From contig CBDCSU010000005.1 of NCBI GenBank assembly GCA_965221775.1, positions 441,216 through 505,215 of the forward strand: a DNA stretch of 64,000 bases, in the 5' to 3' direction. The stretch is from Candidatus Latescibacterota bacterium. GTDB taxonomy: Bacteria > Latescibacterota > UBA2968 > UBA8231. Below the pieces are notes generated by a model, which had not been told where the DNA came from, did no database searches, and was given only the letters and a program-made list of their open reading frames with translations. The position numbers and the translations under genes were made by a program. Shown one piece after another: positions 1 to 64,000 of the stretch (the first letter of the stretch is position 1; every line of letters starts with the position of its first letter).

Positions 1-512
1 TCGGGTGCTTCGGCGTGGCCCCCGAGAGGGGCCAGGCGATCTCCACGGCCACCTCCCACCGCCACGGCGGCAACATGGACTACCGGGGGTTCCGCCAGGG
101 GGTGACCGTCTGGTTCCCCGTCTTCGCGCCGGGGGCCCTGTTCCACATCGGCGACGGCCACGCCGTGCAGGGCGACGGCGAGATCGTCGGCACCGGGGTG
201 GAGATCTCCTTCGACGTGCGCTTCACGCTGGACCTGGTGAAGGGCTCGTCCATCGGCTGGCCCCGGGCCGAGGACGACACCTGGCTGATGACGGCGGGCA
301 ACGCCCGGCCCCTGGACCAGTGCGTGCAGCACGCCACCACCGAGATGCTGCGCTGGCTGGAGACCGACCACGGCCTCGACGCCCGCACCGCCCACCTGCT
401 CCTCGGCCAGGCGGTCGCCTACGACGTGGGCAACATCTACGACCCGGCGTACACCATGATCTGCAAGGTGAAGAAGAGCCACCTGAAGGCGATCCGCGGG
501 GAGGCCGGATGA
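1..512 (+). CDS. acetamidase/formamidase family protein, C-terminal part (5' end outside window)
   Basis: The reading frame of ORF 15..512 is open to the left edge. GNMDYRG...PGALFHIGDGHAVQGDGEIVGTGVE matches the conserved FmdA/AmdA core. The TGA at 510-512 overlaps the next ATG (ATGA). Confidence 0.75.
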   Translation, partial: GCFGVAPERGQAISTATSHRHGGNMDYRGFRQGVTVWFPVFAPGALFHIGDGHAVQGDGEIVGTGVEISFDVRFTLDLVKGSSIGWPRAEDDTWLMTAGNARPLDQCVQHATTEMLRWLETDHGLDARTAHLLLGQAVAYDVGNIYDPAYTMICKVKKSHLKAIRGEAG

Positions 513-1423
513 GCAGCCCTCTCGTCGTCACCTGCATCTCCTACGCCCCCGTGGGCGGTTCCGACGAGGAGGTGGTGGAGCGGACCCACGAGGACCTCAA
601 GGGGCTGGTGGGCCGCGCCGCCGGGGCCACCGGGGCCGACCTGATCGTGCTGCCCGAGACGATCTGCCGGACCTTCGACGAGGAGGTGCCCGAGGGCCCC
701 ACGACGCGGCTGCTGGCCGGCCTGGCGCGGGAGCACGGCTGCTACGTCACCGTGCCCGTGCACCAGAAGGAACCCGCCACCGGCGCCGTGTACAACGTCC
801 TCGGCCTCCTCGACCGCCAGGGGGAGCTGGCCGGCATCTACCGCAAGTACATCCCCGTGTACCCGGAGTTCGACCACGGCACCCGCCCCGGCCCCGGGGC
901 GCACCTGATCGACACCGAGTTCGGACCCGTGGGCGGCGTCATCTGCTTCGACCTGAACTTCGGCGAGCTGCGGGCCGAGTACAAGAAGCTCAAGCCGCGG
1001 CTGCTGCTCTTCAGCTCCATGTACCACGGCGGCCTGGTGCAGAACTTCTGGGCCCTCGACGTGCAGGCCTTCTTCGCCGGCTCCGTGTACCGGGGCACGC
1101 AGTGCACGATCATCGACCCCCAGGGGACCACCCTGGCCCGGAGCAACAACTACCAGCCCTGGGCCTCGGCGCCGATCAACCTCGACTACGAGTTGGTGCA
1201 CCTCGACCGCAACCAGGGCCGCTACGACGAGATCCACCGCAAGTACGGCGACGGCGTGCGCATCGTCACCGCCGGCGAGGTGGGCACCTCGGTGATCTAC
1301 AGCGAGTCGGCCGCGCGCACCGCCGCCGACATCGTCGAGGAGTTCGAGCTGATCCGGCTCGACGACTACTTCGACTGGTCGCGCAAGCTGCGGACGGAGC
1401 AGCTGGAGAAGGCCCCGGCCTGA
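509..1423 (+). CDS. carbon-nitrogen hydrolase (nitrilase superfamily) protein
   Basis: ATG 509 lies inside the long ORF 5..1423; the upstream part of that ORF is an out-of-frame overlap of the previous gene. A Glu-Lys-Cys triad context is present: LIVLPE, YRKYIPV, GGVICFDLNF. Confidence 0.75.
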   Translation: MSSPLVVTCISYAPVGGSDEEVVERTHEDLKGLVGRAAGATGADLIVLPETICRTFDEEVPEGPTTRLLAGLAREHGCYVTVPVHQKEPATGAVYNVLGLLDRQGELAGIYRKYIPVYPEFDHGTRPGPGAHLIDTEFGPVGGVICFDLNFGELRAEYKKLKPRLLLFSSMYHGGLVQNFWALDVQAFFAGSVYRGTQCTIIDPQGTTLARSNNYQPWASAPINLDYELVHLDRNQGRYDEIHRKYGDGVRIVTAGEVGTSVIYSESAARTAADIVEEFELIRLDDYFDWSRKLRTEQLEKAPA

Positions 1424-1496
1424 GCCGCTGGACGGACCTCGCTCCGGGCGGGTTATTGTTCTTCATCCATCGTCTCACTGCGCCGAGGGAGCCCGG

Positions 1497-2510
1497 ATGT
1501 CCCCTGCCCTTCTTCTCCTCCTCCTGACCCTGGTGCCCGGCGCGCTCCTCGGCCAGGAGCGGCCACCGACGCCGGTCATCGTCGCCGAGGTCCTCGAACA
1601 GCCCCTCGTCGAGGATCTCTCCTTCGTCGGGCGCATCCTGCCCGTGCGTTCCAGCCGGGTCGCCGCCGAGACCGAGGGCAAGGTGGTGCAGCGGTTCAGG
1701 GACGCCGGCCAGACCGTGCGCGCCGGCGACCCCCTCTTCGCCCTGGCCAACGATCCGCTCCAGGCGGCGCTGGAAGAAGCGGAGGCCGATCTCGCGCTGA
1801 GGCGCTTCATCCACGACGGCAGCCGCCGGTTGCGCGCCACCGACTCGGTCTCGGAGCAGGACCTGCGCGTCAACGCCTTCGAGCTGGCGCGCGCCGAAGC
1901 CCGGCTGAGCGGCCTCCAGGCCCAGGTGGAGAACCTCCTCGTCCGCGCCCCCTTCTCCGGGCACATCGTCCGCACCTCCACCGAGGTGGGAGAGTGGGTC
2001 GGCCGCGGCGGCGAGATCGCCCAGGTGATCTCCATCGACACGGTGCGCGTCATCGTCGAGGTGCCCGAGCACCATGTGCCGCAGCTGGCCTTGGGGGACA
2101 CCGCCGCCATCCTCGTCGACGCCCTCGGCGGCGATCCGGTCCACGGCCTCGTAACCGTCATCTCCGCCGAAGGCTACGCCGCCTCGCGCACCTTCCCGGT
2201 CGTCGTCGAGGCCGCCAATCCGGCAGGCCGCATGCGCAGCAACATGTCGGCGCGGGTGCGCTTCCGTATCGCCCAGGCGACGGCATCGCTCCTGGTGCAC
2301 AAGGACGCCCTGGTCTCCGGTCCTCGGGGGCAGGTGGTGTACCTCGCCCGCGACGGCAAGGCCCTCGGCCGCCCCGTCGAAGCCGGGCTGGCGCACCAGG
2401 GTTACGTGGCCGTCACGGGCGACCTCGCGCCCGGCGATCTGGCCGTGGTGCGCGGCAACGAGCGCCTCCGCGACGGCCAGGCGGTGCGCATCATCCGCCG
2501 GCAGCCGTAA
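1497..2510 (+). CDS. efflux RND transporter periplasmic adaptor (MFP/HlyD family)
   Basis: ATG 1497 is preceded by GAGGGAG. The N-terminus is signal-like (LLLLLLTLVPGALLG). The protein has an MFP-type lipoyl/coiled-coil layout and sits 7 nt upstream of the RND pump gene. Confidence 0.8.
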   Translation: MSPALLLLLLTLVPGALLGQERPPTPVIVAEVLEQPLVEDLSFVGRILPVRSSRVAAETEGKVVQRFRDAGQTVRAGDPLFALANDPLQAALEEAEADLALRRFIHDGSRRLRATDSVSEQDLRVNAFELARAEARLSGLQAQVENLLVRAPFSGHIVRTSTEVGEWVGRGGEIAQVISIDTVRVIVEVPEHHVPQLALGDTAAILVDALGGDPVHGLVTVISAEGYAASRTFPVVVEAANPAGRMRSNMSARVRFRIAQATASLLVHKDALVSGPRGQVVYLARDGKALGRPVEAGLAHQGYVAVTGDLAPGDLAVVRGNERLRDGQAVRIIRRQP

Positions 2511-2516
2511 GCCGCC

Positions 2517-5500
2517 ATGCGCCTGATCGCCACAGCCATCCAGCGGCCCGTCAGTGTCACCGTCGGCGTGCTCCTGGTGGCGCTCTTCGGCCTGATCTCC
2601 CTCTTCCGCATCCCCGTTCAGCTCACCCCCGACATCGACCGGCCGATCATCACCGTCTCCACGGTGTGGCCGGGCGCCAGCCCGGAAGAGGTCGAGCAGG
2701 AGATCGTCCAGCGCCAGGAGGAACAGCTCAGGAGCGTCGAGGGACTGGTGCTGATGACCAGCGAGAGCAACGACAGCCGCGGGGTCGTCTCCCTCGAGTT
2801 CAACGTCGGCGTCGATCCGGACGCGGTGATGCTGCTGGTCTCCAACAAGCTCGACCAGGTCTTCGGCTATCCCCTCGACGCCGAGCGGCCGGTGATCTCG
2901 GCCGGCGGCACCGGGCCGAGCGGGGCGATCACCTGGATCATGCTCCAGCCCCTGCCGGACCGCGGCGATCTGGATATCGAGCGCTACCGCGACTTCGCCG
3001 AGGAGGTCATCAAGACCGCCCTCGAGCGCGTGCCCGGCGTCTCCCGGAGCGACATCTACGGCGGCTACGACCGCCAGCTCCAGGTCATCGTCGATCCCCG
3101 GGCCATGGCCGCGCGCCAGATCACCGTTCAGGACCTGGCCCGGGCCCTGGCCCGCGAGAACGCCAATACCAGCGCCGGGACCTTCGACGAGGGCAAGCGC
3201 CGCTACATCGTGCGCACCGTCGGTCAGTACCAGCAGCCCGGCGACATCGAGCAGGTGGTCGTCCGCTCGGCCGACGGCACCCGGGTCACCGTCGGCGAGA
3301 TCGCCCGCACCCGCCTCGGCTACGTCCGCACCGTGGCCTCCGTGCGCCAGAAGGGCCAACCCGCCATCGCCATCAACGCCCGGCGCGAGACCGGGGCCAA
3401 CGTCCTCGAAGTCATGGACGGCATCCGCCGCACCATCGGCCAACTCAACGAGGGGCCCCTGGCCCGCGAGGGCCTCTACCTCACCCAGGTCTACGACGAG
3501 ACCGACTACATCGACAGCGCCATCGGCCTGGTGCGCTCCAACATCCTCATCGGCGGCACCCTGGCGGTGATGGTGCTCTTCATCTTCCTGCGCACCGTCA
3601 GCTCGGTGGCGATCATCGCCACCGCCATCCCGATCTCGATCGTCGGCACCTTTCTGGCCATGTGGCTCCTGGGCCGCAACATCAACGTCATCAGCCTGGC
3701 GGGGATGAGCTTTGCCGTGGGCATGGTCATCGACAACGCCATCGTCGCCCTCGAGAACATCTTCCGCCACCAGCAGATGGGGAAGAGCCGCGCCCGCGCC
3801 GCCCTCGACGGGGCCACGGAGGTCTGGGGGGCGCTCCTGGCCAGCACCCTGACCACGGTGGCCATCTTCCTGCCCATCGTCTTCGTCGAGGACGAGGCCG
3901 GTCAGCTGTTCCGCGACATCGCCATCGCCGTCTCCTGCTCGGTGGTGCTCAGCCTGATCGTGGCCGTCTCCGTCATCCCCAGCCTGGCCAACAAGATCCT
4001 CGGCGGCGACAGACGCGGCGGGGGCCGGCTGGCCGCCTGGGGCGAAGGGGTGCGGACCTTCATCGCCCGGAGCGTCTTCCGCATCAGCGGCAGCACGGTG
4101 CTGCGCCTGGGGGTCATCGCAGGGCTGATCGGCCTCTCGGTGGCCATCGCCTGGAACCTGCTGCCCAAATCGGAGTACCTGCCCACGGGCAACCGCAACC
4201 TGATCTTCGGCATCGTCCTGCCGCCCCCGGGGTACAACCTCGACGAGCTGATCCAGGTGGGCCAGACCGTCGAGGACGTCCTGCGCCCCCACTGGGAGGC
4301 GGCCTCGGACCCCGACGGCCCCCAGGCCCGAGCCCTGCCGGGACCGCCGATCGCCAACATGTTCTTCGTCGCCTTCGGCCGCTCCGCCTTCATGGGAGCG
4401 CGCTCGACCGAGCCGGAGCGGGTGCGCGAGCTGATCCCGATCATCCAGGGGCCGGTCCTGGGCGGGGTGCCGGGGACCTTCGCCGTCGTGCAGCAGTCGA
4501 GCCTCTTCCAGCGCGCCACCGGCAGCGGGCGCTCCATCGACATCGAGATCACCGGGCCCGATCTGGACCACCTCGTCGGGCTGGGGGGACGGGTATTCGG
4601 CCAGGTCCGGCAGGTCGTGCCCGGCGCCCAGGCCCGCCCCATTCCCAGCCTCGACCTGGGCAATCCGGAAGTCCGCATCCTCCCCGACCGCGTGCGCGCC
4701 GCCGACCTGGGCCTGTCGGCGCGCGACATCGGCTCGGCGGTCAATGCGCTGATGGATGGCGCCATCGTCGACGGCTACCAGTTCCAGGGCGAGGAGATCG
4801 ACCTGGTGCTGCGGGGCGAGGAGGACTGGTTCCGCACCCAGGATATCGCCGCCCTGCCGATCTACACCCCGCGGGGCCAGCTGGTGCCGCTGAGTGCCGT
4901 GGCCCGCGTCGAAGTGACCACCGGCCCCGAGCAGATCAACCACATCGAGCGCGACCGGGCGATCACCGTCCGGGTCATCCCGCCGGAGACCGTTCCCCTG
5001 GAGACGGCCCTCGACGCGCTGCGGACCGAGATCGTCCAGCCCCTCGTCGATTCCGGCGATCTGGCCCCGCCCTACCAGATCCAGCTCTCCGGCTCGGCCG
5101 ACGACCTGCGGCGCACCCGCCAGGCCTTGCAGTGGAACTTCCTGCTGGCCCTGGTGATCACCTACCTGCTGATGGCCGCCCTCTTCGAGAGCTTCCTCTA
5201 CCCCTTCGTCATCATGCTCAGCGTGCCCCCGGCGCTGGCGGGCGGCATCCTCGGGCTGGAGGTCGTCAACCGGACGCTGACCTATCAGCCCCTCGACATC
5301 CTCACCATGCTCGGCTTCGTCATCCTCATTGGCGTGGTCGTCAACAACGCCATCCTCATCGTCCACCAGACGCTCAACATCCTGCGGGAGGCGCCCGAGA
5401 CCCCGCTCGGAGAGGCGATCCACGACGCCGTCTTCAGCCGCGTGCGGCCGATCTTCATGTCCACGATCACCAGCGCCCTGGGGATGCTGCCGCTCGTCGT

Positions 5501-5660
5501 CTTCCCCGGCGCCGGGTCCGAGCTCTACCGGGGCCTGGGCAGCGTCGTCATCGGCGGCCTGCTGCTGTCCACCTTGTTCACCCTCTTCCTGGTGCCGACC
5601 TTCCTCAGCCTGGCGATGGATCTGAGAGCCTGGGTCGGCCGCGCCGGGAAGGCGATGTAG
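2517..5660 (+). CDS. efflux RND transporter permease (AcrB/CzcA family)
   Basis: The 1047-aa protein has the typical RND two-fold repeat: TM clusters with VIDNAIV and VVNNAILIV motifs and two large periplasmic loops. Confidence 0.9.
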   Translation: MRLIATAIQRPVSVTVGVLLVALFGLISLFRIPVQLTPDIDRPIITVSTVWPGASPEEVEQEIVQRQEEQLRSVEGLVLMTSESNDSRGVVSLEFNVGVDPDAVMLLVSNKLDQVFGYPLDAERPVISAGGTGPSGAITWIMLQPLPDRGDLDIERYRDFAEEVIKTALERVPGVSRSDIYGGYDRQLQVIVDPRAMAARQITVQDLARALARENANTSAGTFDEGKRRYIVRTVGQYQQPGDIEQVVVRSADGTRVTVGEIARTRLGYVRTVASVRQKGQPAIAINARRETGANVLEVMDGIRRTIGQLNEGPLAREGLYLTQVYDETDYIDSAIGLVRSNILIGGTLAVMVLFIFLRTVSSVAIIATAIPISIVGTFLAMWLLGRNINVISLAGMSFAVGMVIDNAIVALENIFRHQQMGKSRARAALDGATEVWGALLASTLTTVAIFLPIVFVEDEAGQLFRDIAIAVSCSVVLSLIVAVSVIPSLANKILGGDRRGGGRLAAWGEGVRTFIARSVFRISGSTVLRLGVIAGLIGLSVAIAWNLLPKSEYLPTGNRNLIFGIVLPPPGYNLDELIQVGQTVEDVLRPHWEAASDPDGPQARALPGPPIANMFFVAFGRSAFMGARSTEPERVRELIPIIQGPVLGGVPGTFAVVQQSSLFQRATGSGRSIDIEITGPDLDHLVGLGGRVFGQVRQVVPGAQARPIPSLDLGNPEVRILPDRVRAADLGLSARDIGSAVNALMDGAIVDGYQFQGEEIDLVLRGEEDWFRTQDIAALPIYTPRGQLVPLSAVARVEVTTGPEQINHIERDRAITVRVIPPETVPLETALDALRTEIVQPLVDSGDLAPPYQIQLSGSADDLRRTRQALQWNFLLALVITYLLMAALFESFLYPFVIMLSVPPALAGGILGLEVVNRTLTYQPLDILTMLGFVILIGVVVNNAILIVHQTLNILREAPETPLGEAIHDAVFSRVRPIFMSTITSALGMLPLVVFPGAGSELYRGLGSVVIGGLLLSTLFTLFLVPTFLSLAMDLRAWVGRAGKAM

Positions 5661-5721
5661 GGGCGACCTCCGGCGCGCGCCCGCGGATCGTCACCGCCCT
5701 CGAAACCTCAGGAGATTCCCA

Positions 5722-6789
5722 ATGCAATTCGGCCAGTTCTATCTGCTGGAAACCCCGCCCGGCAAGGACCACGCCCAGGTCTATCACGAAGCGTTCGAAC
5801 AGTTCAAGCTCATGGACGAAACGGGCTGGGACGCCATCTGGCTGGCGGAGCACCACTTCGACCACAAGGCGCCGGGAGCCAACTACTACTCGATCACCTC
5901 GTCCATCCATACCATGGCCGCGTACGCCTCGGCCATTACCGAACGCATCAAGATCGGCACCGCGGTTGTCGTGCTGCCCTTCCACAATCCCGTCATCGTT
6001 GCGGAGGACTTCGCCACCGTTGACATCATGTCGAAGGGACGACTCCTCTTCGGCGTGGGGCGCGGTTACCAGGCCGAGGAGTTCTACAACTGGGGAATCG
6101 ACCTGGAGGAGAGCCGCGACCGGTTCCAGGAAGAGCTGGATATCATCCTCAAAGCCTGGACGGGGCCGGTCGAATACGACGGCAAATTCCACAAGGTCAG
6201 GAAGGTCAACGTCATCCCGAAGCCCGTACAACAGCCCCACCCGCCGGTCTACGTTGCGGCGGTGAGTCCCTCCACGTACGAGTGGGTCATCAAGAACGGC
6301 CACAACGTCCTGACCTCCTTCCTGCACCCCTACGACGAGGTCTTCCAGCTCTACGAGTCGTACCACAAGACCGCGGAGGCATGCGGAATGTCGGGCAAGC
6401 TGGAGTTCCCCCTGGCCAGGTTCCTCTACGTGGCCGAATCCACCCAGAAGGCCCGGGAGGAGTGCCACGACCAGCTCATGTGGTACTTCCGCACCCTGCT
6501 GGCCGAGGTGATCGCGCCGCCGCCGGAAATGGCGCCTCCCGGCCAGATGGAGTTCTACCAGGGACTGAAACAGAGGTTCTCGACCATCACCTTCGACGAG
6601 ATCCTGGCCGATCACGCCATCGTGGGCGATCCGGACTTTGTCGCCGACAAGATCGGCTGGATCCAGAAACACACGGGACTGCAGAACTTCATGGGGTGGA
6701 CCCGCATCGGGGACCTGAGCCCCGACCTGGTCTGCAAGTCCCTTCGCATGTTCTCGGAACACGTCGCGCCCGCCTTCAAGGAGGATTGA
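5722..6789 (+). CDS. LLM-class flavin-dependent oxidoreductase (luciferase-like monooxygenase)
   Basis: An AGGAGA motif lies upstream of ATG 5722. MQFGQFYL...WLAEHHF...GRLLFGVGRGYQ is typical of the luciferase-like monooxygenase family. Confidence 0.85.
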   Translation: MQFGQFYLLETPPGKDHAQVYHEAFEQFKLMDETGWDAIWLAEHHFDHKAPGANYYSITSSIHTMAAYASAITERIKIGTAVVVLPFHNPVIVAEDFATVDIMSKGRLLFGVGRGYQAEEFYNWGIDLEESRDRFQEELDIILKAWTGPVEYDGKFHKVRKVNVIPKPVQQPHPPVYVAAVSPSTYEWVIKNGHNVLTSFLHPYDEVFQLYESYHKTAEACGMSGKLEFPLARFLYVAESTQKAREECHDQLMWYFRTLLAEVIAPPPEMAPPGQMEFYQGLKQRFSTITFDEILADHAIVGDPDFVADKIGWIQKHTGLQNFMGWTRIGDLSPDLVCKSLRMFSEHVAPAFKED

Positions 6790-6792
6790 CCC

Positions 6793-7191
6793 ATGTCTGC
6801 CAGCGCAAACGCACGTATCGCCCGCGAGTCCCTCGAAGCCGCCTTCGCCTCTGACTGGAAGCGCCTCCGCGAAACCTACGCCGACGACGCGACCATGGTC
6901 GGCGGCGGACTCGACATCCGCGGCGCGGATGACATGGTGGCCCTCTGGCGGGGCTGCCACGAGGAAGAGCGGGACCTGCGGCTCGAGATTCTCAACGTCG
7001 TCGCCGGCGATGAGATGGTCGCCGTGGAGTTCCGCCACAGGGGCATTGTGAACCAGCTTCTTCCCGGAATGTCCGAAACGTTGCTTGGAAAACGTCTGGT
7101 AGCGACCGAGGTGCACATGTGCCGGGTTCAAGACGGGAAGATCACCGCCGTGACCATCTATGGCGGTGTGAGCGAGACTTTCGACGTCTGA
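6793..7191 (+). CDS. SnoaL-like / NTF2-fold protein
   Basis: The 132-aa ORF starts 4 nt after the LLM stop. Its size and alternating pattern (VAVEFRHRG...EVHMCRVQDGKI) fit a SnoaL-like cyclase fold. Confidence 0.55.
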   Translation: MSASANARIARESLEAAFASDWKRLRETYADDATMVGGGLDIRGADDMVALWRGCHEEERDLRLEILNVVAGDEMVAVEFRHRGIVNQLLPGMSETLLGKRLVATEVHMCRVQDGKITAVTIYGGVSETFDV

Positions 7192-7234
7192 CGGGTCTGG
7201 CTGAATGGGGAAGCCGGCCTCCGAGGGGGAAACC

Positions 7235-8056
7235 ATGAGCGACCACACGGCCGCGCCCGTGCCGATGACGGAAGAGCAGAAGTTCTTCTACGACCTCCAG
7301 GGTTGGATCCTGTTGCCTTCGGTGCTGTCCGAAGCGGAAATCGAAGCGATGAAGGCCGAGGTCTACGACGGCGCCAGACAGAGCTACCAGGGTGCCCTGC
7401 AGGAGCTGCTGGACCATCCGGCGGTGACCGGCATCCTCACCGAACTCCTCGCGGAAGAGCCGTTCCTCGGGGACGACTACCACAGCTTCCGCTGCGAGGG
7501 CTCCTTCATCACCGTGCGGCACGCCGGCTGGAAGAGCGACGGGGAGGGCACCGGCCTGCCGCACGTGGTGCGGCCTCCGCAACAGGCCAACGCCATGCGC
7601 TACCAGGTTGCGGGCAGCAAGATCTTCTCCGGGCTCACCCGGGTGGTGTGGGAGCTTGAAGAGGTGAAAGCCGGCCAGGGGGGCACCACCTTTCTCTCCG
7701 GCTCCCACAAGGCCCACTTCAACTACGGCGGCCCCGACCCCAACCGGCCCAACATCGGCGAGTCTCCCTGGGAGGAAGGCATGCGCGCGGCCATGGCCCA
7801 GTACAGCTGCCCGCCCGGCTCGGCCATCATCTTCACCGAGAGCCTGCTGCACGCCGCCAACGACTGGCGCAACACGGACAATCCGCGCTGCGCCGTGTTC
7901 AACTGCTACAACTCCCTGTGGGCCCAATGGCACCGACTCAACCTGAGCCACGAGGTCATCGAGGCCATGCCGCCCAAGCGCCGCTCCTTGTTCCGCGGCA
8001 CGTGGCAGCTGGGCGGAGAGAATCACGCCTATTCGCTGGACAATCGTTCGATCTGA
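7235..8056 (+). CDS. phytanoyl-CoA dioxygenase (PhyH) family Fe(II)/2OG oxygenase
   Basis: ATG 7235 has a GAGGGGG Shine-Dalgarno motif; the ORF-track start at 7205 has none. FYDLQGWILLP, FLSGSHKAH and IIFTESLLHAA are PhyH-like motifs. Confidence 0.7.
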   Translation: MSDHTAAPVPMTEEQKFFYDLQGWILLPSVLSEAEIEAMKAEVYDGARQSYQGALQELLDHPAVTGILTELLAEEPFLGDDYHSFRCEGSFITVRHAGWKSDGEGTGLPHVVRPPQQANAMRYQVAGSKIFSGLTRVVWELEEVKAGQGGTTFLSGSHKAHFNYGGPDPNRPNIGESPWEEGMRAAMAQYSCPPGSAIIFTESLLHAANDWRNTDNPRCAVFNCYNSLWAQWHRLNLSHEVIEAMPPKRRSLFRGTWQLGGENHAYSLDNRSI

Positions 8057-8076
8057 ATGGCGAGGAGAGGTCCAGG

Positions 8077-8547
8077 ATGGACTGGAACCGGCTCTCCCCT
8101 TTCGTCGAAACGCCGCTCCGGGCGTGCCTGGCGATCGTGGCCGTCAACGCGGCGCTGATCCTGGTCTCCGAGCCCATCTTCCAGGCTCTCGGGGTCGTCT
8201 CCAGCGGGTGGGCGGCCGATCAACAGCTCGCTTCCGCCTTCTTCCTCTTCCTGCTCTTCGTCGCCGGTTCGATCGGCGTGTGGCATCTCTTCGGGCGCCT
8301 GCTGCGAGGCCGCTTCACGATCGTGCAGCGCCTGTCCACCGCCGCCGTCGGAGTCCTTCCCATCATCGCCGCCGCCTGGCTCGCCGAGGCCCGCGCCGAA
8401 GGCGCCATGTGCGGAATCCTGGGCGCCTATGTGACCGGTGTGGGCGCCGGCGTGACGGCCTTTCTCACGGTTATGATCGCCAGCGGCATCGACCCCCGCT
8501 TCGACCTGGACTCCGGCGGCCGGCGATCGCCCACGCCCTCCGCCTGA
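8077..8547 (+). CDS. hypothetical membrane protein (about 4 TM segments)
   Basis: ATG 8077 lies inside ORF 7918..8547. The sequence is hydrophobic and helix-rich (ACLAIVAVNAALILV, FFLFLLFVAGSIGVW, AAVGVLPIIAAAWL, VTGVGAGVTAFLTVMIA). I recognise no family. Confidence 0.45.
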   Translation: MDWNRLSPFVETPLRACLAIVAVNAALILVSEPIFQALGVVSSGWAADQQLASAFFLFLLFVAGSIGVWHLFGRLLRGRFTIVQRLSTAAVGVLPIIAAAWLAEARAEGAMCGILGAYVTGVGAGVTAFLTVMIASGIDPRFDLDSGGRRSPTPSA

Positions 8548-8560
8548 TCCACCCTGCCCC

Positions 8561-11763
<3,203 letters not shown>

Positions 11764-11774
11764 GCTGCCGCCAA

Positions 11775-11801
11775 GGCGGGGCGCTCGATGGGCGCCCCGC
11801 C
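11775..11801 (+). terminator. perfect 10-bp GC hairpin just after the katG stop (possible terminator, no U tract)
   Basis: GGCGGGGCGC (11775-11784) and GCGCCCCGCC (11792-11801) are exact reverse complements around a 7-nt loop, 12 nt after the TAA at 11761-11763. Confidence 0.4.
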
Positions 11802-11938
11802 GCCGCCGGTCCTCGGCCAGGGGCTCCGCCCGCTGACAGATCGTTCCACCCGACCCTCCAGGAATTCCAGGGCGCGCGCCGGTCCACCGGCGAGTTCGTC
11901 GCCCGCGCCTCCGCCTCATTGCCTTGTTGCCGAACACG

Positions 11939-12319
11939 ATGATGCCCACCGCCCGCGAAACGGTGCAGGCCTATTTCGACTCCCTTGTCACGGGAGATGC
12001 GGAAACCCTCGCTGCAATGATGCTGCCTGCGTCGCACTACGTGAAGATCGGTACCGACGCCGACGAAGTTGTGGAGGGAAGCGCAGAGATCGCGGCGTAC
12101 TACCGGGACCACGCCGCCAGCGCGGAGGACTTCAGCATCGAGTTCATCAAACTCGACGTGCACGAGCGGGACCACGTTGCCTGGTTCTACACGCGCCAAG
12201 TCTGGCGGCTCGAATGGCGAGGGGCGAGGGAGGAGTTCGTGATGCGGATGACGGGCGTCCTCGAGAGGACCGGCGAGTCGTGGCTGTTTGCGCAGATCCA
12301 CGCCTCGATCGGTGCATAG
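11939..12319 (+). CDS. SnoaL-like / NTF2-fold protein
   Basis: ATG 11939/11942 is a likelier start than the ORF-track TTG at 11924. ETVQAYFDSLVTGDAETLAAM...WLFAQIHAS is typical of DUF4440/SnoaL-like proteins. Confidence 0.55.
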   Translation: MMPTARETVQAYFDSLVTGDAETLAAMMLPASHYVKIGTDADEVVEGSAEIAAYYRDHAASAEDFSIEFIKLDVHERDHVAWFYTRQVWRLEWRGAREEFVMRMTGVLERTGESWLFAQIHASIGA

Positions 12320-12408
12320 CCGCGCGGGGTCCGCACGGTCCATCGGTACGCGCCCGCTACGGATGACGGAGACCCGCGGGCCGGCTATTATGTGGCGGGG
12401 AGGACATC

Positions 12409-14760
12409 ATGGAATTCGTCGACAACGACTATTGGTGGAAGAGCCTGGTCCTGGACTGCCCCGAGGGCGCGGCGGACCTGACGGCGCGGGTCCAGGTGCG
12501 CCAGCCCCAGGGATACGTGCAGGAGCTGACGGTGGACGAGGTCGAGGTGCGCGGCGGCAAGGCCCGCGTCCCCATCCTCTATCCGCTGGTCGACGACGGG
12601 CGCTACGACCCCAAGCACGGCTTCTGGCAGGAGGGCTGGGTCATGGGCGAGTACCGCTTCGACGTGCAGCTCATGGCCGGGGACCGCATGATCGCCGCCG
12701 AGACCACCACCCTCGACGCCAGGAGCTTCTTCCCCTCCGACCGCTGGCTCATCGCCGTCGACGCCCGGCCGCAGATCATCGAGTGCGCGCCCCGGCAGGC
12801 CCTGTTCGTCGACGAGGACGAGGCCCGCTTCCTCTACCGCATCCGCCGTCACCGCGTCAGCCGCTGCGAGGTGGAGGTGGACGTCACCACCCGCGAAGGC
12901 ACCGTCCCCCTGGCCGGCCCCTGGCGCCTGGAACTCACCCACGAGCTGCAGGAGCACTCCTTCTCCATCGCCGGGTGGGGCACCGGCGAGTACTGGATCC
13001 GCCTGCGGCCGGTGGTGGAGGGCGAGCCCGTGGGCCCTTGGTGCGTGCGCAAGATCTGGAGGCAGGTCGACGCCGGTCCGGCGCCGCCGGAGGTGCTGGA
13101 GCTGGCCGGCTATCCCGAGGTGCTGGTCGACGACTACAGCTTCGACGAAGTCGAGGGCATCCAGTTCGTCCCCGACACCCTGGACAAGAGCCCCGGGCCC
13201 CTGGCGGCCACCACCGAGCCCCACGACGAGGAGATGCTGCGCATCGAGTCGATCGGCTGGAACCAGGAGGCCGGGCGCTACGAGGCGGTCTACGCAAACA
13301 GCGGCGGACGGGTCGAGCGCAAGGAGAGGCGCGAGGAGCTGAGCCGCCTGCGCATGCTGCAGGTCAGCGAGGACGGCGTGAGCTGGGAGAAGCCCTCCCT
13401 CGGGCTCGTGGAGTACGACGGCTCGACGGCCAACAACATCCTCAGCGACGAGCCCGAACCCACCCCCGCGCAAGAGGAGACCGCCCACGCCCTGGAGCAC
13501 GCCGAGTTCCGCTTCTACGACGCCGAGAGGGACGGCCCCGTCGACCTGGACCGCGTCTTCATCGCCTCGGCCAAGGAGGACTTCCCCTTCGACTGCAGGA
13601 GCCTCCAGGGCGACGCGGACGAGGAGACCGAGGTCTTCCGCCCCACCAAGGGGGAGTTCTGGTCCCTCGAGCAGCGCGGCGACCTCTACCTCGTGCTCAC
13701 GCGGGAGCCGGTCCTCTACCTCGGCGTCGGCATGGATCTGATGCACACGAGCGAGACGATCCGCTGCCACGTGGAGGAGTCGGACGGCGGGCGCCTGCAC
13801 TTCTACTTCCGCCCCGCCTCGCCCGCCTACCTGCCCCACGGCGTCACCTACGACAACATGCACCTGGCCCTGCGCTGCCTGGCGGTCATGTCCACCGCCG
13901 ACGGCATCACCTACGAGCGCCGCTTCGTCCTGGGGCCCGACGGCCACGACCGCCTGGGGTCGCAGTTCTACGCCATGGGGCTCATGCAGCGTCTCGGCAC
14001 GACGGGCGACGCCCCGGGCCGCACCGTGCTGGCCAGGGGGAAGCACAAGATCAACCAGGCCTTCCCGCGGCGGAACCTCTACCTCGGCTCGGTGCTGCTC
14101 CACTGGGGGATCGAGCAGACCCAGGAGCCGGAGCTGATCTGGACCCGCGACCTGCTGCACTTCAAGCGCTTCACCCGGCACCGGCGCAGCCTCATCGAGT
14201 CCAACGGCCCGGGCTCCTACGACTTCGGCATGATCCGCGACCAGTACAAGTACAGCGAGTTCGGCGGCCAGTGGTGGTACTACTACACGGCGATCAACAC
14301 CCGCCACAACGGCTACGGGATCATGGCGCGGGAGACGGACCTGGACGAGCTGCGCCGCACCCGCCCCAACCACGCCGAGGCCCCCTACTTCACCACTTGG
14401 GAGGGCTACTGGGCCGACGGCAAGCAGACGAAGTACCAGCCGGCCTGCGCCCGCTGCCGGCCCTTCCGAGTGGCCCACGCCGAGCCCGTCGACGGCAGCG
14501 GCCGCCTCCTCACGCGCCCCATCCGGGTGGACGGCGACGAGCTGCGCCTCAACGCGGCCACTGATGGGGGCGGCTCCATCCGCGTCGAGCTGACCGACGA
14601 AGCGGGCGAGCCCCTGGGACCGGAACCCGCCATCTTCGAGGGCGACGACGTGGACGCCGTGGCGGCCGACCTGGCCCCCTGGCGCGGACAGGCGGTGCGC
14701 CTGCGGTTCACCCTCGACCGGGCCCGCCTCTACGCCTTCCGGATCGCCCCGCGGGAGTGA
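12409..14760 (+). CDS. large GH-like beta-propeller protein with N-terminal beta-sandwich region and C-terminal beta-sandwich (family unassigned)
   Basis: GGGGAGGA lies upstream of ATG 12409. The central and C-terminal parts are paralogous to the 25425..26972 protein (SEDGVSWEKP-type blades; RLNAATDGGGSIRVEL vs RLNADASGGTIAVEL tails). No signal peptide is present. Confidence 0.45.
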   Translation: MEFVDNDYWWKSLVLDCPEGAADLTARVQVRQPQGYVQELTVDEVEVRGGKARVPILYPLVDDGRYDPKHGFWQEGWVMGEYRFDVQLMAGDRMIAAETTTLDARSFFPSDRWLIAVDARPQIIECAPRQALFVDEDEARFLYRIRRHRVSRCEVEVDVTTREGTVPLAGPWRLELTHELQEHSFSIAGWGTGEYWIRLRPVVEGEPVGPWCVRKIWRQVDAGPAPPEVLELAGYPEVLVDDYSFDEVEGIQFVPDTLDKSPGPLAATTEPHDEEMLRIESIGWNQEAGRYEAVYANSGGRVERKERREELSRLRMLQVSEDGVSWEKPSLGLVEYDGSTANNILSDEPEPTPAQEETAHALEHAEFRFYDAERDGPVDLDRVFIASAKEDFPFDCRSLQGDADEETEVFRPTKGEFWSLEQRGDLYLVLTREPVLYLGVGMDLMHTSETIRCHVEESDGGRLHFYFRPASPAYLPHGVTYDNMHLALRCLAVMSTADGITYERRFVLGPDGHDRLGSQFYAMGLMQRLGTTGDAPGRTVLARGKHKINQAFPRRNLYLGSVLLHWGIEQTQEPELIWTRDLLHFKRFTRHRRSLIESNGPGSYDFGMIRDQYKYSEFGGQWWYYYTAINTRHNGYGIMARETDLDELRRTRPNHAEAPYFTTWEGYWADGKQTKYQPACARCRPFRVAHAEPVDGSGRLLTRPIRVDGDELRLNAATDGGGSIRVELTDEAGEPLGPEPAIFEGDDVDAVAADLAPWRGQAVRLRFTLDRARLYAFRIAPRE

Positions 14761-16001
14761 CGGCGGTGGCGTCAGCCGGAGCCCATCCCCCGGACCCGGG
14801 CGCGAGAGCTGACGCGGCGCCGGACCGGGAGGTGGTCCTCACCCTGGACCACGGCGTGCTTCTCATGCACGACCCCCGGGCCGCCGAGGCCGCCTACATC
14901 GACGAGATCTTCGAGAAGGCCCGCCGCCGCGGCATCGGGACGATCCTCTGGCGGACCCTGGCCGGGGCCCGGGGCCTCTACCGCAGCCGCTCCGTGCCGA
15001 GCATGGCGGACCAGTCCGAGGCGTGGGAGCAGCTGCTGGCGCGCATCGATCCCCTCGAGGCCGCCGTCGACAGCGCCCGGCGCCACGGCCTCCGCCTCTT
15101 CGCCTGGGCGACCCTGCAGGACTTCCACATCGTCCGCGACTGGGGCGTGCGCAACACCTCCCCCTTCTTCGACGAGCGCCCCCACCTCTACTGGTCCGGC
15201 GCCGACAGCACGAGCCGCCACCCCGGCATCCCCTGCTACGCCTACGAGGAGGCCCGCCGCTACTACCTGGACCACCTCGCGGAGGTGCGGGAGTACGGCG
15301 TGGACGGCCTCTTCGTCTGCTTCCGCAGCCACGCCGGCGAGCCGGCCGAGGACGACGCCTTCGGCTACAACGAGCCGTGGCTGGAGCAGCTGCGCGAGGA
15401 GACCGGGGTCGACGCCCGGCCCGGGCGCATCCGCGAGCTCCCCTGGCTGGCGTGGCGCCTGCAGAGGATCCGCGGCGACTCGTACACGGTGCTGCTGAGG
15501 GAGGTCCGCCAGGCGGCCGGGGACCTGCCCGTCTGGGTGAGCACCTCGGAGGAGCCGGACATCCTCATCGCCGGCCACTCGGAGAGGGAGAACCCCGGCC
15601 GCGCCCTTCACAGGGCCCGCATCGATCTGAGCCGCTGGTGCCGGGAGGACCTGGTGGACGCGGTGGTGGTGGTCACCAGCCGCCTCAACCCCTGCGACCC
15701 GTCGGTGGCCGAGATCTGGCGCGACACGACGGCGCGCTTCGGCAAGAAGCTCTACACCTGGCTGAACATGATCTGCCACTTCCACGACCGGGAGGGCCAG
15801 CTCGCCAAGCGGACCCCGACGCCGGAGGAGTTGCGCGGCATCGTGCTGGCTGGGCGGCGCTGCCGCATCGACGGCCTGGTCCTGCACGAGACGGCGGACC
15901 TGGAGACCTCCTACCGGAGGGAGGTCGTCGACGGCGAGAGGCAGGTGGTCAACGAGCCCCATGCGGACCGCGAGGCCCAGTGGGACGCCCTCGCCCCTTG
16001 A
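14757..16001 (+). CDS. TIM-barrel glycoside-hydrolase-like protein (GHL10/DUF4015-like)
   Basis: The GTG start overlaps the previous stop (GTGA). GTILWRTL..., PCYAYEEARRYYLDHLAEVREYGVDGLFVCF resembles family-10 glycosyl-hydrolase-like proteins. The start codon is uncertain. Confidence 0.4.
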   Translation: MTAVASAGAHPPDPGARADAAPDREVVLTLDHGVLLMHDPRAAEAAYIDEIFEKARRRGIGTILWRTLAGARGLYRSRSVPSMADQSEAWEQLLARIDPLEAAVDSARRHGLRLFAWATLQDFHIVRDWGVRNTSPFFDERPHLYWSGADSTSRHPGIPCYAYEEARRYYLDHLAEVREYGVDGLFVCFRSHAGEPAEDDAFGYNEPWLEQLREETGVDARPGRIRELPWLAWRLQRIRGDSYTVLLREVRQAAGDLPVWVSTSEEPDILIAGHSERENPGRALHRARIDLSRWCREDLVDAVVVVTSRLNPCDPSVAEIWRDTTARFGKKLYTWLNMICHFHDREGQLAKRTPTPEELRGIVLAGRRCRIDGLVLHETADLETSYRREVVDGERQVVNEPHADREAQWDALAP

Positions 16002-16048
16002 GATCGCCATCGTCGCCGGGGCCGCGCCGCTCCCGGTGCGGCCGGCGC

Positions 16049-19000
16049 ATGCAATGGGCGGCCCAAGCAGCAGTCTTGGGCCTGGTCGGCGCTCTCGCCT
16101 TTGGCGCCTGTGGCCGCGATTCTCCGCTGGGGGGCGCCGGGGGGGTCGCCATCCCAGATGCCAACCTGCGCGCGGCCATTGCAGGCGCCCTCGGCAAGTC
16201 GGGAGAGGCGCCGATCACCGTCGACGAGATGGCGTCCCTGACGCGCCTTGGCGCATCAAGCTCAGCCATTCGCGATCTGACCGGACTGGAATTCGCAACC
16301 AGCCTGACGCGGCTGTCTCTTGGCGACAACTCCATTTCGGACTTGACGCCTCTCGCCGGACTGACCAACCTGACCGATCTGTGGCTTTGGGACAATGATC
16401 TCTCGGATTTGGCGCCGCTGGCCAGGTTGACAAACCTGACGCGGCTGATCCTCTCCAGCACCGGTGTCTCGGAATTGGCGCCTATCGCCGGCCTGACAAA
16501 CCTGACGGAACTGTCTCTCGGCAATAGCGCCCTTGCGGATCTGACCCCCCTCGCCGGACTGACCAGCCTCACACGGCTGTCCCTCGGCGCAAACTCCATT
16601 GCGGACCTCACGCCCCTCGCCGGGCTCACCAGCCTGACAGGGCTGTCCCTCGGCGCAAACTCCATTGCGGACCTCACGCCCCTCGCCGGGCTCACCAGCC
16701 TCACATGGCTGTCCCTTGGCGCAAACTCCATTGCGGACCTCACCCCCCTCGCCGGACTGACCAGCCTGACAGGGCTGTCCCTGCCTGACAACAGCGTCTC
16801 GGACCTGACACCCCTTGCCGGGCTGATCGAACTGAGGAGGCTGGAACTTGGCGACAACTCCATCGTGGATCTGACACCCCTCGACGCGCTGACCGAACTG
16901 ACCGAACTGCGCCTCGAGAACAACAGTATCTCGGACCTCACCGGTCTCGACGGGCTGACCAACCTGGCAAGGCTGTATCTCAACGTGAACTCCATTGCCG
17001 ATATCGCCCCCCTCGCGGGGCTGACCAACCTGGCGACGCTCTGGCTTGGCGACAATGAAATCTCCGACTTGACGCCTCTGGCGGGACTGACAAACCTGAC
17101 CGAGCTGCGGCTCGAGAACAACAGCATCTCGGATCTCGCGCCGTTGGTGGAAAATACGGGACTGGGCTTGGGAAACTGGATCGATGTGCGGGGCAACCCG
17201 CTGAGCGACAGATCGATCAACACTCACATTCCGGCCCTTCAAGCCAGAGGGGTGATCAGCGATGGCGATGGAGGGGAGACGCCCCTTTCCATGCCCGACG
17301 CTGCACTGCACGCGGCCATCGCCAACGAGATTGGCAAGGCGAGCAACGAGCCGATCACCGCCCGTGAGATGACGGCTTTGGATCACCTTTTCGCGCTCGA
17401 GTCGGATATTCACGAGTTGACGGGGCTCGAGTACGCGATCAACCTGACAACACTGCAGCTCTATGGCAACCGCGTCTCGGACCTGACGCCCCTCGCCGGG
17501 CTTACCAACCTGGAAGAGCTCTATCTTCGCCGCAACTCCATTGAGGATCTGACACCGCTCGCCGGGCTGACCAACCTGACGGAGCTCTACCTTTACCACA
17601 ACAAGGTCTCGAATCTGACACCGCTCGCCGGATTGACCAGCCTGACCGAACTGGACCTCGACTACACCGGCGTCCGGGATCTGACGCCCCTCGCCGGCCT
17701 GATCAACCTCAAAGAGCTCCATCTTCGCACCAACTCCATTGCGGACCTGTCCCCTCTCGCCGGACTGGTCCAACTGACGACGCTCTATCTCTCATACAAC
17801 AACGTCTCGGATCTGACACCGCTTTCTGGATTGACCAACCTGACGGAACTGGAGCTTGACTTCAACGGCCTCTCCGACCTGACACCCATCGCTGGATCGA
17901 CCAGCCTGACCGAACTGGACCTTGAAGGCAACGCAGTCTCCGACATCCGGCCCCTCGTCGGCCTGACCAACCTCATCACCCTGAAGCTCGGCGGCAACTC
18001 TATCTCCGAGGTGCCCGCCGGGTTGTTCGCAGGCTTCGCTGACCTCGAAAGGCTTGATCTGGCCAGCAACCCGGGGGCCCCCTTCGCCTTCACCCTCGAA
18101 CTCGAGCGCACGGACACGGCCAACCGGCTGGCTCCAGCCCCCGCCGGTGTGGCGGTGCAACTGGCGGAGGGAGCACCGTTCGAGATGACCGTAGCCCTGT
18201 CGGTACACAACGGCTCGGCCTCGGTTGCCTCGCTAACGATCGGCGCCGGCGACACCACAAGCACCCCAACCCAAGTCACGGCGCCCGGCGGCTCGTCAAC
18301 CGCGACTCATGTTGTCCTGGACCATGGGCCTCTGATTCCCAGCGGGTTCACGGGCGTTGAGGTTTTCACCGGCAGCCCGCTGGTTCTCTTCGCCGAATCC
18401 GACGACCACTTTCCGGTGGCCGAAGCAGAGATTCCACCTCACGTCCTGCAAGTGGGTGGCCCGAAGCCGGCACTGGACGTGAGAGCGTACTTCTCGGACG
18501 CCGACGGCGACGAACTGGTGTACTCGGCGACGTCGAGGGACGACCACCTGGTCGGCACCCGAGTGAAGGGGGGCATGGTAACCTTGACCCCCCGTGCGGA
18601 AGGCCATGCTTTGGTTGCCGTTTCCGCGACCGATCTCAATGGATGGCGCGCATCCCAGGAGTTTCCCGTAACGGTGCTGTCGGCTCCCGATCCTCATTCC
18701 TTCGACATCGACCTCGTATTCGTCGGGCCCACTACGGAGGACTTCCGTTCAGCGGCCCTCCAGATGGCAGAGCGCTGGACCGAAGTCATCACGGACGACC
18801 TGCGGGATGTCCCCGTACCCGACAACACCGTCGATTGCCCGTGGGAACATCGTTTCCATGGGACCGTGGATGATCTTGTGGTCTTCGTGGAAGTCGAGTC
18901 CCTCACTCGTGCTGCGGGGATCGCGGATCTGTGCCGGACGCGCGACAGGTATTCCCCATACAAGGCAAGGAGGTACCCGGGGCACCTGGGTTCCTCCCTG

Positions 19001-19510
19001 CCCCTTATGGGGTACATTGCACTGGACACGGATGTGGTGGCCCGGGGCACAGAGGCCTGGGGCAGGGAGCGATTGGAGCAGGTGATCCTTCACGAGATAG
19101 GACATGTCCTGGGAATCGGGACCTCATGGCATGATTTCGGCTTTGTGCAGGACAGCGGCGGCTCCGACCCCCACTTCAACGGCCCGCTGGCCATAGAGGC
19201 CTTCGACGCGGCCGGAGGCACGAACTACACGTCAGGGGCAAAGGTGCCCGTCACCTCCCGCGGAAGCCATTGGAGATTCTGGGGCGAACTCATGTCCCCA
19301 AGTGGCAGCCCCGCTCTCAGCGCCATCACGGTTCAGTCCCTGGCCGATCTCGGCTATGTCGTCGATGTCAGCCGCGCCGACCCGTTCCAACTGCCGGGCT
19401 CGGCCAAGGCGATTGCGGGACCGGGCCTCGATCTCCACGACGACATCCTCCAGGGGCCGATAGAGGTGGTCGACGAGGCTGGGCACGTCGTCCGCGTGAT
19501 CCACCGATGA
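16049..19510 (+). CDS. lipoprotein with two internalin-like LRR modules, an Ig-like region and a C-terminal leishmanolysin-like (M8-type) zinc-metalloprotease domain
   Basis: ATG 16049 begins MQWAAQAAVLGLVGALAFGAC, which has a lipobox. There are about 13 plus 10 22-residue LRRs (LTxLxLxxNxIxDLTPLAGLT), each block with an N-cap (IPDANLRAAIA...; MPDAALHAAIA...). HEIGH lies at 19091-19105, followed by GSHW...ELMS. The upstream part of ORF 15023..19510 is not coding in this frame. Confidence 0.8.
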   Translation: MQWAAQAAVLGLVGALAFGACGRDSPLGGAGGVAIPDANLRAAIAGALGKSGEAPITVDEMASLTRLGASSSAIRDLTGLEFATSLTRLSLGDNSISDLTPLAGLTNLTDLWLWDNDLSDLAPLARLTNLTRLILSSTGVSELAPIAGLTNLTELSLGNSALADLTPLAGLTSLTRLSLGANSIADLTPLAGLTSLTGLSLGANSIADLTPLAGLTSLTWLSLGANSIADLTPLAGLTSLTGLSLPDNSVSDLTPLAGLIELRRLELGDNSIVDLTPLDALTELTELRLENNSISDLTGLDGLTNLARLYLNVNSIADIAPLAGLTNLATLWLGDNEISDLTPLAGLTNLTELRLENNSISDLAPLVENTGLGLGNWIDVRGNPLSDRSINTHIPALQARGVISDGDGGETPLSMPDAALHAAIANEIGKASNEPITAREMTALDHLFALESDIHELTGLEYAINLTTLQLYGNRVSDLTPLAGLTNLEELYLRRNSIEDLTPLAGLTNLTELYLYHNKVSNLTPLAGLTSLTELDLDYTGVRDLTPLAGLINLKELHLRTNSIADLSPLAGLVQLTTLYLSYNNVSDLTPLSGLTNLTELELDFNGLSDLTPIAGSTSLTELDLEGNAVSDIRPLVGLTNLITLKLGGNSISEVPAGLFAGFADLERLDLASNPGAPFAFTLELERTDTANRLAPAPAGVAVQLAEGAPFEMTVALSVHNGSASVASLTIGAGDTTSTPTQVTAPGGSSTATHVVLDHGPLIPSGFTGVEVFTGSPLVLFAESDDHFPVAEAEIPPHVLQVGGPKPALDVRAYFSDADGDELVYSATSRDDHLVGTRVKGGMVTLTPRAEGHALVAVSATDLNGWRASQEFPVTVLSAPDPHSFDIDLVFVGPTTEDFRSAALQMAERWTEVITDDLRDVPVPDNTVDCPWEHRFHGTVDDLVVFVEVESLTRAAGIADLCRTRDRYSPYKARRYPGHLGSSLPLMGYIALDTDVVARGTEAWGRERLEQVILHEIGHVLGIGTSWHDFGFVQDSGGSDPHFNGPLAIEAFDAAGGTNYTSGAKVPVTSRGSHWRFWGELMSPSGSPALSAITVQSLADLGYVVDVSRADPFQLPGSAKAIAGPGLDLHDDILQGPIEVVDEAGHVVRVIHR
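16562..16759 (+). repeat. three near-identical 66-bp tandem units (LRR-coding)
   Basis: Units 16562-16627, 16628-16693 and 16694-16759 differ at only 2-6 positions. Flanking LRR units are much more diverged. Confidence 0.9.
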
Positions 19511-19528
19511 GAGCAGGAGGAGCCTGAA

Positions 19529-20332
19529 ATGGACCAACGCCTGCAGGACAAGGTGGCCATCGTCACCGGCGCCGGATCCGTGGGGCCCGGGTGGGGCAAC
19601 GGCAAGGCCACGGCGGTGCTCTTCGCCCGCCACGGGGCCCGCGTCCTGGCCGCCGACATCAACCTGGCCGCCGCCGAGGAGACGCGGTCCATCATCGAGG
19701 GCGAGGGCGGCCGCTGCACGGCCCACGAGGCCGACGTCAGCCGCAACGGCGACGTGGAGGCCATGGTCGAGCGCTGCCTCGCCGAGTACGGCCGCGTCGA
19801 CATCCTCCACAACAACGTGGGCATCCTCGAGGTCGGCGGCTGCGTCGAGGCGACCGAGGAGAGCTGGGACCGCGTCAACGAGGTCAACCTCAAGAGCGTC
19901 TTCCTCACCTGCAAGCACGTGCTGCCCCACATGGAGCGCCAGGGGGGCGGCGCCATCGTCAACATCTCCTCGGTGGCCGGCATCCGCTGGCTGGGCGTGC
20001 CCTACGTCTCCTACAGCGCCACCAAGGGCGCCGTGAACCAGCTCACCCGCAGCATCGCCATGCAGTACGCGAAGAAGAACATCCGCGCCAACGCCATCCT
20101 GCCCGGCTTCATGGAGACGCCCATGGTGGTCCACTCCCTCTCCCAGACCTACTCCGGGGGCGACGTGGAGAAGATGGTGGAGATCCGCAACCAGCTCTGC
20201 CCCACCGGCAAGATGGGCGACGCCTGGGACGTGGCCCACGCCGCCCTCTACCTCGCCTCCGACGAGGCCCGCTACGTCACCGGCGCCGAGCTGGTCGTCG
20301 ACGGCGGCCTGACCTGCTCCATCGGGGCCTGA
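19529..20332 (+). CDS. SDR family oxidoreductase
   Basis: AGGAGGAG lies upstream of ATG 19529. VTGAGS..G Rossmann motif, NNVGI, and the catalytic YSATK are present. Confidence 0.85.
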
Positions 20333-20334
20333 GC

Positions 20335-21900
20335 GTGAACATCGGAGATCTGCTGACCAAGGCGGCGCGGACCTTGCCCGGCAACCCGGCCGTGGTCTAC
20401 GGGGAGCGGCGCCTCGACTACGCGGAGTTCGACGGGCGGGTCAACCGGCTGGCCGCGGCCCTGTACCGCCTCGGCCTGGAGCCCGGCGGCACGGCGGCGG
20501 TGCTCATGCACAACCGCCCGGAGATGCTGGAGTCGATCTTCGCCTGCTTCAAGGCCGGGTGCGCCGCCGTCCCCCTCAACTTCCGCCTGCACCCGCGGGA
20601 GCTGGCCTACATCATCGACCACTCCCAGGCCCGGGTGGTGCTGGCCAGCGATGCCTTCGCAGATACCTTGTCCGACATGCGGACCGAGTTGCCCCACCTG
20701 CGCCATCTCGTCGTCGCCGGCGATGTCCCCTCCGGCGCCCTCGACTACGAGGAGCTGCTCTCCGCCGAATCCGACCGCTTCGAGACCGCCGCGGCGGAAC
20801 CCGACGACACGGCCTGGCTGTTCTACACCTCGGGCACCACGGGCCTGCCCAAGGGGGCGATGCTCACTCACCGCAACCTGCTGGCCATGACCATGGGGTT
20901 CTACGCCGACATGTGCCCCGGCTTCGGCACCGCCGAGGTGGTCCTCCACGCCGCTCCCCTCTCCCACGGCAGCGGCCTCTACGCCCTGCCGAACGTGGGC
21001 AAGGCGGCGGCCCACGTGATCCCGCCGTCGCCCTCCTTCGACCCGGAGGAAGCCCTGCGGGACATCGAGCGCCACCGGGTGACCAACCTCTTCGCGGCGC
21101 CGACCATGGTGAAGCGGATGGTCGACAGCCCCGCCATCGACCGCCGCGACCACGCGTCCCTCAAGGCCGTCGTCTACGGCGGCGCCCCCATGTTGGCCGA
21201 GGACCTGCGCAAGGCGATGGAGAAGCTGGGGCCGTGCCTGGTGCAGCTCTACGGCCAGGCCGAGTCGCCCATGACGATCTCCCACCTGCCCCACGGCGAC
21301 CACGTTCTCGACGGCAGCCCCGACCAGGCGCGGCGCCTGTCCTCGGCCGGCATCGCCCGCACCGACGTGGAGGTGCGCATCGTCGACGCCGGGGACCGCC
21401 CCCTGCCGCCGGGCGAGACCGGCGAGATCGTCACCCGCTCGGACCTGGTCATGAAGGGCTACTGGCGCGACGAGGAGGCCACCGCCGCCGCCCTGCGCGG
21501 GGGCTGGCTGCACACCGGCGACCTGGGCTACCTTGACGAGGCGGGCTACCTCTTCCTCATGGACCGCTCCAAGGACTTGATCATCAGCGGCGGCGAGAAC
21601 ATCTATCCGCGCGAGATCGAGGAGGTGCTGGTGCAGCACCCCGCCGTGGGCGAGGTCGCCGTCATCGGCGTCCCCGACGAGGAGTGGGGCGAGGCGGTGA
21701 AGGCCGTCGTCGTCCTGGCCCCCGGCCGCGGCGCCACCGCCGGGGAGCTGATCGATTTCTGCCGGGGCCACCTGGCCAGCTACAAGAAGCCCCGGTCGGT
21801 CGACTTCGTCGACGAGATCCCCAAGAACAACTACGGCAAGATCGTCAAGAACGAGCTGCGCGAGCCCTACTGGCGGGGCCGGGAGCGGCGGGTCGTCTAA
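20335..21900 (+). CDS. AMP-dependent acyl-CoA synthetase/ligase
   Basis: GTG 20335 lies 3 nt after the SDR stop. The AMP-binding motif [13 protein letters not shown] is present, along with [29 protein letters not shown] and YKKPR. Confidence 0.85.
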
Positions 21901-21919
21901 CCAGACGGGAGCAGCGAGA

Positions 21920-23185
21920 ATGTCGAAGAAACGCAGACTCGGCCGCGGCGTGGCCATGGTGGGAGCCGGCATGTCCCGCTTCGGCATCTTCCCCGAACGC
22001 GACTCCAAGGACCTCTTCACCGAGGCCTTCCAGTCGATGCTCGCCTCCGTCGACAAGGGCGTCGACCCGGGCGACATCGACGCCCTCTACCTCGGCAACT
22101 TCACCAACGACTTCTTCGCCGGCCAGTCCCACTGGGGTCCCATCCTCACCGACGCCCTCGGCATGATCCCCAAGCCGGCGACGCGCACCGAGGGCGCCTG
22201 CGCCTCCAGCGCCATCGCCTTCCGCGAGGGCGTCTTCGCCATCGCCTCCGGGTTCTACGACATGGTCCTGGTGGGCGGCGTGGAGGAGATGTCCAAGCGC
22301 TCCACCGCCGACGTGGCCGAGGGCCTGGCCCTGGCCGCCATCCCTTACGAGCGCCAGTCGGGCTTCACCTTCCCCGGCGTCTTCGGCGCCATCGCCACCG
22401 CCTACTTCGACCGCTACGGCGCCGGCCGCCGGCACCTGATGGACGTGACCATCAAGAGCCACGACAACGCGCCCTTGAACCCCAGGGCCCAGTACCGGTC
22501 CTCCGTCCGGACGATCATGGAGGGCAAGGCCGAGCGCGCCCGCAGCCGGGGCGAGGACGTGCCGGAATGGGAGGACGAGAAGGACTTCCTCTCCGACCCG
22601 AAGGCCAACCCCGTGGTGGCCTGGCCCATGCACCTCTTCGACTGCTGCCCCATCAGCGACGGCGCCTGCTGCATCCTGCTGGTGGGCGAGGAGCTGGCCC
22701 GGCAGTTCACCGACGCGCCCCTGCACGTGGCCGGACTGGGGCAGGCCAGCGGCCGCGGACTCCACGCCGCCGAGACCCTGACCAGCTTCGAGGCCACGCA
22801 GCACGCCGCCGCCGAAGCCTACGGCATGGCCGACATGGGGCCGGAGGACATCCAGGTGGCCGAGGTCCACGACTGCTTCTCCGTGGCCGAGATCCTCCAC
22901 CTCGAGGACCTGGGCTTCTACGGTCCCGGGGAGGGCTACAAGGCCGTCGCCGACGGAGCCACCCGCCTCGACGGCCCCAAGCCGGTCAACACCTCCGGCG
23001 GCCTCAAGTGCAAGGGCCACCCCGTGGGCGCCACCGGCGTGGCCCAGCTCGTGGAGCTGTGGGAGCAGCTGCGCCACCAGGCCGGCGACCGCCAGGTGCC
23101 GAATGCGGACCTGCGCGTCGGGGCGGCCCAGAACCTCGGCGGCACCGGCGGCACCTGCACGGTGACCATCCTCGAGAGGAGATGA
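21920..23185 (+). CDS. thiolase-like protein (SCP-x / lipid-transfer type thiolase)
   Basis: The active-site Cys context is EGACASSAIAF. The C-terminal motifs are HDCFSVAEI and GGLKCKGHPVGATG. Confidence 0.85.
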   Translation: MSKKRRLGRGVAMVGAGMSRFGIFPERDSKDLFTEAFQSMLASVDKGVDPGDIDALYLGNFTNDFFAGQSHWGPILTDALGMIPKPATRTEGACASSAIAFREGVFAIASGFYDMVLVGGVEEMSKRSTADVAEGLALAAIPYERQSGFTFPGVFGAIATAYFDRYGAGRRHLMDVTIKSHDNAPLNPRAQYRSSVRTIMEGKAERARSRGEDVPEWEDEKDFLSDPKANPVVAWPMHLFDCCPISDGACCILLVGEELARQFTDAPLHVAGLGQASGRGLHAAETLTSFEATQHAAAEAYGMADMGPEDIQVAEVHDCFSVAEILHLEDLGFYGPGEGYKAVADGATRLDGPKPVNTSGGLKCKGHPVGATGVAQLVELWEQLRHQAGDRQVPNADLRVGAAQNLGGTGGTCTVTILERR

Positions 23186-23613
23186 GCCCCGTGGCCTCCC
23201 CTCCTCCCCCCATTTCGGACGACTCCTTCGGCCGCTTCCTCCTCGAGGAGAAGCTGATGGGCAGCCGCTGCGCCGGCTGCGGCGCCCTGCACGTGCCGCC
23301 GCGGGCGATCTGCCCGGAGTGCCGCGGCACACGGATGGCCTGGGAGCAGGTGAAGGGCACGGGCACCCTCGCCGCCTTCACCTGCATCGCCATGGCCACC
23401 CCCGCTCTGCAGGCCGAGGGCTACGGCCGCGACAACCCCTTCTGCACCGGCGTCGTCGCCCTGGACGAGGGCCCGCGGGTGGTGGCCCGGATCGAGGGGC
23501 TGGACACGACGCGGCCGGAGGAGATCCGCCTCGGCACGCCGCTGCGGGTGCGGTTCCTGCGCCGGGGCGAGGGGGAAGAGGAGCGGGGGGTGCTGGCTTT
23601 TTGTGTAGGGTAG
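23182..23613 (+). CDS. Zn-ribbon/OB-fold protein (DUF35 family, thiolase partner)
   Basis: ATG 23182 overlaps the thiolase stop (ATGA). CAGCGALHVPPRAICPECRG is a rubredoxin-like zinc ribbon, followed by an OB-fold region. Confidence 0.8.
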   Translation: MSPVASPPPPISDDSFGRFLLEEKLMGSRCAGCGALHVPPRAICPECRGTRMAWEQVKGTGTLAAFTCIAMATPALQAEGYGRDNPFCTGVVALDEGPRVVARIEGLDTTRPEEIRLGTPLRVRFLRRGEGEEERGVLAFCVG

Positions 23614-23677
23614 GAGGACCCGCAAGTTGGGTCTTGTTCCTGCGGGGGCATATCTTGCCGGTCGCCGCCAGACAGAA

Positions 23678-24151
23678 ATGAAACCGTCGGTCTACATCGA
23701 GTCATCCATGGTCGGTTACTTGGCCTCCCGCCCCAGCCGGGACGTAGTCGTGGCGGCTCGACAGGCGATTACTCACGATTGGTGGACCAACCACAGACAT
23801 CGATTCGAGCTTCGGGTTTCGGCGCTCGTCGAGGCGGAGATCTCCCGTGGTGACGAGGAGGCAGCCAGACGGCGTCTGGATTGGATCACCGGTATTCCAA
23901 GCTTGGCCATCTCCCAGCAGGCAGCCGACCTGGCAAGGCATCTGTTGTCTGAGAAGGCCATTCCGGCCGGCCATGAGGACGACGCGTTGCACATCGCAAT
24001 CGCCACTGCTCAGGGTGCTGACTTCATCCTGACATGGAACTTCCGTCACATGAACAATGCGGAGATGAAGTCGATAATAGCGAGAGTTGTAGAGTCTCAC
24101 GGATTCACATGTCCGCAGATCTGCTCACCTGAAGAGCTTGGAGGACTCTGA
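23678..24151 (+). CDS. PIN-domain toxin (VapC-like)
   Basis: ATG 23678 lies inside ORF 23627..24151. SVYIESSMVGYL..., DDALHIAIATAQGADFILTWNFRHM and a C-terminal ICSPEEL match a widespread PIN family as I recall it. The gene lies in a low-GC islet. Confidence 0.7.
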   Translation: MKPSVYIESSMVGYLASRPSRDVVVAARQAITHDWWTNHRHRFELRVSALVEAEISRGDEEAARRRLDWITGIPSLAISQQAADLARHLLSEKAIPAGHEDDALHIAIATAQGADFILTWNFRHMNNAEMKSIIARVVESHGFTCPQICSPEELGGL

Positions 24152-24152
24152 G

Positions 24153-24323
24153 ATGATTGACGATCCAGTGGTCGAGGAGATTCGGGAACACCGCAAGGCC
24201 CACGCTGCCGAGCACGGCAATGACCTTGAACGTATTGTGCAGGACCTCCGCAAGCGCGAACGGGAGTCCGACCGGCCCTTGCTGAATCCGGGGCCAAGGC
24301 AATTGGACCCGACCAGGAGATGA
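24153..24323 (+). CDS. small (56-aa) putative antitoxin/partner of the PIN protein
   Basis: ATG 24153 lies 2 nt after the PIN stop, with a GGAGGA motif at 24140-24145. MIDDPVVEEIREHRKAHAAEHGNDLERIVQDLRKRE resembles the small helical partners encoded downstream of this PIN family (recall, not searched). Confidence 0.5.
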   Translation: MIDDPVVEEIREHRKAHAAEHGNDLERIVQDLRKRERESDRPLLNPGPRQLDPTRR

Positions 24324-25411
24324 GTCGAATCAGCCAGATCCTGCCTCCAGAAGTGGTTGCCGCGATCACCCAAGATGACTTCGATCCGAAGCTGTCCGCG
24401 TTCATTCAAGGTTGGGCGAGAACGTCCGGTCCTTTCTCCCGGTATCTGCACGCAAACCGCCTGAAGGTTTCGAAGAAGCTGCGCAAGGCGAAGACGAACG
24501 AGGACCAGCGGGACGTCGGCTTGGAACTGTACGCCGCTTGCTCGTTCTTGTCCGCTGGTGCCTCCGTCATCTATGAACCGAGAGCGAAGGGTCCCGATCT
24601 TCTTGTCTCGATTGACGGCTTGGAGATGTATGTCGAGACAAGACGCGTGCGGGAGAGGGAGGCCACGTTAGGATGGGTGGAGGTTTCCAGGCGACTGCGA
24701 CGGGAGATAGAGCCACACCTGCGGAACCAGTATGTCTTCTTGGGAATCATCGCCTCTGATCACAATCTCAGATGGCGAGGAATATCGCGGCCATCCTTGG
24801 AAGTAATCTTGGAGAGGTACAAAGAAACAAGGGCGTTCATTCTTGCGCAGGTCTCGACCCACCAAGGCGACGAAGTACGGATCCCGGTCGATCCCCTGCC
24901 AGAGGGATTCGCCAAGCTGATAGTTCGGAGGCATCACGAGTCTGTGTTTTCTGTGATGTACCCTGAAGCGGAAGGCAATGGACCCTCCAAACTGCTGCGC
25001 ATCGCCTGCGAGAAGTCACGGCAGGTCGTTCAGGGGCACGTCAACTTTGTCGTGGTGTGGATCGATGCGGGTGGCGAGATGTGCGACGACTTTGAGAACT
25101 CCTTAGGGCAAATTGAGCATGGATTGCGCGAGGAGCCTGATCGCTTCGCAGAGCGCATGGGATATGGATCACCAAGTCATGCCGAAGAATGTTGGCAGGC
25201 CTGCAGTGCACTCCTTGTCCGCGATGCCTGGGGAGATGACCCGCTGCCCCGAACGTCAGCTCCTGAGTGCAGCGGGTTTCTTCGTCACGATTTGGGACAA
25301 AGGCAGCTGTACGAGAACCGGCGGGCCAATCCGCCCTTGCCGGATCGCCTGCTGGAGCTTGTCCGGCAGAGTGCCCGGGTACCATTTCGATCTTTGACGC
25401 CTGCGGCATAG
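24320..25411 (+). CDS. hypothetical 363-aa protein with a possible PD-(D/E)xK nuclease-like core
   Basis: ATG 24320 overlaps the previous stop (ATGA). I recognise no family. LELYAA...KGPDLLVSIDGLEMYVETRR resembles the E...D...E-x-K/R strand pattern of the restriction-endonuclease fold. Confidence 0.45.
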   Translation: MSRISQILPPEVVAAITQDDFDPKLSAFIQGWARTSGPFSRYLHANRLKVSKKLRKAKTNEDQRDVGLELYAACSFLSAGASVIYEPRAKGPDLLVSIDGLEMYVETRRVREREATLGWVEVSRRLRREIEPHLRNQYVFLGIIASDHNLRWRGISRPSLEVILERYKETRAFILAQVSTHQGDEVRIPVDPLPEGFAKLIVRRHHESVFSVMYPEAEGNGPSKLLRIACEKSRQVVQGHVNFVVVWIDAGGEMCDDFENSLGQIEHGLREEPDRFAERMGYGSPSHAEECWQACSALLVRDAWGDDPLPRTSAPECSGFLRHDLGQRQLYENRRANPPLPDRLLELVRQSARVPFRSLTPAA

Positions 25412-25424
25412 GTCCGAGTAGCCT

Positions 25425-26972
25425 ATGACCTCCGCCACCGCTGGCAGGGCCCCCTCGCCCCACGACACCGGGATCTACCCGGCGCGGACCCACCTGTTCC
25501 TGGACGACCACTACGTCGCCCGCCTCGACGGCCTGCGGCGCCTCCCCGGACCGGTCACGCACGCCGCCAGCGGACCGGTGCTGGAGCCGGAGGCGCCCTG
25601 GGAGGGGCTCGGGCTCATCGGCCGCAACGGCATCCTGTGGGACGCGGACGAATCCCGCTTCAAGTGCTGGTACCCGGCCTACGACCCGGCCCTGCCCGCT
25701 GAACCGGTAGGGGCCCGGCGGCGGTGGGCGTACGCCGAGAGCGCCGACGGCGTCCGCTGGGAGCGGCCCGATCTGGGGCTGACCTCCTTCGCCGGCTCCA
25801 CCGCCAACAACCTGCTGCGCCTGGAGGGGCTGGAGGAGTCGGCGGCGGTCCTGTGGAGCGTCGCCAAAGACCCGGACGACCCCGACCCGGGGCGGCGCTA
25901 CAAGGCGATCGGCATGGACCGCCACCCGCGGCGGCCCGGCGAGCCGGCCTGGACCGGGCCCGACGGCGAGGACGAGTGGTACCGCAGCCAGGGACGCCAC
26001 ATGGGCTGCGGCGTCTTCATCGCCTTCTCGGCCGACGGGCTCACCTGGCGCCAGCGCGAGGGCTGGGCCGGGTCCGGGGCCCTGATCATGGACAACTCCA
26101 TCCTCCACGGGTACGACCCCCAGACCCGGCGCTGGGTGCTGTGGCAGCGGCCGCGGATCCTGCCCAAGCACCGGGTCATCGGCGTCAGCTTCTCCCCCGA
26201 CTTCGAGGACTGGACCTTCCCCGAGTGCGTCCTCGTGCCGGACGAGGACGATGCGCCGGACACGCAGTTCGACCAGCTCTCCACGGTGGCCGCCTCCGAC
26301 GGCGGCTTCGTGGGGCTCCTGTCCGCCTCCTCGGAGGTGCGCGCCGACCGCGGCGTGACCGACATCGTGCCGCAGCTCGTCTACTCCCGCGACGCCCGGC
26401 GCTGGACCCGCGTCGACCGCGGGCCCTTCCTGGCTCCGAAGGGGCCGCCGCCGACCTGGGACGACGGCTGCATCATCCCCTTCAACCCGCAGGTCGTCGG
26501 CGACGAGGTCTTCATCTTCTACTACGGCAAGAACGCCGGCCACATCTGGGGCGAGCCCACCGCCGATGGCCGTGTGACCCGCTCCGCCTTCGGGGTGGTG
26601 AAGCTGCGCCGCGACCGCTGGGCCGCCCTGACCCCCGCGGCCGGCGGCTCCGCGGGCGGCGGCGAAGGCACCCTGACCACCACCCTGATCAGCTTCTCCC
26701 GCCCGGAGCTGCGCCTGAACGCCGACGCCTCGGGCGGGACCATCGCCGTGGAGCTGGTGGACTGCCAGAGTGGCCTGGCGGTGCCCGGCTTCGGCCTGGA
26801 CGACTGCGACCCGGTGCAGGGCGACTCCCTGGACCATCGGGTGAGTTGGCGCGGGAGCAGCGACCTGTCGGCCGTCGTCGGCACCGGGAGCCGCCAGCCG
26901 CGGGTGGGCCGGGCCCTCGTGATCCGTGCGCGCCTCAGGGACGGCGCCCGGCTCTACGGGATTTCCTGCTGA
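25425..26972 (+). CDS. GH-like five-bladed beta-propeller protein with C-terminal beta-sandwich (family unassigned)
   Basis: Blade-like motifs are AESADGVRWERP, AFSADGLTWRQ, SFSPDFEDWTF and YSRDARRWTRV. The tail FGVVKLRRDRWAAL...RLNADASGGTIAVEL resembles the 12409 paralog. No signal peptide is present. Confidence 0.45.
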   Translation: MTSATAGRAPSPHDTGIYPARTHLFLDDHYVARLDGLRRLPGPVTHAASGPVLEPEAPWEGLGLIGRNGILWDADESRFKCWYPAYDPALPAEPVGARRRWAYAESADGVRWERPDLGLTSFAGSTANNLLRLEGLEESAAVLWSVAKDPDDPDPGRRYKAIGMDRHPRRPGEPAWTGPDGEDEWYRSQGRHMGCGVFIAFSADGLTWRQREGWAGSGALIMDNSILHGYDPQTRRWVLWQRPRILPKHRVIGVSFSPDFEDWTFPECVLVPDEDDAPDTQFDQLSTVAASDGGFVGLLSASSEVRADRGVTDIVPQLVYSRDARRWTRVDRGPFLAPKGPPPTWDDGCIIPFNPQVVGDEVFIFYYGKNAGHIWGEPTADGRVTRSAFGVVKLRRDRWAALTPAAGGSAGGGEGTLTTTLISFSRPELRLNADASGGTIAVELVDCQSGLAVPGFGLDDCDPVQGDSLDHRVSWRGSSDLSAVVGTGSRQPRVGRALVIRARLRDGARLYGISC

Positions 26973-27000
26973 TAGGGGCGGCGTCCGGCCGTCCGGCGCC

Positions 27001-28077
27001 TCAGGTCAGCCGCCACTCGACGCCGTGCTCGGCGGTGGCCTGGCGGAACCAGTCGATGACCTCGGGGTGGTAGGGGATGCCCCGCTCGGCCCGCTCCACC
27101 GCGGTCTGCGCCTCGGGCCAGCCCGAGTAGAGGACGCGGTCGGCCCCGGGCGCGGGCGGGCACTCGAGCAGGTCGGTGAGGTACTGGTCGAGGTCGGCCT
27201 TGAAGTCGGCGGGATCGCAGAAGCCGGCGATGTCCCAGGCGACGAAGTGGTGGACCGAGTCGCTCCGGCGGCGGGGGCCGGCGCCGGTGGCGGTGAGCAC
27301 GGTGGTGAGCACCTCCGACATGACCGACAGGGCATAGCCCTTCTGCGAGCCGCCCTCCCGGGTCGAGCCGAGGGGCAGCATCATGTAGGACTCGGGGATC
27401 TCCGCCTCTTCCAGGATCGGGGTGCCGTGCTCGTCGGCGATCCAGCCGGGCAGGATCGTCTGCCCCAGGCGCCGGGCCAGGAAGATCTTGTTGGCCGCCA
27501 CCACGCTCGGCGAGCCGTCGTAGACGAAGGGCGGGTGCTTGGCCGCCGGGGCGGCGAAGGCCATCGCGTTGAGGCCGAGGAGGGCCTTCGATCCGAAGGT
27601 GGGCACCATGCCGAGGCCGCCGGTGGTGGTGGCCAGGCCCAGCATGTCCCGCTCCAGGGGCATCTCGGCGTAGTAGGAGCACGGGCCCAGGTGCCCGCAG
27701 TTGACCGCCGACACGGCGCCGACCCCGAACCGCGAGGCCCGCTCCACGGCCTCCTGCATGGCCACGGGGGACACCACCATGCCGTGGCCGCGGTCCCCGT
27801 CGATGAGGCAGGTCGCCTTGTTGTCGCGGACGATCTTCCAGTCCGGCGTCGGGTTGATGTCGCCCGAGGTCAGCCCGCCCAGGTAGAATCGCAGCAGGTT
27901 GGAGACGCCGTGGGTGTCGACGCCCCTCAGGTCGGCGTAGATCAGCACGTCGGCGGTCTTCGCGGCGTCCTCCGCCGGCATGCCGAGGGCCTCCAGCAGG
28001 CGCTCGGTGGTCCACCTCATCTCCTCGGGCCGGACCCGGACCTCCAGGTCCTCGGACACCCGGTACTTCTCCAGCAT
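27001..28077 (-). CDS. Ldh_2 family (malate/L-lactate/sulfolactate dehydrogenase-like) oxidoreductase
   Basis: AAGGAG lies upstream. ADLRGVDTHGVSNL, DGDRGHGMV and GGSQKGYALSVMSEVL are typical of the Ldh_2 family. Confidence 0.8.
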   Translation of the reverse strand: MLEKYRVSEDLEVRVRPEEMRWTTERLLEALGMPAEDAAKTADVLIYADLRGVDTHGVSNLLRFYLGGLTSGDINPTPDWKIVRDNKATCLIDGDRGHGMVVSPVAMQEAVERASRFGVGAVSAVNCGHLGPCSYYAEMPLERDMLGLATTTGGLGMVPTFGSKALLGLNAMAFAAPAAKHPPFVYDGSPSVVAANKIFLARRLGQTILPGWIADEHGTPILEEAEIPESYMMLPLGSTREGGSQKGYALSVMSEVLTTVLTATGAGPRRRSDSVHHFVAWDIAGFCDPADFKADLDQYLTDLLECPPAPGADRVLYSGWPEAQTAVERAERGIPYHPEVIDWFRQATAEHGVEWRLT

Positions 28078-28237
28078 GTGCGGTCTCCTTTGTGGTCCGG
28101 CGCCCGACGCGGCGGACCCGGCGCGTCCGGGGCGGGACCTCCCATCGGCCGGCGGCGCGCCGGAGCCGGACCCGCCGCGGCCGGGCGGACTCCCTTCGCC
28201 GGCGGCGGCGCCGGGCCGGCGGCGGAATCCAGCCCGA

Positions 28238-29485
28238 CTAGGCCGGTTCCGGCTGCAGGTCCAGGGCCAGGGACCGGAAGTCCCGCACCCTGTGGATGGT
28301 GATCCGGTCGTTGTCGTGCTGGTTGCGGGCGCTCTCGGCGGTGCGCGACGAGACGAGCAGGTCGTCGCCGTCGATCAGGGCGGCGTTGTACTGGAACCCC
28401 TGCCCCGGGCCGGGCCAGCGGGCGATGCAGCCGGCGGGGAACCAGTTCAGCGCGTCGAGGCTGTAGAACAGCATGAGGAAGCGGCGCTCGTTGCCGGCGC
28501 CTCCGGCGAGGCCGCGCTCGGCCATGGCCCGCCCCCACTCGACGTCCTGGGCCCGCGTCGGCAGGTTCACCGGCGTCCAGTAGTAGCCGTCGGTCCCGTC
28601 GCGGATGACGTGGAAGTAGACGTTGCCCGGGAAGGGGTGGAACTGGGTGAAGCGCAGGTCCAGCTCTCCGCCCTGGTCCTCCAGGTCGCAGATGGCGCAC
28701 AGGTGGGGCGTGGACTGCCCGTCGATCCGCAGCCGGACGTAGACCCGGACCCTCCCGTCCACGAGGACCACGTTCGGCTCGAGCCAGTGGTCGCCCATGT
28801 CCGGGGCCTGGTCGCGGAAGCTCGGGGCGCCGCTGGCCCCGGGGTACTGGACGGCGGCATCGACCTGCTTGGCCAGCCCCAGGCTCAGGCCGGGCGGCGT
28901 GCCCGGGTAGGTGAGGGGGGCGGAGATGCGCCATGCCGAGGGGTCCATCAGGTCCTCGGCGCCGAGGTCGCCGGCGACGGCGGCGATCCGCGAGCCGATG
29001 CGGTTGAAGTCACCCGCCTCGTTGGCGGCTCCGAAGCACCAGTAGAGGGTGTCGCCGCGCACGGCGTGGGGGGTGAAGGTGTTCCAGTAGCGGCCCCTGA
29101 AGAGGACCACGGGATCGCTCCAGGTGGCGCCCTCGTCGTCGCTGGCCGTCAGCAGGATGTCCCGGCGGCCGCGGCCGTTGCACAGCAGGTAGAGCCGGCC
29201 CCGGTGCACGAAGACGAGGCCGTCGCCAACCCTCGCCCGGCCCTGGCGGCTCCAGGTCCGCCCGTCGTCGTCGCTGATCCAGAAGCGGGTCAGCAGCTCC
29301 TGGTCGGGGTTCCCCGGCAGGCGGTTGAGGCGCGTGAGCAGGGCGAAGCTGCACAGCAGCCGGCCGCCGGGCAGGCGCACCAGGGAGGGGGCGGAGCTGT
29401 AGACCTCCGGGTCGGGGAGGCGGCAGACCTCGGTGTAGTCCTGGGCCAGGGGCCGGGCCCAGCCGTGCGAGGGGATCCGGGTCAT
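28238..29485 (-). CDS. BNR/Asp-box repeat (sialidase-like) beta-propeller protein
   Basis: Asp-box motifs SDDDGRTW and SDDEGATW are present. No signal peptide is present. Confidence 0.6.
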   Translation of the reverse strand: MTRIPSHGWARPLAQDYTEVCRLPDPEVYSSAPSLVRLPGGRLLCSFALLTRLNRLPGNPDQELLTRFWISDDDGRTWSRQGRARVGDGLVFVHRGRLYLLCNGRGRRDILLTASDDEGATWSDPVVLFRGRYWNTFTPHAVRGDTLYWCFGAANEAGDFNRIGSRIAAVAGDLGAEDLMDPSAWRISAPLTYPGTPPGLSLGLAKQVDAAVQYPGASGAPSFRDQAPDMGDHWLEPNVVLVDGRVRVYVRLRIDGQSTPHLCAICDLEDQGGELDLRFTQFHPFPGNVYFHVIRDGTDGYYWTPVNLPTRAQDVEWGRAMAERGLAGGAGNERRFLMLFYSLDALNWFPAGCIARWPGPGQGFQYNAALIDGDDLLVSSRTAESARNQHDNDRITIHRVRDFRSLALDLQPEPA

Positions 29486-29500
29486 CGGGTCAGCCTGTCC

Positions 29501-31030
29501 TCAGTCGCCGAGGGGGACGATCGAGTCCAGGCCCTCGGGCTGGGGCAGTACGTAGCGCACGGGCTGCACCGAGCCGTCGGCGCGGGTCACCCGCTGCACG
29601 CGGCGGGTCTTGATGACCGAGTGCTCCACCAGCACCTCGTCGTCGATGCGGCAGCCGTAGAGGTAGCTGGTGCCCTTCACCGTCACCCCGGAACCGACGC
29701 GCATGGGATGCTCGTCGGAGCCGGTCATGATGACGCCGGACTCGATGCGGCTGCCGGCGCCGACGACGGTGTTGCCCTTGAGGACGCTGCGGTCGAGGAC
29801 CTCCACCCCCTCCTCGAGGACCATCACCTGCCGGGGATAGGTGCTCAGGCGCACGCCGGCGCCGATGCGCACCCCCTCCCCCAGGACCACGCGGCCGCTC
29901 AATTCGCAGCGGTCGCCGAGGTGGACGCGGCGGTCGAGCTGCACCCCGGCGCCGACGCTGGCGCCCTTGCCGATGACGATGTCCAGGGGGCCCCGGTCCT
30001 TGTCGAGGGCGACGATCTGCTCGATCACCTCGTCGGCGAGGTAGAAGTCCTCGTCGTCGACGATGGTGACGATGTCCATGAGGCGCTCGTAGGCGCGGCG
30101 CCGGGCGATCGCCTCCATGCGGCGCCAGACGCTCTTGACGTTGAAGCCGAGGATCTCGTCGCCGTCGGCGGCGGGCACGGCGCGCACCACGAGACCGTGG
30201 CCGTTGAAGATCTCCACCAAGTCGGTGAGCATCAGCTCGCCCTGCACGTTGTCGGTGTCCATGGCGCCGATGTGGGCGCGCAGGGCCGACTCGCCGAAGC
30301 AGACGACGAGGGTGTTGATCTCGCGCGTCTCCAGCAGCTCCCGGCGGCTGAAGACGTAGCGCCGGCCGCGGCAGGTCAGCTCCTCCGACCCGCCCTCGGG
30401 CAGGCCGAGGATGTCGCCGTGCTCCTTGATGGCGATCACCCGGCCGGCGTCCTCGCCGGCGTCGTTGCCGTCGGCGTCCTCCCGGGGGACCCGGACGATG
30501 CGGCCGTAGTGGTTCTGCTCCGGCGGCCCGTCGTAGAGGCCGGTGAGGACCATCATGTCGCAGGGCTCGGACTCGAAGGCGCGGCGGAAGTGGGCGACCA
30601 CGTTCTCGGTGAGCAGCCCCATGTCGCCGGGGAAGATGTAGACCTGGCGGTCCCGCCCCTCGGGAGGCGGGCCGAAGTGGTCGAGGGCGACGCGCACGGC
30701 GTCGCCGGTGCCGGCGGGCAGCCCGAGGACGGGGTTCTCCTGGTAGGCGAAGCGCCGCCCCGGGCGGGCGCCGAGGTGGTCGGCCACCTCCTCCGCCTTG
30801 ATGCCCACCACGAGCAGCTGGTTCGGGCTCTCCAGGCCGGCGGCGACGGCGTCGGCGACGCGCACCACCGTCGGCCGGCCCCAGATCTGGTGGAGCATCT
30901 TGGAGGTGTCGGAGCGGATGCGCTTGCCGTGGCCGGCGGCCAGCACCACGCCGACGCGCCCCGGCTCCTCCAGCAGGGGCGAGTCCAGCTCGCGCAGGCG
31001 GGCGCGGAGGCGGCGGCCGTCGGGGGGCAT
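29501..31030 (-). CDS. sugar-phosphate nucleotidyltransferase with C-terminal left-handed beta-helix (GlmU-like architecture)
   Basis: The ATG at 31030 overlaps the ppk1 stop (TGATG). VVLAAGHGKRIRSDTSKML is an NTP-transferase P-loop-like motif. The C-terminal hexapeptide repeats read VGAGVQL..., IGAGVRL..., VGAGSRI. Confidence 0.7.
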   Translation of the reverse strand: MPPDGRRLRARLRELDSPLLEEPGRVGVVLAAGHGKRIRSDTSKMLHQIWGRPTVVRVADAVAAGLESPNQLLVVGIKAEEVADHLGARPGRRFAYQENPVLGLPAGTGDAVRVALDHFGPPPEGRDRQVYIFPGDMGLLTENVVAHFRRAFESEPCDMMVLTGLYDGPPEQNHYGRIVRVPREDADGNDAGEDAGRVIAIKEHGDILGLPEGGSEELTCRGRRYVFSRRELLETREINTLVVCFGESALRAHIGAMDTDNVQGELMLTDLVEIFNGHGLVVRAVPAADGDEILGFNVKSVWRRMEAIARRRAYERLMDIVTIVDDEDFYLADEVIEQIVALDKDRGPLDIVIGKGASVGAGVQLDRRVHLGDRCELSGRVVLGEGVRIGAGVRLSTYPRQVMVLEEGVEVLDRSVLKGNTVVGAGSRIESGVIMTGSDEHPMRVGSGVTVKGTSYLYGCRIDDEVLVEHSVIKTRRVQRVTRADGSVQPVRYVLPQPEGLDSIVPLGD

Positions 31031-33156
31031 CAGGCGGCGCTCCCGATGGCGGCGCTGCCGACGGCGCCGTTCCAGCCGGTCAGGGGCGGCAGCTCCGCCC
31101 CGGGATCCTCGCCGCGGGCCATGGCCATCAGCGCCTCCTGCATGCACAGGGCGGGCTCCCCGTTGGGCGGCTCCAGGCGGACGTAGCGGCCGTCGGAGAG
31201 ACAGGCCCGCGTCTTGGAGCGGTCCGCCAGGCACAGCTGCAGGTAGTGGTGCAGGCGCGCCTTGATGCCCTCCTCCTCCACCGGGAAGACGACCTCCACG
31301 CGGTTGCGCAGGTTGCGGTTCATCCAGTCGGCGCTGCCGGTCCAGATCTCGGGATCTCCGCCGTTGGCGAAGTAGAACACCCGGCTGTGCTCCAGGAAGC
31401 GGCCGATGATGCTGTGCACGCGGATGCGCTCGCTGATGCCGAGCAGCCCCGGCCGCAGGCAGCAGATGCCGCGCACCACGAGGTCGATCTCGACGCCGGC
31501 CATGGAGGCGCGGTAGAGGGCGCGGATGATCTTGGCGTCGGTGAGGCCGTTCATCTTGGCCACGATCGCCGCCGGCCGGCCGGCGCGGGCGTGCTCGATC
31601 TCCCGGTCGATGCGGCGCAGGAAGCCGGACATCATCGTCGTGGGCGCCACCAGGAGCTTGCGGAAGGTCTCCTCGGAGCGCGCCGTGAGCAGGTTGAAGA
31701 CCTCCGCCACCTCGCGGGTCATGTCCTCGCGGGCCGTGAGCAGGCCCAGATCCGTGTACAAGCGCGCCGTCACGTGGTTGTAGTTGCCGGTGCCCAGGTG
31801 GGCGTAGCGGCGCAGCTGGTCCTCGTCGCGGCGCACCACCATGGAGAGCTTGCAGTGGGTCTTCATGCCCAGCAGGCCGTAGACGACGTGGACGCCGCTC
31901 TCCTCCAGCTTCTTGGCCCACTCGATGTTGAAAGCCTCGTCGAAGCGCGCCTTCAGCTCCACGAGGACGGCGACCTCCTTGCCCTGCTCGGCCGCCTCCA
32001 TCAGCGCCTGCACGACCTCGGAGTCCTCGCCGGTGCGGTAGAGGGTCTGCTTGATCGCCAGCACCCGGGGGTCGCGCACGGCCATGCGGATGAAGTCGAT
32101 GACGGTGTTGAACGACTCGTACGGGTGGTGGAGGAGGACGTCCCGGGCGCGCAGGCTCTCGAAGAACCGGTCCGGCTCGGCGGGCAGGTTGACCTCCAGC
32201 GGAGTGAAGGGCCGGTCCTTGAGCTCCGGCCGGTTGACGAGGCCGTAGATCGTGGTGATGCGGTTGAGGTTGACCGGGCCTTCGGCGGTGTAGACGCGGT
32301 CCTCGTCGACCTCGAACTGGGTCATGAGGAAGCTCACCAGGCGCGCCGGCGCCTTCTCCTCGATCTCGAGGCGGACCACGTCGCCCTTGCGACGCTGCTC
32401 CAGGGACTCGGCGATCTCCTCGAGCAGGTTGTCGGCCTCCTCCTCGTTGACGTAGAGCTCGGAGTTGCGGGTGACGCGGAAGGCGCCGTGGCCGTTGACG
32501 CGGTAGCCCTCGAAGAGCTCGGTCAGGTAGTGGGCGACGATGCCGGCCAGGGTCACCATGTGCACGGCGCCGTCGCCGGCGTCGGGCAGGGCCAGGATCC
32601 TCGGCAGGACCCGCGGCACGGTGACCACGCCCACGGCGGTGCCGCCGTCCTGCTCCAGGAGGACGCCGATGCACAGGGCCTTGTTGAGGACCCGCGGAAA
32701 GGGGTGGGCGGGATCGATGACGATGGGGGTGAGGATCGGCTCCAGCTCGTCGCGCCAGTAGCGGCGGACGAAGGCCAGCTGCTCGCCGCGCAGCTCGGAG
32801 GGCTCGTGGAGGTGGATCTTCTCGTCGGCCAGGGCCGGCAGCAGCTCCTCGTTCCAGCAGCGGTACTGGGCGGCCACCAGCTCGTGGGTGGTGCGCGAGA
32901 TGGCGGCCAGCTGCTCCTCCGGCGTCAGCCGGTCGGGGCCGGTGCTGGTGCCGCCGCTCTCCTGGACCTGCAGGATGCCGGCGACGCGGACCTCGAAGAA
33001 CTCGTCGAGGATGTCGGCGACGATGCCGAGGAAGCGGACCCGCTCCAGGAGCGGATTGCGCTCGTCGCGGGCCTCCTCCATGACGCGGCGGTTGAAGTCG
33101 AGCCAGGAGAGCTCGCGGTTGATGTAGTATTCGGGACGGGAGAGATCGACCGCCAC
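31030..33156 (-). CDS. ppk1: polyphosphate kinase 1
   Basis: YINRELSWLDFNRRV, KTHCKLSMVVR (autophosphorylated-His context) and two PLD-like C-terminal domains are present. I prefer the GTG start at 33156 (GAGGTGG Shine-Dalgarno motif) over the ORF-track TTG at 33216; the start is uncertain. Confidence 0.9.
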   Translation of the reverse strand: MAVDLSRPEYYINRELSWLDFNRRVMEEARDERNPLLERVRFLGIVADILDEFFEVRVAGILQVQESGGTSTGPDRLTPEEQLAAISRTTHELVAAQYRCWNEELLPALADEKIHLHEPSELRGEQLAFVRRYWRDELEPILTPIVIDPAHPFPRVLNKALCIGVLLEQDGGTAVGVVTVPRVLPRILALPDAGDGAVHMVTLAGIVAHYLTELFEGYRVNGHGAFRVTRNSELYVNEEEADNLLEEIAESLEQRRKGDVVRLEIEEKAPARLVSFLMTQFEVDEDRVYTAEGPVNLNRITTIYGLVNRPELKDRPFTPLEVNLPAEPDRFFESLRARDVLLHHPYESFNTVIDFIRMAVRDPRVLAIKQTLYRTGEDSEVVQALMEAAEQGKEVAVLVELKARFDEAFNIEWAKKLEESGVHVVYGLLGMKTHCKLSMVVRRDEDQLRRYAHLGTGNYNHVTARLYTDLGLLTAREDMTREVAEVFNLLTARSEETFRKLLVAPTTMMSGFLRRIDREIEHARAGRPAAIVAKMNGLTDAKIIRALYRASMAGVEIDLVVRGICCLRPGLLGISERIRVHSIIGRFLEHSRVFYFANGGDPEIWTGSADWMNRNLRNRVEVVFPVEEEGIKARLHHYLQLCLADRSKTRACLSDGRYVRLEPPNGEPALCMQEALMAMARGEDPGAELPPLTGWNGAVGSAAIGSAA

Positions 33157-33265
33157 GTTCCACCTCGGAAGCCTGCGAGACGTGCTAAGGTAACCCGTTG
33201 CGGCGAAAATAGGCAATCAGAGTCTGACGCCGCCGGGCGGATGCCGACCGCGCCTGGCCGATGCC

Positions 33266-34099
33266 TCAGGCCCGCCGGAGTTCCTCGACGAAGGCGCGGT
33301 CCCTGGCGGCGTTGGCGAGGACGCCGGTCAGGTCGAAGGCCTCCCCCGGGGCGGGGGTGATGCCGGCGGTGAACTCCAGGCACAGGAGGCCGTCGAAGCC
33401 GGAGCGGCGCAGGTGGGGCAGGAACCTCCGGTAGTCGGTCCAGTCCCCTTCCTCCAGGAGCGCCGCGGCGCCGTCCTTCCGGTTCTGCAGATGCACGTGC
33501 CGGACGCAGGAGCCGAGAGCGTCGAAGGCGGCCATGGCCGCCGCCGTGTCGTGCTCGACGTAGGGCTGGAAGCAGATCCCGACGCCGTCCTCCGGCAGCT
33601 GCTTCATCAGGCGCCGGGTGCCGTCGAGAGTGTCGCACAGGGTCCCGCCGTGGGTCTCGAGGGTGAGCAGCATCCCCGCCTCGGCGGTGCGGCCGGCCAG
33701 GCGGCGCATGCCCTCCACCGAGCGGCGCCAGACGGCGTCACCGGCCTCGGCGCTGGCCACCCTCCCCGGGAAGATCTTGAAGACCGAGGCCCCGAGGCGG
33801 ACCGCGGCGCCGACGAGCTGCTCCAGGCTCCGGCGCTCTTCCTCGTCCTGCGCGCCCTCCAGGTGGAAGGCGGGATAGGCGCCCACGCCGACGGCGCGCA
33901 TCCCCCGCGCCTCCAGGGCCGCGGCCAGCTGCTCGACCCCGGCCTCGGAGAGGCGGTCGAGGTGGTATCCCCACACCTCCAGGTCGCGGAACCCGGCCGC
34001 CGCCATCGGGTCGAGCAGATCCACCAGGGGCCGGGTGAGGGCGTGTTCCGCCGTCCAGCGGTTGGGCTCGAGCATGATCGTGTTGAGCAGCAGTTGCAT
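33266..34099 (-). CDS. sugar phosphate isomerase/epimerase (xylose-isomerase-like TIM barrel)
   Basis: The ATG at 34099 lies inside ORF 33266..34789. LEVWGYH, LTLETHGG and LCLEF are typical AP_endonuc_2/TIM-barrel motifs. Confidence 0.75.
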   Translation of the reverse strand: MQLLLNTIMLEPNRWTAEHALTRPLVDLLDPMAAAGFRDLEVWGYHLDRLSEAGVEQLAAALEARGMRAVGVGAYPAFHLEGAQDEEERRSLEQLVGAAVRLGASVFKIFPGRVASAEAGDAVWRRSVEGMRRLAGRTAEAGMLLTLETHGGTLCDTLDGTRRLMKQLPEDGVGICFQPYVEHDTAAAMAAFDALGSCVRHVHLQNRKDGAAALLEEGDWTDYRRFLPHLRRSGFDGLLCLEFTAGITPAPGEAFDLTGVLANAARDRAFVEELRRA

Positions 34100-34128
34100 G
34101 GTTGATCCCTCGGTTCGTGGCGGCGGCT

Positions 34129-35163
34129 TCAGCCCCCGGGGAAGCGCACCCCCAGTTTGACGTTCTCCTCCGGCGCGGCGGCGATCTTCGGGTACTCCAC
34201 CAGCAGGTCGTCGAAGTCGACGATGGGCCGCACCACCGGGACCGCGTCCAGGGAGCCGTCGCGCAGCAGGCCCCAGACGACGTCGAAGAGGCGGGCCTCG
34301 TCCCACCTCGGGTGATCCGGGTTGGGCTCGGAGCAGGCCCGCGAGAACACCAGGGTGGGGCGGTTCATGTGGGCCTCGGCGCCGAGGTCGAGGCCGGCGG
34401 GCCAGGCGCCCGGAGCGGCCCCCGGCACCACCGTCCCGAGGTAGGCGACGCCGCGCAGGGCCTGCTGCAGGGCCTCGTGGTGACCGCTGTAGTCGATGCA
34501 GACGTCGGCGCCGCGTCCGCCCGTGGCCCCGCGGATCTCCAGCCCCGCATCGCAGGCCGCCGGGTCGAGCGTCAGGTCGGCGCCGGTCTCCGCGGCCACC
34601 TGGCGGCGCAACTCGATGGGGTCGACGCCGATGACGGGAGACGCCCCCGAGAGGCGCGCCAGCTGCACCACCATGAGGCCGATCGCCCCGAGGCCGAAGA
34701 CGGCCACCGCGTCGCCGAGTCGCACGTGGCCGTCGCGCACGGCGCCGAGGGCGAAGTCGGCCGGGTCGAGGCAGACCGCCGCCTGCCACGGCACGCCATC
34801 GGGCAGGTGCCGCACGCGGCCGCCCTCCCAGACGTGCTCCTCGCGGAAGGGGCCGTGGGCGAAGACGGTGTCACCCACGGCGACACCCTCCACGGCGGGA
34901 CCCGTCTCCACCACCTCGCCGACGCACATGTTCCCGAGGGTGACCGGGTAGCGGACGCCGGGCCGCTCGGCCCGGAAGAGGCGGCTCTCGCCGTCGAAGG
35001 CGCCGCGGGGGCCGGCGTATCCCCGGTACTGGGACATCTCGGTGCCGTGCTTGGCCGCCCCCCAGCGGCTGCGCACGCGCACCTGGGTCGGCGCCAGCGG
35101 CGGGGACTCGATCTCGTCGAAGGCCACCTGACCGGGGCCGGGGGCGATCAGTTGTCTCGGCAT
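34129..35163 (-). CDS. zinc-type alcohol dehydrogenase-like (MDR family) protein
   Basis: The ATG at 35163 lies inside ORF 34129..35262. The protein has a GroES-like N-terminal domain and a Rossmann motif VFGLGAIGLMVVQLA. Confidence 0.75.
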   Translation of the reverse strand: MPRQLIAPGPGQVAFDEIESPPLAPTQVRVRSRWGAAKHGTEMSQYRGYAGPRGAFDGESRLFRAERPGVRYPVTLGNMCVGEVVETGPAVEGVAVGDTVFAHGPFREEHVWEGGRVRHLPDGVPWQAAVCLDPADFALGAVRDGHVRLGDAVAVFGLGAIGLMVVQLARLSGASPVIGVDPIELRRQVAAETGADLTLDPAACDAGLEIRGATGGRGADVCIDYSGHHEALQQALRGVAYLGTVVPGAAPGAWPAGLDLGAEAHMNRPTLVFSRACSEPNPDHPRWDEARLFDVVWGLLRDGSLDAVPVVRPIVDFDDLLVEYPKIAAAPEENVKLGVRFPGG

Positions 35164-35251
35164 GTTCCGCGTCGGTCCGGCGGGGTTTTGACAGAAAAGG
35201 GGCGCAAAATGTAGCCTTGCCCGCCGCCCTCCTTCCACCCGATCCCAGACG

Positions 35252-36223
35252 ATGATTCCCATGGACCGAGTGAAGATCCTCGTGCCCGGCGACGACCCGC
35301 CGCAGATCGCCGGCTCCCCGCAGCTCGACCGCCTGGCCCCTTACGGCGACGTCACCGTTCACGAGACGCGGCCGGCCGACAAGGCGGATCAGGTCGAGCG
35401 CGCCCGCGGCTTCCACGTCATCATCAACTCCCGGGGCGCCGTGAGTTGGCGCGCCGACGAGCTGCGGGCCCTGCCCGACCTGAGGATGATCACCACCTGC
35501 TCCATCGGCACCGACATGATCGACCTCGACGCGGCCCGTCAGCGCGGCATCGTCGTCTCCAACCAGCCGGGGCGCACGGCGCCGGTGGTGGCCGAGCACA
35601 TGTTCGGCCTCCTCTTCACGGTGGCCAAGCGCGCCGCCTTCCAGACCGCCGAGCTGCGCGAGCACCGCTGGACGCGGCGCATGAACCTCACCGTGCAGGG
35701 CAAGGTCCTGGGCATCGTCGGCACCGGCAACATCGGCGCCGAGATGGCGCGCCTCGGGGCCTGCCTCGGCATGGAGGTGATCGCCTGGACCTTCAACCCC
35801 TCCCCCGAGAGGGCGGCGGACCTGGGGGTGACGTTCGTCGAGCTGGACGAGCTGCTCGCCCGGTCCGACTACGTGAGCCTCCACGTGGCGCTCACCGACG
35901 ACACGCGGCACCTCATCGCGGCGCCGCAGCTGGCCGCCATGAAGCCGGAGGCGGTGCTGCTCAACGGCGCCCGCGGCGAGGTGGTCGATCTGGAGGCCCT
36001 GGCCGCGGCCCTCGACTCGGGAGGGCTCGCCGGCGCCGGCCTCGACGTCTTCCCCGACGAGCCCTTCCTGGAGGACCACCCCATCAAGCGCTGCGAGCAG
36101 GTGGTGATGACCCCCCACATGGCCGACCAGACCCCCGAGGGCGTGGAGCTGCTCAACGTCGGCGCCGTGGACAACATCATCGCCTGGCTGGAGGGACAGC
36201 CGCGCAACAACGTCGCCGCCTGA
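35252..36223 (+). CDS. D-isomer-specific 2-hydroxyacid dehydrogenase
   Basis: GIVGTGNIGAEMARL is an NAD-binding motif. Catalytic Arg/Glu/His context is seen in LLNGARGEVVD and MTPHMA. The alternative ATG at 35261 is also possible. Confidence 0.85.
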   Translation: MIPMDRVKILVPGDDPPQIAGSPQLDRLAPYGDVTVHETRPADKADQVERARGFHVIINSRGAVSWRADELRALPDLRMITTCSIGTDMIDLDAARQRGIVVSNQPGRTAPVVAEHMFGLLFTVAKRAAFQTAELREHRWTRRMNLTVQGKVLGIVGTGNIGAEMARLGACLGMEVIAWTFNPSPERAADLGVTFVELDELLARSDYVSLHVALTDDTRHLIAAPQLAAMKPEAVLLNGARGEVVDLEALAAALDSGGLAGAGLDVFPDEPFLEDHPIKRCEQVVMTPHMADQTPEGVELLNVGAVDNIIAWLEGQPRNNVAA

Positions 36224-36239
36224 GGCGCGGGAGAGGCGC

Positions 36240-37079
36240 GTGTTCACCTCCCTGAGCCCCGGCGCCATCGGCGTCGCCGCCGGCGGCCTCGAGGACACCC
36301 TGCGGCTGGCCGCCGCCCACGGCTTCGAAGGCTGCCACTTCAACATCGCCGAGGCGGCCGGCCTCGGTGCTTCCGCCGCCGCCGACGCCGCCGCGGCGGC
36401 GGGCGTGCGCCTCTCCGCCTTCGGCTTCCCCCTCGACTTCCGCGGCGCCGAGGCCGACTTCGAGCGAGACCTGGACGCCCTGCCCGCCCTGACGCGCACC
36501 GCCGAGGCCCTGGGCGTGGGGCGCACCGCCACCTGGATCGCCCCCGCCTCGGACGAGCTGACCTACGAGGAGAACTTCGCCCTCCACGCGCGGCGGCTGA
36601 AGCCGGCGGTGGAGATCCTCGCCGGCCACGGGATCCGCCTCGGGCTGGAGTACGTGGGGCCCGACAACAGCCGCCGGGGGCGCCGCCACGAGTTCGTCCA
36701 CACCATGGACCAGATGGGGCAGCTGTGCGCCGCCGTGGGGCCCAACTGCGGCTACCTGCTCGACGCCTGGCACTGGTACACGGCGCGGGAGGACGCCTCC
36801 CACCTGCTGAGGCTGGAAGCGGCGCAGGTGGTGGACGTCCACGTCAACGACGCCCCCCGCCGCCCCGTGGGCGAGCAGCTCGACCACGAACGCTGCCTTC
36901 CCGGCGAGACCGGCGTCATCGACATCGCCGCCTTCCTGGGCAGCCTCGAGCGCATCGGCTACGACGGCCCGGTGATGGTCGAGCCCTTCAGCCAGCGGCT
37001 GCGGGAGATGCCGGCGGCCGAGGCCTGCGCCGCCACGAGGACCGCCCTTCGCAAGGTCTTCGCCCAGGCGGGGCTCTGA
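36240..37079 (+). CDS. sugar phosphate isomerase/epimerase (xylose-isomerase-like TIM barrel)
   Basis: The GTG start is preceded by GGGAGAGG. LGLEYVG, DAWHWY and PVMVEPFS are typical motifs. Confidence 0.7.
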   Translation: MFTSLSPGAIGVAAGGLEDTLRLAAAHGFEGCHFNIAEAAGLGASAAADAAAAAGVRLSAFGFPLDFRGAEADFERDLDALPALTRTAEALGVGRTATWIAPASDELTYEENFALHARRLKPAVEILAGHGIRLGLEYVGPDNSRRGRRHEFVHTMDQMGQLCAAVGPNCGYLLDAWHWYTAREDASHLLRLEAAQVVDVHVNDAPRRPVGEQLDHERCLPGETGVIDIAAFLGSLERIGYDGPVMVEPFSQRLREMPAAEACAATRTALRKVFAQAGL

Positions 37080-37220
37080 GTGCCTGCGCGCCCCGTCTCG
37101 CGCGAGTCCATTCGCCGATACGTGCCGGCGCGCCCCGTTGCGCCCGGTCGATGGATCCCCTGCCCGCCTCCGTCGCGCGCCTTGCGGGCCAGGCGCCTCG
37201 GCAGGCACTGAGGCCTCGGG

Positions 37221-38396
37221 ATGGCCGCCCGCGTCGCCCACGTGGTCCCCACGGACCGCATCGCCTACCTGCTGCTGCGCCGGCGGCTGGGCCGCCTGGC
37301 CGACGCCGGGTTCGAGATCCACCTGCTCTGTGGACGCGCCCCCGACTCCGGCGCCCCCGGCGGCGTCGACTACGAGGCCGCCTTCTCGGGCCTCGGCGTG
37401 GAGGTCCACTACCAGACCTTCGAGCGCGAGATCTCGCCGGCGGCCGACGCCCGCTGCGCCGCCGAGCTCTATTTCGCCGTGCGCCGCGGCGGCTACGACA
37501 TCGTCCACAGCCACAACCCCAAGGGCGGCCTCCTGGGCCCGCCCGCGGCGCGCCTGGCCGGCGCACGCCGGGTGCTGCACACGGTGCACGGCTTCCTGTT
37601 TCACGACCGCACCCGCGGCCTTCGCCGGGTCGAGGCCCTGGCGGCGGAGCGCTGGACGGCGAACTGGTGCCATCACCTGCTCTTCCAGGTCGAGGAAGAC
37701 CTGGAGTACGCGCGCGACCACCGCTTCAAGGCCGCCGACCGACTGCACCTCGTGGGCAACGGCGTCGACGAGTCGTATTTCGACCTAGCCGCTGATCCTG
37801 CGGCAGGAGCCCGACGGCGCGCCGAGCTGGGTTGGGATGCAGACCACCTCGTGGTAGGCACCACGGGCCGTCTGGTACGGGAGAAGGGTTACGCCGAGTT
37901 CTTCGACATGGCCGGCCGCGTCGCCCGGCAGCGGGACGACGTGCGCTTCCTGGTGGTCGGGCTCTTCGAGCCGGAACAGTCCGACGCCGTCGATCCGCAC
38001 GAGCTGGCCCGGGCCCACGGCGTGGCCGACCGCTGCGCCGTGCTCCAGGGGCGGGACGACATGCCGGCCCTGTACGCGGCGATGGACCTCTTCGTCCTCG
38101 CCTCGCACCGGGAGGGGCTCTCGCGGTCGCTGCTGGAGGCGGCGTCCATGGCGCGGCCGGCGGTGGCCTGCGACATCCGCGGCTGCCGCGAGATCGTCGT
38201 GGACGGCGTCACGGGCAGGCTGGCGCCGGTGCGCGACGCGGCGGCGCTGGCCGAGGCGGTGGGGGGCCTGCTGGACGACGAGCCCGCCCGCCGGCAGATG
38301 GGGCGGGCGGCCCGGGAGCGGGTGGTGGCGCGCTACACGGAGGACCGCGTCGCCCGGCGCGTGATCGACTGCTACCGGCAGGTCCTCGGCGCCTGA
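37221..38396 (+). CDS. glycosyltransferase family 4 (GT-B fold)
   Basis: The N-terminal domain reads HSHNPKGG. The C-terminal EGLSRSLLEAASMARPAVACDIRGCREIV is the E-x7-E motif region. Confidence 0.8.
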   Translation: MAARVAHVVPTDRIAYLLLRRRLGRLADAGFEIHLLCGRAPDSGAPGGVDYEAAFSGLGVEVHYQTFEREISPAADARCAAELYFAVRRGGYDIVHSHNPKGGLLGPPAARLAGARRVLHTVHGFLFHDRTRGLRRVEALAAERWTANWCHHLLFQVEEDLEYARDHRFKAADRLHLVGNGVDESYFDLAADPAAGARRRAELGWDADHLVVGTTGRLVREKGYAEFFDMAGRVARQRDDVRFLVVGLFEPEQSDAVDPHELARAHGVADRCAVLQGRDDMPALYAAMDLFVLASHREGLSRSLLEAASMARPAVACDIRGCREIVVDGVTGRLAPVRDAAALAEAVGGLLDDEPARRQMGRAARERVVARYTEDRVARRVIDCYRQVLGA

Positions 38397-38400
38397 GGCC

Positions 38401-39498
38401 TCAGGCGGAATCCCCGCCGCCGGCAGGGCCGTGCTTCTCCTCGAAGGCCTGGATCTCCTCGGCGCCGTCGAGGACCCCCATCTCCAGGTGGAAGTCGCGG
38501 ACGGCGCCCGGCTCCAGGTACTCCAGGCAGCCGTTGGCGCGGTTCCAGGCGCGGCCGAGGGCGGAGCAGTTCCCGGGCTCGATGCCGGTCACGTACGAGC
38601 CCCGGTGGAAGTGCTGCCACTGGGTGATCAGGGGAATCTCCGCCACCGGGAAGCGCCAGTAGAGACCCAGGCCGAGGCGGTCGTTCACGAAGCCCACGTG
38701 GACCTGTCCCCGGCGGTCGGCGCGGGGCCGGTGCACGCAGACGTCGTGGCGCGCCTTCTTGCGGGGCGCCGCGGCGGTCGTGTAGACCTCGGGCCCCACC
38801 TCGCGGTCCTCCGTCCACTCGGTGGCCCGGTTCGAGCGCAGGACCAGGCGGGAGCCCCGGTCGAGCAGGGGCCAGCCGGGGTTCGTGTGGTAGAGGACCA
38901 TCAGCGGCGACGGGTCGCCGCCGAGGTTCTCGACGCGGTCGTGGATGTGGAAGCGGCGCTCGCCGAGGACCATGGAGATCTCGCGGGTCATCTCCAGGCA
39001 GTGGCCGAACATGATGTGCTCGCGCATGCGGCCGCCGATGCGGAGGACGTACTCCTCCCCCTCCCAGCCGCCGCGGGCGTACACCTCCTTGGCCGGGATG
39101 TAGGAGAGCCGCCCGTGGAGGCCCAGTTCCTCGTCCTCCTCCTCGGGATCGACCTCGGCGTGGCCGACGAAGGTGAGGCCGCAGGTGGTCAGCAGCCCGA
39201 GGAAGGAGCCCCGCATCCAGCCGTCGCCGGCGGGCTCGTAGAAGGCCGGCCCCACGTCCCCCGTCTTCGACCGGAAGCACAGCGACATCCCCTTGTAGTG
39301 GGCGGAGGCGATGTCCAGGGCGCGGCCGGGCAGCACCGACAGACAGAGGCCCGAGGCGTTGAAGACCTCCACCAGCCCGGCGCCGCGCTCGTTGCCCTCC
39401 ACCAGCTCGGCGCGGCGGACGCCGGCCACCTGGCTCATGTCCCCCACGAGATCCTGCAACTGCCGCCGGCTGTAGCGGCGGCCGAATAGCCTCGGCAT
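38401..39498 (-). CDS. aldose-1-epimerase-like protein (DUF4432 family)
   Basis: The ATG at 39498 lies inside ORF 38401..39555. LGLHGRLSYIPA, LYHTNPGWP and GIEPGNC are mutarotase-fold motifs. Confidence 0.6.
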   Translation of the reverse strand: MPRLFGRRYSRRQLQDLVGDMSQVAGVRRAELVEGNERGAGLVEVFNASGLCLSVLPGRALDIASAHYKGMSLCFRSKTGDVGPAFYEPAGDGWMRGSFLGLLTTCGLTFVGHAEVDPEEEDEELGLHGRLSYIPAKEVYARGGWEGEEYVLRIGGRMREHIMFGHCLEMTREISMVLGERRFHIHDRVENLGGDPSPLMVLYHTNPGWPLLDRGSRLVLRSNRATEWTEDREVGPEVYTTAAAPRKKARHDVCVHRPRADRRGQVHVGFVNDRLGLGLYWRFPVAEIPLITQWQHFHRGSYVTGIEPGNCSALGRAWNRANGCLEYLEPGAVRDFHLEMGVLDGAEEIQAFEEKHGPAGGGDSA

Positions 39499-39621
39499 GG
39501 CTGCCTCCTCTGTGATAGGTCCCGGTCGGGTTCGTCGACCCTCCCTCGAACTCAACCAACGGCTTAGTATACGGGGCCGTTCCCTGCAAGCGCATCACCG
39601 TGGGCCACAGGAAACCGACCG

Positions 39622-41457
39622 ATGACAACGACAAGACTCCTCCCGCGATGGCTGTACGTGATGCGGTGGACCACCGCGAAGTCGCGGGAAGCCTCTCCCG
39701 CCCTGTTCGTGGCCCGCGCCGTGTTCTCGGTGATCCATGGGCTGTTCGTCGTCCTGCGCTGCCTTGCCATCTGGTGGGGGGTGGACTGGCTCATGGCGGC
39801 GATCGAGGATCCGCGGCAGAGCGGACAGATGCTGACTCGTCTGGCGCTGCTGGCGGGGGGCCTGCTGGCGACGGAGGCTGTCGGGCGGCAGATCGCCTAC
39901 TGGCTGGGTTCGCGGGCGAGATTCCACCTCGAACTGCTCTTGCGGCGCGAGTTCATCGCCAAGTCCTCGGAACTCGACCTGGTGGAGATCGAAGCGGCCG
40001 GCGAACGGGACCTGCTGAGGAACCGTCACGCCCTCGAGTACACAGCCTGCGGGGTGATGGATTCGATATACAGCTTCATCTTCCTCGGCGTGCAGGCGGC
40101 GGGGCTGGTCGTTCTCTGCACCCTGATCGGCTGGCCGATCTTTGCGGCCGCGGGGGCCCTGCTGGCCGTCCATCTCGTGAAGTGGCTGACGCGGCCGAAG
40201 GAGGATTCGGGGGTTTCGGAACGGAGCCGCTTGTCCTACCTCGAGCACTTGCTCTCAGGCCAGGATCCTGCCAAGGAGATCCGCCTCTTCGGTCTCGTCC
40301 CCTATCTCGGAGGCATGGCCGAGGAGTTGGCCGAACGGTACTACCGCAAGCAGTTGTTCACCGTCGGCGGGGCGGTCAGAAACCTGGCCTTCTACCTGCC
40401 CTTCCTGGCGATCGCCCTCGGTTTCGGCTACTGGCTCGTGGAGCAGGTGACGGCCAGGGAGATCTCCCTCGGGCTGGCCCTCATGGCCCTTGCCGTGGTC
40501 TTCATCGCTCAGAAGGCCGTGTCGGGCCTCTCCGGAATGGTGTGGGCCTGGGAAGACTCGCTGGAAGGCATTCAGGGCTACCAGGCCTTTCTCGACCTGC
40601 AACCGCAGATCCGACCCGAACCGGATCTCCCCGACGTGCCGGCCGATCTCGGCCCGGGGATCGTGTTCGACAACGTCTCCCTGACCTATCCGACGAGCGA
40701 CCAGCCTGCCGTCGAAGGGGTGTCGCTGACCATTCGCCCCGGCGAGCGCATCGCCCTGGTGGGCGAGAACGGCTCCGGCAAGACGACCTTCGTCAAGCTG
40801 CTGACCCGGCTCTACGATCCGACGGAAGGACGGATTCATCTCGGGGGCCGCGACCTGCGCGAATACAACGTGGAGACGTACCGCCGGCGCTTCGGCGTCA
40901 TCTTCCAGGACTACATGCGCTACCACGGGACGGTGGCCGAGAACATCGGCTACGCGCAGTACGACCGGCTCGACGATGCGGACGGCATCGAGGCCGCGGC
41001 TGAGAAGGCCGGTTTGCACGAGTTCATCGAGACCCTGGACGAGGGCTACCAGACCCGTGTCGGCTCCTGGTTCAAGAGAGGCACCGAGCTGTCCGGCGGG
41101 CAGTGGCAGAAGATCGCCCTGGCGCGCGCCTTCTTCCGCCACTCCGACATCCTCGTCCTGGACGAGCCGACCAGCGTCCTCGACGCCCGCGCCGAGTACG
41201 GCATCTTCCGGCGCTTCCTCGAGCTGACCGCCGGCAAGACCACCGTCCTCGTCTCGCACCGCTTCTCGACGGTGCGCATGGCGGACACGATCTACGTATT
41301 CCAACAGGGACGCATCATCGAGCGCGGCAGCCATGGGGAGCTGATGGCCCAGGACGGGCTCTACGCCGAGCTGTTCAACATGCAGGCCGAGGGCTTCCTG
41401 CTGGATGGCGGCCATCCCCCACCGGTAAGCCACCGCGCCCCGAGGCCGGCATCATGA
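39622..41457 (+). CDS. ABC transporter permease/ATP-binding protein (MsbA-like exporter)
   Basis: The N-terminal 6-TM domain is followed by Walker A GENGSGKTT, signature LSGGQWQKIALARA and Walker B ILVLDEPTS. Confidence 0.9.
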   Translation: MTTTRLLPRWLYVMRWTTAKSREASPALFVARAVFSVIHGLFVVLRCLAIWWGVDWLMAAIEDPRQSGQMLTRLALLAGGLLATEAVGRQIAYWLGSRARFHLELLLRREFIAKSSELDLVEIEAAGERDLLRNRHALEYTACGVMDSIYSFIFLGVQAAGLVVLCTLIGWPIFAAAGALLAVHLVKWLTRPKEDSGVSERSRLSYLEHLLSGQDPAKEIRLFGLVPYLGGMAEELAERYYRKQLFTVGGAVRNLAFYLPFLAIALGFGYWLVEQVTAREISLGLALMALAVVFIAQKAVSGLSGMVWAWEDSLEGIQGYQAFLDLQPQIRPEPDLPDVPADLGPGIVFDNVSLTYPTSDQPAVEGVSLTIRPGERIALVGENGSGKTTFVKLLTRLYDPTEGRIHLGGRDLREYNVETYRRRFGVIFQDYMRYHGTVAENIGYAQYDRLDDADGIEAAAEKAGLHEFIETLDEGYQTRVGSWFKRGTELSGGQWQKIALARAFFRHSDILVLDEPTSVLDARAEYGIFRRFLELTAGKTTVLVSHRFSTVRMADTIYVFQQGRIIERGSHGELMAQDGLYAELFNMQAEGFLLDGGHPPPVSHRAPRPAS

Positions 41458-42437
41458 AAGCCGCCCGCCTGCGCGCCGTCCGCCACTGGGAGTTCGTCGA
41501 CGTGGACGAGCCGGTCCCGGGGCCGGGGAAGATGCGCGTGCGCCTGGAGCAGGTCGCCGTCTGCGGCAGCGACCTGCCGGAGTTCCTCGGCGTCCACCCC
41601 GGCTTCCCCAAGGCCGCGGGCGGCACCGGCCACGAGGGGATCGGCCGCGTCGAGTCCTGCCCCTCGGGCGCCTACGCCGAGGGCGAGCGGGTGCTGCTGT
41701 GGGGCTTCGACCGCGGCAACGGCCTGTTCCAGGAAGCCGTCCTCACCCGGGACAACGGGCTGCTGCGGCTGCCTTCGGACGAAGTACCCGAACGGATGCT
41801 GCTGACCCAGCTCCTGGGCACCGTCATCCGCCCCTTCCGCAAGCTCGGCAACATCATCAACCAGCGCGCGGTGGTCCTCGGCCAGGGGCCGGCGGGGCTG
41901 CTGTTCACGGCGGTGCTGCGCAACCTGGGGGCCCGCGACATCGTCGCCGTGGAGCCTCTCGACTGGCGGCGGGAAATGGCGTCGCGCATGGGGGCGACCC
42001 ACACCATCGACCCCACCGCCGTCGATCCGGTGGAGGCCGTGGGCGAGATCACCGGCGGAGCCATGGCCGACTTGGTGGTGGAAGCCGTGGGCGGCGCCGA
42101 AACCTACGGCGCCGCGGCGCTCCTGTGCCGCCGGGGCGGCTCCGTCATCGGCTTCGGCGTGCCCGACAAGCAGGTGCCTGGGGGCGTCCTCGACCTGCCC
42201 GTGCAGGAGATGCAGTGGCGCGAGATCAACCTGGTGATGACGATCAACGCCGGCGATCAGCCGTACGACGACTACGCCAACGCCCTGACCTGGATCCAGG
42301 AGGGGCGCCTCGACCTGTCCGGCCTGGTGAGCCACGTGCTCCCCTTCGCCGAGATCCAGCGCGCCTTCGAGCTGGCCGCCGACAGGCTGGCGCCGGAACG
42401 GCCCGCCAAGATCGTCCTCTCCTTCGAGGCGCCCTGA
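41454..42437 (+). CDS. zinc-dependent alcohol dehydrogenase (MDR family)
   Basis: ATG 41454 overlaps the ABC stop (ATGA). CGSDLPEF, GHEGIGRV and the Rossmann motif VLGQGPAGLLF are present. Confidence 0.8.
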   Translation: MKAARLRAVRHWEFVDVDEPVPGPGKMRVRLEQVAVCGSDLPEFLGVHPGFPKAAGGTGHEGIGRVESCPSGAYAEGERVLLWGFDRGNGLFQEAVLTRDNGLLRLPSDEVPERMLLTQLLGTVIRPFRKLGNIINQRAVVLGQGPAGLLFTAVLRNLGARDIVAVEPLDWRREMASRMGATHTIDPTAVDPVEAVGEITGGAMADLVVEAVGGAETYGAAALLCRRGGSVIGFGVPDKQVPGGVLDLPVQEMQWREINLVMTINAGDQPYDDYANALTWIQEGRLDLSGLVSHVLPFAEIQRAFELAADRLAPERPAKIVLSFEAP

Positions 42438-43162
42438 CCCCCCTCCTTCTCAGCGCCACCGCCTTCGAGCAGGACCGGGTGGCGGGCGGCCTGGACCAGC
42501 CGCTGCGGCAGTCGGTGGCTGGCCGCCGGTGGACGCGTGGGGGCCTGGGGGGTCGGACGGTGCAGGTCGTGGAGACCGGCCTCGGCGCGGTGAACACGGC
42601 CCACGCCCTGACCCGCTGTCTGCAGATGGAGCTTCCCCCGTGGGTGCTGCAGTTCGGCGTGGGCGGCGCCTACGAGGGCGCCGGCCTCGGCCTGGGGGAC
42701 TTGGCCGTGGCCTCGACGGAGAGCTTCGGCGACCTCGGCGTGGTCACCCCCGCCGGCTGGCGCTCCGTCGAGGAGATCGGCATCCCCGTGGCCGAGGCCG
42801 CCGGCGAGAGCCGCTACAACGAGTACCCCCTTGACGCTGAACTGGGCCGGGCCGCGGCCACGGCCCTGGAGGATCGCATGGAGGCCCGCGTGGCCCTGGG
42901 GCCCTTCGTCACCGTGCAGGCCTGCAGCGGCACGGCGGCCCTCGGCCGCGAGCGCGCCTCCCGGGCGCCCGGGGCCCTGTGCGAGAGCATGGAGGGGGCG
43001 GCGGCGGCCCAGCTCTGCTGGATGTACGGCGTGCCCCTGGTGGAGGTGCGCGCCATCAGCAACCGGGTGGAGGACCGGGACACGGCCGCCTGGAACCTGC
43101 CCCTGGCCAGCCGCCGCGCCCAGGAGGCGGCCCTCATCCTGGTGGAGGCGTTGCCCTCGTGA
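42434..43162 (+). CDS. mqnB: futalosine hydrolase
   Basis: The protein is PNP/UDP-1-fold: LLLSATAFEQ, VETGLGAVNTA, QFGVGGAY, ESMEGAAAA. It lies directly upstream of mqnD. The only start that keeps the conserved first strand is CTG 42434 (CTGA overlap); the alternative is GTG 42479. Confidence 0.7.
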   Translation: MTPLLLSATAFEQDRVAGGLDQPLRQSVAGRRWTRGGLGGRTVQVVETGLGAVNTAHALTRCLQMELPPWVLQFGVGGAYEGAGLGLGDLAVASTESFGDLGVVTPAGWRSVEEIGIPVAEAAGESRYNEYPLDAELGRAAATALEDRMEARVALGPFVTVQACSGTAALGRERASRAPGALCESMEGAAAAQLCWMYGVPLVEVRAISNRVEDRDTAAWNLPLASRRAQEAALILVEALPS

Positions 43163-43989
43163 GCGCTCCCCTCTCCCTCGGCTACTCCCCCTGCCCCAAC
43201 GACACCTTCATCTTCTACGCCCTCGTCCACGGGCGGGTCCCCGGGGCGCCGGCGGTGCAGGAGGTCCTCCTCGACATCGAAACCCTCAACGGCATGGCCG
43301 CCCGCTCCGAGCTGGACGTGGTGAAGGTCTCCTTCCACGCCCTGGGGCACCTCCTCGGCGACTACTGCCTGCTGCGCTCGGGCGGCGCCCTCGGCCGCGG
43401 CTGCGGACCCCTCGTCGTCGCCCGCGAGAGCATCGGGCCCGGCGAGCTGGCCCGCCTGCGGGTGGCCATCCCCGGGAAGCGGACCACGGCGGCCCTGCTC
43501 CTGCGCCTCTTCGCCCCCGGCCTGGAGCGCACCGTGGAGATGCCCTTCCACCGCATCATGGGCGCCGTGCGCGACGGCGAGGCCGACGCCGGGGTCATCA
43601 TCCACGAGAGCCGCTTCACCTACCCCCGCTACGGGCTGCACCGCGTCCTCGACCTCGGCGAGTGGTGGGAGCAGACCACCGGCCATCCCATCCCGCTGGG
43701 AGGCATCGCCGCCCGCCGCCGGCTGGGGGCCGCTGAGATCCGCCGCCTCGAGGACGGCCTGCGGCGCAGCGTCGAGTACGCCCACGCCCATCCCGAGGAG
43801 GTGCGGGGCTACGTGGCCGGCCAGGCCCAGGAGATGGAGCCCGAGGTCATGGAGGCCCACATCGAGCTGTACGTGAACGACCATACCCTCGACTACGGCG
43901 GCGACGGCCGGGCCGCCATCGAGGATCTGATGGCGCGAGCCGAGAGGGAGGGCATCTTGCCGGCCGGCGGCCCTCCCCTGCTCCTGTGA
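43159..43989 (+). CDS. mqnD: 1,4-dihydroxy-6-naphthoate synthase
   Basis: GTG 43159 overlaps the mqnB stop (GTGA). The hallmark GYSPCPNDTFIFYAL is present, with VKVSFHA and IIHESRFTY. Confidence 0.85.
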   Translation: MSAPLSLGYSPCPNDTFIFYALVHGRVPGAPAVQEVLLDIETLNGMAARSELDVVKVSFHALGHLLGDYCLLRSGGALGRGCGPLVVARESIGPGELARLRVAIPGKRTTAALLLRLFAPGLERTVEMPFHRIMGAVRDGEADAGVIIHESRFTYPRYGLHRVLDLGEWWEQTTGHPIPLGGIAARRRLGAAEIRRLEDGLRRSVEYAHAHPEEVRGYVAGQAQEMEPEVMEAHIELYVNDHTLDYGGDGRAAIEDLMARAEREGILPAGGPPLLL

Positions 43990-44002
43990 CCCGGGAGGTG
44001 TC

Positions 44003-45037
44003 ATGAGACTGCTGCAGTTCCGCGACCCGGCCTCCGACCGGCCCGAGCATCTGGGGCTGGTGGACGGCGACGAGGTGATCGACCTGAGCGAGGGGGACGG
44101 CCCCGGCTCGGTGTACGAGCTCTACTACGGCTGTGGCGGCGACACCGACGGCTTCGGCGCGGCCCTGGAGAGCGCTGCGCGGGCGGCCTCCGGCCACCGG
44201 CGCCTGTCCCTGGCCGGCCTGCTCCAGGGGCGCGGACCCTCGGCCCCCCACCTGCTCAAGCCGGTGAGCGCCCCGGCGGACCGGCCCCGGGGCCTGCGCG
44301 TGTGGCTGGCGGGGGTCACCCACGAGGACAGCGCCAAGCTGCGCGAGATCGAGGCGCAGCAGGCCACGGGCGAGGCGGTGAACGTGTACGACCAGAAGTA
44401 CCGCGAGTGCGCCGCCGGAGGCCGGCCGGAGCTGTTCTCCAAGGACGATCCCGCCGCCGTCGTCGGCCACGGCCAGGCCCTGACGCGGCCGGCGGAGACC
44501 GAGCGCCTGGTACCGGAGACGGAGCTGGTCACGGTGTACGGGCTCGACCGCGCCGGCCAGGTGGAGCGGCTCGGATACACCGGCGGCAACGACGCCACCG
44601 ACAACGGCATGGAGGCGGCCAACCCCCTCAACCTGCCCCAGGCCAAGAACTGGGCCGGGGGCTGCGCCAGCCTGGGGCCGCTGCTGGTGACGGCCGACGA
44701 GTACGACGACCGCCGGGTCACGGTGAGCTGCGAGATCCTGCGCGCCGGCCGGCGGGTCGGCTTCAAGGAGGGGGACACCGGCCGGGACCACCTCAACATG
44801 CCCGACGGCCTGCTGCACATGGAGCGCACCCTCTTCCGCCGGATGCCCCTGGAGCCGGGGCAGCTGCAGGCCCTCTACTGGGGCACGCCGATCGTGTTCT
44901 CGGAGGCGGATCTGGCCGACGGGCTGCAGGTGGGAGACGCGGTGCGCATGACCTTCTCCGGCGGGATCGGCACCCTGGAGAACGGGATCGAGCCCCTGGC
45001 GGCGACGGATCAGCTGCGGGGGCTGGAGGGGGGCTGA
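44003..45037 (+). CDS. fumarylacetoacetate hydrolase (FAH) family protein
   Basis: GGGAGG lies upstream. ETELVTVYG, GGNDATD...AKNW...LGPLLVT resembles the FAH C-terminal catalytic domain. The assignment is moderate. Confidence 0.55.
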   Translation: MRLLQFRDPASDRPEHLGLVDGDEVIDLSEGDGPGSVYELYYGCGGDTDGFGAALESAARAASGHRRLSLAGLLQGRGPSAPHLLKPVSAPADRPRGLRVWLAGVTHEDSAKLREIEAQQATGEAVNVYDQKYRECAAGGRPELFSKDDPAAVVGHGQALTRPAETERLVPETELVTVYGLDRAGQVERLGYTGGNDATDNGMEAANPLNLPQAKNWAGGCASLGPLLVTADEYDDRRVTVSCEILRAGRRVGFKEGDTGRDHLNMPDGLLHMERTLFRRMPLEPGQLQALYWGTPIVFSEADLADGLQVGDAVRMTFSGGIGTLENGIEPLAATDQLRGLEGG

Positions 45038-45160
45038 CCGCCGACGCAGGCCGCTGGTCGAAGGCCGCGGAACGTTTGCTTCCGGGTACCCGTGGCAGTC
45101 TGGTGATTCCCGGCGCGCCGACTATATTCAAATGATCCTACCAGACCCCAGGAGCCCGGT

Positions 45161-45472
45161 ATGAGCGAAGGCGCCGACCCTCCGAGGCGTGCAGTCCCCG
45201 CGCCCGAGGAAATGCCTTGGAGCATCAGCTATCTGCGCGACGACATCAAGGAGTTGCGGGCCGAGGTGGGGGCCCGAGTGGGGGCCCTGCACAACCGCAT
45301 CGACGAGACCCACCGCTCCCTGAGCGACCGCATCGACGAGACCAACAAGCGCATCGACGAGACCAACAAGCGCATCGACGAGACCAACAAGCGCATCGAC
45401 ATCCACTTCCGCTGGATCATGGGCACGCTGGTAACCCTCACCGGCGTCCTCATCGCTGTCATTAAGCTCTGA
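45161..45472 (+). CDS. small tail-anchored coiled-coil protein with heptad tandem repeats
   Basis: AGGAG lies upstream. In the 103-aa protein, RIDETNK occurs 3 times exactly, with degenerate copies alongside, followed by a C-terminal TM segment (WIMGTLVTLTGVLIAVI). Confidence 0.55.
   Translation: MSEGADPPRRAVPAPEEMPWSISYLRDDIKELRAEVGARVGALHNRIDETHRSLSDRIDETNKRIDETNKRIDETNKRIDIHFRWIMGTLVTLTGVLIAVIKL
45329..45400 (+). repeat. 21-bp perfect tandem repeat (3 full copies plus a 9-nt partial copy)
   Basis: CGCATCGACGAGACCAACAAG occurs at 45329-45349, 45350-45370 and 45371-45391, with a partial CGCATCGAC at 45392-45400. A degenerate copy starts at 45296. Confidence 0.95.
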
Positions 45473-45495
45473 AGCCCCCCGGGGCGGGCAGCTGA

Positions 45496-46881
45496 ATGCC
45501 CTTGCCTTCCGCCGGACGACCCAACGTCCTCTGGATCTACGGCGAGGACCTCTCCCCCGACCTGGCCTGTTACGGCACACCCGCCCTCTCGACTCCCCAC
45601 ATCGACCGCCTCGCCTCCGAGGGCCTCCGCCACACCCACGCCTTCGTCACCGCCCCGGTCTGCTCGGCGAGCCGCTCCGCCCTGATCACGGGGACCTGGC
45701 AGACCCACTTCGACGCCCACCATCACCGCAGCAACCGCGACCGGCCGCTGCGGGCCGACATCAAGCTCGTCACCGACTGCTTCCGCGAGGCCGGGTACTT
45801 CACCTGCAACAGCCAGGGACCCCCTTTCGACCGGCCGGGCAAGACCGACTTCAACTTCCTGCGGGAACGGCCCTTCGACGGCGTCGACTGGAGCGAACGA
45901 GACGCGGGGCAGCCCTTCTACGCGCAGGTCAACATCACCGACACGCACCGCGTCTTCCAGCCGGACCCGGAGTCCCCCATCCCGCCGGAGGAGGTGGAGT
46001 TGCCGCCGTACTACCCCGACCATCCCCTCACCCGCGGGGACTGGGCCCTCTACCTGGAGAGCATCCAGATCCTGGACCGCAAGGTGGGGCAGGTCCTGGC
46101 GCGCCTCGATGCGGAAGGCCTCGCCGAGGAGACGATCGTCTTCTTCCTGAGCGACCACGGACGCGCCCACCCCCGCTGCAAGCAGTTCCTCTACGACGGC
46201 GGCATCCGCATCCCCCTCATCGTCCGCTGGCCCGGCCGCCTCGAGTCTGGCCTCGTCAGCGACCACCTCGTGAGCGGCGTCGACCTCGCCCCCACGGCCC
46301 TGGCCCTCGCCGGCGTCGAGATCTCCCGCCACATGCAGGGGCAGGTCTTCCTCGGTCCCGGGGCCTTGGACCGGGACGCCGTGTACGCCGCCCGGGACCG
46401 GTGCGACGGCACCGTCGACCGCATCCGCTGCATCCGCACTCGCCGCCACAAGCTGATCCGCAACTACCACCCCGACCGTCCGTACATGCAGTTCAACGGC
46501 TACAAGAAGCTGCAGTACCCGCTCTGGACGCTGATGCCGCTGCTGGCGGCAAGGGGTGAGCTGTCCCCAGAGCAGCAGGCCTTCCTGGAGCCGACCCGTC
46601 CCCGGGAGGAGCTCTACGACCTGGAGGCGGATCCCCACGAGGTGCACAACCTCGCGGGGGATCCTGCCCATGAGAGCGTGAGAAGGCGGCTTGGGGGACG
46701 TCTCGACGCCTGGATCGCGGAGACGGGGGACATGGGCGAGAGGCCGGAGTCTGCGGAAGTGCAGGCTTATTGGGACGAGCACATGGCCGCGGGTTTCAGG
46801 CGGGCCATGGAGGGGCGGGGCCTGTCACCGGAGATCAGCGACGCGGACTACGTGGACTGGTGGGAAGGGCAGTTGCTGTAG
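45496..46881 (+). CDS. sulfatase family protein (Cys-type, C-x-A-x-R variant)
   Basis: PNVLWIYGEDL is the metal-site region. PVCSASRSALITG is the formylglycine motif variant. SDHG is present. No signal peptide is evident. Confidence 0.85.
   Translation: MPLPSAGRPNVLWIYGEDLSPDLACYGTPALSTPHIDRLASEGLRHTHAFVTAPVCSASRSALITGTWQTHFDAHHHRSNRDRPLRADIKLVTDCFREAGYFTCNSQGPPFDRPGKTDFNFLRERPFDGVDWSERDAGQPFYAQVNITDTHRVFQPDPESPIPPEEVELPPYYPDHPLTRGDWALYLESIQILDRKVGQVLARLDAEGLAEETIVFFLSDHGRAHPRCKQFLYDGGIRIPLIVRWPGRLESGLVSDHLVSGVDLAPTALALAGVEISRHMQGQVFLGPGALDRDAVYAARDRCDGTVDRIRCIRTRRHKLIRNYHPDRPYMQFNGYKKLQYPLWTLMPLLAARGELSPEQQAFLEPTRPREELYDLEADPHEVHNLAGDPAHESVRRRLGGRLDAWIAETGDMGERPESAEVQAYWDEHMAAGFRRAMEGRGLSPEISDADYVDWWEGQLL
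46809..46846 (+). repeat. left copy of a roughly 38-bp direct repeat (inside the sulfatase 3' end)
   Basis: GGAGGGGCGGGGC-CTG-TC-A-CCGGAGATCAGCGACGCGG matches 47637-47673. The exact runs are 13 nt, 2 nt and 19 nt. Confidence 0.85.
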
Positions 46882-46961
46882 GTCGCCGAGTTGGTCTGCG
46901 CTTCGATCACGGCGCATCGCTCCATCAACGCATCGAAGCGCTCGTCTTCGTCCAGCGCCAT
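46848..46961 (-). pseudogene. possible 5' stub of the AbiEii-type toxin gene (truncated)
   Basis: On the minus strand, the AbiEi stop TGA is followed by GGAGCGGC and then the ATG at 46961. The ORF MALDEDERFDALMERCAVIEAQTNSAT... runs into the antisense of the sulfatase gene and stops at 46848-46850 after 37 codons. Confidence 0.3.
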
Positions 46962-46969
46962 GCCGCTCC

Positions 46970-47566
46970 TCAGCCATGGGACAGGCGGGCGCTCAGCGGT
47001 TCCGCCAGCCAGATGGGCATGACGGCCCGGGCGGCCCCGAGCTCATCCCGATCCGCATCGGACAGCTGGGGGAGGACCGTTTCGAGACCGTCCTCTACCT
47101 CCCCGGGCCCCAGCCACGCCAAGGCGCGGATGGCGTCTCCCGCCTTGCGGTGCGGGGCCGCCAGTTGCCAGCGCGGGGCGTGGCGCAGCTCGACGACGAG
47201 CGATCCGAATTGCAGCCGCCGATTGGGCCCGGAGGTGAGATAGACCGGGCGCACCGGATTCTGCGTGGTCAGGCCCAGGCAGTTGGCCGCGGCGCCTCCA
47301 CACGGCACGATCGGTTCGCCCCACAAGGCCTCCAGCGCGGCGAGCGCTTTGCCGACGCTGGGGGCACGCAGGCCAAAGCGGGTCTCGACGGGGCGCATGT
47401 AGACGCCCTGGCAGATGCGCATGAGGTGGGCTGACCGCGCAAGGCGCGACAAGGCCTGGTCGACGGCCGCCCGATTGCCGAGGTGCAGCAGTGCAGCCGG
47501 ACACAGCGGCGCGGCCTCCGGAAGCGTGGCGGCATGCTCCATGATGCGCTGGGGAAGCCCGCGCAT
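46970..47566 (-). CDS. AbiEi-type antitoxin-like protein (DUF6088 family)
   Basis: The ATG at 47566 lies inside ORF 46970..47689. AAVDQALSRLARSAHLMRICQGVYMRP..., AANCLGLTTQNPVRPVYLTSGPNRRLQFG matches the DUF6088/AbiEi pattern as I recall it. Confidence 0.65.
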   Translation of the reverse strand: MRGLPQRIMEHAATLPEAAPLCPAALLHLGNRAAVDQALSRLARSAHLMRICQGVYMRPVETRFGLRAPSVGKALAALEALWGEPIVPCGGAAANCLGLTTQNPVRPVYLTSGPNRRLQFGSLVVELRHAPRWQLAAPHRKAGDAIRALAWLGPGEVEDGLETVLPQLSDADRDELGAARAVMPIWLAEPLSARLSHG

Positions 47567-47636
47567 GGTCGTGTCTCCGATTGGTTTTGTCAGAAATCTA
47601 ATGCCGAAAGTGACGTTGGCAATCCCGGCGCAGCCC

Positions 47637-47673
47637 GGAGGGGCGGGGCTATCGCCGGAGATCAGCGACGCGG
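47637..47673 (+). repeat. right copy of the roughly 38-bp direct repeat
   Basis: GGAGGGGCGGGGC-TA-TC-G-CCGGAGATCAGCGACGCGG lies 828 bp downstream of the left copy. It encodes ..GLSPEISDAG.. in frame, like the sulfatase copy (..GLSPEISDAD..). Confidence 0.85.
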
Positions 47674-47751
47674 GCCACGCCCGGTCCATCTGGAGAGTCG
47701 TCTACCAGGAATCCAGGAACGCCTTCGGGGCCGGCAATGCGGGCTCCGGTC

Positions 47752-48471
47752 TCAACCCCCTTCGGTTTGGTGCCGCTCAACCAACTCGGCCATGCTGCCG
47801 AATCGGAAGTCTGGCTCCACCGCCTGCGATGGCGGGAACGTAGCGCCGCCGCCACGGCCTCCCCGCCGGTCGATCCATACCGTGGCCAGTCCCATCGCCT
47901 TGGCCGGCACGTGGTCGTGGAAGAGGCTCTGCGCCACGTGCAGGATGCCCTCCGGGCCGGCGCCGAAGTCGGCTCTCACCCTGGCCAGCAGGAACTCGAA
48001 GTTGGCCGCCGCCGGCTTGTACGAGCCGATCTCCTCGGCGGTGAGCACCGCGTCCCAGGGATCACCGAGGCGGGCGGCGCTGCCGTGGTAGCTGGCGCGG
48101 TCGCAGTTGGTGAGGGTGACCAGCCGGTGGTGGCCCTTCAGCCAGCCCAGCGCCGGGGCCGCGTCCTCGTAGGCGGGCCAGTCGCCGACGGACCGGCCGA
48201 AGCGGCGGCTCTCCGCCTGATCAGTTTCCGCGCCCCATCGCCGGGCCAGGCCGTGGTGAACGGCCGCCAGCAGGTCCGCGTAGAGCAGGCCGGGGTTCGC
48301 CGCCTGGCAGGCCGACTCCTCGCGGGCGAAGGCGGTCAGGGCGTCATCGCGGACCGGCGGATCGGCCAGCCGCGAGCAGAGGGGCTGCAGCGCCTCCCAG
48401 ATCCCGGTCTCCCAGTCGATCAGGGTGCCGTAGGTGTCGAAGGTGAGGACGGGGAAATCGCGCAGGCCCAT
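47752..48471 (-). CDS. HAD-superfamily hydrolase (haloacid dehalogenase type II-like)
   Basis: FDTYGTLIDWE is HAD motif I. LTNCD and GSYKP are present, and the C-terminal HVAQSLFHDHVPA is typical of 2-haloacid dehalogenase-like proteins. Confidence 0.8.
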   Translation of the reverse strand: MGLRDFPVLTFDTYGTLIDWETGIWEALQPLCSRLADPPVRDDALTAFAREESACQAANPGLLYADLLAAVHHGLARRWGAETDQAESRRFGRSVGDWPAYEDAAPALGWLKGHHRLVTLTNCDRASYHGSAARLGDPWDAVLTAEEIGSYKPAAANFEFLLARVRADFGAGPEGILHVAQSLFHDHVPAKAMGLATVWIDRRGGRGGGATFPPSQAVEPDFRFGSMAELVERHQTEGG

Positions 48472-48480
48472 GGGGTCGCC

Positions 48481-50139
48481 TCAACCGGAGCGCTCGCAGG
48501 TGCTGCCCGGCGCCAGCCGTTCCTCGCGCCACGGGCTCTCCTCGCCGTCGCCGGGGATTCTCCAGGAGAAGGCCAGCTGCGTCTCTCCCCCGTTGTGGAA
48601 GACCACCATCGTCGAGCGGCGGGTCGTGCCCGACGCGGTCCTGGTGGAGGCCGCCCTGCGCGAGGGGATCGACGCCGAGGACGAGATCGCCTCGGCCGCT
48701 GACTGCTCCCCGGGAAGGGGGCGCACCAGGGAGAGCAGGGTCGCGGGCGGATGGCTCCTGCCGTCCTCCCGCCGGATCTCCATCAGCGGCCGGACCTCGC
48801 CCTGAATCTCCCGCGTCCCCAGCAGCAGCGGGCCGTAGCACGCCGTGACCGCTCCCTGCCCCCAGTTGCGGCCGTGTCCCGCGGCCACCGAGCAGACGGC
48901 GCCGCCCATGTCCGCGTGTTCCCGTCCGCCGCGCAGCACGCGCCGGGCCATCTGCAACCGCGTCGCGGCGCCGCGCAGGGCCCGCGCCGCGTGCCCGATC
49001 TCCCCCGTCAGCTGCCAAGCCAGGGTCAGGGTGGCCGTGGACGGCTCGCGGACCGGCTTCACCGATCCATCCTCGGACCACTCGCCCCAGAAGGCCATGT
49101 CCGCCCGCTTGCCGACCCCCGGCGCCCGGATGCGCCGCTCCTCGGGAAAGACCAGGGCCAGCCGCTCCGGCGGGCTCTCGGGCAGAGCTTCCAGCCCCGA
49201 GCGGATCTCCGCGTCGAGGCCGGTGTCGGCGAAGGTCCAGCGGTAGTAGCTCAGGGCCGCCGCCGCGGGATCGTTGCAGGGGTCGTCGAGGCTGGTCACC
49301 AGGGGCTCCACGATCCGCCTCGCCGCCTCCCGGAAGACCTCCTCGCCGGACAGCATCCACAGATCGCCCAGGGCGTAGACCGCGCCCGAGGCCAGCAGGT
49401 TCTCGATGCCGGCGAGCGGGTCCCCGGGAAGGTGGTGGGCGCTGGCAGCGATCCCGTGCAGACCTCTCGCGTCGACCTCGGCCTCGTCGAGCCCCTTGCC
49501 GTCGAGGGTCCACAGCAGCGGCATCGGCTCCGGCGCCGCCACCAGGCGCCCGGCCCGCTTGCGGCCATGGCGCAGGGCCCACTCCAGGTAGCGCTCCGCC
49601 CCCGTCACCCGGTGGGCGGCGAGGGCGATGTGGAGGAAGCGGAAGTGCTCGGCCAGCTCGAAGGCCTCGCTGTCGTCGTTGGTCACACACCGGGTGCCGA
49701 TGCGGTAGCCGACGAAGGTGTCCCGCGAGTCGTCGTACCACGGCGGGACCTCGGGCACCCAGTTGCCGATGTGCTCGGCGGCATCCGCCAGCAGCGAGAC
49801 CGCCTCGGAATCCCGCGGCTGCAGGCCGATATAGCGCGGCAGGAAGAGCAGGAACGGTTCCGGCCCGTGATGGGCCTCGGCTTCGGGCTCGTACCCGTGG
49901 AGGCACTCGCGCTCCACCCAGCCCTTCAGAGCCGCCTTCAGCGCCTCGAAGTGGCGCAGGACCGCCTCGTCGCCGGTGACCAGGTAGTGGGGGAACCACG
50001 CGAGGGCATAGTTGGCCTCGTCCTCGCCGCCGTCGTTGGGGCCGGGCGGATCGAGGCGCCGGCTCTGACGGAGCCAGGCGTCCATCTCGGACCGGAGGGC
50101 GGTGTAGGCGCTATAGCTTTGTTGAATCTGATCCTTCAT
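48481..50139 (-). CDS. hypothetical 552-aa protein (helical-repeat-like, no family recognised)
   Basis: This is a long ORF with normal amino-acid composition. Its stop lies 10 nt upstream of the HAD start, so the two are a likely operon. I recognise no motif. Confidence 0.5.
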   Translation of the reverse strand: MKDQIQQSYSAYTALRSEMDAWLRQSRRLDPPGPNDGGEDEANYALAWFPHYLVTGDEAVLRHFEALKAALKGWVERECLHGYEPEAEAHHGPEPFLLFLPRYIGLQPRDSEAVSLLADAAEHIGNWVPEVPPWYDDSRDTFVGYRIGTRCVTNDDSEAFELAEHFRFLHIALAAHRVTGAERYLEWALRHGRKRAGRLVAAPEPMPLLWTLDGKGLDEAEVDARGLHGIAASAHHLPGDPLAGIENLLASGAVYALGDLWMLSGEEVFREAARRIVEPLVTSLDDPCNDPAAAALSYYRWTFADTGLDAEIRSGLEALPESPPERLALVFPEERRIRAPGVGKRADMAFWGEWSEDGSVKPVREPSTATLTLAWQLTGEIGHAARALRGAATRLQMARRVLRGGREHADMGGAVCSVAAGHGRNWGQGAVTACYGPLLLGTREIQGEVRPLMEIRREDGRSHPPATLLSLVRPLPGEQSAAEAISSSASIPSRRAASTRTASGTTRRSTMVVFHNGGETQLAFSWRIPGDGEESPWREERLAPGSTCERSG

Positions 50140-50339
50140 CCTGCCAAGGGCTCCCGTAATTGCAGAAAGACCTCAACCCTCGCTTGCCCTCAAGCTATGT
50201 CATGTCTGCCGGAAGCACACCGCGCCGTTCGCGGATCGGCGCGGGAACCCCCTCGCGAATCTGCGGCCGACAGTCGAACGCCATTCCATTCCGGGCTCAC
50301 ATTTCTTCGGAGGTCGACATCTCTCTTTCGTGCTGGCAT

Positions 50340-51032
50340 ATGAGAGTGGCCGCCTGCCTCTTCCTGCTTCTGCAGGGGTGCTCGGTCCAGGACGATACGT
50401 GGATGGGTCTCGGAGTCGAGCCCGAGAGTCGATGCTCCCCCTACAACCGCACGCCGGACTACCGGCACTCTCCACATCTGGAGCCCGCCATAGCGGCCAG
50501 GATGGGAGGCATCCGGTGCCGCTATACAGGGAGGGTTTACCGCAGCCTTCTACAGACCGACATCGAGCACGTGGTCGCCTTGAGCGAAGCCCACGACTCG
50601 GGCCTGTGCGCGGCGGATGCGGCGACGAAGCGGAGGTTCGCCAACGACCTGTTGAATCTGACGCTCTCCGATCCCGCCGTGAACTACCAGAAGGGCGCGA
50701 AGGACGCCGGGGAGTGGATGCCGCGGATCGATCCACGCGGGTTTGCGGAAACCGTCATCCAGGTGAAGCGCAAGTATGGACTGAGCATCGACAGGAGGGA
50801 GCGGGCAGCCCTCGAGAGAGCCCTGGACGGCCACTGGGTGGCGCCTCCTGCATCCATGGGAGACCTGGCCGAGTTGCCGGAGGCCGGCCATCCTCTCGAT
50901 CTGTGGGACGACAACGGCAACGGGCGGATCACCTGTGCGGAGGCAGAACGCCACGGCACCCCGGTGAAGCGCGGCCATCCGGCGTACGTCTACATGAGGG
51001 ACGGCGACGGCGACGGGTGGGTTTGTGAGTAG
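50340..51032 (+). CDS. secreted/lipoprotein HNH-like nuclease (DUF1524-type) with C-terminal Excalibur calcium-binding domain
   Basis: ATG 50340 begins MRVAACLFLLLQGCS, which is lipobox-like. TDIEHVVALSEAH...NLTLSDPAVNYQKG is His-Me finger/DUF1524-like. DDNGNGRITCAEA...DGDGDGWVCE is the Excalibur DxDxDGxxCE motif. Confidence 0.6.
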   Translation: MRVAACLFLLLQGCSVQDDTWMGLGVEPESRCSPYNRTPDYRHSPHLEPAIAARMGGIRCRYTGRVYRSLLQTDIEHVVALSEAHDSGLCAADAATKRRFANDLLNLTLSDPAVNYQKGAKDAGEWMPRIDPRGFAETVIQVKRKYGLSIDRRERAALERALDGHWVAPPASMGDLAELPEAGHPLDLWDDNGNGRITCAEAERHGTPVKRGHPAYVYMRDGDGDGWVCE

Positions 51033-51056
51033 GGGCGCCACCACATCGCGCGGCTT

Positions 51057-51305
51057 CTACCCCCCGCCCGCACTCGCGGGCAATTCGGCTCTCCAGCCAG
51101 GTGCAGCGAATGAGTAGCTGGGTAGGTCGGCAGCACCAGACCCGTAACCCCGACAAGCGCCAGATCGAACCTCAGCCCTGATGGCAGGGGCCAGTCCCGC
51201 AGCATCGGCTGTGCTCCGATGCCGGGTCGAAGATCTCCGGACCGAGTCCGCAGGATCCCATGGCAAGGCACCGGACATCCTCCGTCCGATTGGCCTCAAG
51301 CGGCG
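51057..51305 (-). pseudogene. relic of the 3' end of an acyltransferase-3 paralog
   Basis: The minus-strand translation IGAQPMLRDWPLPSGLRFDLALVGVTGLVL...PRVRAGG aligns with the C-terminus of the intact gene at 55557..57221 (IIGAQFAVRDWPLPSAVKFVLVLVAVTGFLL...PRVRAGG*). The C-run before the stop is one C shorter (6 vs 7), which puts the TAG out of frame. Everything 5' of the relic is missing. Confidence 0.65.
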
Positions 51306-51312
51306 ACCGATC

Positions 51313-51376
51313 CAACTAAGATTTTAGTTGACATGCGCCGCGGCGCCGGGTATGTTCTCAACTAAACCCTTAGTTG
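51313..51376 (+). promoter_or_regulatory. sigma70-like promoter flanked by two identical-arm palindromic operators (putative BlaI-family autoregulation site)
   Basis: The two palindromes are CAACTAA-GATT-TTAGTTG (51313-51330) and CAACTAA-ACCC-TTAGTTG (51359-51376). The -35 TTGACA lies at 51328-51333, followed by a 17-nt spacer and the -10 TATGTT at 51351-51356. AGGAG lies at 51379-51383, 7 nt before ATG 51391. Confidence 0.6.
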
Positions 51377-51390
51377 ATAGGAGCAGCCGC

Positions 51391-51798
51391 ATGGCTCAAA
51401 GAGGGGGACCCGACAAGAGGCTGACCCCGCTCGAGACACTGATCATGAACGTCCTCTGGGACGATTCGCCCGCCGCCGTCCGCCAAGTTCAGCAGCGGCT
51501 CGAGGCGGTCAGGCCCATGGCCTACAACACCGTCCTGACCATGATGCGCATTCTGCGCGAGAAGGGCTTCCTGGTGTCGGAGCGCGAGGGCCGGTCCGAC
51601 CTCTACCGACCGGTGGTGACGCGCGAGGACATGGCGCGGCGGTCCCTGGGCGACGTCATGGACTCCTTCTTCTCCGGCTCGGCCGAGGCGCTGGTCAGCC
51701 AGCTGCTGGACGGCCAGTCCCTCACCGAGGAGGAGCTGAGATCGATCCGCGCCGAGCTGGACCGGGCCCTCCAGCGCAGAAGGGGGAAGCGGCGATGA
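51391..51798 (+). CDS. BlaI/MecI/CopY family transcriptional repressor
   Basis: A winged-helix region reads LTPLETLIMNVLWD...AYNTVLTMMRILREKGFL...R..Y.P. The stop overlaps the M56 gene start (ATGA). Confidence 0.85.
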   Translation: MAQRGGPDKRLTPLETLIMNVLWDDSPAAVRQVQQRLEAVRPMAYNTVLTMMRILREKGFLVSEREGRSDLYRPVVTREDMARRSLGDVMDSFFSGSAEALVSQLLDGQSLTEEELRSIRAELDRALQRRRGKRR

Positions 51799-53627
51799 GC
51801 GCGGCCCTGAACGGGCTGGGCAACCAGCTCTTCGCCTGGCTGGGCCCGCTGAGCATCGAGCTGGTGGGGCTGGCGGTCCTGGTGCTGGCGGCTTGCCGTC
51901 TGGTGAAGTCGCCGGCCCTGCGCCACCTGTTGTGGCTGGCCGTGCTCGTCAAGCCGATCGCCGCCGTTGTGGTCAGCTCCCCCTATACGGTATTCGCGCC
52001 CCTGGCGGCGTTCGTGCAGCCCGGCTGGGATGCCCTCCCTGCCTGGAGGGTTGAGCACCTGACGCTGACGCCCCTGGCAGCGGCTCCCGCGGCCTTCGCC
52101 ACAAGCAGCGTGCCGTTTACCCCTGCCGCCTGGGGAGCGCTCCTGTGGCTCGTGGGCGCGACGTTGCTCATCGGGAGGACCCTGGCCGGCTTCGGCATCC
52201 TCCGGCGACTCCGGCGGCAGGCGCATGTGCAACGAGAGGGTCCGCTCTTCGAGGCTCTGCGGCGGGCGCGCGCGTCCCTCGACTGTCACCCCGGGGTCGA
52301 GGTGGCCACCTCTCCCTCCATCCGCTCGCCCATGGTCCTCGGCATCCTCAGACCGCTCATCGTCGTTCCCGCCGATCTCGTGCAGAGACTGCGGGGTGAC
52401 GAGTTGACCCTGGTCCTCATGCACGAACTGGCCCACGTGCGCCGCTGCGACAATCTCACATTGCTGCTGCAGAGACTGGTCACGGCCGTCCTGTTCTTCC
52501 ACCCCGCCCTGTGGCTGTGCGGCCGCATGCTGCGGCGCGAAGCCGAGCAGGCCTGCGACGATCTCGTGGTCGGCGTCACCGCCCGCCCGGAAGCGTATGC
52601 GCGCGGCCTCACCTTAGTCGCCGAAGAGGCGGCTCACTCCAACCCACGAACCAGGAGAGTCCCCATGATGAGCACCTTTGCCGCCACCGAGTCCCATCTC
52701 TCGCGGAGGATCCGCCGGACTCTGCACGGTGGTGCGCGCCGGATGGGAACGCGGGCGCGCGTGCTTGCGGTGGTACTGCTGTTCCCTCTGGCCGCCGTGA
52801 CCCTGCCCTCGTACGGCGCTGCAGACAACTGGGTGGCGGCCGAGACGGCTTCGGCTATCGCGGCCGACTCCAGTGCTGCTGCCACCGGCCGGGACGAAGT
52901 CGTGACGCTCGAGGAACTCACCGACAGAATGGCCAAGGGCATACGAATGGTGGAGGAAACTCACACCGAGGGAGTGCGCCGTCGCATTGTGGCGGCGCCC
53001 GAGAGCGGGGTGAAGGTGGTGATCCAGGAGCTGGATGTGGCGGGCAGCCGCAAGTCGGACCCAGATGAAGCAGTCGCTCGGGCGATCGAGCAGATAGAGG
53101 ATCTCCAGTCAGAAGCTATCGGGAGAATCGCAGCCCAAGCCAACGAACTGACCGGAGAGGAGTCGTTGCACAGGATCCTTGAAGCCCTCGATGAGAGTCG
53201 TATCATGCGAGAGGCGGTGGCCACCGACCCGGATGAATGGTCGGATGAGTTAAAGGCACAGCTGCTCGCCCTCAAGCCGGACAGTACCATCGAGGAGATC
53301 GTCGAGTTTGTGCGCGGCGTTCGCAGTGGAACCGTGCTGTATGGGTACTCCGTGCGCGGAGAGGATCGCATGGAACCCGAGGGTGTCTTCCTCATTATGG
53401 TGGATCAGGACGGCAACATGAGGCTGAACGGCAAACCCGTGACCTTCGCGAACCTTGGAGACGAACTGGGGAACCAGAGAAGCAAGCTGGACACCACCTC
53501 CATGATCATCATTCGGAGCGCCGAGGGGGTAGCCCGCGGGCGGATCGTCGAGATCATGGACATCGCACGCCAAGCGGGGCTTGTCGATCAGGTCCTTGTC
53601 GATCAGATCCTTGCCACGGAGCCATAG
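51795..53627 (+). CDS. M56 (BlaR1-like) family metallopeptidase/signal transducer with ExbD-like C-terminal domain
   Basis: The HExxH motif lies in LVLMHELAHVRRCDN, followed by FFHPALW. There are 4 N-terminal TM segments and one later TM. The C-terminal 80 aa (from nt 53382), FLIMVDQDGNMRLNGKPV...IIIRSAEGVARGRIVEIMDIARQAGL, resemble an ExbD/TolR periplasmic domain. Confidence 0.8.
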   Translation: MSAALNGLGNQLFAWLGPLSIELVGLAVLVLAACRLVKSPALRHLLWLAVLVKPIAAVVVSSPYTVFAPLAAFVQPGWDALPAWRVEHLTLTPLAAAPAAFATSSVPFTPAAWGALLWLVGATLLIGRTLAGFGILRRLRRQAHVQREGPLFEALRRARASLDCHPGVEVATSPSIRSPMVLGILRPLIVVPADLVQRLRGDELTLVLMHELAHVRRCDNLTLLLQRLVTAVLFFHPALWLCGRMLRREAEQACDDLVVGVTARPEAYARGLTLVAEEAAHSNPRTRRVPMMSTFAATESHLSRRIRRTLHGGARRMGTRARVLAVVLLFPLAAVTLPSYGAADNWVAAETASAIAADSSAAATGRDEVVTLEELTDRMAKGIRMVEETHTEGVRRRIVAAPESGVKVVIQELDVAGSRKSDPDEAVARAIEQIEDLQSEAIGRIAAQANELTGEESLHRILEALDESRIMREAVATDPDEWSDELKAQLLALKPDSTIEEIVEFVRGVRSGTVLYGYSVRGEDRMEPEGVFLIMVDQDGNMRLNGKPVTFANLGDELGNQRSKLDTTSMIIIRSAEGVARGRIVEIMDIARQAGLVDQVLVDQILATEP

Positions 53628-53700
53628 CCGATAGGCCGCGGCTATAGAGCCGGCCGGAGTTGGGCCGAACCGAAACCGGAAAGTGGACGAGGAGACGGTG

Positions 53701-55548
53701 ATGAGTTGGACCCTGAACGAACTGGGACATCAGCTCCTCGGCTGGTTGGTTCCGTTGAGCATCGAGCTGGCGGCACTGGCGGTCCTGGTGCTGGCCGCCG
53801 GCCGCCTGCTGCCGATCCGGTCGCCGGCCTTGCGCCACCTCCTGTGGCTGGCCGTGCTCGTCAAGCCGCTCGTCTCCCTGCTGGTCAACTCGCCCTGCAC
53901 GGTATACGCGCCGCTGGTGCCCCTGGCAGAGCCCGCCTCCCCCGTCGCGGATCTGCATGTCGAACACTTGGTGGTACAGGCCGCGGCCTCCCCCCCCATC
54001 GCCGAGAGCAGCCCGCGTCTTACGGCAGTCGGCTGGGGCATGGTGCTCTGGCTGGTTGGCGCGGCCCTGCTCACCGGACGGATCCTGATCGGCCACCGCG
54101 TCCTTCGTCGCCTGCGGCAGGAGGCCCATCTGCAGCGGGGCGGTCCGCTCTTCGCGGCCCTGCGGCAGGCGCGCGCGTCCCTCGACTGTCACCCCGGGGT
54201 CGAGGTGGCCACCTCTCCCTCCATCCGCTCGCCCATGGTCCTCGGCATCCTCAGACCGCTCATCGTCGTTCCCGCCGATCTCGTGCAGAGACTGCGCGGT
54301 GACGAGTTGACCCTGGTCCTCATGCACGAGCTGGCCCACGTGCGCCGCTGCGACAACCTCACATTGCTGCTGCAGAGACTGATCACGGCCGTCCTGTTCT
54401 TCCACCCAGCCCTGTGGCTGTGCGGCCGCATGTTGCGGCGCGAAGCCGAACAGGCCTGCGACGATCTCGTGGTATCCGCCGCCGGCCGCGCGGAAGCCTA
54501 TGCGCGGGGACTCACCCTGGTCGCCGAAGGGGCCCACTCAAACCCGCCAGCGAGGAGAGTCCCCATGTCGAGCACCCTTGCCGCCACCGAATCCGACCTC
54601 TCGCAGAGGATCCGCCGGACGCTGGACGGTGGTGCATCCCGGATGGGCCCGCGGGCGCGTTTGCTGGCGGTGGTACTGCTATCCCCTCTGGCCGCCGTGA
54701 CCCTGCCTGCTTACGGCGTTGCCGACAGCGCCACGGACGAAGTGACGGCAGCCGCTGGAGTCGCGTCTGCTTCCGTTTCTGCTGACGGAATCCTGGGAGA
54801 GGAGGCGGCCGCCGATTCGGAGGAGCAGCGGAGAACGGTGCTTGTGGAACCCGGACCCGACAGCACCACCGAGTGGACCGTGGAGGCGATGGAACGCCGC
54901 ATCCGGGAGTCGATCCGGCGCCGCATTCAGGAGGCGACCGATAGCGGTGAACCTGCTCCGGAGCTATGGCTCAGAATCCTCGATAACCACAGCATGATCA
55001 GGGATATGGCCGAGGCGGGACTCAAGTGCCGGGAATGCGCTCGCATCAAGCGGGGTACGGCTCAAAGGGACCTCCGGAACCTGTTTCTCGTGGTGTATCG
55101 AGACGGCAGCATGAAGCTGAACGAGAAGCCAGTGACCCTCGGAACCCTCGGAGACGAGTTGCAGGCGAGGAGACAACTGGTCGTAAACAACAGGATGGTC
55201 ATCCAGCACGACGGACGCGCCCCGGAGGGACAGGTCGTTCAAGTCATGGATGTCATACGCCAGGCAGGGCTGGTATCGCTCGGCTATCCGGTCATCGCCA
55301 CCGAAGAGGGGCACGGGACCTTGCGGGAGGCGCTGGCGACCGATCCGGAGGAATGGACGGAAGAGTTGAAGGACCGGGTTCTCGCGCTCCAACCTGGCAG
55401 TACTATCGAGGAGGTCTCCGACCTGGTGCGGCACCGGAGGAACTGGCTCAACCCGGGAACGACCGATCCTGACAGGTGGTCCGACGAACCTTCCAGCACC
55501 GTCGACCAGGACTGTCGAGGGTGTCCGCAAGAGACGGCAACAGACTAG
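53701..55548 (+). CDS. M56 (BlaR1-like) family metallopeptidase/signal transducer, tandem paralog, ExbD-like domain plus C-terminal extension
   Basis: ATG 53701 (MSWTLNELG...) aligns with the start of the first paralog. The HELAH core is identical. The ExbD-like segment FLVVYRDGSMKLNEKPV...VIQHDGRAPEGQVVQVMDVIRQAGL lies at about 55078-55290. Confidence 0.8.
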   Translation: MSWTLNELGHQLLGWLVPLSIELAALAVLVLAAGRLLPIRSPALRHLLWLAVLVKPLVSLLVNSPCTVYAPLVPLAEPASPVADLHVEHLVVQAAASPPIAESSPRLTAVGWGMVLWLVGAALLTGRILIGHRVLRRLRQEAHLQRGGPLFAALRQARASLDCHPGVEVATSPSIRSPMVLGILRPLIVVPADLVQRLRGDELTLVLMHELAHVRRCDNLTLLLQRLITAVLFFHPALWLCGRMLRREAEQACDDLVVSAAGRAEAYARGLTLVAEGAHSNPPARRVPMSSTLAATESDLSQRIRRTLDGGASRMGPRARLLAVVLLSPLAAVTLPAYGVADSATDEVTAAAGVASASVSADGILGEEAAADSEEQRRTVLVEPGPDSTTEWTVEAMERRIRESIRRRIQEATDSGEPAPELWLRILDNHSMIRDMAEAGLKCRECARIKRGTAQRDLRNLFLVVYRDGSMKLNEKPVTLGTLGDELQARRQLVVNNRMVIQHDGRAPEGQVVQVMDVIRQAGLVSLGYPVIATEEGHGTLREALATDPEEWTEELKDRVLALQPGSTIEEVSDLVRHRRNWLNPGTTDPDRWSDEPSSTVDQDCRGCPQETATD

Positions 55549-55556
55549 GAGCCGCT

Positions 55557-64000: not shown

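Follow-up and report, generated by a model that had tools for sequence, protein, structure and literature searches.

A three-gene islet of low GC content in the genome of a Candidatus Latescibacterota bacterium lies between genes of a metabolic gene string and codes for a PIN-domain protein, a 56-aa protein and a 363-aa protein, the last being tightly coupled to the first two. It raises the question of whether the three genes work together or whether modules of different origins have come to lie side by side. Below, the window means the whole stretch of DNA that was analysed, 64,000 nucleotides in length; all features discussed are on its forward strand.

Composition, borders and gene layout of the islet

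That the islet (positions 23614-25424) is compositionally foreign DNA is a supported conclusion. Its GC content is 58.2%, compared to 69.6% in the 5 kb to the left, 72.8% in the 5 kb to the right and 69.7% in the whole window, and it ranks lowest among 622 windows of equal length within the 64 kb. In 200-nt windows the GC content falls from 0.765 at 23400-23599 to 0.52-0.625 over 23600-25399 and returns to 0.745 at 25400-25599; the dip bounded at about 23.6 and 25.4 kb that a preliminary description had proposed is thus what the computed profile shows, and the hand counts given there (28/60, 31/60, 45/60 and 46/60) came out identical on recounting. The distinctness of the islet is also seen at the codon level, where GC3 is 0.665 in the PIN gene, 0.702 in the small gene and 0.654 in the 363-aa gene (i.e., 0.65-0.70 overall), as opposed to 0.92-0.99 in the flanking genes. 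The GC content of the cassette is 56-59% at every locus where it occurs, and the synonymous divergence of the islet genes is ~2-4x that of the adjacent host gene (dS 0.36-0.49 versus 0.09-0.24).

The surrounding host genes are co-directional and metabolic: genes for a short-chain dehydrogenase, an acyl-CoA ligase, a thiolase and a ChsH2/DUF35-type protein are followed by the islet and then by a gene for a 515-aa protein. On the left, a 64-nt spacer (23614-23677) separates the stop codon of the ChsH2/DUF35-type gene from the start of the PIN gene; on the right, a 13-nt spacer (25412-25424) precedes the 515-aa host gene, whose ATG is at 25425. No terminator-like site is present at the islet borders, and since there is none at the right junction the islet sits inside the co-directional gene string, of which it occupies a variable slot. 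In the related locus L004, an extra segment of ~1050 nt with an Mrr_cat restriction-endonuclease gene (E = 2e-9 for Mrr_cat) is found at the left junction, the breakpoint being at 23665-23669 of the window against 4294/5346 of L004. Integrative genomic islands are marked by an integrase or recombinase, flanking direct repeats and often a tRNA target, and the islet shows none of these: there is no integrase or recombinase ORF between the flanking genes, the direct or inverted repeats at the borders are short and of chance level, and an Rfam scan of the window, tRNA families included, returned no RNA gene. The ORF list and the repeat search therefore agree with the earlier claim that an integrase and flanking repeats are lacking. 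No empty site, i.e., an islet-less junction, was found.

The three ORFs and their couplings were likewise reproduced from the sequence, both in coordinates and in junction motifs. The PIN ORF (23678-24151) ends with a TGA at 24149-24151 and the small ORF (24153-24323) begins with an ATG at 24153; the GGAGGA ribosome-binding motif of the small gene (24140-24145) is located within the 3' end of the PIN gene, and GGAGG is retained in L001, L004, L005 and L006. The 363-aa ORF (24320-25411) overlaps the stop codon of the small ORF as ATGA and has an AGGAG 1 nt upstream of its own ATG, and because of this overlap and this AGGAG the 363-aa protein is probably expressed from the toxin-antitoxin operon. 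All close relatives retain a close spacing of the last two genes, either as the ATGA overlap or as a 12-nt spacing. Ahead of the small gene, the 3' portion of the PIN gene contains two overlapping sigma-70-like promoter matches (24029-24078), which are consensus matches only, whereas 0.4 were expected from shuffled sequences. This promoter-like region is retained in relatives that carry a 259-nt deletion in the PIN gene (see below) and is missing in L100 and L101.

The PIN pair and the family of the 363-aa protein

The first gene of the islet codes for a 157-aa VapC-like PIN-domain protein, a presumed toxin. Its Pfam PIN score of 22.8 bits is just below the gathering score of 23.6, and this weak PIN match is the only one that the three islet proteins gave in Pfam, NCBIfam, PADLOC and PHROGs scans. 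The PIN assignment is backed by residues conserved throughout the family: in 74 members E8, E54 and D102 are invariant, and Asn (N121) invariably occupies the fourth active-site position; the window protein contains all of the invariant residues E8, E54, D102, H105, W120, N121 and H124. The PIN protein has 541 homologs, some of which are named VapC family toxin by NCBI, and no sequence relative in the PDB; its dN/dS relative to L004 is ~0.22. The second gene codes for the 56-aa partner, the presumed antitoxin, which is predicted to consist of two helices and a basic, proline-rich tail. Neither this protein nor its 20-member profile has a Pfam or PDB match.

Directly downstream of the PIN gene, a member of the small-gene family is present in 77 of 79 PIN loci from many phyla, and in most of the 77 about 5-50 nt separate the end of the PIN gene from the small gene. 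Loci with the pair span Verrucomicrobia, Planctomycetes, Acidobacteria, Proteobacteria and others. Judging by these comparisons, the PIN gene and its small partner, whose pairing had been suggested from the window alone, are a real, conserved and widespread two-gene module. As in VapBC type II modules, a small predicted PIN protein with conserved acidic residues is encoded next to a partner gene in an overlapping or abutting frame and, also as in VapBC, the pair is a mobile one, dispersed among the housekeeping genes of many phyla. Unlike VapBC, the order is toxin-first, no DNA-binding domain (AbrB, RHH, Phd or HTH) can be recognised in the partner, and the PIN protein stays just under the Pfam cut-off and has the invariant Asn at its fourth active-site position. 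A profile search found a member of the 363-aa family in 0/80 PIN-pair loci from other genomes. Nor did a recurrent third gene emerge behind other PIN pairs, the candidates being SufB, SHMT, a transposase, a GT9 glycosyltransferase, a sulfatase or spurious high-GC ORFs.

The 363-aa protein is not the orphan that it had been taken for, since its family, which has a predicted PD-(D/E)xK core, comprises 409 clusters at 50% identity. It is a putative PD-(D/E)xK nuclease with an Hjc-like E-D-E-(K/R) centre from a previously undescribed family. Its AlphaFold2 model (pLDDT 93, pTM 0.89) contains an N-terminal helical region, a predicted nuclease core at residues 60-143 (24497-24748) and a C-terminal alpha/beta region. 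The core has a helix-strand-strand-strand-helix-strand order, i.e., alpha-beta-beta-beta-alpha-beta (H60-78, E82-85, E94-98, E101-110, H114-133, E137-143). The codons of the proposed catalytic residues, read directly, are at 24524-24526 (E69), 24596-24598 (D93), 24635-24637 (E106) and 24641-24643 (R108), and the motif of the family can be written as E69...D93...E106-x-(K/R/T). In diverged family sequences E69, D93 and E106 are invariant (52/52), P92 is present in 49/52, and R109 and R111 are nearly invariant; position 108, which is R in the window protein, is K in 24 of the 52 sequences, R in 15 and T in 11. The dN/dS of the 363-aa gene is ~0.3.

Structural comparison of the model with Foldseek produced matches with a probability of 0.9-1.0, those to Hjc, the R2 endonuclease domain, VRR-NUC and phage resolvases reaching 0.95-1.0; the PD-(D/E)xK homing endonuclease I-Ssp6803I (0.97) was also among the best. 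These matches are local only, covering ~50 residues with E-values of 0.02-0.3 and, for the cleanest alignments, rmsd of ~1.5-3.6 Å; in the phage-protein library the cleanest ~50-residue alignments have rmsd of 1.5-2.5 Å. Global alignments were rejected as spurious MurA-like ones (TM ~0.2), and no PDB chain covers the whole 363-aa protein. In the model, a Glu on the first helix, a Pro-Asp where strand 2 begins and a Glu-x-Lys/Arg on strand 3 appear to be shared with Hjc, VRR-NUC and restriction-endonuclease-like proteins, with an Hjc-like spacing. The catalytic residues of Hjc are E12, D42, E55 and K57. The 363-aa protein differs from Hjc and VRR-NUC in being about three times larger, with conserved N-terminal helical and C-terminal alpha/beta regions, in a Lys position that may be K, R or T, and in a whole-protein TM of at most 0.2. 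Against nuclease activity one may cite the variable residue at the position of the catalytic lysine (R in the window protein) and the lack of a global structural relative.

Sequence profile searches of the PDB with three alignment profiles and the PIN protein gave nothing credible. The 363-aa window protein has no tblastn match in plasmid or phage collections, the family consensus has none in plasmids, and a scan of viral contigs also gave no match. The Pfam and PADLOC matches among 52 family members were discarded as scattered chance matches, one of them a stray Cas2. A wider-neighbourhood scan of metagenomes yielded only 7, mostly short, loci. The preliminary description had recognised no named toxin-antitoxin or defence system with such a coupled third gene, and there is indeed no PADLOC-DB 2.0 match for the three proteins. 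The 363-aa proteins would thus be a new, fairly large nuclease family that is not represented in Pfam, NCBIfam, PADLOC or PHROGs and is a candidate for a defence or selfish nuclease.

A comparable case is Uma2 (COG4636), a predicted solo PD-(D/E)xK protein encoded near toxin-antitoxin genes and a possible one-component toxin (Makarova et al. 2009, PMC2701414). Like Uma2, the 363-aa family is predicted to be of the PD-(D/E)xK type and occurs mostly alone yet near toxin-antitoxin genes; the two differ in size and architecture, and the Uma2 Pfam model (PF05685) matches neither the window protein nor 51 of its relatives. Distant family members (L003, L007 and L088-L097) are without this PIN gene and this small gene. 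Two of them are accompanied by other PIN-type modules: in L090 the family member lies between a Phd-like gene and a PIN gene, with a 23-nt spacer and a 4-nt overlap, and in L095 a DUF433 gene and a DUF5615/PIN_10 gene are located upstream of it. Of about eight informative contexts of the 363-aa family, three thus show independent architectures with a PIN-type module alongside.

Loss of the PIN gene in close relatives

The three-gene layout recurs only in close relatives, at 74-80% identity. The link between the 363-aa gene and PIN pairs posited earlier stands for close homologs, of which 10/10 examined adjoin the small gene together with a PIN gene, a PIN remnant or a deletion scar, and falls for the distant homologs, which are without this pair. 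The window and L004 both carry the three genes in intact, tightly coupled form. In 8/10 related loci the PIN gene has been inactivated or lost, in five different ways. In L001, L005 and L098 a segment corresponding to 23758-24016 of the window is deleted; this 259-nt deletion causes a frameshift and removes everything between the last part of codon 27 and the first part of codon 113, E54 and D102 included. The PIN gene is inactivated by an IS66 insertion in L099, is completely absent from L100 and L101 and is truncated to its last ~30 codons in L006, while in L002 a deletion removed it and left an Mrr remnant fused with the small gene. An IS fragment considered as the cause of the truncation in L006 was not confirmed by Pfam. 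According to our own arithmetic, the probability that five events placed randomly in the 1737 nt taken up by the three genes would all strike the PIN gene is ~0.0015. The PIN gene thus appears, from its sequence record, to be dispensable in the ten close relatives.

The nuclease gene (36x aa) is present in 10/10 relatives and is intact in the eight better-covered assemblies, coverage being 2-3x in the assemblies of L004, L099 and L100 (2.67x in L100), and L101 also having fragmented flanking host genes. Apparent decay of the nuclease gene in the L100 and L101 copies (P0008 and P0013) was not counted as pseudogene formation because host genes are fragmented there, too. The copy in L002, from a genome of ~55% GC, carries ~235 nt from the GC-rich 5' part of the 515-aa gene as well as Mrr remnants, and this implies that the flanks travelled with the nuclease gene.

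The small gene is likewise present in 10/10 close relatives, the L002 copy being truncated at its 5' end by the first five codons and fused to the Mrr remnant. It appears to remain under strong purifying selection following the destruction of the PIN gene: in L001, L005 and L098 its pN/pS is 0.06-0.08, with 1-2 non-synonymous versus 5-9 synonymous changes within these loci (binomial P of 8e-5 to 3e-3). In L006 the constraint looks relaxed (pN/pS 0.5-1.3). Eleven related loci, across which the toxin gene was destroyed in five ways and the other two genes survive, amount to a natural experiment on the dependence of modules on each other, and this series bears on why orphan antitoxins persist.

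How the three genes may be related

We consider it rather probable that the islet was acquired horizontally and is a mosaic of two independent mobile modules, namely a toxin-antitoxin pair and an autonomous nuclease. The first module would be a toxin-first type II toxin-antitoxin-like pair, in which a VapC-like PIN ribonuclease with metal-binding E8, E54 and D102, plus N121, is presumably bound and blocked by the 56-aa protein. The second would be a stand-alone DNA endonuclease like those that occur in defence and toxin-antitoxin islands, most likely with a restriction-like or selfish role, joined to the 3' end of the first module in this lineage only. The independence of the PIN pair is supported by the 80 loci in which it is without the nuclease gene and is followed by unrelated genes; that of the nuclease, by its 409-cluster family with distant members that occur without this pair. 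Composition, gene order, the conserved pairing, the motifs and fold of the family, the repeated loss of the PIN gene and the survival of the other two genes are direct observations. Toxin and antitoxin activities, the activity and substrate of the nuclease, and co-transcription of the genes are what we infer. Several observations go against the mosaic: the antitoxin of a dead toxin should drift, yet the small gene stays constrained; the spacing of the small and nuclease genes is conserved; family members are accompanied by PIN-type modules in L090 and L095; no empty site documents an insertion; the variable lysine position and the lack of a global structural relative weaken the nuclease assignment; and several of the related loci stem from low-coverage assemblies or have fragmented host genes.

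Alternatively, the 56-aa protein and the 363-aa nuclease may be a working pair, with the small protein serving to neutralise or regulate the nuclease besides or instead of the PIN protein, the latter being a replaceable second toxin on a shared antitoxin. We regard this as unlikely. It would account for the low pN/pS of the small gene in L001, L005 and L098, for its presence in all ten close relatives, for the invariably retained overlap or 12-nt spacing to the nuclease gene, and for the location of the L090 family member directly behind a Phd-like antitoxin gene. However, the small-gene family is tied to PIN genes in 77 of 79 loci that lack the nuclease, distant nuclease homologs have no relative of the small gene nearby, and the nuclease gene persists both in L002, where the small gene is truncated and fused, and in L006, where its constraint is relaxed. 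Moreover, retention of the small gene could reflect anti-addiction against PIN paralogs encoded elsewhere, or operon regulation and ribosome loading. A broader proposal, that the 363-aa family is a nuclease effector wired to PIN-type toxin-antitoxin modules, placed after the antitoxin gene and gated by the antitoxin, is allowed by the three PIN-linked architectures, by selection on the small gene after PIN loss and by the conserved coupling, and we likewise hold it to be improbable. If the small protein does gate the nuclease, this would be a new toxin-antitoxin architecture, and the broader proposal would make a new class of antitoxin-gated nuclease or a two-effector toxin-antitoxin or defence system; otherwise, the islet is a case of mobile modules stacked in a hotspot, which is nothing out of the ordinary.

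Still less probable, in our estimate, is that the 363-aa gene is a selfish, free-standing gene for a homing-type nuclease, which cuts sites lacking the gene, so that the gene is copied in by repair and drags neighbouring DNA along. The local structural matches to I-Ssp6803I and the R2 element endonuclease are consistent with such an enzyme, and so are the position of the gene, wedged between tightly packed genes with neither integrase nor repeats, the L090 copy between both genes of a toxin-antitoxin pair, the flanking DNA brought along by the L002 copy (~235 nt of the 515-aa gene and Mrr remnants) and the higher dS of the islet compared to the adjacent host gene. The same local fold matches, however, fit resolvases and restriction enzymes equally well, neither an empty target site nor a repeated target sequence was seen, the phage and plasmid collections contain no match, and the contexts of family members differ, which means that there is no common homing site.

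The three genes, read in the preliminary description as a coupled unit, are not supported as a conserved system, given the 0/80 result for PIN-pair loci elsewhere and the dead PIN gene in 8/10 relatives. Three-component toxin-antitoxin systems, namely toxin-antitoxin-chaperone and predicted protease-Xre-toxin ones, were anticipated (PMC2701414), and the islet resembles them as a set of three co-directional, tightly coupled genes, a toxin gene and one for a small partner among them; its third gene, however, codes for a putative nuclease and not for a SecB-like chaperone or regulator, and is linked to the pair in one narrow clade only. A system in which the PIN toxin, its small partner and the nuclease act together, e.g., as a two-effector abortive-infection module, is very unlikely: the intact, tightly coupled genes of the window and L004 and the three PIN-linked architectures among about eight informative contexts would agree with it, but the nuclease gene stays open and selected in the better-covered assemblies after loss of the PIN gene, the nuclease gene is missing from PIN-pair loci elsewhere, no PADLOC model corresponds to the three proteins (one stray Cas2 among 52 family members aside), and the three PIN modules are of different families and gene orders, which fits co-residence in toxin-antitoxin or defence islands equally well.

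Composition of the islet and its PIN/small-protein pair

The low-GC islet at window positions 23614-25424 is best explained as a mosaic that arrived by horizontal transfer and occupies a variable operon slot. One part would be a self-contained toxin-antitoxin pair, PIN plus small protein, and the other an autonomous nuclease from a new PD-(D/E)xK family; the two were probably joined in one lineage and since then have moved and decayed as a block. The GC content is 58.2% in the islet versus 69.6% and 72.8% in the 5 kb to its left and right, and it ranks lowest among 622 equal-length windows of the whole 64 kb. In 200-nt windows, GC falls where the ChsH2/DUF35-type gene stops and recovers where the 515-aa host gene starts, and GC3 is 0.65-0.70 in the three islet genes versus 0.92-0.99 in six flanking genes. 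The computed profile and GC3 bear out the low-GC islet bounded by two flanking genes that was proposed in the preliminary description, whose four hand counts of GC were all exact on recount. The reading frames and junctions also stand as described: the PIN gene (23678-24151, + strand) contains a GGAGGA motif (24140-24145, +) and is followed by the small gene (24153-24323, +) and the 363-aa gene (24320-25411, +), with an ATGA overlap between the last two and 13 nt from the 363-aa gene to the following ATG. In agreement with the same description, the islet contains no integrase and no meaningful flanking repeat. It also has no terminator-like site; an Rfam scan gave no RNA-family match, and no empty site was found. 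The 515-aa gene is present, but its 'GH-like' label has no Pfam match behind it; a distant paralog (~26% identity) at 13078-14694 (+) has no Pfam match either.

Homologs of the PIN protein number more than 540; they are typically 65-77% identical, and NCBI names some of them VapC family toxin. Among 80 PIN loci sampled from species-representative genomes of Verrucomicrobia, Planctomycetes, Acidobacteria, Proteobacteria, Spirochaetes and others, a profile search placed a small-protein family member directly 3' of the PIN gene in 77 of the 79 loci with room, its start lying mostly 5-50 nt past the end of the PIN alignment. Residues E8, E54, D102, H105, W120, N121 and H124 are invariant in the PIN family, and all are kept in the window copy. 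Judged from these sequences, the co-occurrence and the invariant residues argue for a stand-alone two-gene module in toxin-first order, and the conserved pair upholds the toxin-antitoxin layout originally suggested. Neither Pfam nor the PDB contains a relative of the small protein (56 aa), in which no DNA-binding domain is recognisable. The genes located 3' of the pair elsewhere in the sample are mutually unrelated (SufB, SHMT, ISL3 transposase, FAD oxidase, GT9 glycosyltransferase, EcoRI-type methylase, sulfatase). In a Candidatus Azotimanducaceae genome (locus L070, 4480-5730), the small-protein domain appears to be N-terminal in a 416-aa reading frame whose C-terminus looks RelE/ParE-like; this could be a genuine fusion, or else the ORF extension may have read through.

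Family and predicted fold of the 363-aa protein

The 363-aa protein was initially taken for an orphan, which it turned out not to be: a word-indexed search returned 14 homologs, and an exhaustive profile search found 409 cluster representatives at E <= 0.001 (101 at E <= 1e-10), with two size classes of ~240 and ~340 residues. Pfam gave no consistent family match among 52 diverged members, and PADLOC, NCBIfam and PHROGs gave nothing either. Across these 52 sequences, E69, D93 and E106 are invariant and E86, P92, R109, R111, Q235 and N242 nearly so. The AlphaFold2 model built on the 52-sequence alignment (pLDDT 93, pTM 0.89) contains, at residues 60-143, a helix, three strands, a helix and a strand; E69 falls on helix 1, P92-D93 where strand 2 begins and E106-x-R108 on strand 3. 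The modelled core thus has the PD-(D/E)xK arrangement, and its motif spacing is close to that of Hjc. A Foldseek search of the PDB produced no global match (TM <= 0.2); local matches of ~50 residues were obtained to Hjc resolvases, the I-Ssp6803I homing endonuclease and the R2 endonuclease domain (probability 0.9-0.97) and to phage VRR-NUC and resolvase-like proteins (probability up to 1.0). We conclude that the 363-aa protein is a predicted PD-(D/E)xK-type nuclease of new overall architecture, with putative activity and substrate, and with a caveat in the variable lysine position (residue 108 is K in 24 members, R in 15, the window protein included, and T in 11).

One- and three-component toxin-antitoxin systems were anticipated by Makarova et al. 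2009 (PMC2701414), who considered the Uma2 PD-(D/E)xK family, found near toxin-antitoxin loci, a likely solo toxin. Uma2 is the nearest described analogue of the 363-aa family in concept, but not in sequence.

State of the islet in related genomes

Ten placeable close homologs of the 363-aa gene (74-80% identity) all adjoin the small gene. Eight, in genomes of ~69% GC, occupy the slot between the ChsH2/DUF35-type and 515-aa genes (the window and loci L001, L004, L005, L098, L099, L100 and L101). The other two, in genomes of ~55-58% GC, lie near an rve transposase and an AlpA-like gene (L006) and between an NgoMIV-type restriction-modification pair and a Fic gene (L002). The PIN gene is intact in the window and L004 only. 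L001, L005 and L098 share a 259-nt internal frameshifting deletion (window 23758-24016) that removes E54 and D102; in L099 the gene is split by an IS66 element; L100 and L101 wholly lack window 23615-24135; in L006 homology begins at 24058, leaving the last ~30 codons; and in L002 a deletion has joined the small gene, from codon 6 on, in frame to the final 20 codons of an Mrr-type gene. Coverage is low in the assemblies of several relatives, so single-locus defects there warrant care. The nuclease gene is open in all reasonably covered relatives, with dN/dS of 0.25-0.36, and by our own arithmetic the probability that five independent hits among 1737 nt of coding sequence would all fall in PIN at random is ~0.0015, which argues that the nuclease gene is selected independently of the toxin. 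A new three-gene system, as first proposed, is unsupported as stated, since a profile of the 363-aa family finds a member in none of the 80 sampled PIN loci and relatives have lost PIN while keeping the nuclease.

In L004, a complete gene for a 328-aa protein with a C-terminal Mrr_cat restriction-endonuclease domain (4346-5332) lies between the ChsH2/DUF35-type gene and PIN, and in L002 (5158-5978) the same gene persists as two remnants besides the in-frame fusion, which makes an ancestral Mrr-PIN-small-nuclease islet probable. Just 3' of its nuclease gene, L002 also carries ~235 nt from the 515-aa host gene, out of the high-GC 5' part, which points to derivation of this copy, flanks included, from a window-like genome.

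Neighbours of the nuclease gene and other variable sites

The nuclease, too, may be under the control of the small protein, although this is rather unlikely. The two genes are always no more than 12 nt apart, with the ATGA overlap in the window, L001 and L004; in L005, L006 and L002 the ATG is replaced by CTG and the nuclease starts five codons downstream. Among L001, L005 and L098, which share the PIN deletion, the small gene shows 1-2 non-synonymous versus 5-9 synonymous differences (pN/pS 0.06-0.08; binomial P 8e-5 to 3e-3), which argues for purifying selection after the death of the toxin. However, both L002, where the small gene has been truncated and fused, and L006, where its constraint looks relaxed, keep the nuclease gene.

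Other PIN-type modules adjoining distant family members likewise argue for a functional link. In L090 (metagenome contig OBEQ012000097.1, 2044-3700), a 329-aa member (GC 0.44 within a locus of 0.60) has a Phd/YefM-like antitoxin gene on one side and a clear PIN gene (Pfam 68 bits) on the other, the junctions being a 23-nt spacer and a 4-nt overlap; in L095, a 246-aa member lies 3' of a DUF433 and DUF5615/PIN_10 pair. A 280-aa protein with an R-x4-H motif and a weak Abi_2 match is encoded upstream of the member in L007. PIN-type neighbours, found in 3 of ~8 informative contexts (the window clade, L090 and L095), are more than expected for a random gene but not unusual for residents of toxin-antitoxin/defence islands; the three PIN modules are unrelated and differ in gene order. 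A homing-type selfish nuclease seems improbable.

Between related genomes, dS is 0.36-0.49 for islet genes and 0.09-0.24 for the adjacent host gene (~2-4 times; window 24320-25411 versus 25425-26972, with their counterparts in L001, L004 and L005), yet GC3 of the islet genes remains 0.65-0.69 although the hosts have ~0.96. Allele exchange at the slot or an unusual constraint could account for this combination.

GC is low (0.60-0.65 in 1-kb bins) in a second stretch as well, 16100-19510 (+), whose product is a very large leucine-rich-repeat protein (LRR_4, 297 bits); in its C-terminal part we read a zinc-protease-like HEIGHVLG motif. The position holds a leucine-rich-repeat protein in L005 and GmrSD_N and HEPN genes in L001, which makes it a further variable slot, located upstream of the same operon. 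A SEC-C-motif gene (~1.4 kb, 449-458 aa) lies between the 515-aa and Ldh_2 genes in L001 (8659-10112), L004, L005, L098 and L099 and is missing from the window (26973-27000); L098 and L099 have extra genes beside it, one of them Lambda_Bor-like. Shallower GC dips (0.63-0.66 in 1-kb bins) occur at window 5001-10000, 40001-41000, 50001-51000, 53001-54000 and 55001-56000.

Follow-up and report, generated by a model that had tools for sequence, protein, structure and literature searches.

In the window (the whole 64,000-nt stretch of Candidatus Latescibacterota DNA that was analysed), a blaI-M56-M56 operon was located at positions 51391–55548 on the + strand, as were all features given with positions below. 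The first gene (51391–51798), starting at ATG 51391 behind a GGAG, encodes a 135-aa BlaI-family repressor, as identified by the Pfam family Penicillinase_R (E = 1.8e-30; score 106 bits, cut-off 22.6), and its stop codon overlaps the start of M56 copy 1 by 4 nt (ATGA). Copy 1 (51795–53627) encodes 610 aa, and copy 2 (53701–55548), the probable start of which is ATG 53701 with an AGGAG upstream, encodes 615 aa in a reading frame that is open from 53683; the frames 51795–53627 and 53683–55548 lie where an earlier reading of the DNA alone (hereafter, the sequence-only reading) had placed the two proteins. Neither M56 gene is truncated, and the catalytic motifs of both are intact; the two are built alike and share 74% identity across the first 347 residues of their products. 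Since a block of the catalytic core of copy 1 (52265–52570; residues 157–259) was identical to copy 2 (54168–54473) at 299 of 306 nt, the tandem copies have probably undergone gene conversion. Neither a beta-lactamase nor a PBP gene was found in or beside the operon, and a MotA_ExbB (ExbB/TolQ channel) gene was absent from the cassette and its flanks.

A promoter, called by consensus only, was located upstream of blaI, with a −35 hexamer TTGACA (51328–51333) and, 17 nt past it, a −10 hexamer TATGTT (51351–51356). It is bracketed by two identical palindromic operators (CAACTAA-N4-TTAGTTG) read from the sequence: O1 (51313–51330), the right arm of which forms the first bases of the −35, and O2 (51359–51376), immediately 3′ of the −10. 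The staphylococcal operator box differs from the half-site CAACTAA found here. In relatives belonging to three genera, the O1 palindrome lay at the matching position upstream of blaI, the operator pair as a whole being conserved across these genera, and the −10 at the equivalent position was TATGTT, TATACT or TATAAT. A pattern search, which weaker BlaI sites would escape, found perfect copies in this genome only as O1 and O2 and perfect sites in the genomes of five relatives only as this operator pair, making six genomes with the present one.

Peptidase_M56 (PF05569) matched both proteins, at residues 19–306 of copy 1 (E = 2e-38) and in copy 2 with E = 1.4e-37. The zinc-binding motif HELAH was located at 52422–52436 (residues 210–214) in copy 1 and at 54325–54339 in copy 2, confirming that the HExxH core is kept in both, and the third-ligand Glu of copy 1 lies in REAEQACDD about 40 residues past HELAH. 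In both copies, HELAH and the downstream E-x-x-C-D aligned to HEYAH and the Glu of the BlaR1 structure 8EXP. Hydropathy revealed four hydrophobic segments per protein at BlaR1-like positions, such that three TM helices, a cytoplasmic zinc-protease core, TM4 and a periplasmic tail are predicted in this order. TM4 of copy 1 (52761–52817; residues 323–341), with a hydropathy of 1.98 over 19 residues, contains no Asp, and the fourth hydrophobic helix of copy 2 spans residues 322–340. An Arg-rich stretch precedes this helix in both copies (RRIRR...RRMGTRAR in copy 1); by the positive-inside rule, the tail is therefore predicted to be extracytoplasmic, consistent with the extra TM helix and extracytoplasmic tail proposed by the sequence-only reading.

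The tails of both copies are acidic, and each contains a TolR/ExbD-like domain, at 53364–53606 in copy 1 (residues 524–604) and at 55066–55317 in copy 2 (residues 462–545, counted from 53683). Pfam ExbD (PF02472; gathering score 25.4) matched the whole proteins with 26.4 and 29.2 bits and the tails alone with 28.7 and 31.0 bits for copies 1 and 2, respectively, so that both this family and PF05569 were above threshold in both proteins. The ExbD matches spanned residues 526–598 in copy 1 and 469–533 in copy 2 and covered approximately positions 49–121 of the 128 in the profile, i.e. the periplasmic part only. When residues 466–610 of copy 1 were modelled with AlphaFold, the model superposed on ExbD structures 8P9R, 8VGD and 8VGC over 72–75 residues with Z of 10.5–10.9 (10.9 for 8P9R) and an rmsd of 1.7–1.9 Å, and on TolR 5BY4 with Z of 10.4, whereas the best unrelated chain reached at most 6.5. 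Profile, fold and the identity to a resident TolR-like protein described below thus confirm the proposal that the tails are ExbD/TolR periplasmic domains. No transpeptidase or penicillin-binding family of Pfam matched either protein or tail, and TonB_C (PF03544) matched neither the window proteins (E up to 1) nor the tails (E up to 0.1). The NCBIfam model blaR1_generic gave 92 bits where 400 are required, over the M56 part only, and the NCBIfam BlaR1 and MecR1 models were far under their cut-offs; a penicillin-binding domain is absent, as had been supposed.

Besides this domain, each tail carries an A module, a predicted three-helix unit without a Pfam or Atlas match. That of copy 1 (53205–53327; residues 471–511, ATDPDEWSDELK...STIEE), with helices modelled at pLDDT 77–91 by AlphaFold, precedes the ExbD-like domain, whereas that of copy 2 (55321–55443; residues 547–587), 59% identical to it over 41 aa, follows the domain and is itself followed 3′ by a partial third copy (TDPDRWSDE). 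The tails of relatives contain 1–4 A modules, zero to three ExbD-like domains and sometimes an FlgD_ig-like end. An A module is seen in almost every tail, whereas the ExbD-like domain comes and goes, being situated in most relatives directly after TM4, the position of the sensor in BlaR1. It was missing from five orthologues (L016, L017, L026, L028 and L030), and the M56 core can therefore perform its role, whatever this is, without it; in the distant orthologue L030, TonB_C matched weakly in its place, with 19.7 bits and thus under the cut-off of 24.6.

The closest relative of the fused domains in their own genome was a resident 135-aa ExbD/TolR protein, with which BLASTP showed 57% identity over 84 aa for copy 1 (E = 3e-26) and 49% over 81 aa for copy 2 (E = 5e-21), the identity to the other six ExbD/TolR proteins being just 24–30%. 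Such similarity greatly exceeds what chance would produce. The gene for this TolR-like protein lies in an operon encoding a PorV-like protein, a giant CpoB-like (CpoB/YbgF-like) TPR protein, TolQ, TolR and a DUF4159 protein, and all seven stator genes of the genome are away from the blaI-M56-M56 cassette. In relatives, the fused domains were up to 88% identical to the TolR-like protein of the same genome. In the tree, the fused domains clustered together (support 93/84), either next to or within the TolR-like orthologues, and the other ExbD paralogues fell outside. Identity and branching order show that a single TolR-like gene of the lineage, that of the TolQR-like pair beside the giant TPR protein, gave rise to the fused domain. 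The stator TM helix with its proton-relay Asp was not copied, the free TolR-like protein having an Asp in its TM region and TM4 none. Copy 1 ends at ATEP where the free-standing protein reads ATEPQRGK, and the domain of copy 2 is more diverged (VDQDG to VYRDG) and lies on a long branch. A His invariant in the free TolR-like proteins was lost in all fused copies (LNH to LND, LNN or LNG), and partner specificity may therefore differ. The ExbD-like domain is under clear purifying selection (nonsynonymous difference of 0.05–0.17 against a synonymous one of 0.3–0.6; pN/pS well below 1), and the synonymous divergence indicated no ongoing homogenisation with the motor gene.

The operon resembles BlaR1/MecR1 with BlaI/MecI of Staphylococcus aureus and Bacillus licheniformis (8EXP–8EXT) in having a winged-helix repressor, an M56 zinc protease with HExxH, the downstream Glu and four TM helices (here predicted by hydropathy), a C-terminal domain after TM4 that is predicted to be extracytoplasmic, and palindromic operators at the promoter that would confer autoregulation. 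It differs in having a TolR/ExbD periplasmic domain and helical modules instead of a penicillin-binding domain, two tandem protease genes, and no resistance gene under the operator. An M56 core with a Ton/Tol-derived periplasmic end is also found in the M56-TonB_C proteins (Bacteroides thetaiotaomicron TonB1 BT0813 and TonB10 BT3898), which are, as the sequence-only reading had remarked, common and documented, ranking second in frequency among the M56 architectures of InterPro, uncharacterised and suspected of signalling (PMC10350073, PMC13492132). However, the part borrowed here is the periplasmic domain of a stator subunit (PF02472) rather than the TonB C-terminal domain (PF03544), and the expected contacts therefore differ. 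Compared with the ExbD/TolR stators (E. coli ExbD 8P9R, 8PEK and 8VGC; TolR 5BY4), the periplasmic alpha/beta fold (Z of 10–11) and a recognisable sequence are retained, whereas the N-terminal TM helix with the conserved Asp and an adjoining ExbB/TolQ gene are not; because it hangs on a protease, the domain cannot be a motor subunit. CenIR of C. difficile likewise has an M56 protease by a BlaI-type repressor and no transpeptidase domain, but CenR has no recognisable C-terminal domain, unlike the defined and traceable domain from a diderm envelope motor described here (PMC13492132).

M56 proteins with non-penicillin C-terminal domains, mostly adjoining a BlaI gene, are a documented class among 254 M56 architectures (PMC13492132), and the operon has the features of this non-canonical BlaIR class, i.e. 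an M56 protein, a linked BlaI gene and a non-transpeptidase C-terminal region. We lean, by a little, towards a non-canonical BlaI/BlaR-type proteolytic envelope switch with the TolR/ExbD-type tail as its input module. The ExbD/TolR periplasmic domain is a dynamic homodimer; it recruits the TonB D-box as a strand and makes contact with peptidoglycan (PMC10771500, PMC10907165). By analogy, the tail would form dimers, make contact with peptidoglycan or bind a partner peptide through strand addition, and a contact altered by the state of the envelope or cell wall, or of the related motor, would be passed through TM4 to the cytoplasmic protease, which would cleave or inactivate BlaI and so de-repress the operon. 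Because BlaR1 is a dimer, copies 1 and 2 may each pair with themselves or with one another. The sequence-only reading had suggested a link of the protease to the Ton/Tol machinery or to peptidoglycan; such a link is still putative, but has become more specific in that the donor motor can be named. Against the switch, the operator is limited to the operon's own promoter, so that the known output is more BlaI and more M56-TolR-like protein, a loop without a visible output gene that is odd for a sensor. In addition, the tails vary greatly among close relatives, some orthologues being without the ExbD-like domain, second M56 copies are often broken in relatives, and the His is lost in all fused copies.

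It is rather unlikely that the ExbD/TolR-like domain serves for docking or anchoring only, as a peptidoglycan tether or by pairing of tails, with the input coming from the A modules, the acidic helical region, or a membrane or cytoplasmic cue. The mosaic tails, with a variable ExbD-like domain and a nearly constant A module, would fit such a role, as would the occurrence of the domain on unrelated carriers, which suits a reusable periplasmic docking unit, and the binding of peptidoglycan by TolR and ExbD domains (PMC10771500). However, the clear purifying selection on the domain and its place directly after TM4 in most relatives, where the BlaR1 sensor sits, argue against docking alone, and docking and sensing are compatible. 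The tail might mimic the plug and peptidoglycan-binding domain of one TolQR-like motor and pair with its TolR-like subunit or take the same partner peptide, the BlaI/M56 switch reading the working state of the motor and feeding back by self-amplification; we regard this as quite doubtful. If true, it would draw a direct line from the stator complex of a proton-driven envelope motor to transcription via regulated proteolysis. It is distinctly unlikely that the M56-TolR-like proteins are output as well as input, de-repression raising the amount of a TolR-like periplasmic-domain mimic, anchored in the membrane, that pairs or competes with the TolQR-like motor or its partner and tunes envelope function. 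The occurrence of the operator, in six genomes, at no promoter other than that of the operon, the derivation of the domain from the TolR-like subunit of one motor with 57–88% identity kept, and the action of ExbD domains as dimers (PMC10771500) are consistent with this, but contact with the motor is purely hypothetical, every fused copy has another residue in place of the subunit's invariant His, the synonymous divergence gives no sign of continuing homogenisation with the motor gene, and a pattern search would overlook weaker BlaI sites.

The preferred switch reading was also weighed against two less probable ones. The tails are very improbably decaying remnants of an old fusion in a redundant pair heading for loss: second copies are truncated or split in the relatives L078, L079 and L084 and the copy 2 domain lies on a long branch, but neither gene of the window is shortened or has lost its catalytic motifs, both domains exceed the Pfam threshold with pN/pS well below 1, and the architecture is kept in more than one genus and also in a second phylum. 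A genuine BlaR1/MecR1-type beta-lactam sensor, for which the M56 core and adjoining BlaI-family repressor would speak, is scarcely credible, being refuted at the domain level by the lack of a transpeptidase/penicillin-binding domain and by BlaR1/MecR1 models far under cut-off, with no beta-lactamase or PBP gene in or beside the operon.

The combination of PF05569 and PF02472 was found in more than 100 protein clusters, mostly of Gemmatimonadota with a few of Latescibacterota, and was precomputed for approximately 110 of the best 120 homologue clusters. A blaI homologue lay directly 5′ of the M56 gene in 10 of the 11 loci compared, and no other conserved neighbour was found in them. The M56-ExbD architecture occurred at none of 80 M56 loci taken from further phyla, among them Acidobacteriota and Planctomycetota, nor is it one of the nine M56 architectures with at least 100 InterPro entries (PMC13492132). 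The fusion is lineage-restricted, not universal. The view that it was undescribed stands insofar as no description was found in the papers searched, but its supposed rarity holds only in part, given the number of clusters. The sequence-only reading had stated that a common, already annotated domain combination would count against it, and within the lineage this is largely the case: the combination is common and automatically annotated, NCBI labelling some fusions "biopolymer transporter ExbD" and IMG, for some, naming both halves ([quoted passage not shown]). New here are the close paralogy of the domain to one resident TolR-like protein, with the motor helix and Asp uncopied, the modular tails and the confined twin operator. 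It was also noticed that ExbD-like domains occur on carriers unrelated to M56, i.e. a region-4 sigma-like single-pass protein, a Sel1 protein and thioredoxin-like repeats.

Both proteins encoded in tandem behind blaI (copy 1 and copy 2) matched Peptidase_M56 (PF05569, E about 1e-38), and their HELAH motif and a downstream Glu aligned with the HEYAH and Glu of the BlaR1 structure 8EXP. Hydropathy placed four hydrophobic helices at BlaR1-like positions in both, the fourth of which (TM4; residues 323-341 in copy 1 and 322-340 in copy 2) was preceded by an Arg-rich patch and had no Asp. ExbD (PF02472) was also matched by both whole proteins, with 26.4 and 29.2 bits (gathering score 25.4), and by their tails alone, the presumably periplasmic parts after TM4, with 28.7 and 31.0 bits (cut-off 25.4); the match was restricted to profile positions about 49-121 of 128, which represent the periplasmic domain. 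Residues 466-610 of copy 1 were modelled with AlphaFold from 35 aligned related domains; in the model (mean pLDDT 70.6), a unit of three helices precedes a domain of beta-beta-beta-alpha-beta-alpha-beta order. The best five Foldseek matches of this model were ExbD periplasmic domains and the sixth was TolR. In VIA-align it superposed on 8P9R with Z 10.9 and an rmsd of 1.9 Å over 74 residues, on TolR 5BY4 with Z 10.4 and on 8PEK with Z 9.9, whereas the best of the unrelated chains reached 6.5.

Seven ordinary ExbD/TolR genes were present in the window genome. The tails of copies 1 and 2 were 57% (E 3e-26) and 49% (E 5e-21) identical, respectively, to the 135-aa product of one of them, located outside the window at G000:C5:284384-284758 (G000 being the window's genome), and just 24-30% identical to the other six. 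As judged by its scores (NCBIfam tolR, 68.7 bits; ExbD_1, 49 bits), this protein is best described as TolR-like. Thus, the sequence-only reading, which had seen two tandem M56 proteins with ExbD/TolR-like periplasmic ends, was right at the domain level, and its observation is fully confirmed by the two Pfam families (both above threshold), the fold and the identity to a resident TolR-like protein. Even the C-terminal ends were alike, being ...ATEPQRGK in the free protein, ...ATEP in copy 1 and ...ATEPQP in the fused copies of relatives. Maximum-likelihood analysis of 59 domains placed the fused ones in a single group (support 93/84) lying beside or within the TolR-like orthologues, the exact nesting not being fixed by the 81 columns, with the other ExbD paralogues outside. 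A His invariant in the free TolR-like proteins was replaced in all fused copies (LNH to LND, LNN or LNG). The low synonymous divergence in one genus had hinted that the fused domain and the motor gene recently underwent gene conversion with each other; this idea was rejected because pS was the same in same-genome and different-genome pairs (0.32-0.58) and paralogue pairs among the fused domains behaved alike. Shared codon usage is the simpler reading.

The donor operon of the fused domain (G000:C5 about 282960-291540; L086 6964-15540, minus strand) encodes, in order, a PorV/PorQ-like outer-membrane protein, a 1097-aa TPR protein built of YbgF/CpoB-like repeats, a TolQ-like channel, the TolR-like subunit and a DUF4159 membrane protein. 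A CBM9-like protein and a lipoprotein are also encoded in this region, which represents a TolQR-type motor without adjoining TolA/TonB, TolB or Pal.

The tails of the orthologues were mosaics of modules following TM4, containing zero to three ExbD-like domains, the first of which began in most relatives about 15 residues after TM4, as in real TolR. A unit of about 40 residues, the A module (ATDPDEWSDELK...STIEE), with three short helices predicted, occurred in one to four copies per tail; in the window it precedes the ExbD-like domain in copy 1 (53205-53327) and follows it in copy 2 (55321-55443). It had no match in Pfam or the Atlas, and some of the related repeat proteins gave SHOCT-like matches below threshold. 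This module, which was also found up to six times in proteins without an M56 domain (P0133, P0140, P0153 and P0163), may be an undescribed periplasmic helical repeat. Five orthologues were devoid of the ExbD-like domain. One of these, L030 (751-1581, minus strand; core 56% identical), from a genome of another class of the phylum, had a weak TonB_C-like end (19.7 bits, cut-off 24.6), a hint that members of a single M56 orthogroup exchange end domains of Ton/Tol origin. A FlgD_ig/CHU_C-like beta-sandwich ending in ...TILVR was frequent in the tails and terminated the longer orthologues (L076 8434-10737 and 12747-14696, and many cluster members). A terminus of this type serves as a type IX secretion sorting signal, which makes no obvious sense here at the end of a protein anchored in the inner membrane. 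ExbD/TolR periplasmic domains, often two in tandem, were also noticed on three further carriers (P0223, P0184 and P0165), namely a single-pass protein with sigma-70 region 4, a Sel1-repeat protein and a protein with thioredoxin-like repeats. The domain appears to be a periplasmic building block that can be fitted to different signalling proteins.

A homologue search over a collection of 5.8 billion proteins revealed that about 110 of the best 120 clusters carried precomputed PF05569 and PF02472 annotations, many also carrying PF13860 (FlgD_ig). Source names from Gemmatimonadota MAGs were "biopolymer transporter ExbD" or "M48 family metalloprotease", and an IMG name read [quoted passage not shown]. 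Within the phylum, 133 of 168 genomes had an M56 relative; the close orthologues, with E below 1e-100, came from four or five genera, and the ExbD-like domain was present in 23 of 30 fetched loci. A second, smaller M56-ExbD(x2) subfamily of Latescibacterota had an M56 part about 35% identical, and two ESM-Atlas clusters point, as a lead only, to members in Bacteroidota. The domain HMM, which detected its positive controls, found no ExbD-like domain in 80 M56 loci from Acidobacteriota, Planctomycetota and others. In 2026, a survey covering about 15,000 InterPro M56 proteins distinguished 254 architectures, nine of them with at least 100 entries; among these nine, TonB_C takes second place and true BlaR, with about 6%, comes third, whereas ExbD is absent, and the word ExbD does not occur in the paper (PMC13492132). 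The M56-TonB_C combination has been documented (PMC10350073), and is akin to the present one in being an M56 protein with a domain borrowed from the Ton/Tol machinery, here within a BlaIR switch. No paper pairing M56 with ExbD was found in the literature searched, and the view that the fusion is undescribed holds to that extent; the fusion is unstudied and lineage-restricted, yet in public data it is not rare and already carries labels.

The genes blaI-M56-M56 form a single plus-strand operon (51391-55548). The gene for the BlaI-family repressor (135 aa; Penicillinase_R, E 1.8e-30) starts at ATG 51391 behind GGAG, its stop codon overlaps the ATG of copy 1 (51795-53627, 610 aa) as ATGA, and copy 2 (615 aa), 73 nt after copy 1, has its likely start at 53701 behind AGGAG. 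Upstream of blaI, two identical palindromes, CAACTAA-N4-TTAGTTG, were located at 51313-51330, overlapping the TTGACA -35 element, and at 51359-51376, beginning just 3′ of the TATGTT -10 element. This operator-promoter-operator arrangement was nearly identical across three genera, despite G+C contents spanning 57% to 70%. In pattern searches, this pair represented the only perfect operators in the window genome and in the genomes of five relatives, in which only three sites with 1 mismatch, each single, were detected. Additional regulon members were rejected, since the window genome had no further site with up to 1 mismatch and its sites with 3 mismatches numbered 6, compared with 22 for the reversed control. 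To the extent that pattern searches can show it, the regulatory loop is closed on itself. blaI was immediately 5′ of the M56 gene in 10 of 11 loci compared, around which no other conserved functional neighbour was found; the flanks varied by genus, with PhyH, epimerase, efflux and sulfatase genes in one and acyltransferase and LVIVD genes in the window's own.

The domain identities, operon, operators and origin of the tail are established, and everything beyond them is extrapolated from what is known of BlaR1 and of ExbD/TolR periplasmic domains. The latter are dynamic homodimers that bind the TonB D-box through strand recruitment and touch peptidoglycan transiently (PMC10771500, PMC10907165). 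By analogy, the TolR-type module would act as the periplasmic input, a change in its pairing or contacts would be relayed via TM4, and the zinc protease would then remove BlaI, leading to de-repression of the blaI-M56-M56 operon; we regard this as the most likely reading, with somewhat better than even chances. That the ExbD-like domain is merely a docking unit appears unlikely. It is still more doubtful that the M56-TolR-like protein is its own output, tuning the TolQR-like motor. A predicted complex of the copy 1 ExbD-like domain with the periplasmic domain of the resident TolR-like protein, scoring 0.02, speaks neither for nor against such pairing. Sequence change is faster in the fused copies than in the free gene (nonsynonymous difference 0.05-0.17 versus at most 0.006 between free orthologues), with synonymous differences of 0.3-0.6 that indicate continued purifying selection, and it is very improbable that the tails are decaying leftovers. 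Sensing of beta-lactams was rejected on domain content and can be practically dismissed.

Beta-lactam sensing accounts for only about 6% of M56 "BlaR-like" proteins (PMC13492132). Here the presumed input domain can be traced to a particular TolR-like stator subunit encoded in the same genome and belongs to a type known to dimerise, capture peptide by strand addition and contact peptidoglycan, and both promoter and operators are sharply defined; therefore, control of the BlaI switch by the state of the envelope or motor becomes a testable hypothesis. The case also shows that, in Gemmatimonadota and allied phyla, signalling proteins (M56 proteases and a sigma-region-4 single-pass protein) have taken up ExbD/TolR periplasmic domains as recurring modules. 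Given that public data already contain the architecture frequently and with automatic labels, its significance is below that hoped for in the sequence-only reading; the traceable donor gene and clean operator nevertheless make it a good experimental entry point.

The window genome had exactly two M56 genes, copies 1 and 2. Between them, 299 of 306 nt were identical, synonymous sites included, in a block spanning the catalytic core (52265-52570 and 54168-54473; residues 157-259), whereas the remaining N-terminal halves were about 82% identical, so that the tandem copies have probably undergone gene conversion with each other. Both are whole, unlike in several relatives in which the second gene is split or shortened (L078, L079 and L084; 380+240 aa, 264 aa and 196 aa). 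It was also noticed that an inverted repeat, ATAGCCG-N8-CGGCTAT (7 bp; 53624-53645), overlaps the copy 1 stop codon within the 73-nt gap before copy 2. It has no T-run on its 3′ side and could form a hairpin in the mRNA between the two coding regions. The right-hand synteny of the cassette (acyltransferase, LVIVD protein and two more genes), not the left, was shared by the genus-mate L079. An intact acyltransferase-3 gene (55557-57221) adjoins the right flank, and a relic of the 3′ end of that gene lies in the left (51056-51221, minus-strand sense; 72% identical to 55556-55725); therefore, the cassette is bracketed by an old partial duplication.
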